Shown here piece by piece: positions 1 through 64,000 of a stretch of DNA of 64,000 nucleotides. Numbering within the stretch: position 1 is the first letter of the stretch; every line of letters begins with the position of its first letter. This DNA is from Convolutriloba macropyga (taxonomy: Eukaryota), in contig NC_134473.1 of the NCBI RefSeq assembly GCF_964194025.1, positions 60,202,001 through 60,266,000 of the forward strand, written 5' to 3'. Both the position numbers and the translations under genes were made by a program. The notes beneath the pieces are model-generated. The model was given only the letters and a program-made list of their open reading frames with translations. It made no database searches and was not told where the DNA came from.

Positions 1-27
1 TTTGAACTTTTGGAAGTTTTCTCACTG

Positions 28-105
28 TTCCTCATTTGGTAGACAAAAACTTTGACGAGCGGGGTCGGTATATTATGTGCGAACGCACATTACCGAGCTT
101 CCTTC
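28..105 (+). mobile_element. Helitron-like 3' terminus (non-autonomous family, copy 1)
   Basis: Perfect hairpin ATGTGCG-AA-CGCACAT (75-90) ~11 nt upstream of a CTTC/T end. Homologous to 49420-49503 (ends CTAG|T) and 52284-52375 (minus strand, ends CTTG|T). A hairpin followed by CTRR is the canonical Helitron 3' signature. Confidence 0.6.
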
Positions 106-2358
106 TTCATCATAACTTTTATTTTACCGGCTATTGTATTTTATGGGAGGGGGCGTGTTGTGTTGTTCATTGTGCGAAATCGTAATTGACCTTCGCTTCA
201 ATCTCAATTACTAAGCGGCGGGCCTTAATTATGTAATCCTCCACTAGAGCACTGGCTCTTATTCTAAACAAAGATTGAGATGTATTTAATCTTTTGGCCT
301 GAGGCCTTATGAGGAAGCCACACCGGGATAAGTCTGGACTGTCAAAAATTACAAGCCGGATGCCTCTGGTTAGGTACAATAGTAACTGTGACATTTTGGT
401 TTTGGTATCAATTTAATTCTCGTTAATGCCTGTCACATATCTGATATGACAGATAAATTCAATATCAATATGCATCAGTCCTATATAGAGATACTAATAC
501 GGTACTATTAGTCTATAGAGACCCTGTTTTGGTAATCGGAGCTAAAGGTTACAAAATGCTGGTGCTGTTTACGCTTCCATTCATTAATGAAGCAGAGCAA
601 ATTGTCAGAAAGGTACTGAAAAAACAGCGGTACAAAAAAGTGGTTGTTAAGTTATAGTTTCCTTAAGAAATTTATGTGATTTATCATAAAACTATTTCTC
701 AATTACACCAAAAAATGACGTGCAAAACTGTCCATTCCCCCCCCCCCCCCACAACAAAAGAAGTAGAAAGGAACTTAGATTTCCTCCTCGTAATCACCCC
801 CCCCCCCCCTTTAAAAAAAATTTTGGTTATCATTACGCTGTATGAACGAACTAATAAGGTTTCTTTGTAGGGAGTATGGTTCCCATTGTCCCATTGTCTT
901 ATAACATGAAAGAATAGAGAATATCCACTACCTTCTCTAAATTCCCTTATAAACCTATGTTGATACTGTAAAGTTAAAGTGTTAGATGAAAATTGTACTG
1001 TAAAAGATCCTGTAAAAGTAGAGTAAGGCCTCTCGTAGATTAAGGCATCTCGTAGAGTAAGACCTCTCTAAGATTTCTACGATAGTGTGTGTGTATTAAA
1101 GCCGTACTAAGGTACTAAGCCGTCCTAAGATTAATTAGGTGCCGCATTATAGTTGCATCAAGAATATAAAAATAAGAAAACAGCACAGTACCGCCACTTA
1201 CTTGATAAGTCATCAAAAGGTCCGATGGTTCTAGCCAAGTGATGTCATTAGCAGTACTAAAAAACTTTAAAAAAGACAGATAGTAAGATGCCTAAGGTTC
1301 AGGGGATAAAACAAAGGTCGGTCTAATATATTACTGAAACTAATTGCTCGTTAATGCTAATGTAGTTGTATCGAAAACTATACTGATAATGCTTCAGTTC
1401 GTTTTTACTCAAAAATTGTACTTTTGAAATAAAATGGAGATTAAATTAATTTGAAGATAAAGTTCAACAATTTTTTCATTCTTACTTCTATTTGTCTAGG
1501 GCTGAATCCGCCTAAAATGTTTGTGCTTTTTAACTGCCGGGATTTTTCTTTTTTCGATATTATTGACTCAATTTCTTCTTCTCTAATAAGATACTTTAGA
1601 CTACGTGATTCGTATTCCGATATAAGTGTCTATTATTTTTCTTGTAATTTTTGAAGCTCTGAATATCTTGTCTAAAGAACGAATAAAAGAAACTCAAATT
1701 GAATTAGCATTTTTTGTAAGATTGTTTTTAGGTGGCCAGATTACAGAAATGATTTTTGGGTACCGTGTCGTAAATAGTTTGGACCAGCCTTATACTATTC
1801 CATACTAAAATTTTCAGGTTTTTCACACCACCCTATAAGTCTGCTTAAGCTCTCATAGTTTCTGTGGTTTGCACTAAAGTGTGGGCAATCTAAAAAGGTT
1901 CAAAATTTGAGAAAAATGCAGTGCCAAAATTTAAAATAAGAGCTGCATTTCGTAATTTTTGTTAAGTGCATCTGATAGTTACATGCACTGCGTAATGACA
2001 TTCTACAATAAATCAGACTGTAAAATCACAGAGAGTCTAAATTTTAGAACGTAATCCCTAATTTGCGGCAAAACACACCCGGGTCGAGTTTTCGTTGCAA
2101 AATATTATAGGAAGACTATAAATTGCTCAGGAAGATATTAAATTTAAACTCAAAAATCCTATGTCCTTGTGGTTCGCTATGGCTCTGGTGATATTTAGGA
2201 CAGTTTTAAGACAGAAATTTTGGGTAGTTTTGACTAACGAATCTTTTCTCTAATGTCTGTAATGTCAAAATTAAGTCAGCACTTGCATGCGGAAAATTTT
2301 GCATGGGGAATAACCTGATTTCGACAATAAAATTGCTCTAGGAGTTCAACAATGGAAC

Positions 2359-2364
<6 letters not shown>

Positions 2365-2402
<38 letters not shown>
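2365..2402. repeat. (TA)n microsatellite
   Basis: Pure TA dinucleotide run. Confidence 0.95.
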
Positions 2403-2406
<4 letters not shown>

Positions 2407-2449
2407 TTTACTATTGAGCTATTGAGCTTTATCTCAATTCAATTGGTGG

Positions 2450-3420
2450 CGAACAATGATGTCTTGACAATTTTACAAGTCAATGGACTTTACACGAGAA
2501 ATTGCTTTCGTAACTTGCCACGAGGATTTTTTTTCGATGGAACGATCCTGTAATATAACTTCTAAGATCAGGAATGACAAAATTATTATTATGGTTTAAA
2601 ATTTTGCTCTCGTCGTACGAGATCTTATAAGAAGTTGCAAGACAGTCATGATAATCAATGTTGGTTTGAAAACTCTTTATATTTGGTTCTGAACTGACCA
2701 CCGAATTGACCTTTCAAAAATGACTGATATGGACGATGTAATTTTACGAGCATTGTTACCTGACTCCCAATTTTCCACATTTAAACTTAATTGTTGCAGC
2801 TACTCAATTATACTGAATGGAACTGGGTGTGAAATTTTCATGAACTTACAATTCTTAATCGACAAGTAGTAACAAAAATATTTCAATTACAATGAACAAG
2901 TGATGCGAATTAAGGAAAGGGCTCCATCTATTAGACTTAACAGAAGAAGTTGGAAATTTAATTTATTTGGAGGTTACCCAACAAAGAGTTTTGCCCTAAT
3001 CAAACCAGTTCTGTTCCATTGATGTAGAAATTACCATAAGGCATGTTTCATTTAATTTTCTCGTACAATTTTAACCCGATTAAGTACATCTTAAAGCCCA
3101 TAATTTGTGCCCGAAAACTGTACTTCATTTGTTTCATTTTGTTCACGATTTATCTCGAAGCGAGGTTATGTATATTTATGCAATAGCTACGTTGCCTCGG
3201 CATTTTTTGGGTGACATCTACTTCGTTTAATCGTCTAATATTAATTGTAATTAACATTTAAAAACTCAATGTACAGTTTTTCACAATATACAACAGATTG
3301 AATTTTCTCCGCCGTTGGTGTCAATATTTACACAACTATGGTATCGTCAGAACACAATTTCGAAAAATCCTTAATTTTGCTTGATAATATAATTAAAACT
3401 GAATAGATTCAAGATTTGTA
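2450..3420 (-). mobile_element. Highly degenerate non-LTR retrotransposon (CR1-like) RT C-terminal remnant
   Basis: Minus-strand translation near 3330-3385 gives SKIKDFSKLCSDDTIVV (resembles KLFADDTKI). Further on, FYINGTELV resembles the CR1 'Y.ING..L' segment. Many stops and frameshifts; boundaries approximate. Confidence 0.45.
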
Positions 3421-3699
3421 GAACCAACCCATAGTCTCACCAACCCATAGTCTCTCAATTTTAGCAGCAACTCATACACTGATCAGAAAATCACGAACTA
3501 AAGTGATTCATCTCTCGCTGATCAGCCAGACTTTCATGATCTAATGATAAAATAATAATACGAAAACAATATAATATTAATAAAGAAGTTCTATAAACAT
3601 GGTTTAACCAAGCTCACTAAGTCCCTAGCGCGGCTTGAATTTGATTTCTCTCAAACACTGTCCATCCATATGTGTATTATCTGTACTTAAATTTCTTCT

Positions 3700-5400
3700 T
3701 AGCTAAATCAAATTGATATTCTTTGACTTCTCTTTCGAATTTAGGAGTTCATGAATATGGGTTATAATAGAGAAAATCACGTTCCGGTGACATCGAATTG
3801 TTGAAGCTTTTAACTCGGTAGAAAAATTACATCGACAACGCTGGCGATTACATTCGTTTGAGTATAAAAATATATTCTCGTTAGGTCGTGTTTTGGGATG
3901 TGCATTTCTCATTTGCCAAGACTGATCTTGCGAAATTTTGCTTGAAACCACGAGATCCGAGAAGACAAGAGATTGGATGTCAATTTACTGATCGAATAAA
4001 ATCATTGTGATCTTTACAAGTGAAATGATTGCTTGATTTTACCCACTTTAAAATTTTCTGTCTGAAGTCTTTCTTTTTGCCTGACGATAGTTTCTCTGGC
4101 ATACCAAATATTTCATGCCTAAAACAAGACCAATATAATTTAACTTTTGACTAGATTCCTTTTTACTGACACTTTTGTTCACTTGGAATTGATTTCTTTA
4201 AATGTGTAGAGTTCTGCTTACCTTTTCGTAGAACAATACTCATGTGGTAGTCCCACGATAAGACTTTTGAACAAAACTTGTCCAGGTCTTCAAAATTTTG
4301 TTTCCAGTAAGATGGTTTCCTTGGTGGAAAAAGCAAAATGTTTTTAATTTGATTTTTTTGTAAAGAAAAATGCACATTTTAAAGTTTAACCAATACTCTT
4401 TGCTCCAAATAATAGCATTATCAACATCTTTTTCGAGCTGCATTTTACGGTCCAGAGGGGAAAGTGACTCTTGAAGCCCAGGGCAGGTGATCTGTCAAAA
4501 CTCAGATTTTTCTTCAACATATTACAACTCTCTGCTGTCTATCGCTAATATGCTTCAAAATTCCTGAAGACGGCAATATCAAATCTCATTTGGCAAAATT
4601 TTAAAGTTATGAAAATAAAAGATAATGGTATCAGAGGCTTTTCCTGTGTCGAGAAACACTATCATCAGCTATTTGTTTGCCTCCAGTAACTTTTACAACC
4701 TTTGCAGTAGAAAAGCAAATGGGTGATATTTGAACGATTTTTTCTAAAAGCGTGTTGCTCTACGCAAAGTTTTTGTTGCAGAAAGATCGAGAACTGTTTT
4801 TACATCATACGCTCAAATAGTAGTGACCAGGAGCTAAGCATGGCAAACAGTCGGTAGCTCTTGATATCTAACGACTTGCTACCGTTTTTGAAATGGGGTC
4901 GTACATGCGCTTTTTTTCCACAAACTATGAGAATCACATTTGCTAACAACAACTGAAAATAAATAAAAGTTGGTTCGAAATATACTGTAAAGCAGACTTC
5001 AGATATTGCAGGCTAGTTCCGTCAAAAGAGTAAGCACCAATACGTTTGTTTTTGATCTCCTCGCCCAGAGGTGCTTTGCTTAATTGAGGGTCACCAAGAA
5101 ATACTTCTGAACGTTGATTTAGTGGAATAGCAACGTCAGAATTGTCTTGAAGAAAAACCGAAGGAAAATAGTTGTTAAAACATTCTGCAATTTTTTTGGA
5201 TCCAAAAACTTCGTTTTCCGTATAGACCATTTTTTCAGAGAGAGATGACTTTTTTGTTTTTTGTCTCATCAATTTATTTGCATCATTCGTTGACCAGACC
5301 TTGCTTTTTTCCGCAAATTTTTTTTTTCACTGTTTAGAGAAATAGATAATTGTTTCCTGATTTGTGAAATTTTCTGTGCGTTTTTCTAAACTTTACAAAG
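3700..5400 (-). mobile_element. Degenerate CR1-clade LINE ORF2 (reverse transcriptase) remnant
   Basis: ORF 4943-5272 has KKIAECFNNYFPSVF (pre-RT motif). IVFLDTGKASDTI at ~4625-4665 resembles YLDFSKAFDTV. QLEKDVDNAIIWSKEYWLNF and DLDKFCSKVLSWDYHM resemble LQ.DL..L..WS..W.L.F and DLGV..S..L.W..HI. Motifs are in the correct order but frameshifted. Confidence 0.75.
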
Positions 5401-6626
5401 CTGTTCTGAGTTTATTTTCTGAATGGATACTCTAAGAGGACATGTAAAAAGGCGCATTGGTTCTTCTAGACGTTTTCAGTGGAAGCCGATGTTATATCAC
5501 CCTACGTTCATTTATTTTTTGCTAGTTCAACCCAAGGATCTTTTCCATGATTGCCCCTTTTCGCGTAGTAAGCTCCCTTCAGTGGCAACATGTGAGGCAA
5601 TATATGAGACAACATGTGAGGCATTATGTGAGTATACATAGTAAATCGTAAATCATTAATAGGAGTTAATGGTATGAGGGCTTGCGAAGATGTTGGGGGG
5701 GGGGTCTAAGAGTACGGCGTTTGGGGGTTAATCTTGCCAAGGTCTTGCCATGTTACACGGCGAGATAATATCAAGATATTTGCGAACTTGCAAGATCTTT
5801 GCATGGGTATCGAGAAACAAAATCTTGGCAAAGAGAAGAACAAAAAATATCATGCGTAAACATAGAGGGGTGAACGATCGGAAAAGATGCCAGCCCGCTT
5901 TTGAATGCCTAGAACTTTATGATAACTTTAGGGCCAATTTTCCAGCGTTTATTGGGAATTAAAGTCATTCTAAACTGCATCAATAGTTCCATTTAGAATT
6001 TAGATGCCGGACTGTCTGTCTGTTTTGGTTCAAAGAAAGCCGACTCTGTTTTCAAACAGCGTTCACTTCAAAAGCTATCCTGAGCCCATAGTCCCTTTCA
6101 AATATAGCTTACTTTTATTACCTGCAAAATTTAAAATGAGCTTTTGTTGCCTGCTTGGAAAATAAACAAAGCTTTGAAGAAATGGACTACTATTTGTTAT
6201 CAAAAAGTGTTTAGTTACCATTTTCTTTTCAAATTCCCAGACCACCAATTATTATGTGATAGATAACATTATATTGCAGCTTTTCAATAAAAATTGGTTC
6301 TTTTAATAAGTCATGGCGAATTAAGTTAATTCTCGAAATAAATTAAGAAAAATGAGGTGCGCAGCAATGCAAGCGAGTTCGAATCAGATCACGACTTGGG
6401 TCGCGCGCAAAAAGAGGGGAGAACAACGCGGGTTGAAGCATATTTCTCTATTTTTTTTTAATACCATGTCGAGGTCTCAAACCGAAAAGGCCCAGGTTGA
6501 GGTACAGATTCAAATTGTCTTCTAATCAGACCCACTCCAGCGCACGCTCGTGTGTTTCCATAGGGAAATTACAGGGTCTGGGCGGCAGTTCGGGTGCACT
6601 ACAGTCTGGACCATGGTCTGGACATG

Positions 6627-6759
6627 GTCTGATCAGAGGTCGCTTCGGTCTGGAAAGTCTGATCGTAGTCGGATTCGAGAGCACTTGGGTCTTATCATAA
6701 CCGCTTCGAGTGCTCTTGAGTCTGATCAGAGGCGGCTTCGAGCGCACTTGGGTCAGACC
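6627..6759 (+). repeat. GC-rich ~31-32 bp minisatellite, ~4 diverged units
   Basis: Units resembling GTCTGATCAGAGGCGGCTTCGAGCGCACTTGG start at ~6627, 6657, 6689 and 6720. Confidence 0.7.
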
Positions 6760-7203
6760 TTTTTGCAGCGCACAAGTGTCATTTTTGCGTTCCATTTTAA
6801 ACATTAGATGTACCTCCAGGTCTAAGGTGGCCCAAATGAAGCTCGCAAAAACTTACTCTGTTACTTGGGTGAGAGCACTTTACAATGGATTTATCTTATG
6901 TTGTTTTGGAAAAAAAATGAATTTTTGGAGTATGATTTGAGTGTATTTTGTTATTTCAACCAAGGATTTCGAACCACGAGGGTCGGAAATCTGCGTAGGC
7001 ATAAAATGTTCCGACCCCGATTGTTCACATTCATGGCTAAACTGTTTTCCAAACGAAGCAGAATGAAGCAAATGATTTCCGATTTCAACCGACATGTGTA
7101 TCAAGACATGTGTATAAAAAAACGGCTGAAAATTTGATCTCCACTAAAAAGACTCTCTGATGTCGATAATAAACATTTTCTTCTAGCAAAAACCTCGTAA
7201 TAC

Positions 7204-7822
7204 TGTGATATAGTATTATATACTCATTGCAATGATTCATTAAATTTGCGGAGCTAATCAAATTGTTTAAAATCGTAATTTAGTTCATTTTGTCATTTCG
7301 CACTTGTTGTTAGGTTTCATCTCTTGAGTTGCAAATAATTTCCTCAAATTGTTCTGAATCTTCAATTGTTTATCCGACTCATTGTCTGATTATAAGTTTA
7401 CTTGCCTGATCTTTGCCGCTATTTTAATTTGTTCATTTCTGTTTGTATATAATTTGGTGATCAAACTGCTGATCAAATCCATATTTTATTTTACTTTCTT
7501 TCTCTTGAATCCAAAAACATTGCTCAGTCAACTCTCGTTTGGTACTACTAATATTCTAAGCATATCCCCAAAAAATAATTCAAATCTAGAAATCAGTCTT
7601 TCACTAAACGAAACTCTCTAGTAAATTTCTCCCTTGTATTAGCGAAGCAAAAATCTCCCAAATCTCCAAAATCTCCAAAATCTTTTAGAAATGAATAATT
7701 ATGTCAAGCAGAACTTTAAGCGGTTTCGCGGAGTAAAACTAACCAAACAAAAATTGCTATAACAAATCGGAGTCTGCAGAGCCAAAGTACAATTTGCTAA
7801 GAGTTTGCAAAACCGCATGACA
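7204..7822 (+). repeat. 5' LTR of Gypsy A
   Basis: TG...CA termini (TGTGAT...ATGACA, imperfect inverted repeat); aligns along its length with 12393-12994. Confidence 0.88.
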
Positions 7823-7836
7823 TGGCGCAGCCAGCT
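7823..7836 (+). promoter_or_regulatory. Primer-binding site of Gypsy A (tRNA-Ser-like)
   Basis: TGGCGCAGCCAGCT lies immediately after the LTR's terminal CA. TGGCGCAG is complementary to the ...CTGCG-CCA 3' end of invertebrate tRNA-Ser. The tRNA identity is inferred. Confidence 0.7.
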
Positions 7837-8044
7837 AACCTCGGATATAGAAAACTCCCCCGTCAAACTAAACATTTTGGGAACGCGCAACACTGGCACC
7901 AGCCATCTGGTAAGAGAAATTGCGAATTCGGGAGAAACTAGCAAGCTTAACACGAAAAAACATCACATGGGGTTCTCTTCTCGAACACAAACCAACGAAA
8001 GTAAAAACTTCCAGTCGAACCAAAATATGACGCAACAATAAAAG

Positions 8045-8870
8045 ATGCAAATGAGCACACAGAAAGACAAGAGGGAGAGAGAGAGGCAAATACGAAACAG
8101 TCAAATAAAATTGCTGCGGAAGCTGAAATGCCATAAACTTACAGAAGCAGGAATTCTTTGTGGAGTGCGCATACGGACAATGTGCGATCAAAAACGTGTT
8201 TCTCTACCATATATTGGCTTCGGCACAGAAGGTCGACGAATACTCACAATATATTCATAAAATTGTCTCATGATATCATCTACGACATGTCAACGCTCAA
8301 ATTGTGGGATATGCTTGATCTAGTTTTCATTTAACCACGAAATATAACCTTTGATCGGTTTCTTTTCATCTCCCAAAACAAAAGAAAGGCGAAACGGTTG
8401 AACAATTCTACATCACCCTGAAAGAATTAGCAGAGAACTGCAATTTTGAATATCGTCAGGAAGACATATTAAGGGACATATTGATCAAAAACATGCTAGA
8501 GGACAACATTTAACGGGAAATGTTTCGCGATAAAATTGAACTAGAAATAGCACTGGGTTTTTCTGTATATATGGAAGTGCGACAACAAAACCAGTAACAA
8601 ATCTCATTGAATAGTACAGACGTCAAAAACGCAGTACAACAATATAATCGATTCCGCGGCGCGAGAGCACGACCACAACAGCGAAATAGAGACAACATCA
8701 AACGTGAACCCAATGGCATCTGTAGAAGCTGCGAAAAAAACTCGTCGGCAAATCACAAACAGACTTGCATCGCAATGGGTAGGAAGTGTAATAACTGTGA
8801 CTTTCCCAATCCCTTCGCGAAGGTGTGTCGGAAAAAACAGAACACCAAAAAACACATCACAAAACACTAG
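8045..8870 (+). pseudogene. gag: Gypsy A gag pseudogene with zinc knuckle
   Basis: Fragments KRVSLPYIGFGTEGRRIL, PRNITFDRFLF, GETVEQFYITLKELAENCNF and CIAMGRKCNNCDFPNPFAKVCR (CX2CX4HX4C knuckle with H>P). Contains stops and frameshifts. Confidence 0.85.
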
Positions 8871-9039
8871 AGTAATTAACACCAAAAATCAAGAAAACGC
8901 AGAAAATTCTGATGAACAAAATGCTTATTGTATCCATTACAATGAACATTACTACTCCCTTTACGAGTCCTCAGAAGATAATCATATAGTCAACCTAATC
9001 TACACCTCGATAGGTCTCGCAGTGTTTTTTCAATCTAGT

Positions 9040-11340
9040 TAGTGGCGATATGACAGGCGCATACTGCTTCAAAGCGGGCTTTTATGGCTTGATGGATATG
9101 TCTGCCTATATTCAAAAAGCATTCGATTGTACATTGATTGGACTCAACATATGTTTTCCCAACGATATTCTCATAGTTACCAGGGGAGAAACATAAAGAA
9201 CTTGAACAGTTAGCAAAAACTCTCTGCAAAATTAGACGACGAAAACATGCGAATTAACTTTAGTTTATTACTTTAATTTATCAGAATAAATAGGTCATTA
9301 AATCATCCAATTTGGTGTAGAACCCGTAGCAAGTTAAACAGCTGCAATACCACTTCACAAAGCACCAGCACTTTTTAAAATCTGAGATCGTTTATGAGTT
9401 TGGTTTATCATTTAAGAAAATGTATTCCAGATTTATCCCAACTATGCTACCTTTACGACCACTGCTAAAAAAACACAAAATTCATATGGTTGAATGAAAA
9501 TGAATGAACATAATTTTTTTTGTTTTGTTCCAATAAAATAATGAAAAAATAGCTGAAACTACTGAAAAAAATAATTTAGCCGGGATTTTGATGAAACACG
9601 CATAAAAGGCGACGCTTCAACAAAAAGTCTAGAAGCGGCATTCAAAAAACATACCCGGATGGTTGGTAAACAGTAGCTTTCACCTTGCGTCTTCTAAACT
9701 CAGTAGAAGAAAGCTCTAGTGTTAACGAACTAGAACTTCTCGAAGGGTTTGGTCAGGAGATGAGTCGACAGACTACTTCCGTTAGATTCCTCAATCGATC
9801 ATTTATCAGCCTCAAAAATGGGTCTATTAGAGAGCTTTTTGCGCGTACTTCAACAGGCAGCTGCTAATATATCCACATTCGATGAGCAATTCATATTTGC
9901 TAAGTTAGATGCAATCAAACTTTGCGGAGAATTGTATATTAAATACACACAATTATGCTGATTTTGCGGGGAGAATTGAGGCAAAGAAAGTAATTTTAAA
10001 TATTCTACGCAACAACAACAAATTAATGCGGGCAAAAACAGGAATTTTCTGAAAACTGTAAAAATGACAAAATGATGAGCGAATGAAATACCACTCGTTA
10101 AATTTCTGGTGTGTCAGCACTCAAAACGAACATTTCAAATCCGCTTTTCTTCCAATCTTGCGCATCATTTAATTGTTTTCTAGTACTTCAACTTCTAACA
10201 GAGGTGCAAAAAAATTGCAACCTGCTTTAATGATGTCAAACTCTGAAGAAGAAACCCTATCTAACATCCGCTAAACTAAATCCTCAAATGATAGATTTGC
10301 AGACGAAGCAGGGCCGTCAAATGCAATCCCAACAGCACCCTCTACACCAGGAACGGATGCAACATCAGTCACCAATACCCCATACCCCTTCAAAAACAGG
10401 GGACTTGTACAACGATTCGTTCAATTTCGTCTGAACATTCTTTTCACGCTCAATGATGGCCAACCTAACCTCTAGGGACCCATTTCACAAAGAGATCAAT
10501 GATTGTACCCTAACTGAGAACGAACATGATTAGAGCAAATATTATCGTACATACAGAGTAACTGGAAAGATCTGCATGTGAGGAACAGCTCTGAATGTGT
10601 CGAGGATTGAATTGCGAATCCAGCACCAACAAGGACGCATATGTTGTGGCCAATCATGCAAACCGCCCGGGAAGCTGGGGAAAAACAGACACGGCATTAC
10701 ATGCAATGGTGCCCTTTCAAGCACAGCAATCTGCTGACCAAAAGAACCGAGTGCAACCCCTGCGTTAAGATTGGTTATGTATTTCCTTCCATTAAATGGA
10801 AATCACTAGTGCTATGTAGAGTCCCATTGCAGAATTTCAAATAGATTATGGTGGCACAAATTTCAATGAAAAATTCAAAAAGTATAGTTTTTGGCATGTT
10901 TAGATTGTTTTTCAAAAAACCTATTGCAGCTGAAGTATTTGATAGAGCAAACGCGCACAAAGTTTTAGAGGTCCTTCAAGACTATGTGTTATTGCACAGC
11001 ATACCATGATCAATTAGACTGGATCAAGCTAAATGTCAAATCGGGCAGCAAGTTAAATTGTTCTGTAATCAAAACAATATTAATTTTAGTGAAGCTCCAA
11101 TACGCGATCATAGAGCGATTGAATTAAAGGAGAAGCTAATACTAACAATTGAAACTCCTTCAGCATGCATTAAGACCGGGGCGCAAAAGCAGTTTAATTT
11201 GAAGGCTTCACAAAATTCAAACTTATTAGTTACGAATATGTCATCAAAAGACAATAATATGTTACCCTTTGAGGACCATTTTGAACAAAAACCTAACACA
11301 CTTTTTCGTAAAATAACTAGAGACCCAGACCCAAGCACTT
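9040..11340 (+). pseudogene. pol: Gypsy A pol pseudogene (partial RT, RNase H, integrase; protease and N-terminal RT deleted)
   Basis: RT: GFYGLMDMSAYIQKAFD and ICFPNDILIV (decayed YLDD). RNase H: KGDASTKSLEAAF and LRLLNSVEESSSVNELELL. Integrase: SYWKDLHV, IRLDQAKCQIGQQVKLFCNQNNINFSEAPIRDHRAIELKEKLI. Confidence 0.88.
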
Positions 11341-12392
11341 TATTATATGAACCAATTTTGAAGACTCATTTAGTCCATAAAACTGTCATATGGTACGATT
11401 TGGCTCAAGAAAATAGTTGGGAATATGGCTCCAGAAGCGATATAGAAACAAAAAAAGACAAAATACTCGCAGGCCGCAGTGAAAGGGAGAAAAGCGGACT
11501 CAAAAAAGTCAAGAGTAGTCCAACAGCCAAAAATAGGATTATCAATCCCAAGCACAGAATCTAGTCTTACATTAAAATTGGCAAACAGGGACTGTAATGT
11601 AAGCGCTCGAAATAGGGTCTAGAAGAGATATACGACTTTCTAGCTTCTATATCATCCGTATTGAAAACGTACAATTACACCTCTGTTATAAAGGAACGGG
11701 GGAAGCAAGAAGTAACCATTCAAAACTGAAATCTTGCGAAAATGGGAACGAGACAGAACACCAAACAGAATTGAGCCAATATGCGCAACGGAGACCCAAA
11801 CCGATTACGCGAAAAACAACTGAGGAGCTAATACAAAAACGGTAAACATGCCCTTAAAAAATCAGAAGGAGGAAACCAAATCAAACATAGACGAGTTACC
11901 GATAAAACAATTTTTGTGTCTTCAATCCACTCAAATGTAACCAGAGCAATTCGAAAGGGAACGCCCATTATGCCCAAAGCGACTGTAGCAATCGCGCCAC
12001 AAGTGTCCACACTAAAAGTCGATACGACTCTCGCAGAGCAAATTGTTGCCATTTTTCCTCTGTCTGCAAAACAGCTTCCCTCGAGACAAAAGTTGTGGCA
12101 AATCATTAAACAAAAACAAAAAACAAATAAAATTATAATCTCGACAATTCAAGAAATAGCACGCCAAAACCCTGATGGCTCCGAAACCAGCAAGCAAATT
12201 GGATCTTGATCCCAAACCCAGTACACCAAATCAATACTACGTCTTCATAAACTACGAAGAAACATCAGAGACAGTAATAGAAGCAGAATGTGCACCTGAC
12301 ACGGAATTTGAATAAGAAAACAAACTTACTGAAAATAATTATTTCATTAGATGAACAAATTGCAAATTTGTTTATTTTTGCCACGAGTGAAA

Positions 12393-12994
12393 TGTGATAT
12401 AGTGCTAATTACATTTCAATGATTCACTAATTTTGCGGAGTTAATCGATAATTTTTTGCAAAATATTAGTTTAGTTCATTTTGACATTTCGTACTTTTTG
12501 TTAGATTTCATTTCCTGAGTTGCATAACTTTTCATCAAATTTTCAGTAATGTTCTTTTGGTTATCTGACTCATTGTCTGAGGAAAAGTTTAGTTTTCTGG
12601 TCTTTGCCTCTCTGGTATTTTAATTTGTTTATCTCTGTTTGTATGTAAGTAAGTGATCAAGATGTTGATCTAACTCTTATATTTTTTTCAATCAATTGAA
12701 CAGAATTACATTACTCAGCTGACTCTCTTTTAGTACTGTCATTATGCGAAACAAATAACGCAGTAATAATTCACATCTAGAAACCAGTGGCTCGCTAAGC
12801 TAAACAATCTAGTATTGTCTTCCCTTGTATTCACGGAGCAAATGAAACCGAATTTTTTTAGGAACTGAATCATTCTGTCAAGAAGAATTTCAAGCAATTT
12901 TGTGGAATAAAAACCAACCAAACCGTTGCAATAACCAATCGGAATCTGCAGAGCAAAAATATATTTTGTTAAAAGATTTTAAAACCGCATGACG
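12393..12994 (+). repeat. 3' LTR of Gypsy A (its distal part founds the satellite array)
   Basis: Starts TGTGATATAGT after a weak purine tract (ACGAGTGAAA) and ends CCGCATGACG; diverged copy of 7204-7822. Confidence 0.85.
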
Positions 12995-15900
12995 TACACC
13001 ACAAATTAAAAAGGCAAATTGTAACTGTCATCGTCGGTACTTGGCGATAAACCGAGATAAGGACAAATAAATAAATTTTTATTTGAATCAACCAAGTGAC
13101 GGATTCAGCATTGAGAGGTCGCCTGTGATTCTGTTGGTGAAACTATTTATTCCCCTAAAATTAAATTAAAGATTTTGCAATTGCAAATTGCATACAGTTT
13201 CGTTCAAATGGAATAGCTCGGCGAAATGCTTTTTTTGTCTCATGACTTTAAAGATCATTTCGAGCCTCAATAGGATTTTTAGGGCTTTTTATATACTTTT
13301 GAAGTCCTTTGAGAGCCGAAATTGTGCTTGAAAGGGAGTCAAGAGAACGTTATATTGAAGAATTTCAATTGTTTGAAAGTGATGATTCTTTATGAACCGA
13401 ATTCAGAACTCAGCTTTATCAACAGGTTATATAAACATAGGCATGAACAGTTTTAACGGATTGATGAGACAGAAGATATGATGAAGAGCACACGAATGCC
13501 ATTGTGTTAACGAACGAGAACTTCTCGAATGGTTTGTACAAAAGATGGGTCGATAGACAATTCCATTAGATTCCTCAATCGATCATATATGCTAAGCGAA
13601 TAACGCAATAACAAATCATGTCTAGAGATCAGTCATTCGCTAAACGAAATTGTTTTGGAATTGAATAATTCTGCCAAGCAGAATTTTATGTAGTTTCGTT
13701 GAGCAAAATCAACTAAACAAAGTGGCAATAACAAATTGGAATCTGCAGAGCGAAAGCACATTTTTAAAAGATTACAGACCCGCATGACAAACACCACAAA
13801 AATAAAAAAGCAAATTGTAACTGTCATCACTTTGTGATAAATCAAGATGGGGACTTGCAATGCGAAATAGGCTTATCTTTGGATCAATCAAGTGACGGAT
13901 TCAGCGTTGAGCAAGCGCCTGTGTTTTGTTGGTGAAACTATTTATTCCCCTCAAATTAAATTAAAGATTTTGCAATGGCAAATTGCGTACAATTTCGTTC
14001 AAATAGAATTGCTTGGCAAAGTGCTTTTATTGTCTCATGACTTTAAGATCTTTTTGAGCCTCAATTGGATTTCTAAGGGGTTTTTAATGATTTTGAACTC
14101 ATTTGAGAGCCGAAATTGTGATTGAAAGGAGTCAAGAGAACGTTAAATTGAAGAATTTGAATTGTTTGAAAGTGATGATTCTTTATGAACTGAATTCAGA
14201 ACTCAGCTTTATCAACAGGTTATATAAACAGAGGCATAAACAGTTTTAAATGATTGACGGGACAAGAGATCTGATGACGAGCTTACAAATGCCATAATGT
14301 TAACAAACTAGAACTTCTTGAAGGGTTTGTACAGAAGATGGGTCGATGGACCCTTCCGTTAGATTCCTCAATCGATCATATATGCTAAGCAAATAACGCA
14401 ATAACAATTCATGTCTAGAGATCAGTCATTCACTAAGCGAAATTGTTTCGGATTTGAATAATTTTCTCAAGCAGAATTTTATGTGATTTCGTGGAGCAAA
14501 ATCAACTAAACAAAGTGGCAATAACAAATTGGAATCTGCAGAGCGAAAGTACATTTTTAAAAAGATTACAGACCCGCTTGACAAACACTACAAAAACAAA
14601 AAAGCAAATTGTAACTGTCATCACTTTTTGATAAATCAAGATGGGCACTTGCAATGCGAAATAGGCTTATCTTTGGATCAACCAAGTGACGGATTCAGCG
14701 TTGAGCAAGCGCCTGTGTTTTGTTGGTGAAACTATTTATTCCCCTCAAATTAAATTAAGGATTTTGCAATGGCAAATTTCGTACAATTACGTTCAAATGG
14801 AATATCTTGGCGAAGTGCTTTTATTGTCTCATGACTTTTAAGATCTTTTCGAGCCTCAGTAGGATTTCTTAGGGGTTTTAATGTTTTTTAACTCTTTTGA
14901 GAGACGAAATTGTGCTTGAAAGGAGTCAAGAGAACGTTAAACTCAAGAATTTGAATTGTTTGAAAGTGATGATTCTTTATGAACCGAACTCAGAACTCAG
15001 CTTTATCAACAGGTTATATATACAGAGGCATAAACAGTTTTAAATGATTGATGAGACCGGAGGTCTGATGAAGAGCATACGAATGCCGTAGTGTTAACGA
15101 GTTAGAACTTCTTGAAGGGGTTTTTATAGAAGATGGGTCGATAGAGTTTTCCGTTAGATTCCTCAATCGATCATTTATGCTAAGCAAATAACGCAATAAC
15201 AATTCATGTCTAGAGATCAGTCATTCGCTAAGCGAAAATGTTTCGGAATTGAATAATTCTGTCAGGCAGATTTTTTGTGATTCCGTAGAGCAAAATCAAC
15301 TAAACAAAGTGGCAATAACAAATTGGAATCTGCAGAGCGAAAGTACATTTTTAAAAAGATTACAGACCCGCATGACAAACACCACAAAACAAAAAAGCAA
15401 ATTGTAACTGTCATCACTTTGTGATAAATCAAGATGGGGACTTGCAAGGCGAAATAGGCTTATCTTTGGATCAACCAAGTGACCGATTCAGCGTTGAGCA
15501 AGCGCCTGTGTTTTGTTGGTGAAACTATTTTTTCCCCTCAAATTAAATTAAGGATTTTGCAATGGCAAATTGCGTACAATTTTGTTCAAATGGAATAGCT
15601 TGGCGAAGTGCTTTTATTGTCTCATGACTTTTAAGATCTTTTCGAGCCTCAGTAGGATTTCTTAGGGGTTTTAATGTTTTTTAACTCTTTTGAGAGACGA
15701 AATCGTGCTTGAAAGGAGTCAAGAGAACGTTAAACTCAAGAATTTGAATTAATTGAAAGTGATGATTCTTTATGAACCGAACTCAGAACTGAGCTTTATC
15801 AACAGGTTATATAAACAGAGGCATAAACAGTTTTAAATGATTGATGAGACCGGAGGTCTGGTGAAGAGCATACGAATGCCATAGTGTTAACGAGTTAGAA

Positions 15901-18900
15901 CTTCTTGAAGGGGTTTTTATAGAAGATGGGTCGATAGAGTTTTCCGTTAGATTCCTCAATCGATCATTTATGCTAAGCAAATAACGCAATAACAATTCAT
16001 GTCTAGAGATCAGTCATTCGCTAAGCGAAAATGTTTCGGAATTGAATAATTCTGTCAGGCAGATTTTTTGTGATTCCGTAGAGCAAAATCAACTAAACAA
16101 AGTGGCAATAACAAATTGGAATCTGCAGAGCGAAAGTACATTTTTAAAAAGATTACAGACCCGCATGACAAACACCACAAAACAAAAAAGCAAATTGTAA
16201 CTGTCATCACTTTGTGATAAATCAAGATGGGGACTTGCAAGGCGAAATAGGCTTATCTTTGGATCAACCAAGTGACCGATTCAGCGTTGAGCAAGCGCCT
16301 GTGTTTTGTTGGTGAAACTATTTATTCCCCTCAAATTAAATTAAGGATTTTGCAATGGCAAATTGCGTACAATTTCGTTCAAATGGAATAGCTTGGCGAA
16401 GTGCTTTTATTGTCTCATGACTTTTAAGATCTTTTCGAGCCTCAGTAGGATTTCTTAGGGGTTTTAATGTTTTTTAACTCTTTTGAGAGACGAAATCGTG
16501 CTTGAAAGGAGTCAAGAGAACGTTAAACTCAAGAATTTGAATTAATTGAAAGTGATGATTCTTTATGAACCGAACTCAGAACTCAGCTTTATCAACAGGT
16601 TATATAAACAGAGGCATAAACAGTTTTAAATGATTGATGAGACCGGAGGTCTGATGAAGAGCATACGAATGCCATAGTGTTAACGAGTTAGAACTTCTTG
16701 AAGGGTTTTTATAGAAGATGGGTCGATAGAGTTTTCCGTTAGATTCCTCAATCGATCATATATGCTAAGCAAATAACGCAATAACAATTCATGTCTAGAG
16801 ATCAGTCATTCGCTAAGCGAAAATGTTTCGGAATTGAATAATTCTGTCAGGCAGGTTTTTTTGTGATTTCGTAGAGCAAAATCAACTAAACAAAGTGGCA
16901 ATAACAAATTGGAATCTGCAGAGCGAAAGTACATTTTTAAAAAGATTACAGACCCGAATGACAAACACCACAAATCAAAAAAGCAAATTGTAACTGTCAT
17001 CACTTTGTGATAAATCAAGATGGGCACTTGCAATGCAAAATAGGCTTACCTTTGGATCAACCAAGTGACGGATTCAGCGTTGAGAAAGCGCCTGTGTTTT
17101 GTTGGTGAAACTGTTTATTCCCCTCAAATTAAATTAGGGATTTTGCAATGTCAAATTGCGTACAATTTCGTTCAAATGGAATAGATTGGCGAAGTGCTTT
17201 TATTGTCTCATGACTTTTAAGATCTTTTCGAGCCTCAGTAGGATTTCTTAGGGGTTTTAATGCTTTTTAACTCTTTTGAGAAACGAAATCGAGCTTGAAA
17301 GGAGTCAAGAGAACGTTAAACTCAAGAATTTGAATGGTTTGAAAGTGATTATTCTTTATGAACCGAACTCAGAACTCAGCTTTATCAACAGGTTATATAA
17401 ACAGACGCATAAACAATTTTAAATGATTGATGAGACCGGAGGTCTGATGAAGAGCATACGAATGCCATAGTGTTAACGAGTTAGAACTTCTTGAAGTGTT
17501 TTTATAGAAGATGGGTCGATAGAGTTTTCCGTTAGATTCCTCAATCGATCATATATGCTAAGCAAATAACGCAATAACAATTCATGTCTAGAGATCAGTC
17601 ATTCGCGAAGCGAAAATGTTTCGGAATTGAATAATTCTGTCAGGCAGATTTTTTTGTGATTTTGTAGAGCAAAATCAACTAAACAAAGTGGCAATAACAA
17701 ATTGGAATCTGCAGAGCGAAAGTACATTTTTAAAAAGATTACAGACCCGCATGACAAACACCACAAAACAAAAAAGCAAATTGTAACTGTCATCACTTTG
17801 TGATAAATCAAGATGGGGACTTGCAAGGCGAAATAGGCTTATCTTTGGATCAACCAAGTGACCGATTCAGCGTTGAGCAAGCGCCTGTGTTTTGCTGGTG
17901 AAACTATTTATTCCCCTTAAATTAAATTAAGGATTTTGCAATGGCAAATTGCGTACAATTTCGTTCAAATGGAACAGCTTGGGGAAGTGCTTTTATTGTC
18001 TCATGACTTTTAAGATCTTTTCGAGCCTCAGTAGGATTTCTTAGGGTTTTTAATGCTTTTTAACTCTTTTGAGAGACGAAATCGTGCTTGAAAGGAGTCA
18101 AGAGAACGTTAAACTGAAGAATTTGAATTGTTTGAAAGTGATGATTCTTTATGAACCAAACTCAGAACTCAGCTTTATCAACAGGTTATATAAACAGAGG
18201 CATAAACAGTTTTAAATGATTGATGAGACCGGAGGTCTGATGAAGAGCATACGAATGCCATAGTGTTAACGAATTAGAACTTCTTGAAGGGTTTGTACAG
18301 AAGATGGGTCGATAGAGCCTTCCGTTAGATTCCTCAATCGATCTTATACGCTAAGCAAAGAACGCAATAACAATTCATGTCTAGAGATCAGTCATTCGCT
18401 AAGCGAAATTGTTTCGGAATTGAATAGTTCTGTCAAGCAGAATTTTATGTAATTTCGTGGAGCAATATCAACTAAACAAAGTGGCAAAAACAAATTGGAA
18501 TCTGCAGAGCGAAAGCACATTTTTAAAAAGATTACAGACCCGCATGACAAACACCACAAAAATAAAAAAGCAAATTGTAACTGTCATCACTTTGTGATAA
18601 ATCAAGATGGGGAATTGCAATGCGAAATAGGCTTATCTTTGGATCAACCAAGTAACGGATTCAGCGTTGAGCAAGCGCCTGTGTTTTGCTGGTGAAACTA
18701 TTTATTCCCCTCAAATTAAATTAAGGATTTTGCCTTGGCAAATTGCGTACAATTTCGTTCAAATGGAATAGCTTGGCAAAGTGCTTTTATTGTCTCATGA
18801 CTTTTAAGTTCGTTTCAAGCCTCAGTAGGATTTCTTAGGGGTTTTAATGCTTTTTAACTCTTTTGAGAGACAAAATAGTGCTTGAAAGGAGTCAAGAGAG

Positions 18901-19966
18901 CGTTAAACTGATGAATTTGATTTGTTTGAAAGTGATGATTCTTTATGAACCGAACTCAGAACTCAGCTTTATCAACAGGTTATATAAACAGAGGCATAAA
19001 CAGTTTTAAATGATTGATGAGACCGGAGGTCTGATGAAAAGCATACGAATGCTATAGTGTTAACGAATTAGAACTTCTTGAAGGGTTTGTACAGAAGATG
19101 GGTCGATAGAGCCTTCCGTTAGATTCCTCAATCGATCTTATACGCTAAGCAAAGAACGCAATAACAATTCATGTCTAGAGATCAGTCATTCGCTAAGCGA
19201 AATTGTTTCGGAATTGAATAGTTCTGTCAAGCAGAATTTTATGTGATTTCGTGGAGCAATATCAACTAAACAAAGTGGCAAAAACAAATTGGAATCTGCA
19301 GAGCGAAAGCACATTTTTAAAAAGATTACAGACCCGCATGACAAACACCACAAAATAAAAAAGCAAATTGTAACTGTCATCACTTTGTGATATATCAAGA
19401 TGGGGAATTGCAATGCGAAATAGGCTTATCTTTGGATCAACCAAGTAACGGATTCAGCGTTGAGCAAGCGCCTGTGTTTTGCTGGTGAAACTATTTATTC
19501 CCCTCAAATTAAATTATGGATTTTGCCTTGGCAAATTGCGTACAATTTCGTTCAAATGGAATAGCTTGGCAAAGTGCTTTTATTGTCTCATGACTTTTAA
19601 GTTCGTTTTAAGCCTCAGTAGGATTTCTTAGGGGTTTTAATGCTTTTTAACTCTTTTGAGAGACAAAATAGTGCTTGAAAGGAGTCAAGAGAGCGTTAAA
19701 CTGATGAATTTGATTTGTTTGAAAGTGATGATTCTTTATGAACCGAACTCAGAACTCAGCATTATCAACAGGTTATATAAACAGAGGCATATACAGTTTC
19801 AAATGATTGATGAGACCGGAGGTCTGATGAAGAGCATACGAATGCCATAGTGTTAACGAGTTAGAACTTCTTGAAAGATTTTTATAGAAGATGGGTCGAT
19901 TGAGTTATCCGTTAGATTCCTCAATCGATCATATATGCTAAGCAAATAACGCAATAACAATTCATG

Positions 19967-22900
19967 TCTAGAGATCAGTCATTCTCTAAGCGAAAATGTT
20001 TCGGAATTGAATAATTCTGTCAGGCAGATTTTTTTGTGATTTCGTAGAGCAAAATCAACTAAACAAAGTGGCAATAACAAAATGGAATCTGCAGAGCGAA
20101 AGTACATTTTTAAAAAGATTACAGACCCGCATGACAAACACCACAAAACAAAAAAGCAAATTGTAACTGTCATCACTTTGTGATAAATCAAGATGGGGAC
20201 TTGCAAGGCGAAATAGGCTTATCTTTGGATCAACCAAGTGACCGATTCAGCGTTGAGCAAGCGCCTGTGTTTTGTTGGTGAAACTATTTATTCCCCTCAA
20301 ATTAAATTAAGGATTTTGCAATGACAAACTGCGTACAATTTCGTTCAAATGGAATAGCTTGGCGAAGTGCTTTTATTGTCTCATGACTTTTAAGATCTTT
20401 TCGAGCCTCAGTAGGATTTCTTAGGGGTTTTAATGCTTTTTAACTCTTTTGAGAGACAAAATCGTGCTTGAAAGGAGTCAAGAGAACGTTAAACTGAAGA
20501 ATTTGAATTGTTTGAAAGTGATGATTCTTTATGAACCGCACTCAGAACTCAGCTTTATCAACAGGTTATATAAACAGAGGCATAAACAGTTTTAAATGAT
20601 TGATGAGACCGGAGGTCTGATGAAGAGCATACAAATGCCATAGTGTTAACGAGTTAGAACTTCTTGAAGGGTTTGTACAAAAGATGGGTCGATAGACCCT
20701 TCCGTTAGATTCCTCAATCGATCCTATATGCTAAGCAAATAACGCAATAGCAATTCATGTCTAGAGATCAGTCATTCGCTAAGCGAAATTGTTTCGGAAT
20801 TGAATAATTCTGTCAAGCAGAATTTTATGTGATTTCGTGGAGCAAAATCAACTAAACAAAGTGGCAATAACAAATTGTAATCTGCAGAGCGAAAGTACAT
20901 TTTTAAAAAGATTACAGACCCGCATGACAAACACCACCAAAACAAAAAAGCAAATTGTAACTGTCATCACTTTGTAATAAATCAAGATGGGGATTTGCAA
21001 TGCGAAATAGGCTTATCTTTGGATCAACCAAGTAACGGATTCAGCTTTTAGCGAGCGCCTGTGTTTTGCTGGTGAAACTATTTATTCCCCTCAAATTAAA
21101 TTAAGGATTTTGCCTTGGCAAATTGCGTACAATTTTGTTCAAATGGAATAGCTTGGCAAAGTGCTTTTATTGTCTCATGACTTTTAAGTTCGTTTCAAGC
21201 CTCAGTAGGATTTCTTAGGGGTTTTAATGCTTTTTAACTCTTTTGAGAGACAAAATAGTGCTTGAAGGGAGTCAAGAGAGCGTTAAACTGATGAATTTGA
21301 TTTGTTTGAAAGTGATGATTCTTTATGAACCGAACTCAGAACTCAGCTTTATCAACAGGTTATATAAACAGAGGCATAAACAGTTTTATATGATTGATGA
21401 GACCGGAGGTCTGATGAAGAGCATACGAATGCCATAGTGTTAACGAATGAGAACTTCTTGAAGGGTTTGTACAAAAGATGGGTCGATAGACCCTTCCGTT
21501 AGATTCCTCAATCGATCCTATATGCTAAGCAAATAACGCAATAGCAATTCATGTCTAGAGATCAGTCATTCGCTAAGCGAAATTGTTTCGGAATTGAATA
21601 ATTCTGTCAAGCAGAATTTTATGTGATTTTGTGGAGCAAAATCAACTAAACAAAGTGGCAATAACAAATTGGAATCTGCAGAGCGAAAGTACATTTTTAA
21701 AAAGATTACAGACCCGCATGACAAACACCACAAAACAAAAAAGCAAATTGTAACTGTCATCACTTTGTAATAAATCAAGATGGGGACTTGCAATGCGAAA
21801 TAGGCTTATCTTTGGATCAACCAAGTGACGGATTCAGCGTTGAGCAAGCGCCTGTGTTTTGTAGGTGAAACTACTTATTCACCTCAAATTAAATTAAAGA
21901 TTTCACAATGGCAAATTGCGTACAGTTTCGTACAAATAGAATAGCTTGGCGAAGTGCTTTTATTGTCTCATGACTTTAAGATCTTTTCGAGCCTCAATAG
22001 GTTTTTTTAGGGGTTTTTAATGCTTTTGAACCCTTTTGAGAGCCGAAATTGTGCTTGAAAGGAGTCGAGAGAACGTTAAATTGAAGAATTTGAATTGTTT
22101 GAAAGTGAGGATTCTTTATGAACTGAATTCAGAACTCAGCTTTATCAACAGGTTATATAAACAGAGGCATAAACAGTTTGAAATGATTGATGAGACAACA
22201 GATTTGAAGACGAGCATACCGATGCCATAGTGTTTACAAACTACAACTTCTTGAAGGGTTTGTACAGAAGATGGGTCGATAGACCCTTCCGTTAGATTCC
22301 TCAATCGATCGTATATGCTAAGCAAATAACGCAATAGCAATTCATGTCTAGAGATCAGTCATTCGCTAAGCGAAATTGTTTCGGAATTGAATAATTCTGT
22401 CAAGCAGAATTTTATGTGATTTCGTGGAGCAAAATCAACTAAACAAAGTGGCAATAACAAATTGGAATCTGCAGAGCGAAAGTACATTTTAAAAAGATTA
22501 CAGACCCTCATGACAAACACCACCAAAACAAAAAAGCAAATTGTAACTGTCATCACTTTGTAATAAATCAAGATGGGGACTTGCAATGCGAAATAGGCTT
22601 ATCTTTGGATCAACCAAGTGACGGATTCAGCGTTGAGCAAGCGCCTGTGTTTTGTTGGTGAAACTATCTATTATCCCCTCAGATTAAATTAAGGATTTCG
22701 CAATGGCAAATTGCGTACAGTTTCGTACAAATAGAATAGCTTGGCGAAGTGCTTTTATTGTCTCATGACTTTAAGATCTTTTCGAGCCTCAATAAGTTTT
22801 TTTTAGGGGTTTTTAATGCTTTTGAACCCTTTTGAGAGCCGAAATTGTGCTTGAAAGGAGTCAAGAGAACGTTAAATTGAAGAATTTGAATTGTTTGAAA

Positions 22901-25900
22901 GTGATGATTCTTTATGAACTGAATTCAGAACTCAGCTTTATCAACAGGTTATATAAACAGAGGCATAAACAGTTTGAAATGATTGATGAGACAACAGATC
23001 TGAAGACGAGCATACCGATGCCATAGTGTTTACAAACTACAACTTTTTGAAGGGTTTGTACAGAAGATGGGTCGATTGAGTTATCCGTTAGATTCCTCAA
23101 TCGATCATATATGCTAAGCAAATAACGCAATAACAATTCATGTCTAGAGATCAGTCATTCGCTAAGCGAAAATGTTTCGGAATTGAATAATTCTGTCAGG
23201 CAGATTTTTTTGTGATTTCGTAGAGCAAAATCAACTAAACAAAGTGGCAATAACAAATTGGGATCTGCAGAGCGAAAGTACATTTTTAAAAAGATTACAG
23301 ACCCGCATGACAAACACCACAAAACAAAAAAGCAAATTGTAACTGTCATCACTTTGTGATAAATCAAGATGGGGACTTGCATGGCGAAATAGGCTTATCT
23401 TTGGATCAACCAAGTGACCGATTCAGCGTTGAGCAAGCGCCTGTGTTTTGTTGGTGAAACTATTTATTCCCCTCAAATTAAATTAAGAATTTTGCAATGG
23501 CAAATTGCGTACAATTTCGTTCAAATGGAATAGCTTGGCGAAGTGCTTTTATTGTCTCATGACTTTTAAGAACTTTTCGAGCCTCCGTAGGATTTCTTAG
23601 GGGTTTTAATGCTTTTTAACTCTTTTGAGAGACAAAATCGTGCTTGAAAGGAGTCAAGAGAACGTTAAACTGAAGAATTTGAATTGTTTGAAAGTGATGA
23701 TTCTTTATGAACCGAACTCAGAACTCAGCTTTACCAACAGGTTATATAAACAGAGGCATAAACAGTTTTAAATGATTGATGAGACCGGAGGTCTGATGAA
23801 GAGCATACGAATGCCATAGTGTTAACGAGTTAGAACTTCTTGAAGGGTTTGTACAAAAGATGGGTCGATAGACCCTTCCGTTAGATTCCTCAATCGATCC
23901 TATATGCTAAGCAAATAACGCAATAGCAATTCATGTCTAGAGATCAGTCATTCGCTAAGCAAAATTGTTTCGGAATTGAATAATTCTGTCAAGCAGAATT
24001 TTATGTGATTTCGTGGAGCAAAATCAACTAAACAAAGTGGCAATAACAAATTGGAATCTGCAGAGCGAAAGTACATTTTTAAAAAGATTACAGACCCGCA
24101 TGACAAACACCACCAAAACAAAAAAGCCAATTGTAACTGTCATCACTTTGTAATAAATCAAGATTGGGATTTGCAATGTGAAATAGGCTTATCTTTGGAT
24201 CAACCAAGTAACGGATTCAGCGTTTAGCAAGCGCCTGTGTTTTGCTGGTGAAACTATTTATTCCCCTCAAATTAAATTAAGGATTTTGCCTTGGCAAATT
24301 GCGTACAATTTTGTTCAAATGGAATAGCTTGGCAAAGTGCTTTTATTGTCTCATGACTTTTAAGTTCGTTTCAAGCCTCAGTAGGATTTCTTAGGGGTTT
24401 TAATGCTTTTTAACTCTTTTGAGAGACAAAATAGTGCTTGAAGGGAGTCAAGAGAGCGTTAAACTGATGAATTTGATTTGTTTGAAAGTGATGATTCTTT
24501 ATGAACCGAACTCAGAACTCAGCTTTATCAACAGGTTATATAAACAGAGGCATAAACAGTTTTATATGATTGATGAGACCGGAGGTCTGATGAAGAGCAT
24601 ACGAATGCCATAGTGTTAACGAATGAGAACTTCTTGAAGGGTTTGTACAAAAGATGGGTCGATAGACCCTTCCGTTAGATTCCTCAATCGATCCTATATG
24701 CTAAGCAAATAACGCAATAGCAATTCATGTCTAGAGATCAGTCATTCGCTAAGCGAAATTGTTTCGGAATTGAATAATTCTGTCAAGCAGAATTTTATGT
24801 GATTTCGTGGAGCAAAATCAACTAAACAAAGTGGCAATAACAAATTGGAATCTGCAGAGCGAAAGTACATTTTTAAAAAGATTACAAACCCGCATGACAA
24901 ACACCACCAAAACAAAAAAGCAAATTGTAACTGTCATCACTTTGTAATAAATCAAGATGGGGACTTGCAATGCGAAATAGGCTTATCTTTGGATCAACCA
25001 AGTGACGGATTCAGCGTTGAGCAAGCGCCTGTGTTTTGTTGGTGAAACTACTTATTCACCTCAAATTAAATTAAGGATTTCACAATGGCAAATTGCGTAC
25101 AGTTTCGTACAAATAGAATAGCTTGGCGAAGTGCTTTTATTGTCTCATGACTTTAAGATCTTTTCGAGCCTCAAAAGGTTTTTTTAGTGGTTTTTAATGC
25201 TTTTGAACCCTTTTGAGAGCCGAAATTGTGCTTGAAAGGAGTCAAGAGAACGTTAAATTGAAGAATTTGAATTGTTTGAAAGTGATGATTCTTTATGAAC
25301 TGAATTCAGAACTCAGCTTTATCAACAGGTTATATAAACAGAGGCATAAACAGTTTGAAATGATTGATGAGACAACAGATCTGAAGACGAGCATACCGAT
25401 GCCATAGTGTTTACAAACTACAACTTCTTGAAGGGTTTGTACAGAAGATGGGTCGATAGACCCTTTCGTTAGATTCCTCAATCGATCGTATATGCTAAGC
25501 AAATAACGCAATAGCAATTCATGTCTAGAGATCAGTCATTCGCTAAGCGAAATTGTTTCGGAATTGAATAATTCTGTCAAGCAGAATTTTATGTGATTTC
25601 GTGGAGCAAAATCAACTAAACAAAGTGGCAATAACAAATTGGAATCTGCAGAGCGAAAGCACATTTTTAAAAAGATTACAGACCCGCATGACAAACACCA
25701 CCAAAACAAAAAAGCAAATTGTAACTGTCATCACTTTGTAGTAAATCAAGATGGGGTCTTGCAATGCGAAATAGGCTTATCTTTGGATCAACCAAGTGAC
25801 GGATTCAGCGTTGAGCAAGCGCCTGTGTTTTGTTGGTGAAACTATCTATTATCCCCTCAGATTAAATTAAGGATTTCGCAATGGCAAATTGCGTACAGTT

Positions 25901-26319
25901 TCGTACAAATAGAATAGCTTGGCGAAATGCTTTTATTGTCTCATGACTTTAAGATCTTTTCGAGCCTCAATAGGTTTTTTTAGGAGTTTTTAATGCTTTT
26001 GAACCCTTTTGAGAGCCGAAATTGTGCTTGAAAGGAGTCAAGAGAACGTTAAATTGAAGAATTTGAATTGTTTGAAAGTGATGATTCTTTATGAACTGAA
26101 TTCAGAACTCAGCTTTATCAACAGGTTATATAAACAGAGGCATAAACAGTTTGAAATGATTGATGAGACAACAGATCTGAAGACGAGCATACTGATGCCA
26201 TAGTGTTTACAAACTACAACTTCTTGAAGGGTTTGTACAGAAGATGGGTCGATAGACCCTTCCGTTAGATTCCTCAATCGATCGTATATGCTAAGCAAAT
26301 AACGCAATAGCAATTCATG
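19967..26319 (+). repeat. Higher-order repeat: two copies of a 4-monomer (~3176 bp) block
   Basis: Diagnostic variants recur at +3176/3177: GAAGGGAGTC and GAATGAGAAC (units 20760/23936), CTACTTATTCACCTC (21554/24730), CTATCTATTATCCCCTCAG (22347/25524). ORF pairs 21243/24419, 22036/25213 and 22832/26009 show the same offset. Confidence 0.88.
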
Positions 26320-28104
26320 TCTAGAGATCAGTCATTTGCTAAGGGAAATTGTTTCGGAATTAAATAACTCTGTCAAGCAGAATTTTATGTCATTTCGTGG
26401 ACTAAAATCAATTAAAGAAAATGGCAATTAAAAAATCGGAATCTGCAGAGCAAAAGTATACTTTTTGAAAAGATTACAAACCCGCATGACATGCACCACA
26501 ACAAAAGGCAAATTGTACTGTCATCAATTTGTGATAAATCAAGATGGGGACTTGCAATGCGAAATAGCTTTATCTTTGGATCAACCAAGTGATGGATTCA
26601 GCATTGCAAGATGGCCTGTGTTTTCAATGATGAAGCTATTTATTCCCCTCAAGTAAAATTATGGATTTCGCAATGGCAAATTTCGTACAATTTCGTTCAA
26701 ATGGAATAGCTTGGCGAAGTGTTTTTTTTGTCTCATGACTTTATGATCATTTCGAGCCTCAACAGGATTTTTTAGGGGTTTTTAATGCTTTTGAACTATT
26801 TTGAGAGCCGAAATTGTTCTTGAAAGTGTGTCAAAAGAACGTTAAATTGAAGAATTTCAATCGTTTGAAAGTTATTATTCTTTATGAACCGAATTCAGAA
26901 CTCAGCTTTATCAACAGGTTATATAAACAGAGGCATAAACAGTTTGAAATGATTGATGAGACAGAAGATCTGATAAAGAGCATACGAATGCCATTGTGTT
27001 AACGAACTAGAACTTCTCGAATGGTTTGTACAAAAGATGGGTCGATAGACCCTTCCGTTAGATTCCTCAATCGATCCTATATGCTATGCAAACAACGAAA
27101 TAGAAATTCATTTCTGGAGATCAGTCATTCGCTAAGCGAAATTGTTTCGGAATTGAATAATTCTGTCAAGCAGAAATTTATTTGATTTCGTGGAGCAAAA
27201 TCAACTAAACAAAGTGGCAATAACAAATTGGAATCTGCAGAGCAAAAGTACATTTTTAAAAAGATTACAGACCCGCATGACAAACACCACAAAACAAAAA
27301 AGCAAATTGTAACTGTCATCACTTTGTGATAAATCAAGATGGGGACTTGCAAGGCGAAATAGGCTTATCTTTGGATCAACCAAGTGACGGATTCAGCGTT
27401 GAGCAAGCGACCGTGTTTTGTTGGTGAAACTATTTAATCCCCTCAAAATAAATTCAGGATTTTGCAATGGCAAATTGCGTACAATTTCGTTCAAATGGAA
27501 TAGCTTGGCGAAGTGCTTTTATTGTCTCATGACTTTTATGATCATTTCGAGCCTCAACAGGATTTTTTAGGGGTTTTTAATGCTTTTGAACTCTTTTGAG
27601 AGCCAAAATTGTTCTTGAAAGGGTGTCAAAAGAACGTTAAACTGAAGAATTTCGATCGTTTGAAAGTTATTATTCTTTATGAATCGAATTCAGAACTCAG
27701 CTTTGTCAACAGTTTATATGAACAGAGGCATAAACAGTTTTAAATGATTGACGAGACCGATGATCTGATGAAGAGCATACGAATGCCATAGTGTTAACGA
27801 ACTAGAACTTCTCGAAGGGTTTGTACAGAAGATGAATCGATGGACCCTTCCGATAGATTCCTCAATTGATCGTATATGCTAAGCAAATAACGCAATAGCA
27901 ACTCATGTCTAGAGATCAGTCATTCACTGAGCGAAATTATTTCGGAATTGAATAATTATGTCAAACAGAATTTTATGTGATTTCGTGGAGCAAAATCAAA
28001 TGAACAAAATGGCAATAACAAATCGGAATCTTCAGAGCAAAAGTACATTTTTTAAAAAGATAACAAACCCGCATGACATACACCACAAAAATAAAAAGGC
28101 AAAT

Positions 28105-28591
28105 TGTAACTGTCATCAATTTGTGATAAATCAAGATAGGGACTTGCAATGCGAAATAGCTTTATCTTTGGATCAACCAAGTGACGGACTCAGCGTTGCA
28201 AGATGGCCTGTGTTTTCAATGGTGAAGCTATTTATTCCCCTCAAATTAAATTAAGGATTTTGCAATGGCAATTTGCGTAGAAAAACAATTGAAATAGCTT
28301 CTCAAGTTGCTTTTGTTTCTTTATTTTTTAAATGATTTTGTTGACTATTGCGATCCTCAAACGGAATTTTTAAGGGTTATAAATGGTTTTAATGTCTTTT
28401 GAGAGCCAAAGTTGTGCTTGAAAGGGAGTCAAGAGAACGTTAAATTGAAGAATTTCAATTGATTGAAAGTGTTAATTCTTTATGAACTGGCCTCAGAACT
28501 CTGCTTCATCAGCAGGTTATACAAACAGAAACATAAACAGTTTTAAATGATGGATGAGACAGTAGATCTGATGAAGAGCATACGAATGCCA
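28105..28591 (-). repeat. Truncated LTR of Gypsy C (probable 3' LTR; same segment in every monomer, first at 13020-13501)
   Basis: Begins TGTAAC on the + strand and aligns with 36518-36940 (e.g. CAAATTGCGTACAATTT vs AAAATTGCGTACAATTT, GCTTGGCGAA, GAGCCAAA..TGTGCTT, GAACTCA..T.TATCA.CAG). The homology starts exactly beside the PBS-like site at 36504-36517. Confidence 0.7.
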
Positions 28592-30674
28592 TAGTGTTAT
28601 CGAACTAGAACTTCTCGAAGGGTTTGGTCAGAAGATGGGTCGGTGGACTCTTCCGTCAGATTTTTCAATCGATCATTTACCAGGTTCAAAAATGGGTCTG
28701 GTAGAGAGCAATTCGCGCGAACCTCAACTGGCAGCTGCTAACAACCACAAAATAAGTAATGAAGAGCGAGTGTAATACCACACATTACTATTCTAGTCTG
28801 TCAGCCCACAAAGAAAACAATTCAAATTCGCTTTTTGTCAAACCTTGCGCTTCAAATCAGTTGTTTTCTAATCTTTCAACTTTTGACCGAGTTGCAAATA
28901 AATTCTAATCTGTATTAATGATGTTAAACTCTGATGATGAAGTCGTATCCAGCATCCGCCCAACTGCACCCTAAAAAGCTACATTTGCAGACGAAGCATG
29001 GCCGTCAAATGCACCCCAAACAAAACCTTCTACAGCAGGAACAGATGCAATATCAGTCACCAATACCCCTACAAAAAAGAGATGAATTGTCCAACGCTAC
29101 CCACTCAAATTCGTCTTATCATTTTTTTTTTCACGCTCACTGATAGTCAGCCTCACTTCTAAGGACCCAAATTTCAAAGAAATCGATGAATGTATCCCAA
29201 ATGAGAACGAAAAGTGATTTAAGCAAATATTATCGTTCATACAGAGTTACTGGAAGGATACAGAGTTACTATGAATGTGCCGATGATTGAATTGCGATAC
29301 CCAGCACCATCAAAGACGCATATGTTGAGGCCGACCGTGCAACCCGCCCGTGAAGCTGGGTAATAACTGACATGGTAACACATGCAATGGTGCCAATTCA
29401 AGCACAGCGATCTGCTGACCAAAAGAACCTAGTGCAACGCCTGCGTTAAGATTGGTTATATATTTTTTTCTAATAAAAGAAAATCATTTAGGCTATGTAA
29501 AGTCTCAATGAAGAAATTCAAATAGAACATTGTGGCCAGTTTTCAGTAAAAAAAAGGTGAAGAAGTATATTTTCCAGCACGTTTAGATTGTTTTAGGATA
29601 AAAACAATTGGTTAACATATGTTTATATGACTTTTTTCAGGATCAAGATCCCAAATTATATTACTCAGCGGATGAACTCAATTGTGCTTACTGAATTCTT
29701 TCATTGCTGTCCATTTTGGCAACGTGCTCCATCTATTGTTCTGCAACCGTTTAGTTCTATAAACTATCAGGTGGTACGAATTGGCACAAGAAGATTGATG
29801 GGAAGATGGCTTCAGAAGCAATGGGGAATTCTAAAAAAGACGACATACTCTAACTCAGGACGCAGTGAAATGGAGAAATGCCGGCCTAGAAGAAATGAAG
29901 AGTATTGCAACACCCAGAAATAGGATTACCCATCCCATGCACGGAATCATTTCTCACATTAAAAGTGGCAAACAGAAAAAACCGAAAAGTAAGCACTCGA
30001 ATTTGAGTCTAGAAGGGATATACGACTTTCTAGCAGCAAGATCAATGCAGTGAAAACGGACAATTACAGCTCTGGGATAAAAGAATCGGGGAAGCAAGAA
30101 ATAACCATCCAAAATTCAGATCCTGCAAAAATGGGAACAAGGGCAGAACACCAAACAGAATTGAGCCAATATGCGGAACGGGACCCATACCGATTACGGG
30201 AAAAACAACTGAGGAGCTAAAACAAACACTTTAAACATGCCTAAAATAAATCAGAATGAGGAAAGCAAATCAAACGTAGACGAATTACTGATGATACAAG
30301 TTTACTGTCTTCAACCAAATCCAATGTAACCAGAGCAAATCGAAAGGGAACGCCAATTATGCCCAAAGAGATTGTACCAATTGCGCCACAAGTGTCCACA
30401 CCGCAAGTAAATGGCAATCCCGCAGATCAAATTTTAGAAATTACTCCTCCGTCTGCGAAACAGGCTCCTTCGAGATAAAAGCGGCGGCAAATCATTAAAC
30501 AAGAACAAAAAGCAAGTAAAAATATAATCACGACAACACAAGAAACAGCACGCCAAAACCCTGACGGCCCTGAAACCAGCATGCAAATTGGATCTTTCTT
30601 CCAAACTCACTACAACAATTTAATGGTACTTCTTCATAAAATACGAGGAAACATTAAAGACAGTAATAGAAGCA
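28592..30674 (+). mobile_element. Gypsy fragment B: diverged second copy of element A segment 9717-12286 (RNase H, integrase, tail)
   Basis: Colinear with A from TAGTGTT(A)ACGAACTAGAACTTCTCGAAGGGTTTGGTCAG to GACAGTAATAGAAGCA. No LTRs. Has an extra deletion in the integrase core. Confidence 0.9.
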
Positions 30675-32967
30675 ATACCAAAACTGCTTGAATCTATAAC
30701 CGGCATCCAGTATGCATTCTTTATTGTCTTCCAGATAAATATAAAATTGTTGCCGCATACGCAAAAAATTTTGGGGTGGCAATTGCGCCAATAGCTGTGG
30801 ATGTAAGGCAAAATCTGCTGACATCTTTGTTACCATTGATGAAGCGGACTCGGATTTTTTTCTAGGCAGCATCGCTTGCAGTGATGCTGGCCAGCAACAT
30901 GTTTTCAGAATTTTGGGATAAGGCAAAAATAAAGGCATCAGTGTTTAATTGCTAGTGGTAGGTGTAATTATGATAATCAATGTTGCTTCGATTGCAGGTG
31001 TAGGGTAGATTGGATATCACTTTGTGATAATTAGGATCCGGTTGCGTTCTCTTTGGATGGGGTAGACCCAAATTTCAAAGAAATCGATGAATGTATCCCA
31101 AATGAGAACGAAAAGTGATTTAAGCAAATATTATCGTTCATACAGAGTTACTGGAAGGATACAGAGTTACTATGAATGTGCCGATGATTGAATTGCGATA
31201 CCCAGCACCATCAAAGACGCATATGTTGAGGCCGACCGTGCAACCCGCCCGTGAAGCTGGGTAATAACTGACATGGTAACACATGCAATGGTGCCAATTC
31301 AAGCACAGCGATCTGCTGACCAAAAGAACCTAGTGCAACGCCTGCGTTAAGATTGGTTATATATTTTTTTCTAATAAAAGAAAATCATTTAGGCTATGTA
31401 AAGTCTCAATGAAGAAATTCAAATAGAACATTGTGGCCAGTTTTCAGTAAAAAAAAGGTGAAGAAGTATATTTTCCAGCACGTTTAGATTGTTTTAGGAT
31501 AAAAACAATTGGTTAACATATGTTTATATGACTTTTTTCAGGATCAAGATCCCAAATTATATTACTCAGCGGATGAACTCAATTGTGCTTACTGAATTCT
31601 TTCATTGCTGTCCATTTTGGCAACGTGCTCCATCTATTGTTCTGCAACCGTTTAGTTCTATAAACTATCAGGTGGTACGAATTGGCACAAGAAGATTGAT
31701 GGGAAGATGGCTTCAGAAGCAATGGGGAATTCTAAAAAAGACGACATACTCTAACTCAGGACGCAGTGAAATGGAGAAATGCCGGCCTAGAAGAAATGAA
31801 GAGTATTGCAACACCCAGAAATAGGATTACCCATCCCATGCACGGAATCATTTCTCACATTAAAAGTGGCAAACAGAAAAAACCGAAAAGTAAGCACTCG
31901 AATTTGAGTCTAGAAGGGATATACGACTTTCTAGCAGCAAGATCAATGCAGTGAAAACGGACAATTACAGCTCTGGGATAAAAGAATCGGGGAAGCAAGA
32001 AATAACCATCCAAAATTCAGATCCTGCAAAAATGGGAACAAGGGCAGAACACCAAACAGAATTGAGCCAATATGCGGAACGGGACCCATACCGATTACGG
32101 GAAAAACAACTGAGGAGCTAAAACAAACACTTTAAACATGCCTAAAATAAATCAGAATGAGGAAAGCAAATCAAACGTAGACGAATTACTGATGATACAA
32201 GTTTACTGTCTTCAACCAAATCCAATGTAACCAGAGCAAATCGAAAGGGAACGCCAATTATGCCCAAAGAGATTGTACCAATTGCGCCACAAGTGTCCAC
32301 ACCGCAAGTAAATGGCAATCCCGCAGATCAAATTTTAGAAATTACTCCTCCGTCTGCAAAACAGGCTCCTTCGAGATAAAAGCGGCGGCAAATCATTAAA
32401 CAAGAACAAAAAGCAAGTAAAAATATAATCACGACAACACAAGAAACAGCACGCCAAAACCCTGACGGCCCTGAAACCAGCATGCAAATTGGATCTTTCT
32501 TCCAAACTCACTACAACAATTTAATGGTACTTCTTCATAAAATACGAGGAAACATTAAAGACAGTAATAGAAGCAATACCAAAACTGCTTGAATCTATAA
32601 CCGGCATCCAGTATGCATTCTTTATTGTCTTCCAGATAAATATAAAATTGTTGCCGCATACGCAAAATATTTTGGGGTGGGCAATTGCGCCAATAGCTGT
32701 GGATGTAAGGCAAAATCTGCTGACATCTTTGTTACCATTGATGAAGCGGACTCGGATTTTTTCTAGGCAGCATCGCTTGCAGTGATGCTGGCCAGCAACA
32801 TGTTTTCAGAATTTTGGGATAAGGCAAAAATAAAGGCATCAGTGTTTAATTGCTAGTGGTAGGTGTAATTATGATAATCAATGTTGCTTCGATTGCAGGT
32901 GTAGGGTAGATTGGATATCACTTTGTGATAATTAGGATCCGGTTGCGTTCTCTTTGGATGGGGTAGA
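29164..32967 (+). repeat. Near-perfect 1901-bp tandem duplication (29164-31064 / 31065-32967)
   Basis: Identical ORFs at +1901 (29237/31138, 29627/31528, 29865/31766). Junction GATGGGGTA-GA-CCCAAATTTC at ~31065 with 2-bp GA overlap. I saw only about three differences by eye. Confidence 0.96.
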
Positions 32968-34431
32968 TAGTTTAATTTGATTTAAGGTTTTCTATCAGAA
33001 GTCAACATAGTCAGAGCGGCCAAGAAATTGTCAGCGACCTCTGTAAACTTTGTTGTGATGTAAGCAGTCGGAATATTTTATATTTCAGGCAGGAGACGTA
33101 TTTGCAATTAGCAAAGTTTGGGTGCAAATATTTCATTCGAATGAGTGGCATTCATTACATGGTAACTGAGTCAAATTTGGTAATATTACATGCGTCTGGA
33201 CTTTAAGCTAGGCGGTAAGAATGTTTACTAATTTTTTTCCGTCTCGAATATCGATTGAAATTGCGATGCAAAATGAAAAAAGCAAGGACCCATTAACAAA
33301 AAGCTTTTTGCGCAGTCTATAAGGTAATCATTTTTTGATACAATGAGTTCCTCGCCGTTTGTTGAAGTTTTCGCAGTGGTTTGCTGACGTTTGTGGGAAA
33401 AATAGTCTTATCCCATAATTGATACTAGTTATATAGTTTTAAATGATTTTGAGTGATCTAGTATACGATTTAAGGTGATCTCTGTTCTCAGACTAAAAAA
33501 GAACAGATCTGTGATAAGCAATGACATAAAATGGTCTTCCTCATACGTGGCATTTGAATTACTACCACCAAAATTTTATATCGGTTATATCGGTTTTCGA
33601 TATTGATCAAAAGCCGCAATGCGGAAGCTACTGTTTGCCATTCTTCATGTGTTAAATGCTCTACTGCTGCACCTAGGCATTGTCTTGAAGCTGCACAGTT
33701 CGTTCATGTGTCAAGTACAGGGTGAAAAGACTTGTTTTCGATGGCTTTTGTTTTTCTACTTTAATTTCTTGTTAGTGAGCCGCGTGATATTATGTCGCAA
33801 TAAACTTTGTATCATTCTTTGGAAGTGCAGATTTGGGATAAACTGAGGTTGAACATTCCAAGCTCGTGATCTGAAGTTATCTAATTTTTGTCAAGCTTGG
33901 TGGCAAATTTTGTGCATCAATTTCATTGCTCAATGGCTTGACGCCCGCTAATGCGAAATGGTGACCAACCTTTCCTGTTCTGTTTTGAGAAAAGATATTG
34001 TTTTGCAGTATTAATGCAACGGTTTCCTTCATCCAATTCCTTTGGGCACCTTTTAACCAACTTGACGTGAATGTCATATTTTCAAACTTTTGCTTTGGAA
34101 TTTGGTGTAGCATGTCAGTTAATCTGCAAAACTTTGTCTAATAACGATATGTGGGTTATCGGGATATTAATAACGATATCGGGATGCAGATTAAGTTGGC
34201 TATGAGCATAGTGCAAATCTAATGATGTATAATAAGAGGTCTCGCGTGGAGTTTTTGAGCTTCGCGTTTGTATTTTGTTCGGATGAGAGAGTCGACATTC
34301 GTCATTAATACTTGTTTTTAGAGATTGATTTATTCACAATTTTAAAGTCCGGAGCTAATTTGATAAACTGACCATTTTTGAACGTTATCACCATTGAATA
34401 GATAAATTTTTGATCATATCAGGCTGAAAGA

Positions 34432-35450
34432 TTTTCAATATGGCCATCTCTCAATAGTTCTATGTGAGTTCCGTTCCAAATATTGGATGAATTGAATATG
34501 GACGTTGCGTCCCATTTGGTGATTTGCACTGTTCTTTTTGAAACTTGAGCTTTACCGCATGATTTTTTTTAAAAATGAATCAACTATGGAAATTCATCTG
34601 CAATTCTTCTCCTTTATTTGGGCCTTGATCTCTGACATAATCAACAGTACCGATCGGAAGTAGGTTACTGTGTAATGCGAACACCCAAGGTTCCAATTGT
34701 TTATTCTACAAAAATGCATCGAAGTCCGTCAACTACCACTACAAAATCAGCGCGCGATATTTCCCAATCGTTGTTTTTACAGACGTTCTGAAGCTTCTAT
34801 GTGTTTTAACGTTTTTGTTGCAAAGTGTTCCTAATTCATGAGGTTTTTGACAAGCTTGATTCACACTAATGGTAATTCATTCAATTTTTGGTTATGAACA
34901 CAATTTTGATAGAATAAGCACTTCCAGAAGCTAACAGGCCGATTTTGTTTCAATATGGCCCTCTCTCAAAAAAAAATTTTGAGATCCATGTTAATTTTCG
35001 GTTGAAGATGATGGTGGACGTTGCGTCTTTGTTCGCAGTTTGCTCTATTGTCTTTATGAAAAATCAATTTTGCCGGATGATTTTTCATTTTTTGTTTGAA
35101 GCAACCATAAAATTTCATTTGCAATTCATCTTCTTTATTTTTGTATTGAATTCTGACACAATTAACGATGCCCATCGGAAGTGGTTACCGTGTAACACAA
35201 AAACCGAAGCTTTCACATGTTTACCTACCAACAAGGTATCGAAGTCCGTCATCTACCACTACAAAACCAGCGCGACTTATTTCTCAATCAATAATTTTTA
35301 CAGACGTTTTGAGGCTTCCAATTGTTTTAACTTTTTTTTGGAATATGTTCCTAATTGGCGTGCTTTTTTCTACCATCTTGTTTCACAATAAAGGTTTTTT
35401 TCTTGGCTATGAACAAATATATAATTGAAAAAGCTTTTCTTGAAGCTAAT
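34432..35450 (-). repeat. Old ~515-bp tandem duplication of the protease region inside Gypsy C
   Basis: TTTCAATATGGCC at ~34433 and ~34948. TGGACGTTGCGTC, ATCGGAAGT.G.TTAC.GTGTAA, TCGAAGTCCGTCA.CTACCACTACAAAA and GAAGCTAA each occur twice at roughly this spacing. The copies are strongly diverged. Confidence 0.85.
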
Positions 35451-36503
35451 ATCTTTCAGCAACTTGTTTATCTATGATTAAATGCATGTTTTGTTGTTCT
35501 GTTTTGTTATCCGTATGATTCGAAATCATTGCTGCATTTACTATTTCGTAAATGTAATCTCTGTTTTCAGCTTTTAACGACATAGTTTTGCGAAGTGATT
35601 TAGGGGAACACACTGACTGTAATTTTTACTCATTGCTAAAAAAGTTGGTTTGTTGACGATTTGGTGACCAGTATTGACCAGAATTTTTGCCTTGATTGTT
35701 TGCCCCCTGCCATCAACCCTTAAAAATGCCTGTTTTCTGTTTGACATTTGCTCCACACCGCAAAATTGATTGAATTTAACGGCATTCACACTGTCCGAGC
35801 AGTTTGACGTGTTTCCTTGATGGTTTTTGACGGGTTTTCATATTCATTGCCATAATAAGAGATGTATAACTATATCCAACATATTCAATTGAACATATTT
35901 GAACAAGTCTGTGATTGCGTTTTCTTCACCTTTTAATACTGCAGTTTTCAGCAGATTCTTTTAGGGCACCATAGATTTACGTTTTCGACCTAATTCTGTT
36001 TTTGAGAAAAGAAGATGCGCCCATCAATTGTTATATTTAGGTCGGAGAAAAGATTATTCTAACATCCCAAATTTTTTTCGTCATCAAATTGAAAATTTTG
36101 TCATCTGAAAGTATCTGATTGAGATTTGGCCTACCTTCTGTTCCAATGCTTAGGTGCAGCAAAGATACTCATTTTTTGGTCGCAGTTTGTCCAAGGTTGT
36201 TGTCTACAAAGAAATTCAACAAATACTAATTCTACTAAAATTTCAATTAATTAAGCTTTCTTTCAGAGAGTTCTGTTGGGGTATCAATGGTGCACCTAAA
36301 ATTCAGTTTGGGAGTGATTCGTATATTCGTATTTCCTCAGGGTAGGTCTGTCATTGGTAAGGTAACCGAGAACAATCATTTTTTGCTGGAAACGCATATT
36401 TTAGTTGTACTTGCAGTTTCTACAATCTTACCCGCAGTAGATCGGTAGTGGTGCACGTCCGAAAGGGTTCAATGAAAAACGGGATTTCGATTTAATCACC
36501 CTC

Positions 36504-36517
36504 AGCTGACTGCAACA
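36504..36517 (-). promoter_or_regulatory. Degenerate PBS of Gypsy C
   Basis: Minus strand reads TGTTGCAGTCAGCT, an 11/14 match to the PBS of element A (TGGCGCAGCCAGCT). It lies exactly where LTR homology begins, upstream of gag. Confidence 0.55.
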
Positions 36518-37095
36518 TCTTGGTATTGCCATTTTGCAATAAGATTTTATTACGATTTGCGATTCGCACTCGGTATATTTTGAATAATTTAAATGATGAA
36601 CGTTTGGTCGCAAAAGTACTGTGTTTTCCTTATTTTCAGCTCAATTAAGTTAGGGGTTTCGCATTTCAAAATTGCGTACAATTTAATGAAGATAAATTCG
36701 CTTGGCGAATTGCCTTTTGGTTCGGTAAGATTTTTGTGATTTTATTCCCGAGCCAAAAATGTGCTTAAAACAGAGTCAACTTGATGTTAAATTGAAAAAA
36801 TTGCAAGTAGAAGAAAGTGAAGATTAATTATGAACAAAATACTGAACTCAATTATATCACCAGATGATATGAACAATTGTAAGAAAAATCCTTATTGAAT
36901 AATCAAACAGGAGATCAGATAGGGAACAGACGATGGCTAATGTAAGCATTTTCCAATTGAAAGCGAAATTTTTAAAATAAATTCAAGACAAGTCTTTGTT
37001 TGATGGAAGTCAAAAGTAATGAAAAATAACTCGATTTGAATTGAAGTAAAACTTAAGTAGCAGCAAAGGCGTCATGTTACCGTCACCATTGTTCC
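36518..37095 (-). repeat. 5' LTR of Gypsy C
   Basis: 36518-36940 is homologous to the middle ~480 bp of the satellite monomer and adjoins the PBS. The outer end is guessed from GTTCCA (~GTTACA, the inverse of TGTAAC). Confidence 0.6.
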
Positions 37096-37889
37096 AAATC
37101 TACTCTCCTAAGATCAAAAGCTTTCAGCTGACATAAATAAATGTTCAATTTCCCTTGATTTTGGTTGTCGAACAACTTGTTTAGAAATATAGCATTACAA
37201 GCAGGAATGGATACAATAACCTGACACTTTTTGTGTGTTTGTTAAATGTTCTGGTTGCACCCACTACAGTTTTCACCGAATCTTAACACCGAGAATTTAC
37301 GGGAAAAAAGTTAATGTCAAATAGTAAAACAAACCAAAATTTCAGCACTACTGCTAAAAGAAAGACAATAATGAACATTTAAATTGCAGAGAGTTTGACC
37401 TTTTCCAAAAGGCAAATTCAACTGGATGTCTTTATTCGAGCATATTTTCAGTTAAAATTGCATTGATTTTCACGCTTATCGGTATTTTTGTTAAAAACAT
37501 TGTAAATATTGTGTCCATAAAGGCAGCAAAAATAGGCCGATTTTTTGCTTAATATTGCTCTGGTAAGACTCCACATACGTATTCTTTATCTCAAGAAAAT
37601 AAGCTTTAGATTTGAATGCAACGAACAAAAATACAAACATTTTTTTAAAGCGAAAAGATACTTTTGCATTTGGTTAAGTTCTTTGTGGGCAAGCGGCCAG
37701 TGCCAATATTGATAATATAGCGCATCAGCAATGGAGTATGCTTCTAATGTAAGTGTCTTTAAAAGGCCAATGATGAAAGAATTCCAATTTTCTGACAATT
37801 AGTTTTGAAGCTGAGGACCATCGTTCTTCTGTCCTGAAAAACAGACCGTCAGATATCATTGCCCCGGACGAATTTCCTCCCTCAAGTCT

Positions 37890-38215
37890 TCCCATTTTGT
37901 TGTAAGAGTGAGGGGAGGGTATATTGCCCATGGGGTGTAAAGTAAATTGATGTAAAAGTGAGGGTCAATTTGGTGCGGGGGGACAAAAAGATGTAAGAGT
38001 GGGGCTGCAATGGGAAGACTTTTGAGGAATTAGCCTCTAATCCAAAAGTGTAATGCATGATTGTGATGCAAGGGGCTGCAAAGGGAGTATTTTCGAGGAA
38101 ATAATTCCCTGGCCGAAACTGCAATGTAAGAGTGGGCTGCAATCGCTGCATTGTGAAGAATTTTGAGGAATTACCCTCCTGGCCAAAATTGCGAGGGAAA
38201 ATTGCAATGTATGAG
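37890..38215 (+). repeat. Degenerate G-rich minisatellite (~60-75 bp units)
   Basis: Recurring TGTAAGAGTG(G)GGCTGCAA and TTTTGAGGAATTA.CC motifs, 3-4 copies. Confidence 0.65.
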
Positions 38216-38218
38216 CCC

Positions 38219-38521
38219 TTGGCATATTTTTGAAAACAAAAGAAAACACCGCGGTTCATTTAGGGCCAAACATACTCAGCTGTCATTTAGGGCCACAACG
38301 ATTATGAATAATGTACCCCAAACTAAAGCAACTCTGAGCATAAATGGTAGAGTTCCAAAAAAACTTACGGATTCTGGAATTACAATTAGAAATTTTTAAG
38401 TCTTTATGTATTAACCAGCATCATATGCGCTCTCATAATCACAATTGAGTGAAGCGAATTGTTTTCAGAATTATCCCACAGTCATGTTTCTGCCTTTGTT
38501 TTTTTAGGTCACGTAGACACT
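38219..38521 (+). repeat. ~300-bp direct repeat, left copy (right copy 41796-42083)
   Basis: Shared strings include TTCATTTA.GGCCA, AGGGCCACAAC, AGCATAAATGG, TACAATTAGAAATTTTT, ATGCGCTCT, CACAATTGAG.GAAGCG and TCACGT.GACACT. Confidence 0.85.
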
Positions 38522-39699
38522 TAGAAATTTTCCAAAAAAGCAAAAAAAAATTCTCAAAATTTTTCGAATTTCTTTTAACATTTTTTTAGTGTCTACTTTA
38601 TGATAATGATCATCTCTGCTACTTCTAGCAAAACCTAATTTTTTTCTTTTTTGCGATTCTGCTTAGAAAAGAATTCTTCGGTAATTGTAATAAAAACTAG
38701 GTGAAACTCAATCTTTTGAACTCTCTAGAAGTTGTTTGAAACTATTAGACGGTAAAAATCTGAAGAAGGTGTAGAAAACTCATCAGCTGTACAAAATTAA
38801 ACAACTTCCGAAATGGGCAGTATTTCATGATTCAACAAACCAAGTTCCTCACCCATTAGAAAGGTTATGTTGTAAAGTCAAAAAACTTCATTTCGAATAA
38901 ACTCCTTCATTTCTACCTGCAATTGAGTACATTTGTTCAAAGAACTTTAAGTGCCAATACTCGCAGCAAAATTATATTTTATAACCACTTAACATTTTCC
39001 GTTTTTCAAAGATTCTGCAAACAGCCAGTTAGAAACGAGGCAAGCTTCAAAAAAATGAACAAAAACGCCTCTATTTATTTTTCAAAAACAATACAGCAAT
39101 TTTTCGAGGACGTTCTCAGAAAGCAAACGCTGCCAACACTGACAATATCGAACCTCGAAAACCTGAGATAAAAATTAATATTTACATTTAAAAATTGATA
39201 AATTTAGCTAAGTATTATCTTAATTATCTCACTAAATTAATATTATGCTAAATATTCGCTCTGGTAGTTTCAACAATAACATGAAATAATCGAGGTATTT
39301 TGGGTGTTTTGTCACATTGGGTATTTCGGCATTGATTATTTTGCCCTGATACCATCTTCTCCTTGCCCGGCTTAGTATATTGTCTCTGCTGTGAAAAATA
39401 ACTCTTAATAGCTGTCTTCGTATCAAATTCGGCTGAAAAACATGTGAAAAGAAAGAATTCAAGGAACGACAGCTCCGTATTGGACAATCAATACATCATG
39501 ACTCCTACAGTTTTTGGTCATATGATACTTTCTAACTAATTTTTATGAGCCTTTGCTTAACAAATTTTATCTTAAGGATAAAGTTTTGTTGATAGTTCGT
39601 CCTCGGATCACGTATCACATTCACGTTTTTCAATTATTTCACCACTGATTTTTCATCGGTTCACAAATTTGATTGATTTCCCATGTTTTTGAGCAATTT

Positions 39700-41775
39700 A
39701 ACGAAAGGGAAAATCGAATTCACTATAAATAAAACCAACCGAAACAACCAACTTTAAAAACTATGTTAGATTTTTAAAGAGGACCTGGATAGCATGGCAA
39801 TGGTGCAAAAACGTCAAATTGTCTAATCATTAAATTGAGTCGTCGGCACATCAAAAATAATCTGTTAATTTTTTTAAGCAATGTGAAACATCGAAGCAGA
39901 AATGGAATTTCATCAATAAAAAATTAGGAAACCACAAACAAGGTATAATTGTGTCAGAAATTGAAATAGACGGAGCCATGACCGTTGACAAAAAAGCAAT
40001 CTGCAATGCATTTAATAATTCTTTTGCGGAAATGGCCAAATATTCTGGTGATTTCGTTCCTCTCAATATCCATAAGTTGGACCACTGTTCTGAAAAATTC
40101 AATTTTAGAGTATTGACTTTAAAATAAATCTACAAATTTATTGATAGTTTATCTAAATATATATTTAAAACAGTAAATCACCGGGTCGAGGATTTGTCCA
40201 TGCATGGGCTTTAAATGCGGCGAAATACGCAGTTGGTACTCATCTGCATTTTATTTTTAGTGAATGTATTCAAAACAGTGTCTTTCCAACTGTTCTAAAA
40301 CATACATATTTCACACCAATTCACAAAAAAGGATCAACAACACAAGTGTGCAACTCCTTTTCCAAACGATGGATCACGTTAATAAAAACAAATTATTGAA
40401 TAAAGAGCAATTTGGATTCCAAAACAAAAAGTCTTCAACAGATGCAGTATTGTTTTTCACTGAGACAGTAATAGAAAACAATGAAAATGGGCAAAACAAT
40501 GAAGCAATTTTCTTAGACCTTGCAAAAGCATTCAATTCAATTTCGCACAAAATATTTCTTAAAAAAGCAGAGTGCTTCAACTTCTCTGAGCCTGCACTTA
40601 ATTTTTTGAGATCTTTTCTCGAAGAAAGATCACAATGCGTCAAAATAGGCACCGAGGTCTCAGAACACATTTTCGTTACTCACGGAGTACCGCAAACCAC
40701 AGTATTAGGACCCCTAATTTTTCTTTTATTAGTTAACGATTTTTCAGAAAAAATCAAAGGTGACTATGAGCTTACTCAATTTGCAGACGATGCTAGCAGT
40801 TTATGTCGATATGAACCAGGAGAAACAATTGCAACAAAAATTGAAAATTTTTTTACTGAACACGGACAGTTACTTGAAGGAAAATCAACTCACTTTGAAT
40901 GCTGATTAAACAGAACTACTTTCTTTTTCTACCAGGGACGAATTAGAACCAAAAATTAATTTAACGGAAATTTAATAAAATCTGCTGTGAGTTGTCGTTA
41001 TCTACGAAGACACCTTGTAGTTTATAAAAAATGGCGGCCGCCATTCGCTCACTGTATCTAGTAAGAAACCATATACTTTTGGAAGTAAGGTTTCAAGTTT
41101 TCAAATCTTTAGTCCTGTCTTATTTGTCATTTAGTGGAGATTAATTACAAACATTGTCAGCAAAAAATGTACAGCATATAAATCGACAGATTAATTGGGG
41201 CATAAAAGTGTGTTATATGCGTCGTATATTCGATTAGTGTCGTGATATCCTTCTCAAATCGCATGTCCTGCCAGCTGAATTAAATATTTCAAAGTTCAGT
41301 ATATTGAAACTCCACACAGACTTGAATCAGAGGATAGTATCAGAAACCTTTAAAAAATGTGCAAACCGCCTACAGTTAAAACAGAACAAACGGACAAAAC
41401 AGCTGATAATAGCAACGCAAAAGTATAATAAGCAGAGTAAAAGATCTTTGATTTTGAAGAGCATACAGAAATGGAATAAGTTACCCTCTAAAGTAAGAGC
41501 GACGGAGAACAAAATTCTTTTCAAAAGAAATTTAACAGAGTTTTTGCAACGTCAGCATGAAAATTTTTCTAATAGATAGACAGTTAGGATCATTCGTGTC
41601 TTATTTTTTTTATATAGTAGAATGAACAGCTTAATGGGTAACATCAATTAATAACCAGAAGTTTGATGTATAATTTTTGTTATTTCAATAAATATTCGTG
41701 ATTATTTTGAAGGCATATAAACTTAAACCTTTCGGTTATTTAATTCATTTACATGTTTGGAAAAGAAAAAAAAAT
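39700..41775 (+). mobile_element. Degenerate non-LTR retrotransposon (CR1/L2-group LINE) ORF2 with A-rich 3' end
   Basis: KKAICNAFNNSFAEM pre-RT motif at ~39990, RT core, C-terminal IQKWNKLP, and 3' tail AAAAGAAAAAAAAA at 41761-41774. The element may extend 5' to ~38520. Confidence 0.88.
40264..40905 (+). pseudogene. LINE reverse transcriptase core (largest surviving frame)
   Basis: QFGFQNKKSSTDA, IFLDLAKAFNSISH, FLRSFLEERSQCVKI, HGVPQTTVLGPLIFLLLVND and QFADD motifs; frameshifted on both sides. Confidence 0.93.
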
Positions 41776-41795
41776 TCAAACATTGGTTAAATTCA

Positions 41796-42083
41796 TTGGA
41801 GAATTTTTGAAACCCAAAGAAATTCCCGCGATTCATTTATGGCCATACAGTTCCATTGAGGGCCACAACTATTTAACAAAACCAAAGCTAATTTAAGCAT
41901 AAATGGCACAGTTCCAGAAAAAAATACGGATTTTAGAACTACAATTAGAAATTTTTGTCTTTGAGTATTAATCAGTATCACATGCGCTCTGAAAGAACAC
42001 AATTGAGCGAAGCGGATTGTTTTTTGCATTATCCTGTAGTAATTTTTCTGCTTTTGTTTCTTTTTTTAGATCACGTGGACACT
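41796..42083 (+). repeat. ~300-bp direct repeat, right copy
   Basis: Diverged copy of 38219-38521 starting ~20 bp after the LINE tail. Confidence 0.85.
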
Positions 42084-43583
42084 GTTCTGATAATTGTTTT
42101 TGAGTATGTCACATTGGCCTGACATAATATTATACATTAACAGAATAATTCCACAATGATAGTACAATATTATGCTTCTACAATATGCGAGAATGGATTA
42201 TCCTAACTTTCCCTGTAGATTAACGCAGTTTATGAAATATTTAATCGCGCGGCTCAGTGTTGTACAAAACATAGGAATTGTTCAATTTTACATTGGAATC
42301 AAGGTTGAAGAAAAGAGTTATTGAGCTTTTTCTGTCACTAACAAGTAATGGCGTCCCAGATTATCCAATTTTTTGTACCGTAGAGCTCAAAGTGATTTCA
42401 TGCAAATAATTACTTCACCTCCCCCCCCCCTGCATAGATTATGACCCTCCATAAGTGATAATTTAACAACTTCATTATGGCGCAAATAATTAATAATCCC
42501 ACTCAGCTCTTAATAAGTTATACAAACCTTTATCAATGTAAAAAGAAACATTCGATTTGTGCACACGTAGTACGTTAATGAAATCATGGATTTCGAGATC
42601 ACCGGGGAGGGGAGGTGGATGGGGAGTGGGATGGGGAGGGGAGACAGAGGGGGAGGGTTGAGGCGAGTGCCGAGGAAACATTTCATTTACTTTGGTAAAG
42701 TGTTCAACTTTATGATTGATGTTTCCCACTTTTTTGGAAAAAAATCGAGAAATTTATGGTAGTCCCACTTTTTTCTTTCTTGAGAGAGATCTGTTTCCGT
42801 AAAATATGTCATCCGCAATCGTTCACTTTTCCTCAAAGTTTAATAGGGGTGCAACTTGGGAGCGTTTATAAATTGCATTTGCATAAGCTTTTGACCCGGG
42901 TTATCTCTAACATTGGTTGAGTTTAGTTTATTGACACGAATAGGCAACTTTGAGCAAGATTAGCAATTTCCCTAAAAATAATGAGGCGTATCAAGTGTTG
43001 ACATCAGAAGAAACAGCCGTCAATAAACTGTTTTTACCGACTATTGCAACAAATAGCAATATTTGGATATTTTAATTTTTCGCACGAAAATGTTTGTCGA
43101 CTGACTGTGGCCAACTTGTAATTTCTGCATTGCATTTTGACATCAAATACGTATTATCAAACATTTTCTATTCACGAAGAAAAATGTTAAGCATAAAAAA
43201 ACATTTTTTTCAGGTACTTATGGCTGAAAAAAACGAGATGCAGTTTTTAAAAGAAAAAAAGCTTAGCACAAAATTTCCATATCAATTTGAATATTTTGGT
43301 CTTGAAAAAAGGATAACTTTTAATGCTCGATGAAAGAAACAAGTTGCTTGCTTCTGCTCACTTCGTTGCTCAATTAAGCTCTGAAGTTTCAGGACAGCTA
43401 TTTCGTTGACAGATACTGTGCACAAGGCTCTTGCCAAGCTGAATGAAAAAATAATTTGAAAAAGAAATTGAGTCGCACTGACAGAATTTTGCATATTTTG
43501 CAGTTGACCAAAAATAGTGAACTTGAATAAAAATATACTTCATTATAATTTAGCAGTGCTGACCATAAAACGTTAAAATTTAT

Positions 43584-44754
43584 NNNNNNNNNNNNNNNNN
43601 NNNNNNNNNNNNNNNNNNNNNNNNNNNNNNNNNNNNNNNNNNNNNNNNNNNNNNNNNNNNNNNNNNNNNNNNNNNNNNNNNNNNNNNNNNNNNNNNNNNN
43701 NNNNNNNNNNNNNNNNNNNNNNNNNNNNNNNNNNNNNNNNNNNNNNNNNNNNNNNNNNNNNNNNNNNNNNNNNNNNNNNNNNNNNNNNNNNNNNNNNNNN
43801 NNNNNNNNNNNNNNNNNNNNNNNNNNNNNNNNNNNNNNNNNNNNNNNNNNNNNNNNNNNNNNNNNNNNNNNNNNNNNNNNNNNNNNNNNNNNNNNNNNNN
43901 NNNNNNNNNNNNNNNNNNNNNNNNNNNNNNNNNNNNNNNNNNNNNNNNNNNNNNNNNNNNNNNNNNNNNNTTTACTATTAATATTATTATTTTCTATTAT
44001 TGTTATTATTTTTTNNNNNNNNNNNNNNNNNNNNNNNNNNNNNNNNNNNNNNNNNNNNNNNNNNNNNNNNNNNNNNNNNNNNNNNNNNNNNNNNNNNNNN
44101 NNNNNNNNNNNNNNNNNNNNNNNNNNNNNNNNNNNNNNNNNNNNNNNNNNNNNNNNNNNNNNNNNNNNNNNNNNNNNNNNNNNNNNNNNNNNNNNNNNNN
44201 NNNNNNNNNNNNNNNNNNNNNNNNNNNNNNNNNNNNNNNNNNNNNNNNNNNNNNNNNNNNNNNNNNNNNNNNNNNNNNNNNNNNNNNNNNNNNNNNNNNN
44301 NNNNNNNNNNNNNNNNTCTTATTTTCTATTATTGTTATTATTTTTTTCTATNNNNNNNNNNNNNNNNNNNNNNNNNNNNNNNNNNNNNNNNNNNNNNNNN
44401 NNNNNNNNNNNNNNNNNNNNNNNNNNNNNNNNNNNNNNNNNNNNNNNNNNNNNNNNNNNNNNNNNNNNNNNNNNNNNNNNNNNNNNNNNNNNNNNNNNNN
44501 NNNNNNNNNNNNNNNNNNNNNNNNNNNNNNNNNNNNNNNNNNNNNNNNNNNNNNNNNNNNNNNNTATTACTTTTAATATTATTATTTTCTTTTATTCTTA
44601 TTATTTTTTACGTTATTTATTAATATTGTTAATTTTATTTTTATGATTATTATTATTATTATTATATTAATATTGTTATTATTATTATCATCATCATCTT
44701 TATTATTATTGTAAATATTTTTTTATCATCATCATTAATATTTTTATTATAATT

Positions 44755-44812
<58 letters not shown>
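43584..44812. other. N-masked or gapped low-complexity block: three N runs in (TTA)n-like sequence, ending in (AT)n
   Basis: N at 43584-43970, 44015-44316 and 44352-44564; TTA-rich islands between them; pure AT repeat at 44757-44812. Confidence 0.95.
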
Positions 44813-44815
<3 letters not shown>

Positions 44816-46548
44816 CCATATACATATACAGAAGTTTTTAAGTTCAGATCCTTCTTTGATCTGTCCTTCTTCATGATTTTTTTTACCTGCAACACAAAAC
44901 AGGCCTACTTAAGTGTTATTTCCAAAATAACAGTAGTTTCACATCGAGGTCAGCCATGTTAACAGAAAAACTGGCTCAATATTTCGCTCTCGTATATTAT
45001 ACAATGTCGATGCTGCCTGTTCGTAGGGGGGAATAGCTAACAAGAACACTCTCGGCTAACAAAATTTGGGATAAGTTCACTTTTAACTCCCTAGGCAACC
45101 AATGATAATTGGACCTGTCAATAGTGAGACTAAGTAATAAGACTACAAAAACAACCATAAATGCAGACAAAAATTGAAAAGGTCATTTAGGAAAACAACG
45201 AGTTTTGAAAAATATAGGTTAGTAACTGATAGTCGATTATACAAAAAAAAATCATAAGTAAGTTGCTGATATCGAGTACTTATATATTTACTATAGGTTC
45301 ATTCAAATATCATTGGAGTAAGTTGGTAGAGGAAATATGTGGAAAGAAAACAACAGAACTCCAAGTCTTAAACACTCAGTACCAAAATCGCTCAATAAAT
45401 TTTAATTAAAAATAGATAGTAAGAAAGTCATAAAAACATTATTTGAACAACAAAAGCGAAGGAAAAATTTATATTAGCTTTAAAATATAAAATATAAAAG
45501 TTTTAAAACCTGGTATTAATAAGATTAAGTTGCAAGTTGACAAAAAGGGGGAATATAGAGAGGAAAATGATAAAAATCCAAAAAAATTTGAAAACAAGTG
45601 ATTTCAAACAAACCTTTACATATCAACTAGATGAAGTAAGGTCACTTTCATCTCAAAAGCAAGCTACTGAGATGTTTAATTATTCAGAAGAAGTCATACG
45701 GATACAGAGAGAGGACAAGAAATACATGCAAAATTAGAATTGTCAATTAATATCCACAGAAAATGTTGTCGAACCTTTTAGCACCATTAGCAATTAACCG
45801 AAGATGTAAAACAGGAATTATCCTTTGACACCCATGGGACCTCTCAATAAGGAGATACTGTGTCAGGAAATAAAAAAAGGAAATACAAAAGACCAAAAAT
45901 CACAAAAGTTTTGCGAAAACTTGAAGTATCAAAGTGATAAAAAAACATTAGATAAAACTAATTTTTCCCCAGAAGGAGAATGGAACGAGTCAATAATTAG
46001 ATTAGGCCAGACGAATACAGCAATAATAATTTTTTTAAGCAAACGTATTCAAAGTTACAAAAACAATTAGATGTCATATTAAATTATCGGAAAGTCTCAC
46101 TAAACTAAGAATTATTTGACAAGACAGTGGTGTCTTTCTTTAATGATGTTACTTCATTGGACTACAATAAGAGAAACAAAAACAGGTAACTCAAGAGGTC
46201 AATAAAATCGACGAATACTTTTTCTTGAAGCCATAAAAATATAGGATAATCTCTGTAAACTTAGCATTTGATAATTGAGCGTCATTTAGACATAACTGAG
46301 ATCTCTCTTTAGGTGTGTCTTTTTATCAAATATTGTCTGTATTTGACATAAATTAGAGCAAAAATTTTTGATAAAAGAGAGCGCCTCTTCTTGATTGTAG
46401 AATTTGCGATGAGATCAAATCTATTTTTAAGAAATCTGGCTGCGCGTCAATCCATATCACGTAATTGTCCAAAAAGTTTGCGTAAAACATTGATTTGCAA
46501 AAAATCTTTATATATCGAAAACAAATAAGATATTTTGGAATAAAAATG

Positions 46549-46706
46549 GATCTTTTCCGTTTGCGCCCCCAGTAGGTTATGCTCCCCCAATTATACAGCA
46601 CGTGCCTTTACATAGTAAATCACTATGTATAAGTATGGCACATGCGTCTGGGTGCGCAATTAATATGCACCCGCTAAGCTGTGGGGGGGCACAAACGGAA
46701 AAGATC
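46549..46706. mobile_element. MITE (158 bp) with ~22-bp TIRs and 7-8 bp TSD
   Basis: Left end GATCTTTTCCGTTTGCGCCCCC; right end GGGGGCACAAACGGAAAAGATC. Flanks TAAAAATG (46541-46548) and TAAAAATT (46707-46714). Confidence 0.88.
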
Positions 46707-49419
46707 TAAAAATTTAGTTTAAATTAGCCAAAAGCTGGCAAAATTTGAAATGCAGAAAATTTTCCTGGAAATTTGAAGCAAAAAGTAGTTGTCAGGTAAT
46801 TATAAATAAAATTTTTTCAGCCGTGCTTAGGAGTTTAATTCCAGAAACCTTAGCAAAATAGTCCAAAGAAGCAACTTTGCTGCCTTTTTGTGAAAAAAAA
46901 CTACACTGATCAAAAATTATGGTTCCAAACTAACTTGGGGGGGATCTATAAGCTCAGCAGGTTTTTTTGTTCAATCAATTTTGGCCGATCGAGATATTCA
47001 TGGTAGAGGGTTGTGTGCAGTATCATTGTAGAGCCCTTTTAGCAAAGAATATAGAATTAAAAGATTTTTTAAATTTTGTTTTCTTCAGGGAGTTACTGAG
47101 GCTAAGAATTTTGTGAATATTTGACTCATTTCAGTTGTTTTATTCACCTTCTCCGTATTTTCGCTCTTTTGGTCAGTTTTGCTAAAAAAATTTAAAATCA
47201 TTTTTCTTTTGCGAAATTGGTATGTTTATAGCTGTAAAATTGTAAGCTGAGCTTAGGTATAATTTGCGGTGTTTGTGATTTTATTTACAACCCAAAGTGT
47301 TTGGATTGTATTCTTGTTTTCGAAAGCGAACTTTTGTTCAAGTGCGGCAATTTGACGTCTGTCTTCCGTGTGAATTCATTAAGGTGCATCTATTGATAAT
47401 TATGACTTCGAAACAATTCATTGTCAAAGAAAATAGAAAATAAATGGGTTTTTGATTTTTGGCAATACTTTTTGTGATTCTGTAGTCTCATCTTTTAGTT
47501 GCATCTATAACAGGTGTCAATGATTACTAATGAGGCATAAATGCACCTAATTATTTAATTGAGTTCTTTGCTTGCAGTTTACAAGACTTTGTCGCAATTT
47601 GTTCTCAAAATCTTTAATGAGTACTTGAGTGTTGCGAGTACCTGATGTACTATTTAGTTTCTTATCAATTAATGTTATTAAGAACAGGCGTCAGAGGTTG
47701 CAAGCAGGGAGTTTGTATTTCATTTTTATCGTTTCAGCTCAAAGACAATTCTTTCTATGACTTTCACACTACTTGTGTCTTAACAAAGTTATGAAACTTT
47801 AAATTTTTGTGAGTTTTCCTTGTATAAATTGAAGTCTAATCACTTACTCTATTTAATGACATGTCTCATGTTCCTTAAAGGATGCCTCAATCAATCCAAA
47901 TAGTTTTCTCAGTTTTCAACCTTGTATGGTTTATATACAATTCATTTTTCAAAAAAAAAATTGTTGAACTGTTGAGTTCCGCCAGTAATTGAATTTTTCG
48001 CTGTCTTATCCCTTAGCCTCATTAATAACAGATGTCATTGGCTGCCAAAGCCTAATACAAGAATCTAATCAGTTGCCACATTTCATAGCGAACATTTTTC
48101 TGATTCTTCAACATGAATTTTTCAACAATGAGACATGGTTTTTTGTGTAGCATGTTTTGTTGCTTTTCTGGTAGTCTTGTTACTTAGTCTCAAGAGCAAC
48201 AATTATTTGGCTTTCCGGTACGGTGTAATTTTTTGAAATTCATGGCTGTTATTATTAGCTATCATGTTTATTGACTAAGATACCGTTTGTTTTAGAATTT
48301 GTGAATTTTGTCATCATTTGTAGCTCTGTTGTTCCAATTTAATCCACTAGATCGTCCTGAAAGTCGATATAAAGTTTTTTTTTAATCTTTTGTCAATGCT
48401 GTGATTTTCATTTCCAAGAGAGATGAGTTGTGCTGAACTGTTTGACCGCAATTGTTTGCCAACAATTTAAATTTCAATCTTTTTTAATTTTTTAAAATTT
48501 GGCCTTTTTTTAATCGAAAATGCTCCAATTATGCCTCTATAGCACAATTTTATCAAAAATGCCGGAAGAACCAAGCTAAAAAGTGCTGATATAAGTTTCT
48601 CATTTTTGAATGATATTTTGTTTTATTTTGGATTCCTGGGAGAGTGTTTTGATATTAAAATATGCCGGTTATATCTAAGTTAACTATAATTATCCTAAAA
48701 TAAAGTTTTTTTTATTTATTGACGTTTTAAATCAAATTAGTTTTCGCTAACAATTGGATCCAAAGGGCAGGCAGCAAAATTAGGGTTGGTTTAATTTAAT
48801 CCTGAGTTTTCAAAATATAAGATTTTATTGTTTCGGACTATGTATTTCTTTCAAAAAAATACATACCGCATTTTTGTTTTTTGTTGATTACTGGAATTTT
48901 ATCATGCAGGAATGAAATCAAATTTATTCAAAATATGTGCAAAAGACGCCCAATCAACCCAATTTATCTGCTCAGTTAGAAGTTCATGTTCTATATGGTT
49001 GAAACATTGCGTTTGAGTAATTTTTTTTAGTTCTCTTTTTGTTGTTATTTTGTAATATTATGACTTAGTCTCAGTGAAGACGGGTTCTATAAAAATGGCG
49101 GGTTCTATAGTAGGCAACCTATACATCAGTATTTTATTTAGTGTTTTTAGTTGAAAACTTAATGGTTTTATCTCTATTGATCTGCTATTTTGATTTGTTA
49201 TTTTTTTTTCTAAAAAATAGACTTTGAGCCTTCGTAGTAATTAATATTTTTGTTATTCGATTTTTTTGTTTGCCTTGTCTCCTAATCTAGTTCTTGGCAT
49301 AACTCATCGGCCCTCTAAATCGGCATTTTTTTGTTTAATGATTTCATTTTAAGGCGTGTTTCTATTGGTACTTCACTTTTCGATAAAATTGCAAAGTTTA
49401 AAAAGTTTTCTATCTCTTC

Positions 49420-49503
49420 CCCAATTGGAACACAACTAAGTGAAAGATATCAGTGAGCAGGGTCAGAACATTATGTACAAACGCACATTACCGGGCCTCC
49501 TAG
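49420..49503 (+). mobile_element. Helitron-like 3' terminus (copy 2)
   Basis: Decayed hairpin ATGTACAAACGCACAT, then TACCGGGCCTC-CTAG|T; homologous to 28-105. Confidence 0.65.
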
Positions 49504-51619
49504 TTGATTAAAAAAGCATTTAAGCACGTAGTTCCTCCTCCCAGTAACGTGGGTCGGAAAAAAATTTTGTCTTCAAGATTAATTATCATATTTGTATCAT
49601 TGACGTCTTGTCTCAAAAAATCTCTCTCTTATTTTTTTCAAGTACATAAAAAGCATGTTGTTAATTCCATGAAAACGTTGATAAGGCGCCAACTTTTACT
49701 CAATTATTTTTTAATTTGGAGGTCTTCTACAATTAGACTGCACTTGAGACAAATCAGATTGTTTAAGTCATGCTGTATTTTAAGAGCCTTGATTTTGGTC
49801 AAAAGCCTTTGAAAGACGCTGGTAGAAGCTTTTAATTTTGTCTGCCGAGCGACTAACTGCCATATAATTTGACCGAAATGGATCTTCAGGTTTCAAGCGG
49901 ACTTTTTTCGATCTTCACAGGCTAATTTTTTTAAGTGCTGTTTGAACCCCCTTCCCGTTGTGAAATTCCTCTGTAATTGATACCATCAAGATACACTAAT
50001 TGTAAGTATATGTACCTCTAGTTGTGACCCTTTTCAAAATGCTGCACTATCAGACTGAAAAAATCCGCAAATTATCACATTAACAAGCTTATAAAAGCAG
50101 AACTCAAAATCTGCGGACCAAGCATCTTTTAAATCAATGGTGTCTCTGTTCAACACTTTGATATAATTGAGAATTTTACCAGGCAAAACAAACGCAATCA
50201 TCTGAAAAAATAATTGTCAAATAAATTTACTGCTCAAATAATTCTCCGTGCGACAAAAGCGCGGTTTTGATTGGCTGTATTGCAATACATTTTTATATCC
50301 CTATATATTGTCAATTTGAACGAGCCATCAAATAGAGCTTCTTTGCAATACATGTTAGTCCAGGATCTGTTTTTCATCGTTGGCTATAAATTTAATTGTT
50401 ATTTTCTAGTCTGCTGAATTGGTGGTACATTTTGGATATATTTTATAATCTTCGTCTGGATAATTTATTTCTAGGACTCTTTCTTGACGAGACATCAGGT
50501 TAGTTACACTACCATCTTGTTGTTATTGAAAATAGTTGATGACCCTAGTATTCCACGGGTTATGGGGATTGACAAAACGTTTGACTTTGACTTTGACTGA
50601 TAGACGCATTTATGAAGAAACATAAGGGTGGGGTCATAAGAAAACCTGTCAACCATATAGTTTCTGATTAAAATTTTTATTGATATCTTCTACATTTTCT
50701 GTGGTGGCTCGATTTCCTCTTTATATAATTCTATAGTTCTCTCTAAAATATATGAAATTATAAGCAGACGCAACTTGAGTTATTGTATCTAAGTAGTTGC
50801 GCAAAAAAAGTTTAAATTCCAAAAAATTTAAACAATATCAAAAACGACAAAGTCTCAAACGGTATATTTTCTAAATTTTATTACCGTAACGCAAAAAGAA
50901 AAGGACAAAAATACAGTAACTATTTCTTTCAAATTTTGATTCCAAATGTCTTCCAAATGTTTACAAAAAAGAAGAGAAACAAAATATCACCTCAAGTTTA
51001 CAGAATTTCCGTGGTTTATGTATTTTCAATTCGTCTGAGCTACATGGATGCTTTGACAACTGCAAATGCATTATGCTATAAGTAAAAAAAATTTGTCTTT
51101 AAAAATTTTTGCAATAAAATTCACAAAAATGTGGTGGTTGGCTGATTGCAACGATCGAGAGAGAAACCGCAATCGTTTTTATATGAGAGCTGACATTTCT
51201 GATATGATGTATGCGGTATCAAAATGAATCTTCATGAAACTTAGTCAAATGAAGCCTGTTCTCTTATATATTCTCTCAGGATAACCATTTCCACTTAAAT
51301 TAAATGGAGTACGGAGAACAAAGGAGCTTTAAGTGTCAAATTTTACAGAATTATTGATTTGGTTTACATAAAAAAAACTTCCTCTTCAGTTTTTCAAAAA
51401 GTAGTATGCAGGTCTTTGTTTATTTTCTATATTTTTAAATTGCATCTCATCTCTTATTGATCATATTAATTATTCGCCAAATCTTTTCTTGCTGCTTTCT
51501 CTTGATTCTATTTTATCGATTGCTTCCAAATTTTTTAGATTTGACACTTTTAGAGCACAGCTTCGAGTCTGAAACTCAGTTTCAAAAGGTTTCTGATTTC
51601 CTCAGGGCCATAAAAAAGT

Positions 51620-51880
51620 TTTAAAAACTTGGATCGAGTGAATCTGGGATTTGCAAATTTTAAAAACTGGATTTGTGAAATTTTCTGTTTTTTTAAAACT
51701 TGGATCTGCGAATTATTGATATTAAATTACAAAATTAGATATGTGAACTTCAAAATTTGGATTCTAAAACCTGGACTTTTGAATTTCAATATTTGCATTT
51801 TAGAATCTGGATTCGCCAATTTTAAAACTTGCATTTTAAAACTTAGACCTGATAATATTTTAACTTGGATTTTTAATTTT
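51620..51880 (+). repeat. Degenerate 15/21-bp minisatellite (TTTAAAACTTGGAT... units)
   Basis: Repeated AAAACTTGGAT / AAAACTTGCAT / AATCTGGAT cores, which produce the repetitive 125-aa pseudo-ORF. Confidence 0.75.
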
Positions 51881-52283
51881 GCATCCATGACTTTTTGTAT
51901 AGCCTGCCTACAATTTGCCATTGTAAACAAAGTTAGCAGACAGAGTCCTCTCATGTACATATTTTCCTTTCTTGTGAGCTGCATGAACGCTGTGATAACG
52001 GTTTGATACGAATTTTTTAACGATTTGTCAATTACTCTATTTTTTCAGCATTTTTACAAAAACTATTTGAATTGTCAATTGTTCCAGTTTGATTTGGTTT
52101 TTATTAGCAACGAATATTAGCAATGAATATTTCACTATGTCCTGTCTTTTTAAACTTGATCTTCAGTTCACTCTAATTTATACTTATATTACTTACGACC
52201 ATTAGCTGGTTTATTAGTCAATCATGCGTCATCGGATGAAATTTGCAGCAGAGATCAAACCAAAAGGTTTAGTTTCAATTTGA

Positions 52284-52375
52284 CAAGGATGCTCGTTAAT
52301 GTGTGTTCGCGCATGATGTTCCAACACGAGCTCATCTACATTTTTGAATATTTGTCAACCAAATGAAGAGATAAC
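52284..52375 (-). mobile_element. Helitron-like 3' terminus (copy 3)
   Basis: Reverse complement reads TCATTTGGTTGACAAA...ATGCGCGAACACACATTAACGAGCATC-CTTG|T, matching 28-105. Confidence 0.6.
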
Positions 52376-53633
52376 CAAATATAGATGTTTGAGTTAAGAA
52401 AAAACCGTTTCACAACCAAACTACTAATTGAATTACATAATGCCATGCCTCACTACATTGCTCACATGAGCTGCCATTAAAAAGACTACGAAACAAACCA
52501 ACACTAAAATAAGCAAAAACAAAAAAATCGCGGCGAAAACTCAAAAGCAGCTAGTAGCAACGTCAAAATGCAATCGGATAAAACCTTAACTACACAAATT
52601 TACTTTTTCCTAACTACAAAGATGATGGAAATTCTAATTATTGTTGACAAGTCTCATTATTGCTGAGACTAGTTGACAAATCGACAAAAAGAAAAAAGAA
52701 TGTGGCGAAATTGAAAAATCAATCAACACTTTTTAAACAAAATTTTTATTTAAATTTCAAAAGACTTAATAATCATGAGCTTTTAAAGAAAACATTTTGA
52801 TAATTTAACTTAAAAAAGTCAATTAGAAACAAATAGTACTTGCTTTTGGTTAGACTATGCCATAGAAACAGACTAAAGATGCAGAAAAACAAAAAATAAT
52901 TTTAAACAATTTGCGAAAACACAAATTATTTAAGCCATTAAAATCATTAGCTATTGTCTAAAAAATATTAGTTTTTATTTCAATTGTTATTCGCACTAAT
53001 TCAGCTAAAATTTTATTGAAAGATTAATTAAGTTCACTTGAGCCACTTTTGAAAGCCATTGGGATCTATTATTACGCAAATGTGCTAAAAGAAGACAAAA
53101 AAACACAAATATTGACCACTCAAACTTTTAAGAAAACGCATTTTATCCAAAAAATAAAACATACATGACGACATAATATCAATGAACGCGTTAAGATTTG
53201 ATTTTTTGGATGTTGATTGGACCTCTCAAGGAATAGATTATGTTACAACTTGACGAAGAGAACAACAAATATGAAAAGTCTAAAAAATCTTAGAAAAAGA
53301 ATAACATCGTAAACTCTAAGAGTATTTGCTATTCATTTACAGCAATGAGTAACGTGATTCAGACTATCTTCAATTAAAATCTTATAAAACTGGTCAGCTT
53401 TTTACGGCAACATATAAAATAAAAAATTAGGCGAAAACAGCAAAGCTGAGCGAGAAATGTCGAAGCCATTAAAAACAAGCTTTTCAGAAAAAACTGTTCT
53501 GTTTTCCATTTTTTAAAACAGCAATGGGTGTCTTCATATTTCAGAAAACGGTTTCAAAACTCAAAGAAATATGAACAACTAAGTTAAAACCACGACCTTC
53601 TTAAAACCCGTAGTATCAACGCCATGAAATTCA

Positions 53634-54700
53634 ATAGCTTTCAACAGAAGTCAATAAACAGGCAAAGTTATACCTCGATGGGAAGACAAGAACGTTTTTG
53701 TTTTTTATAAGTCATCAATAGGACATCAGAATAAGTCTTGTTACTATGAAAACAACAACAAAAACAGGCAATAATCAAAAAATTACAGGAAAAGTGCTGG
53801 TAGAAATTGTCGAAGCAATTTAAATCAAAGCCTTTTCTCTGAAAACTTTATCTATAATCCATTGAACGTCTCATTTAAACCACTTGAACTGTCAATGTTA
53901 GGATAAGGTTATAAGATGTGAAAAGCAACCAAAATTACGAAAAAGTATCGGTAAAATAAAAAAAAACATGAAAACTCATGGCATCCAAGTCCCAAAAAAC
54001 CAATAGTTAGAAAATAAAACCCCTAACCAGTTTAGTTTTTGACGTAGCAGAAAGGAGGAAACTCCTGTCGATAAAGAGACTGGCTTACAGTTCACGATAA
54101 TAAGTTAAGATCGGTTAATGTTAAAAATTTTTCGAAAAATCGTTTTTATTATTTTGACGAGCATTAAATGTGATAGCTTTCAGTGTAAGTCAATAAAACG
54201 CTAATTTATACCTCGTTGGGAGCACAAGGACTTTTGTCATTCATAAACCCTCAATAACACATCACAATAGGATTTAAGACTATGAAAACAACAACAAAAA
54301 CAAGCAAAGACCAAAAAATCAGTAGGGATGTGCTAGAAGAAAGTGCCGAAGCCCTTTAAACCATAATCTTTTCCCTTAAAGCTTTATCTAAGACACCTTG
54401 AACTTCTCCATTGAGTCAGTGAGAACTATGAATATAAAGATAATGTAATAATATTTCATAGGGAACCAAAATTACTAAAAAAAATCCAAAAGCAAAAAAA
54501 AAATTTGAAAACTCGTTGCTTCGAAGTCATAAAACCAATTAGTAGAACATAAAACCGCTAACTGTATTAATTGTTTTGCAGTAGAAAAGATGAGGGTTAC
54601 ATAATTACTGAGACGGACCAACAGTTCAAGAAAAAAAGTTAGGGACCTATTTTTGTTCAAAATTTTTCGAAAATTGATTTTTTAAGTCTTAACAGCCATT
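53634..54700 (+). repeat. Old ~540-bp tandem duplication
   Basis: ATAGCTTTCA...AAGTCAATAAA...TTATACCTCG.TGGGA at ~53634 and ~54173. ACTATGAAAACAACAACAAAAACA, AACCAAAATTAC and AAAATTTTTCGAAAA each occur twice at ~535-545 bp spacing. Confidence 0.8.
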
Positions 54701-57700
54701 AGCTGTCCTCTCAAAGCAAAAGATAGGTTCACCTAATGATCATTAGGAAGCCGTATTACACTTTTAGTCAACTAGTTTATGCCATAAGACTCCAAAAAAT
54801 TTTAAAATCTCAAAATGAAATTCAAACTTCCATTGAAAATTGCGAAAACTGAGAGTCCAAGCAAAAAAAAAACATGAGCGATACTTTGAAAACATGTTTT
54901 TTCATTGGTCATCAATTGACTGAAAATGACATTTGTCACTGTCGGAACCTAGAAGGTTGAGAAATGACTATTCTCTAACCGAGTAAAGAAACAAAATAAA
55001 ATATGAAAATTTTCTTAAAAAACAGCCCTCAAATTGAATTAGAATATTTGTTAGTGCACTTCCCTATGAGATCAGAAATAGCCTTTTTATCGCCTTTCGT
55101 CTAATGAAAACACAAAATTGTTTCATTTTGAAGCGTGAAATGTCGTTTTGAATTATTAATTTTGTAGAAAAAACAATATTTTGAACAAAAATTACGCTAA
55201 AAGTGGACAAAATCATGCCGAAAATCCCGGGTTCTCGCGAAAATTAAACTCGATAACTCCTCAAAAAAAGAAATAATTAAAAAAATTTTCTAATTTGGGA
55301 TTCTACGACGAACCAGCTTTATTGATGCCACTCACATTTCTCTAATGTGAATATATCGATTGGCGAATATTGACTGAACAAAAAAAACCCATTTGAGTAA
55401 ATAGTTATTCCCCCCACAAGACAGTTAACCTCACATGTCTAAACCCCATATAATTCATTCCAGCCCTCAATTTTTTCACACTTCTATAGATTCACCCCAC
55501 ACAGTTGCGCTGAATATTACAAGCATGTTTTCTGATAATTTAGTGGACAACTTAACCCCATGTATGGTAGCGATAGTTTCATATCAAGTAACAGAAGTCG
55601 ACACGAGGCATGTCCAAATGATTATTTCGCCTACCAGTACCAATTAAATAACTGAATGAAATCATGATGAAAGGATATAGGCGTGAAATGATAGAGGGAT
55701 AAAACAAATAAGGGTGAAAAGGCGCAACACCATTGAATCAAATTTGCTTCAATTCAGTTTTTTTTGTTTAGCCTATTTTTTTGTCGGTTTTTCATCAACG
55801 CCATCAAAATATTTTATGTGAGAATCCCAAACTCAAACTACTGTTTTAATTAGGCAGACCAAAACCAAATTGTAAGTACATGCTGAAACGTTGAATTTTG
55901 TCATGATACTTGCAAAATCTAATTTGACGTTTTCTGTTCTGAAATATTTCGATTTACAGGCCACAAATTTATGCTGGGAAAAACAAAAATGTTAATCTTA
56001 TGAAACCTGGTTTAAATGCGATAAAATTAGCCATAGGCAGACTTTCATTGGCTTCTCCAAAAAAAAGTTTTTGATATGACGGAAAATTGAGGAACCGAAA
56101 ATTACGCCTTCACAATGCAATCACCAAATAGTAATACTTGAAAAACTAAGGAACCAAAAATCAGAACCCTTCATTTGACTGTTTTTTACGAATTGTTGAA
56201 AACATTTAATCGTTTTGTTACCGCCGATATTACAAAATATGTGCTTCGTTTAACTTTTCCCTGTTTCTTTACTATGAGAGGTATACTGAGAGACTACTTA
56301 TTGTGATATTTTTGTAAGAAACTTTTTGAAAAAACTTCACAAGAAAAGCATTTAAACTACTTTGCTTTCTTTTGAACCTTTTTGCAAAAACAAAAACAGC
56401 AGGGTTCAAAACAAATTTTGCAGGCAGAATTTGTCAATAAGAAAAATTGAAAAGTAACAATGACGACTCTTTTAATTTAATTTTTTTTGAAGAAAAAAAT
56501 TTTCTCAATTTTTAATGAGAATTTTAAAAAGAATGTAAATGCAAAAACATTGTATCCACCAAGAGAAGAGGAGATAGAAAATTTTCAAAAGTTGAAAAAC
56601 TGTTTGGAAAAACTGGTATGAGGGTTAAAAAAATAATAACTCAAAACCCTAATTGAACCAAATATAGGCGCACTAGGACGCACAGGTATGAGGAGACCAG
56701 CCATTAATGAGATTAAGGAATGAGAGAAACAAGACCCGAAACATTTAGCAACGAATGCAAAAAAAACATCACACAACCAAAGGTCATTAATGTAACCTGC
56801 ACGTTTAAAGAAAGCAGATGGGACTTATTCCTAATGTCTGAAGGAGAGTAGGAAACAATACAAAAAAAGAAGATCAAAAAATGACAAAGAAACTTGGTCA
56901 TTCGACATTCGAAGTTGTTTCAAAAATTAAATTAACCATAAATTTCTTATTAAAATATAACTAGATAGATTCACAAGAAATTATTTCGGAGCTAATAAAA
57001 AAAGTCATTAGTAAGATTAAATCATAACAACAAACTCAGAAACCACTCATAAATTCAGAAACATTTTACGAAAAGCTACAGTGCTGAAGAAGCCATTAAA
57101 CTTATAACTGAAAAGGTTATATAGTTGAACATCATTGGGCCGGCCTTTTAAAAAGGCTTAGTGAAAAGACAACACTTAGCGTTAAAATCGTAGAATTATC
57201 AGTTGAACCTATCAACTAATAGAGAAAAAGATTCTTGATTAAGAAAAAAGTGCATCAGACTTGTTATTAGTAAGACTATTTTACAAGCTGGCGAGAAGAA
57301 TAACAAAAAAATAAGTTTCGAAGACAAAAAACTTTTCTGGATTCGATGTCGTGTAAACCGTCAGTTGCAATTCTAAACGTCCAATCGGATCATTTATACA
57401 CATAAAAGAGAGATTGAGACGTATTATTGTTCAGAATATGCTACACAACTACAGAAAACTGCAATTACGTGCGAAAAAATTTGAGTAAAATTTTCTGGGT
57501 ACCGATACCGAAGCCACTGAAACAAAATAATTGCGTATGTTTAATTAGGCCCCCTTTCAATGCCAATGTTAACTGTATCAATGTGATAATGTGACAAGAC
57601 TAAAAGGTGACAAAACTAAGATATAAAATAAATTTGAATGTAGCAAAATTCAAACAATGACTTAAACTTTGTTCAAACAAATATCTTAAAAATCATAAGT

Positions 57701-60700
57701 CAGGTCATAAGTCAAATATGATCTCAACTGAATGTATTAAATTATTTCATATCTACATCCAAGGATAATGAAAGTAATTGGCCCTTCTGATAGTGAGACT
57801 AAATCATAAGACTACAAAAAAAGCAACAATTGAATGTCAAACTCATGAACTTATTAAGATTTTAAGAATTGGCTTAGTCGAAGTCACAAAACCATCAGCT
57901 TTTCTTCAAAAACATAATATATGATCATTATACGGGTTTCTTTTGTCAATTTGATCTGTCACTAATGAAATTTTGTTATAGAAACTAACTTGTCTGTAAC
58001 TAAGATGAAAAAAAACAAGTTTTTGAAAAAAAAAACAGCGCACCAATACTTTGGAATCTAAAAAAGTCCATTTTGAGACTGAAACTAGCCCCACCACCAC
58101 TGAGGTACTATTAAGAAGACGTAGTTGTTCCAATAATTAGTGCAGTATAATTTTTTGTCAAAAAAAATCCTAATAATTAGCGATCCTAAAAACTTAAGTT
58201 AGCGAAAAGTTGAAGAAAAGCTTGTCTCTCCAACATTATTACAGAACGCAGAATTAAATATAGCCTTCATTTGAGTTGACGAACTTCGTGTCAGCAATTT
58301 ATAAGTCTGTACTATAAGTCTGTAAAAAAATGCTGAATTTCCACAAATCGGGCCAAAGATTTCGATGAATCAAAAAAATTACTATATCTTTAGAGGCACA
58401 CGAAGTAACGCAATTGTTATCAGTTTTAACATATTTTGAGCAAGATTGCTGAAAAATTGATTAAAAAAATCAGTCGAATATTCACACAGTTTCAAACGTC
58501 CATAACTCCTCAGAAAGAACAAATTTAAACCAATCTTTTTAACGTGATTCATTACGCTCAGCGGGGGTGGGGTCGGAAGAACTATTGAGTCTCAAAGTCA
58601 GGTCAAAACTCAAAATGTGAAGAAAGTCAGAAAGCAGTGAGTGAACAAAATGGCCTGAAGTTGGTAAAAAACGGCAAAGTTGTAAAAGCACATCATCACT
58701 TTGCCAGACAGTGGAAGCCCAAAATGTATATAATTGGGTTGAGATTTTTTAATCAGTAGTTTTGAGTGAAGATATCATGAAATATTAAAATTGTCTGAAA
58801 AGGTGACAATATTTTTGCTCAGAGAACTGCGGCGAACACATCAGCAAATGTTTGTAATAGTTAGAAAAATCTAGTGTGGTTTGAAAAAAAACTCTTAAAA
58901 ACGACTAGATTTCTTTACACCCTTTGATTAAAACCTGCCGTTTTTAGGCGGGAAAATTGTACCTTTTTGCGGAAAAACGAGAAAAGTACAAAATGAATGC
59001 TAGTACAAAAACCGAAATAGTGAAAACCAGTCGTATGTTGACCAGATCTTGAATTGATATATTCTGCGCCTAACAAAATTTCTTAAGTCTCATGATAAAA
59101 CTCAAATCTTTTTGCCTCAGATATAACGGCCGAGTTCTTCCCCCATACATAGTTTATATTTCCTCTTCCAGCGCGCTGATGTGGGTCGGAACAAATATTA
59201 ATGCATCTGAAATCTATTCTAGCTCTATTAATGCTCTATTCTATAATCAAAGTCGTAAAAATAACAAGATAAAATTTGTTCCATTCACAAACATAAACAT
59301 AAAATACTTAATGTAAAATACTTTTTATGACTCCAAACAAACATAAAAATACCTGATTTCAAATTCCGCACAAAAATTAGATTTTCTAGAAGCGCAGTCA
59401 ATTCACTTTTTTTTCTGTCCCGTGGATGAACATGTATGAACAGACTTTTATAACATGGCAGGAATTTCTAATGTGATATCAGTTATTACGAAATTACATG
59501 CTGCGTGGTTAAATTTTTCATAGAGCTAATACAGCTTTTGAAATTCGCATTTTGCTTTCATCAAAACATGTAAATAAACAAATTGAACGAATTGTTTATA
59601 GAAATTACGTTGATTATTGCTTGAATTATGTACGATTCTTTCTTTTGATATCCTTGTTTCGTATAGTAAATTCGTTCTGACTACTAGACAATCAATCTTT
59701 AATTATTCAGCCTTTATTTTCTCTGAATAATTTTTAGTCATCTAAAAAGTAAAAATAAACATTGTAAAGAGCACCCGCGTTCAATTTTGATCAACGGTGG
59801 GTTTTGATCAACTAAACTTTGAGCCCGGTGACCCCAGTCGAGGTCTCCGTAATCGCCCCAAGCGTCTATTTTAGCAACCCCTCAACTTAGACTTAGTTCC
59901 CCGGATCCTAGTAACATAAAGTTGGTTTTCGGAATCAAATTCCAAGTGTTATCCAAGTCTTGGCTAAGACTTCCCAGACTTGTAAGACTTTTATTTAGAC
60001 TTGCCCAGTACTGGGAAACGAAATAAGGCTTGGATTTAGACTTGAATAGTACTGATATAGACTTGGAGTTCGGTCCGGGATAGCATTTCAGTACTGAAAT
60101 ATCAAAATCCCATAGTATATTGTTGACTCAGTGCTCTAACAGTGTATTTTAAGAGTATCTATTCCTCAATATGTACAGTTCATCTTCAGAGATAACTTTT
60201 ACTTTTTTTGTCTGAAAATAAACTGAACGTCACATTTTTTCATAATGTGCATACAAAAATCATAGGAGAAATCATGGATTCATCTTCTATTTTTGGAAAA
60301 CGCGGTCAGAATAATAAAAAGCAGTATTATCTGATTACCATAACTTAAACTGATAGTCAGTATCATTAGTTTCCTACCAAAATAAGCGGCCCTTAGCTGT
60401 ACTCTGCGGTAGACAAAAAACCCGACATTTACATGTAATCACATTTTTAGTCAGTTATCTTTCCTCCTAGACTATTTCCTTGTACTTGACTATAACTCAT
60501 CTATTATCTATCCCGCTCTTCCTGTAATTACGACAATGCAATATACCAATTAAAGTGAGGACAGTTTAATTAATTGGGTCTTTATTTGAGTTCATAGTTT
60601 TTGGATTAACTTCAACTTTTCGCCCTTTCATTGTGAAGAATTTTTGCATTCCTCGTACGTAAAGACACAACCCCCCCCCCCCCCCAACGTCATCTCCCCC

Positions 60701-62258
60701 CTCCCCCTTCCAAATAAAAAGAAGAACGGTCATTACTTTAAAGATGCATTTCAGTCTCTTGAACGTTTATTCTTGTTTGACTCTGTTTGCGATCTAATAT
60801 TTTTGTCTCATTCAAAATTTCACCGCCAATGGTGTCCATTTTCCAGTTTATTAACTATCCACTGCAGCGAAGCACTAGAAAGCTTAAGGCTAAAAAGAAG
60901 ACAAAAAAGCCTTCAAATAGCTCCAGGCTGACGGACCTTCAAGTTCCGTTTTTTGTGCACCCTCGATCCGGTAAATACACAACCATTCACTATAAAAATA
61001 ATATTACTAATAGTTATAGTTATAGTAATAATGGATTATGCTAATGGGATAAAAGTTTAGAGCCGGTGGCGGGGAACAAACTGACAAAGGCTTCCCAATA
61101 TTTCTTTATTCGCTCTCTGCTTTTCTTACTTAATTATTCATGCCCCTGAGAACCTAAAATTTCCATAATTTCCTATTCTCTCTCTCGTTTTTACCATTCC
61201 CTGATTGTAAATTTATTGATATTTATAAAACTTTAATGGTAAAAATAGTGCTATTATTGCTTTTTGTTGTCATAAATTCAGAACATCGTTTATATAAGTA
61301 TAAATCAGTAAAATACAATTGTATAATTTGATTTCAGTAACAACTTCTGCTTTATGAATTACAAATTACACTTTATGTTCGCTGCTCGGATTTTGTTACT
61401 AAGCTCTAATTCTGAGAAACATTAGTTCCTATTATTTGGAAAATTATTTTGAAAATAATTCAATTATTTGGAAAATATTTTCCCCTGGACTGATTGTCAA
61501 GTTTCAATCACTTCTGAATCAGCCAGACTGTAAGTATCACATCAGATCAATAATGTATCACATCTGATATTTTTAAGATTTGAATCAATTCATAAGTTTT
61601 GGCGAGTCTTGCTTGAAATTATGGCCAAAGCTAAGCAAATTTTATCTCAAGTCTTGTCCAAGTTTTGACAAGTCTTGGAAATCGTAAAAACTGCCGGCAA
61701 AGCGCCAAAAATAGCTGAGCAGTATTAAAAAGGCAGTAAAAAGCCCAAATTGGCTAGAAGAAATTCACAATTCGACTTCAAATTGGTCGCTCACTAAACA
61801 GTGAATAGCAATTACTACTAGAATGCAAGAGTGTTCTAATGATGCTCATGAGTTTTCACGATGTTGAATAGTAACAAAGGGGTTAGCTGGCAAGCTAGTT
61901 CCCGGAATTCAAAATTCGGACATAAAAGTTACGTTTTTATGATGAAAAGGTTTGTAGTTAAAATTCTTAAAAACAAGAATAAATGATTGCTCCATTTGTT
62001 AGATCAAAAAACTTCAACAAACAGTCTCTCCATTTTAGGTATGAACTTTATCAAATTGCTTTTAAGAAACTCAACATCCGATAAAATAAAATGAAAGCAA
62101 AATTTTGTTGTTTTTATCTCTTAAAGGGCTTGTGTTCAATTATATGAAGAATTGCTTCACTACAAAAAAAACAACAAATTCCGCATGTTGCCAACGAAAA
62201 GCTGCGTATGAATCCGACCAAGACAACGAGGAGAAAAGCGATAGATTTTGATGTTTTT

Positions 62259-62602
62259 GGTTACATGACAATTTACCCAATGCCATTATACCTAATGCCA
62301 AAATGCCCAATGCCATTATACCCAAATCACACTGACATTTTCGTTTCATAATCCGAGTACTAATTAGCAGAAAATAGCTATTAAAGGTATATATTTAACA
62401 AGCTGATAATTTAATCCCATGTTCGGTTGTGATAGTTTCATATCAAGTCCCACGGGCCAGTAAGTATGTTAAAACATACGAGTAATAGCGACTGCTAATT
62501 TGTAGTCAAATTATTGAACGAAAATATCAACTACATTGGGTATAATGGCATTGGGTATTTTGGCATTGGGTATAATGGCATTGGGTAAATTGTCCTGACA
62601 CC
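62259..62602. mobile_element. Mutator-like (MULE) MITE, 344 bp, long internally repetitive TIRs, perfect 9-bp TSD
   Basis: GG...CC termini. TSD GATGTTTTT at 62250-62258 and 62603-62611. TIRs contain three 15-mers (CCCAATGCCATTATA / TATAATGGCATTGGG) and continue imperfectly to ~110 bp (AATTAGCAG / CTGCTAATT). Confidence 0.93.
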
Positions 62603-63669
62603 GATGTTTTTCCGGTAAAAAATTATAAACTTCGGTGATATTTTGATTGATGTTTCTGGAACAGTATTGAGCTTTTCCCTCGCTTCCTAATGGCATGAAA
62701 GAGGATCTAATACGAGTAGCAAAGGTAACCAATATGAACTAAGATTTTTTGATAGAACTGGCGCCTAAAAATGTTATAATTGGTTTGTTCCGTTCATTTC
62801 AAATTGTTTTGGTTATTAAGTGTTCTCCTATGCCGTATGAATAGAGTGAAAACTCCAAGTATACTAGAGAAGTCAAAATGATTTCACCAAAGTTGAAACA
62901 GTAGCAAAAGCAGATAAATTGAACAAAATAATAAGCCCACAAAATTAGTTATATTGGAAGCTTGGATGGTGTAAATTAAAAAATTGGAACCATTAAAGTT
63001 TTTAAAAATTATGGCTAGAAATTAAGTCATGGTCATAAAATACAGGGCGTTGTTTTGTTGATAAAAAAACTGGCCTACTGCCCCGTATCGTGCAATTGGC
63101 CATTCATTTCGTTTGTTTTAGACTTCAAAGAAAATCACAAAACAAGAAAAAAACTAACTCCTGAAGGTGTCCCAAGCTGTTTCAAATATGTCGTCTCCAA
63201 TCAGGGGCTCATGGAAGCCTCGAAAAGTTTTATATTAATTAATAAATCATGTTACTGAGAAGAAAAATTTTGATGAAGTAAAAAGAAATAAAACGTTTTT
63301 TTTTTTAATTTTTGGCAATTTTGAGATTAAGTTTGTAAAGATTTAGCCTAATGTTCTAAGTCGTCTTTTTTTCGATCTGCTAATCAGTTTTGGTTGTTGT
63401 CTTTTTGATCTCTGTCATGGAAGGTATTTTAGACATAAAAAAGTAGACGAAACGTGAATGGGTTAGAATGATTTTTTTCTATTCCGTTTCCAAAAGCTAA
63501 AATTTACTTGCCCAAACCCTACCCCCACAATGAGGCCACGCGTTTCTCTCTGTGTGAAAACGGGCTGCTGGGTCTTTGTAATTTTTTGCGCAAATTTTCC
63601 AGTCTGAAATAACGCTTTAAATAAATGATAGAAAAACATCAAATCTTATAAATCCTATAAAATCTTATA

Positions 63670-63797
63670 GTGGGCTTATATCTTTTACGCCCCCAGGCGC
63701 ACGTGCTATTTTTTACATAGTAACGTGCTATATAACAACATAAATTTTGTAACGGGGGGGGGCGTAAAAACTGGGGGGGGGCAAAACAGAATAGATC
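63670..63797 (-). mobile_element. Truncated, diverged second copy of the 46549-46706 MITE
   Basis: CCCAGGCGCACGTGCTA...TACATAGT and ACTGGGGGGGGCAAAACAGAATAGATC match the reverse complement of the 46.5-kb element. One TIR is missing. Confidence 0.7.
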
Positions 63798-64000
63798 AAA
63801 ACATTCACTCAAGCTGCCAAATCTATTTCACCAAAGAAATCTGAACATTGCACCCTTACCTAGGCTGAATTCCCAGACAGAATCAGGTATGTCCATACCG
63901 AATATGAACGCACGAGGGGGGGGGGGCGTCGTGCGCTCAAAATTACTTAGTCTGGAAACATAAAAAAACTCACAAAATTTTCAACACGTATGCACGAAAG

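Follow-up and report, generated by a model that had tools for sequence, protein, structure and literature searches.

In Convolutriloba macropyga, a sequence of ~793 bp made of pieces of different retrotransposons is repeated head to tail between the decayed elements that it resembles, which raises the question of what was amplified and by which steps. The window analyzed here was a stretch of 64,000 nt (GCF_964194025.1, NC_134473.1:60,202,001-60,266,000, forward strand), and all coordinates are window-based. The array was very probably formed by in situ tandem amplification of ~845 bp of transposon debris, followed by neutral stepwise growth.

Extent and composition of the array

One unit was compared to the window using BLAST, given that the unit is longer than the longest period of TRF (500). 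This yielded 20 consecutive same-strand copies at 12846-28679 with periods of 792-798 bp, so that the array of ~793-bp monomers placed at 12741-28680 by a first-pass annotation was recovered, with its last unit ending at 28679. The single XbaI site expected in each unit was also read from the sequence (19 sites at ~793-bp spacing). No consistent ORF was found in the units, and no Rfam family was matched by the array. Its parts are as follows.

12741..28679, + strand: tandem array of 20 head-to-tail units of ~793 bp (~16 kb), the first of ~880 bp
12741..13620, + strand: edge unit m1, taken as founding copy S1; keeps ~50 bp of LTR missing in all other units
13621..27907, + strand: core units m2-m19, with one common mosaic (left m20-like, right m1-like)
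19967..26319, + strand: re-duplicated four-unit block (m10-13 / m14-17), position-by-position identity 98-99%
27908..28679, + strand: edge unit m20, taken as founding copy S2; continues straight into fragment B

Three retrotransposon remnants, referred to as A, B, and C, surround the array.

7204..7821, + strand: element A 5' LTR, starting TGTGATATAG and ending CGCATGACA, followed by PBS-like TGGCGCAGCC
7822..12392, + strand: element A interior, heavily decayed, read from open pieces
~8700, + strand: A gag zinc knuckle (motif by eye)
~9150, + strand: A RT block containing DILIV (motif by eye)
9670-9810, + strand: A RNase H-like stretch (motif by eye), with the integrase side after it
12393..12993, + strand: element A 3' LTR, of which the distal stretch (~12741 onward) supplies the LTR portion of m1
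28584..32967, + strand: fragment B, a 5'-truncated A-family copy starting at the RNase H end; its first ~96 bp are the tail of m20
33000..36510, - strand: element C interior, with a gag knuckle-like motif at ~35.7 kb, an RT motif at ~34.2 kb, and an RNase H-like stretch at ~33.6 kb
36511..37083, - strand: element C 5' LTR, a distant homologue of the unit middle (unit 209-683 versus 36530-36943)

Element A has the TG..CA LTR termini and PBS-like sequence of a Ty3/Gypsy-type LTR element. Its LTRs (7204-7821 and 12393-12993) are 73% (BLAST) or 76% (ungapped) identical, with a K2P distance of 0.29, and only 3-4 of 5 positions match in its target-site duplication. No A-type LTR was found downstream of B, which is without a 3' LTR. 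The pairing of B and C as halves of one inverted element was rejected, as B is collinear with A 9709-12285 at 78-85% identity and the C interior is only ~60% similar to A.

Pfam domains were matched by none of 30 open pieces of A, B, and C; the sole match (RVT_1 at 40264-40902) belongs to another element. A protein search of the organism's own genome yielded no better-preserved copy, and a word-indexed protein search with the first piece of B yielded no candidates. An exhaustive HMMER search returned one real relative of 127 aa (P0002), which had no Pfam match and is located on a contig without annotated domains. The language-model look-alikes of P0002 were mostly PF17917 (RT_RNaseH) and PF17921 (Integrase_H2C2), which is a lead only. 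Another protein from the HMMER search (P0001) was rejected as a spurious, low-complexity match. The annotated labels "Gypsy" and "RNase H" are consistent with the motif order and with the language-model lead, but have no Pfam match behind them.

Unit positions were counted in a register starting at 16002. Four parts tile each unit: ~206 bp of the A LTR end, a 25-bp spacer, ~470 bp of a C-family LTR, and ~100 bp of an A-like pol, taken where its RNase H and integrase regions meet. The A LTR end (unit 756-792 plus 1-170) aligned to 7585-7822 at 75-79% and to 12739-12773 at 86%, and unit 659-765 aligned to 9702-9806 at 77-85% identity. The 25-bp spacer and the CATGACA and TGTAAC termini were all present as annotated. 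For the middle, unit ~209-683 aligned to 36530-36943 on the same strand at 59-68% identity, with E-values down to 1e-23. Local scores for this weak match were 57-79. Dinucleotide shuffles scored 18-20 ± 3 (z = 12-23), the highest of 53 control windows reached 27, and the reverse strand gave 15-18. The weak homology of the unit middle to the C LTR is real, and the alignment to 36518-36940 proposed in the annotation is significant. The family status of the C LTR is backed by a second locus, where the same LTR block is located beside C-type RT/RNase H. The unit is thus a composite monomer in the sense of the "TE graveyard" model, tiled by A-LTR, C-family LTR, and A/B pol pieces.

Edges, sources, and locus specificity

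Three short features mark where the array meets its surroundings and where its units meet each other.

12739..12745, + strand: left founding breakpoint, TCATTAT, in the A 3' LTR; shares TCATT with the right breakpoint
28673..28679, + strand: right founding breakpoint, TCATTTA, in fragment B
13575..13600, + strand: J3, first instance of the sole new junction, pol RNase H end joined to A mid-LTR

The array had been described as starting inside the A 3' LTR and exiting into fragment B, and both flanks were found to be continuous at these breakpoints. At the right edge, 9709-9867 aligned to 28584-28741 at 85%, and B is collinear with A onward. Unitigs from two samples spanned 12492-13348 with zero differences at single-copy depth, crossing the LTR, the spacer, and the middle segment. 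Given that the edges are continuous with the A 3' LTR and B, the unit was a pre-existing juxtaposition amplified in situ, and because every unit has pieces of both the A LTR and B, the array is younger than both. The only new junction is that of RNase H to the LTR; the other joins are pre-existing. TCATT was seen at both breakpoints and at the RNase H-LTR junction. The A 5' LTR differs at the site homologous to the left breakpoint, and these sequences have accumulated ~20-30% divergence after the duplication, which leaves room for a shorter ancestral overlap.

The tiling and edge continuity bear out the first-pass inference that a junction-spanning stretch of three TE segments was amplified and that its origin is readable. 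"Three-way chimera" describes the unit insofar as it contains three TE segments, but it is not a fusion of three donors, as one contiguous composite piece was duplicated. Similarly, the statement that all parents are still adjacent applies to the direct parents, which are the array edges (A 3' LTR and B), but not to 9717-9806 and 36518-36940, which are paralogues. The A stretch 9717-9806 is paralogous to B, and 36518-36940 is a remote member of the family (K2P 0.50-0.57), hardly nearer than the copies found on a different contig. The unit middle and 36511-37083 are in the same orientation at a K2P of ~0.5, marginally closer to each other than either is to the contig C10 copies. The two might be the LTR pair of one insertion with B nested between, a reading neither supported nor excluded. 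The source is that of a "TE graveyard", with array edges that run into the A LTR and truncated B and with decayed neighbors lacking Pfam matches.

Locus specificity was determined by using exact junction words and edge-unit queries against the 1.18-Gb assembly; a whole-monomer genome search was uninformative, as common words were skipped and the array itself went unreported. The three junction words had 18, 19, and 15 matches, all within the array (the J3 word had 19, every one in the array), and controls had 0. The edge-unit DNA searches returned only the 20 units and isolated RNase H fragments. The dispersal of the complete chimera across the genome, which the annotation had named as an outcome that would count against it, was not observed, and junction words and edge units place the composite at no other site of the assembly.

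These data bear on the explanation that the repeat is an internal tandem region of a dispersed transposon, or an LTR-interior-LTR array from double insertion or LTR-LTR exchange. Such structures do occur in this genome (contig C10 has 2.7 units of 1389 bp, with a C-type LTR and RT/RNase H), and double insertion is a route to TE arrays documented in Drosophila (PMC5932611). However, the junction words and composite are confined to the array locus, the unit boundaries fall mid-LTR and mid-pol rather than at element termini, and the unit has a 25-bp non-element flank and two unrelated families in opposite orientations. This explanation is therefore highly improbable.

Core-type unitigs had 5.6-7.6x single-copy depth in two samples for variants present in 2-4 units, which suggests tens of copies; for some variants the depth hints at 1.5-3.5x more copies than were assembled. 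Inflation of a two- or three-copy duplication by the assembler would find some footing in the error-prone nature of tandem repeats and in depth ratios that do not exactly match the assembled multiplicities. Against this, the differences of 1-20% between units are structured (graded edges, sub-families, four-unit block), a pattern that is not generated by mis-assembly, and the depth of core-type sequence places copy number, if anything, above that assembled. An assembly artefact is accordingly very hard to credit.

With its contiguous head-to-tail copies of one unit, the array is a tandem repeat in the broad "satellitome" sense. Classical satellites have high copy number, long arrays, and usually several loci or a location in heterochromatin blocks, compared to one locus, 16 kb, and 20 assembled units here (tens by depth), and the annotated term "satellite" is overstated in this respect. 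The array is a single-locus, low-copy repeat and not a dispersed satellite.

Internal structure and proposed origin

Core units (m2-m19) have pairwise identities of 86-99%, compared to ~80% for the edge units; m1 is ~80% identical to the core and 73% identical to m20. Across positions 1-300, the core is ~89% identical to m20 and 55-79% to m1, and across positions 340-650 it is ~88% identical to m1 and 57-69% to m20. This mosaic is the same in 18/18 core units (informative sites 46:7 versus 31:60, Fisher p = 4e-10) and is the product expected from unequal crossover between two founding copies. In the right half the signal is mixed (31:60), and several conversion tracts, or edge units outside homogenization, fit the mosaic as well as a single crossover. 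A deletion of ~50 bp is common to m2-m20 and absent from m1 and both A LTRs.

Divergence is graded, with K2P distances of 0.29 for the A LTR pair, 0.18-0.32 for m1 versus m20, and 0.04-0.14 within the core. The LTR part of the core is equally near both A LTRs (0.28-0.32 to the 3' LTR and 0.28-0.30 to the 5' LTR), so either the founding duplication is nearly as old as the A insertion or 206 bp is too short for this comparison. The homogenized interior, diverged edges, and higher-order four-unit block are those of concerted evolution.

A separate observation concerns unit positions 477-565, where even the two oldest copies show 93% identity, compared to 79% overall (post hoc, p = 0.007 uncorrected).

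We infer the following order of steps, and also that microhomology caused the first duplication. The pre-array locus would have comprised the A 3' LTR end, 25 bp of flank, a piece of a C-family LTR that had kept its outer terminus but lost ~140 bp on the inner side, and 5'-truncated B. A duplication would then have joined B at 28673-28679 to the A LTR at 12739-12745, ~845 bp upstream, by means of the shared TCATT, resulting in two copies (S1 and S2) and one new junction. A third unit, a hybrid with an S2 left part and an S1 right part, would subsequently have arisen by unequal crossover between S2 and S1, and all 18 core units would descend from it by further unequal exchange. Later rounds presumably generated the sub-families and the recent four-unit block duplication. 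The outermost half-units would have escaped homogenization and then decayed.

An alternative route to the same unit is a rolling circle, in which the ~845-bp segment was excised as an extrachromosomal circle closed at TCATT and replicated as a rolling circle, the concatemer re-entered its original site by homologous recombination, and the core was homogenized later by exchange. This predicts the same unit, the one new junction, and edge continuity, and it is listed as not excludable in the maize CRM-repeat paper (PMC3648361). On its own, it predicts neither the reciprocal pattern of the core (m20-like left part, m1-like right part) nor a ~50-bp deletion in m20 and the core but not in m1. Extra later exchanges would be needed for both. 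We consider the rolling circle unlikely and favor in situ duplication.

The array is most likely without function, a neutral by-product and the sort of low-copy "seed" that can give rise to satellites. Retention for function, as a small-RNA source in a silencing cluster or as a chromatin- or protein-binding element, would be in keeping with the persistence of the array from a founding event almost as ancient as the A insertion, with the presence of oppositely oriented LTR sequence of two families, and with the 93% identity of block 477-565. However, that block was picked out post hoc and its p-value is uncorrected, turnover by unequal exchange accounts for the persistence with no need of selection, and no Rfam match was found. 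No RNA run holding the array was found either, which is little informative given that runs for this organism may not exist. Taken together, a functional array is distinctly improbable.

Relation to known tandem repeats

The first-pass annotation held that TE-derived satellites are known and are typically traced to one element. They are known, but composite multi-TE monomers and a matching scenario have already been published (PMC12628747, DNA Res 2025). In that study, monomers had consecutive stretches similar to different TEs, and their origin was called an open question for which a scenario only was given. The "TE graveyard" proposed there, a tandemized segment of a locus with nested, truncated, and decayed elements, is what is found in the window. 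Those repeats are established satellites of untraceable origin, whereas the present array is low-copy at one locus, its flanks run into the sources, and the founding breakpoints and first recombinant are readable.

The maize centromeric repeats CRM1TR and CRM4TR (PMC3648361) are Ty3/Gypsy-derived, with monomers of ~700-800 bp composed of part of an LTR and non-LTR element sequence. They resemble the present array in occupying one or two loci, in local homogenization, and in the proposed sequence of illegitimate recombination followed by conversion or unequal exchange. They differ in deriving from one family (LTR and UTR) and in that no single-step short direct repeat was detected at the junction, whereas here three fragments from two families and a flank are combined, with a TCATT overlap at the junction.

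In Drosophila (PMC5932611), TE dimers formed by double insertion likewise turn TE sequence into tandem arrays expandable by unequal exchange. The unit there is a whole element, or element plus LTR, with a junction resulting from insertion, whereas here it is an arbitrary slice across element boundaries, joined inside LTR and pol sequence. In Lathyrus sativus, satellite-like arrays likewise originate from LTR retrotransposons (PMC7004042) and are reported to start from tandem repeats derived from these elements; here, amplification came after insertion, at a junction between dead copies.

The process is already known in outline, and the locus is an unusually readable, concrete instance of the "TE graveyard" hypothesis. 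The scenario is directly visible in the flanking sources, the single new junction with its overlap, the inferable first recombinant, and the divergence-ordered later steps. The locus also shows that an array of this kind can survive over long periods while remaining a small seed at one site. The locus is a good teaching and benchmark case, and no new kind of element. A bolder and rather doubtful reading is that of a long-lived seed, born almost with the A insertion and kept at one locus and low copy under continuous turnover, in which case the array may be absent, two-copy, or a true satellite in other populations or sister species. If true, this reading would allow the origin of composite satellites from TE graveyards to be tested in datable steps. 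Block 477-565 might be a recombination- or protein-binding site that favors tandemization.

Tandem array and composition of its unit

Using the unit at 16002-16793 as a BLAST query against the window, 20 consecutive same-strand copies were recovered across 12846-28679 with a period of 792-798 bp. The array is real and lies where the first-pass annotation had placed a ~793-bp repeat (12741-28680). TRF reported nothing on the array, since its periods stop at 500 bp. One TCTAGA in nearly every unit had been predicted, and 19 sites were present, with only m19 having lost its own. Units are referred to as m1 (left edge, founding copy S1) to m20 (right edge, founding copy S2), with m2-m19 forming the core.

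All units were compared with the flanks by sensitive BLAST, and unit positions were counted in the register starting at 16002. Three non-overlapping families of matches were obtained in 20/20 units, as the proposed three-part tiling of the monomer required.

Segments of the unit and their matches in the flanks
Unit 756-792 + 1-170: A LTR end; 75-79% to the 5' LTR (7585-7822), 86% to the 3' LTR (12739-12773)
Unit ~209-683: C-family LTR piece; 59-68% to 36530-36943, same strand, E down to 1e-23
Unit 659-765: pol piece; 77-85% to 9702-9806 in the interior of A

A 25-bp stretch matching no element separates CATGACA, the LTR end, from TGTAAC, with which the middle piece starts. The claimed similarity of the middle piece to 36518-36940 was significant, with local alignment scores against the C LTR of 57-79 compared to 18-20 ± 3 for dinucleotide shuffles (z = 12-23), a maximum of 27 in 53 control windows, and 15-18 on the reverse strand. 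Within this piece, unit 477-565 (e.g., window 16478-16566) is 93% identical between the two oldest units vs 79% overall (binomial p = 0.007, post hoc), and is also the best-conserved part relative to the window's C LTR and to copies on another contig, C10.

Flanking elements and origin of the unit

The array is surrounded by decayed retrotransposon copies, with A to the left and, to the right, B (an A-family fragment) and then C.

Elements flanking the array
7204-7821 and 12393-12993: LTRs of A, 73% identical by BLAST
28584-32967: fragment B, collinear with A 9709-12285, 78-85%
33000-36510, minus strand: interior of C, with motifs resembling gag, RT and RNase H, ordered as in an element
36511-37083: 5' LTR of C, ending GTTGCA beside internal sequence

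Both A LTRs begin TGTGATATAG and end CGCATGAC(A/G), the 5' LTR is followed by a PBS-like TGGCGCAGCC, and a weak target-site match (3-4/5 positions) is seen in the flanks. The interior is badly decayed, with open pieces in the order gag zinc knuckle, RT ..DILIV.. block and RNase H-like stretch, none of which matches Pfam. The "RNase H" label of the ~100-bp pol piece was confirmed neither by Pfam nor by a word-indexed protein search. An exhaustive HMMER search returned one true relative, a 127-aa protein (P0002) spanning the breakpoint, whose language-model look-alikes belong mostly to PF17917 RT_RNaseH and PF17921 Integrase_H2C2 clusters. Based upon these look-alikes, the most likely source of the piece is a Ty3/Gypsy-type pol at its RNase H/integrase boundary, a lead consistent with motif order and not a domain match.

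Two full-length A-type LTR copies were located 127 kb apart on contig C8 (~8370100-8370733 in L002 and ~8497400-8498038 in L003); these are ~69% identical to the A LTRs and 91% to each other in their distal part. A 12.4 kb stretch of an ENA contig filed as a metagenome assembly (ERZ25071359), presumably from a eukaryote related to Convolutriloba macropyga, contains a decayed element with 67-74% identity to A/B across RT, the RNase H end and integrase-side sequence.

No A-type LTR was found downstream of B. Given that C is only ~60% similar to A, it belongs to a different family. On C10, the same LTR block adjoins C-type RT/RNase H sequence (1389-bp unit x 2.7), which independently supports C-family LTR status.

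Both edges of the array are continuous, in agreement with the claim that it begins in the 3' LTR of A and runs out into B: m1 is a straight continuation of that LTR, and m20 runs unbroken into B (9709-9867 vs 28584-28741, 85%, collinear onward). Since no unit lacks A-LTR or B sequence, the array is younger than the A insertion and the B truncation. Amplification of a junction between three TE segments, as initially proposed, was supported, but the unit is a single contiguous slice of DNA that was already composite. The sole amplification-made junction (J3) joins the pol end to the mid-LTR and is first seen at 13575-13600. Its breakpoints (slash) are ..GATCATTTA/ on the B side and ..GTCATTA/TGCG on the LTR side, with TCATT in both, and the junction sequence is GATCAT(T/A)TATGC. 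Approximately 50 bp present in both A LTRs are absent from m2-m20; this puts the founding unit at ~845 bp, equal to the first XbaI interval, and places the deletion in the right-hand lineage.

The claim of all parents being still adjacent was loosely put. The array's own flanks are its direct parents; A 9717-9806 is a paralogue of B, and the middle segment is related to 36511-36945 only distantly (K2P 0.50-0.57). In the best-conserved block, units are only slightly closer to 36511-36945 (0.47-0.54) than to the C10 copies (0.61-0.71), and 36511-36945 itself is equidistant from both. Because both LTR pieces have the same orientation, 36511-36945 may once have been paired with the middle segment, the two being LTRs of a single very old C insertion that B interrupted.

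Growth, relative age and copy number

In the identity matrix, edge units share ~80% identity with the core and 73% with one another, and core units are 86-99% identical, with sub-families of non-adjacent members. A 4-unit block (m10-13) was re-duplicated as m14-17. In sliding windows, the core is ~89% identical to m20 and just 55-79% to m1 over positions 1-300, and ~88% to m1 and 57-69% to m20 over positions 340-650. At sites differing between m1 and m20, the core majority is m20-like left of ~265 (46:7) and m1-like to the right (60:31; Fisher p = 4e-10), and the same mosaic occurs in 18/18 core units. Unequal crossing-over of S2 with S1 would yield a unit whose left part is from S2 and whose right part is from S1, matching this mosaic. 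From its presence throughout the core, we infer descent of the whole core from one recombinant; alternatively worded, the outermost half-units never joined in exchange. From the order of distances, the first duplication is nearly as old as the A insertion.

Sequence divergence
A LTR pair: K2P 0.29
m1 vs m20: K2P 0.32 (LTR part), 0.27 (middle), 0.18 (pol part)
Core units: K2P 0.04-0.14
Copies of the 4-unit block: 98-99% identity

When three junction words were searched for across the genome (≤ 3 mismatches), 18, 19 and 15 matches were obtained, all within the array, and reversed controls gave 0. With both edge units (m1, m20) as queries, a genome DNA search matched only the 20 units, A's own homologue and a few isolated pol fragments of 50-70 bp located on other contigs. 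Both searches point to this locus only, and not to a dispersed composite.

Unitigs built from short reads of two samples (one study) were placed on the left boundary (12300-13720). Those over 12492-13348 (LTR, spacer, middle) had zero differences and single-copy depth (about 7.6, 30, 43, 48). Core-type unitigs (13335-13453, 13562-13641) reached 5.6-7.6x single-copy depth in the two samples, and their exact words are present in 4 and 2 assembled units. Copy number is therefore in the tens, perhaps 1.5-3.5x that assembled, rather than in the hundreds or thousands. In the sequenced individuals, the array may exceed its assembled length, or it may vary in copy number. These read data also speak against an assembly artefact. 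The term "satellite" applies in the broad sense of a tandem array, but a single locus with tens of copies falls short of the abundance of classical satellites. No consistent ORF across units, Rfam family in the array or RNA run containing it was found, and errors of replication and recombination in a transposon-rich region are taken to have generated the array as a neutral product.

Related tandem repeats and neighboring sequence

Tandem arrays derived from TEs are well documented. In maize, CRM1TR and CRM4TR are TE-derived tandem repeats at one or two loci, for which the model is illegitimate recombination and then conversion or unequal exchange (PMC3648361), and in Drosophila double insertions are a documented route to TE arrays (PMC5932611). 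Monomers with stretches resembling several TEs were already noted in a 2025 review, which called their origin an open question and proposed tandemization in "TE graveyards" (PMC12628747); the array is a concrete, dissectable instance of this proposal. Overall, the observation was confirmed and the reading supported with corrections; the array is a clean worked example of an already known kind of process.

The array fails the definition of LTR-interior-LTR tandems. The C10 repeat (15812907-15816627, L014:3908-7628; 2.7 units of 1389 bp, 93% identity) resembles an internally deleted element tandemly arranged as LTR-interior-LTR-interior, and ~750 bp from it lies a dense short-period tandem repeat with many offset self-matches in 3-bp steps (L014:8381-9491).

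Other tandem duplications in the window measure 0.5-1.9 kb. Within B, the two copies of a 1.9-kb duplication (29164-31066 / 31065-32967) are 99.8% identical, which makes this duplication far younger than the array; they meet at ..GGGGTAGA/CCCAAATT.., where the breakpoints overlap by just 2 bp (GA). Two old duplications, 34376-34934 / 34892-35449 (inside the C interior) and 53623-54147 / 54162-54682, have periods of ~516 and ~539 bp and are 70-72% identical. Together with the array, these suggest a region prone to local tandem duplication.

A decayed retroelement on the plus strand (38219-42083) has direct repeats at 38219-38521 and 41796-42083 (76% identical), between which an open frame (40264-40902) is the window's only Pfam-matching piece (RVT_1, E = 1e-20). 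Three N runs (387, 302 and 213 bases) lie in 43584-44564, where G+C is very low (0.20). Short A/T-rich palindromic low-complexity tracts at 2350-2416 and 44757-44812 match each other, and a 334-bp imperfect palindrome (74%) is located at 62264-62597.
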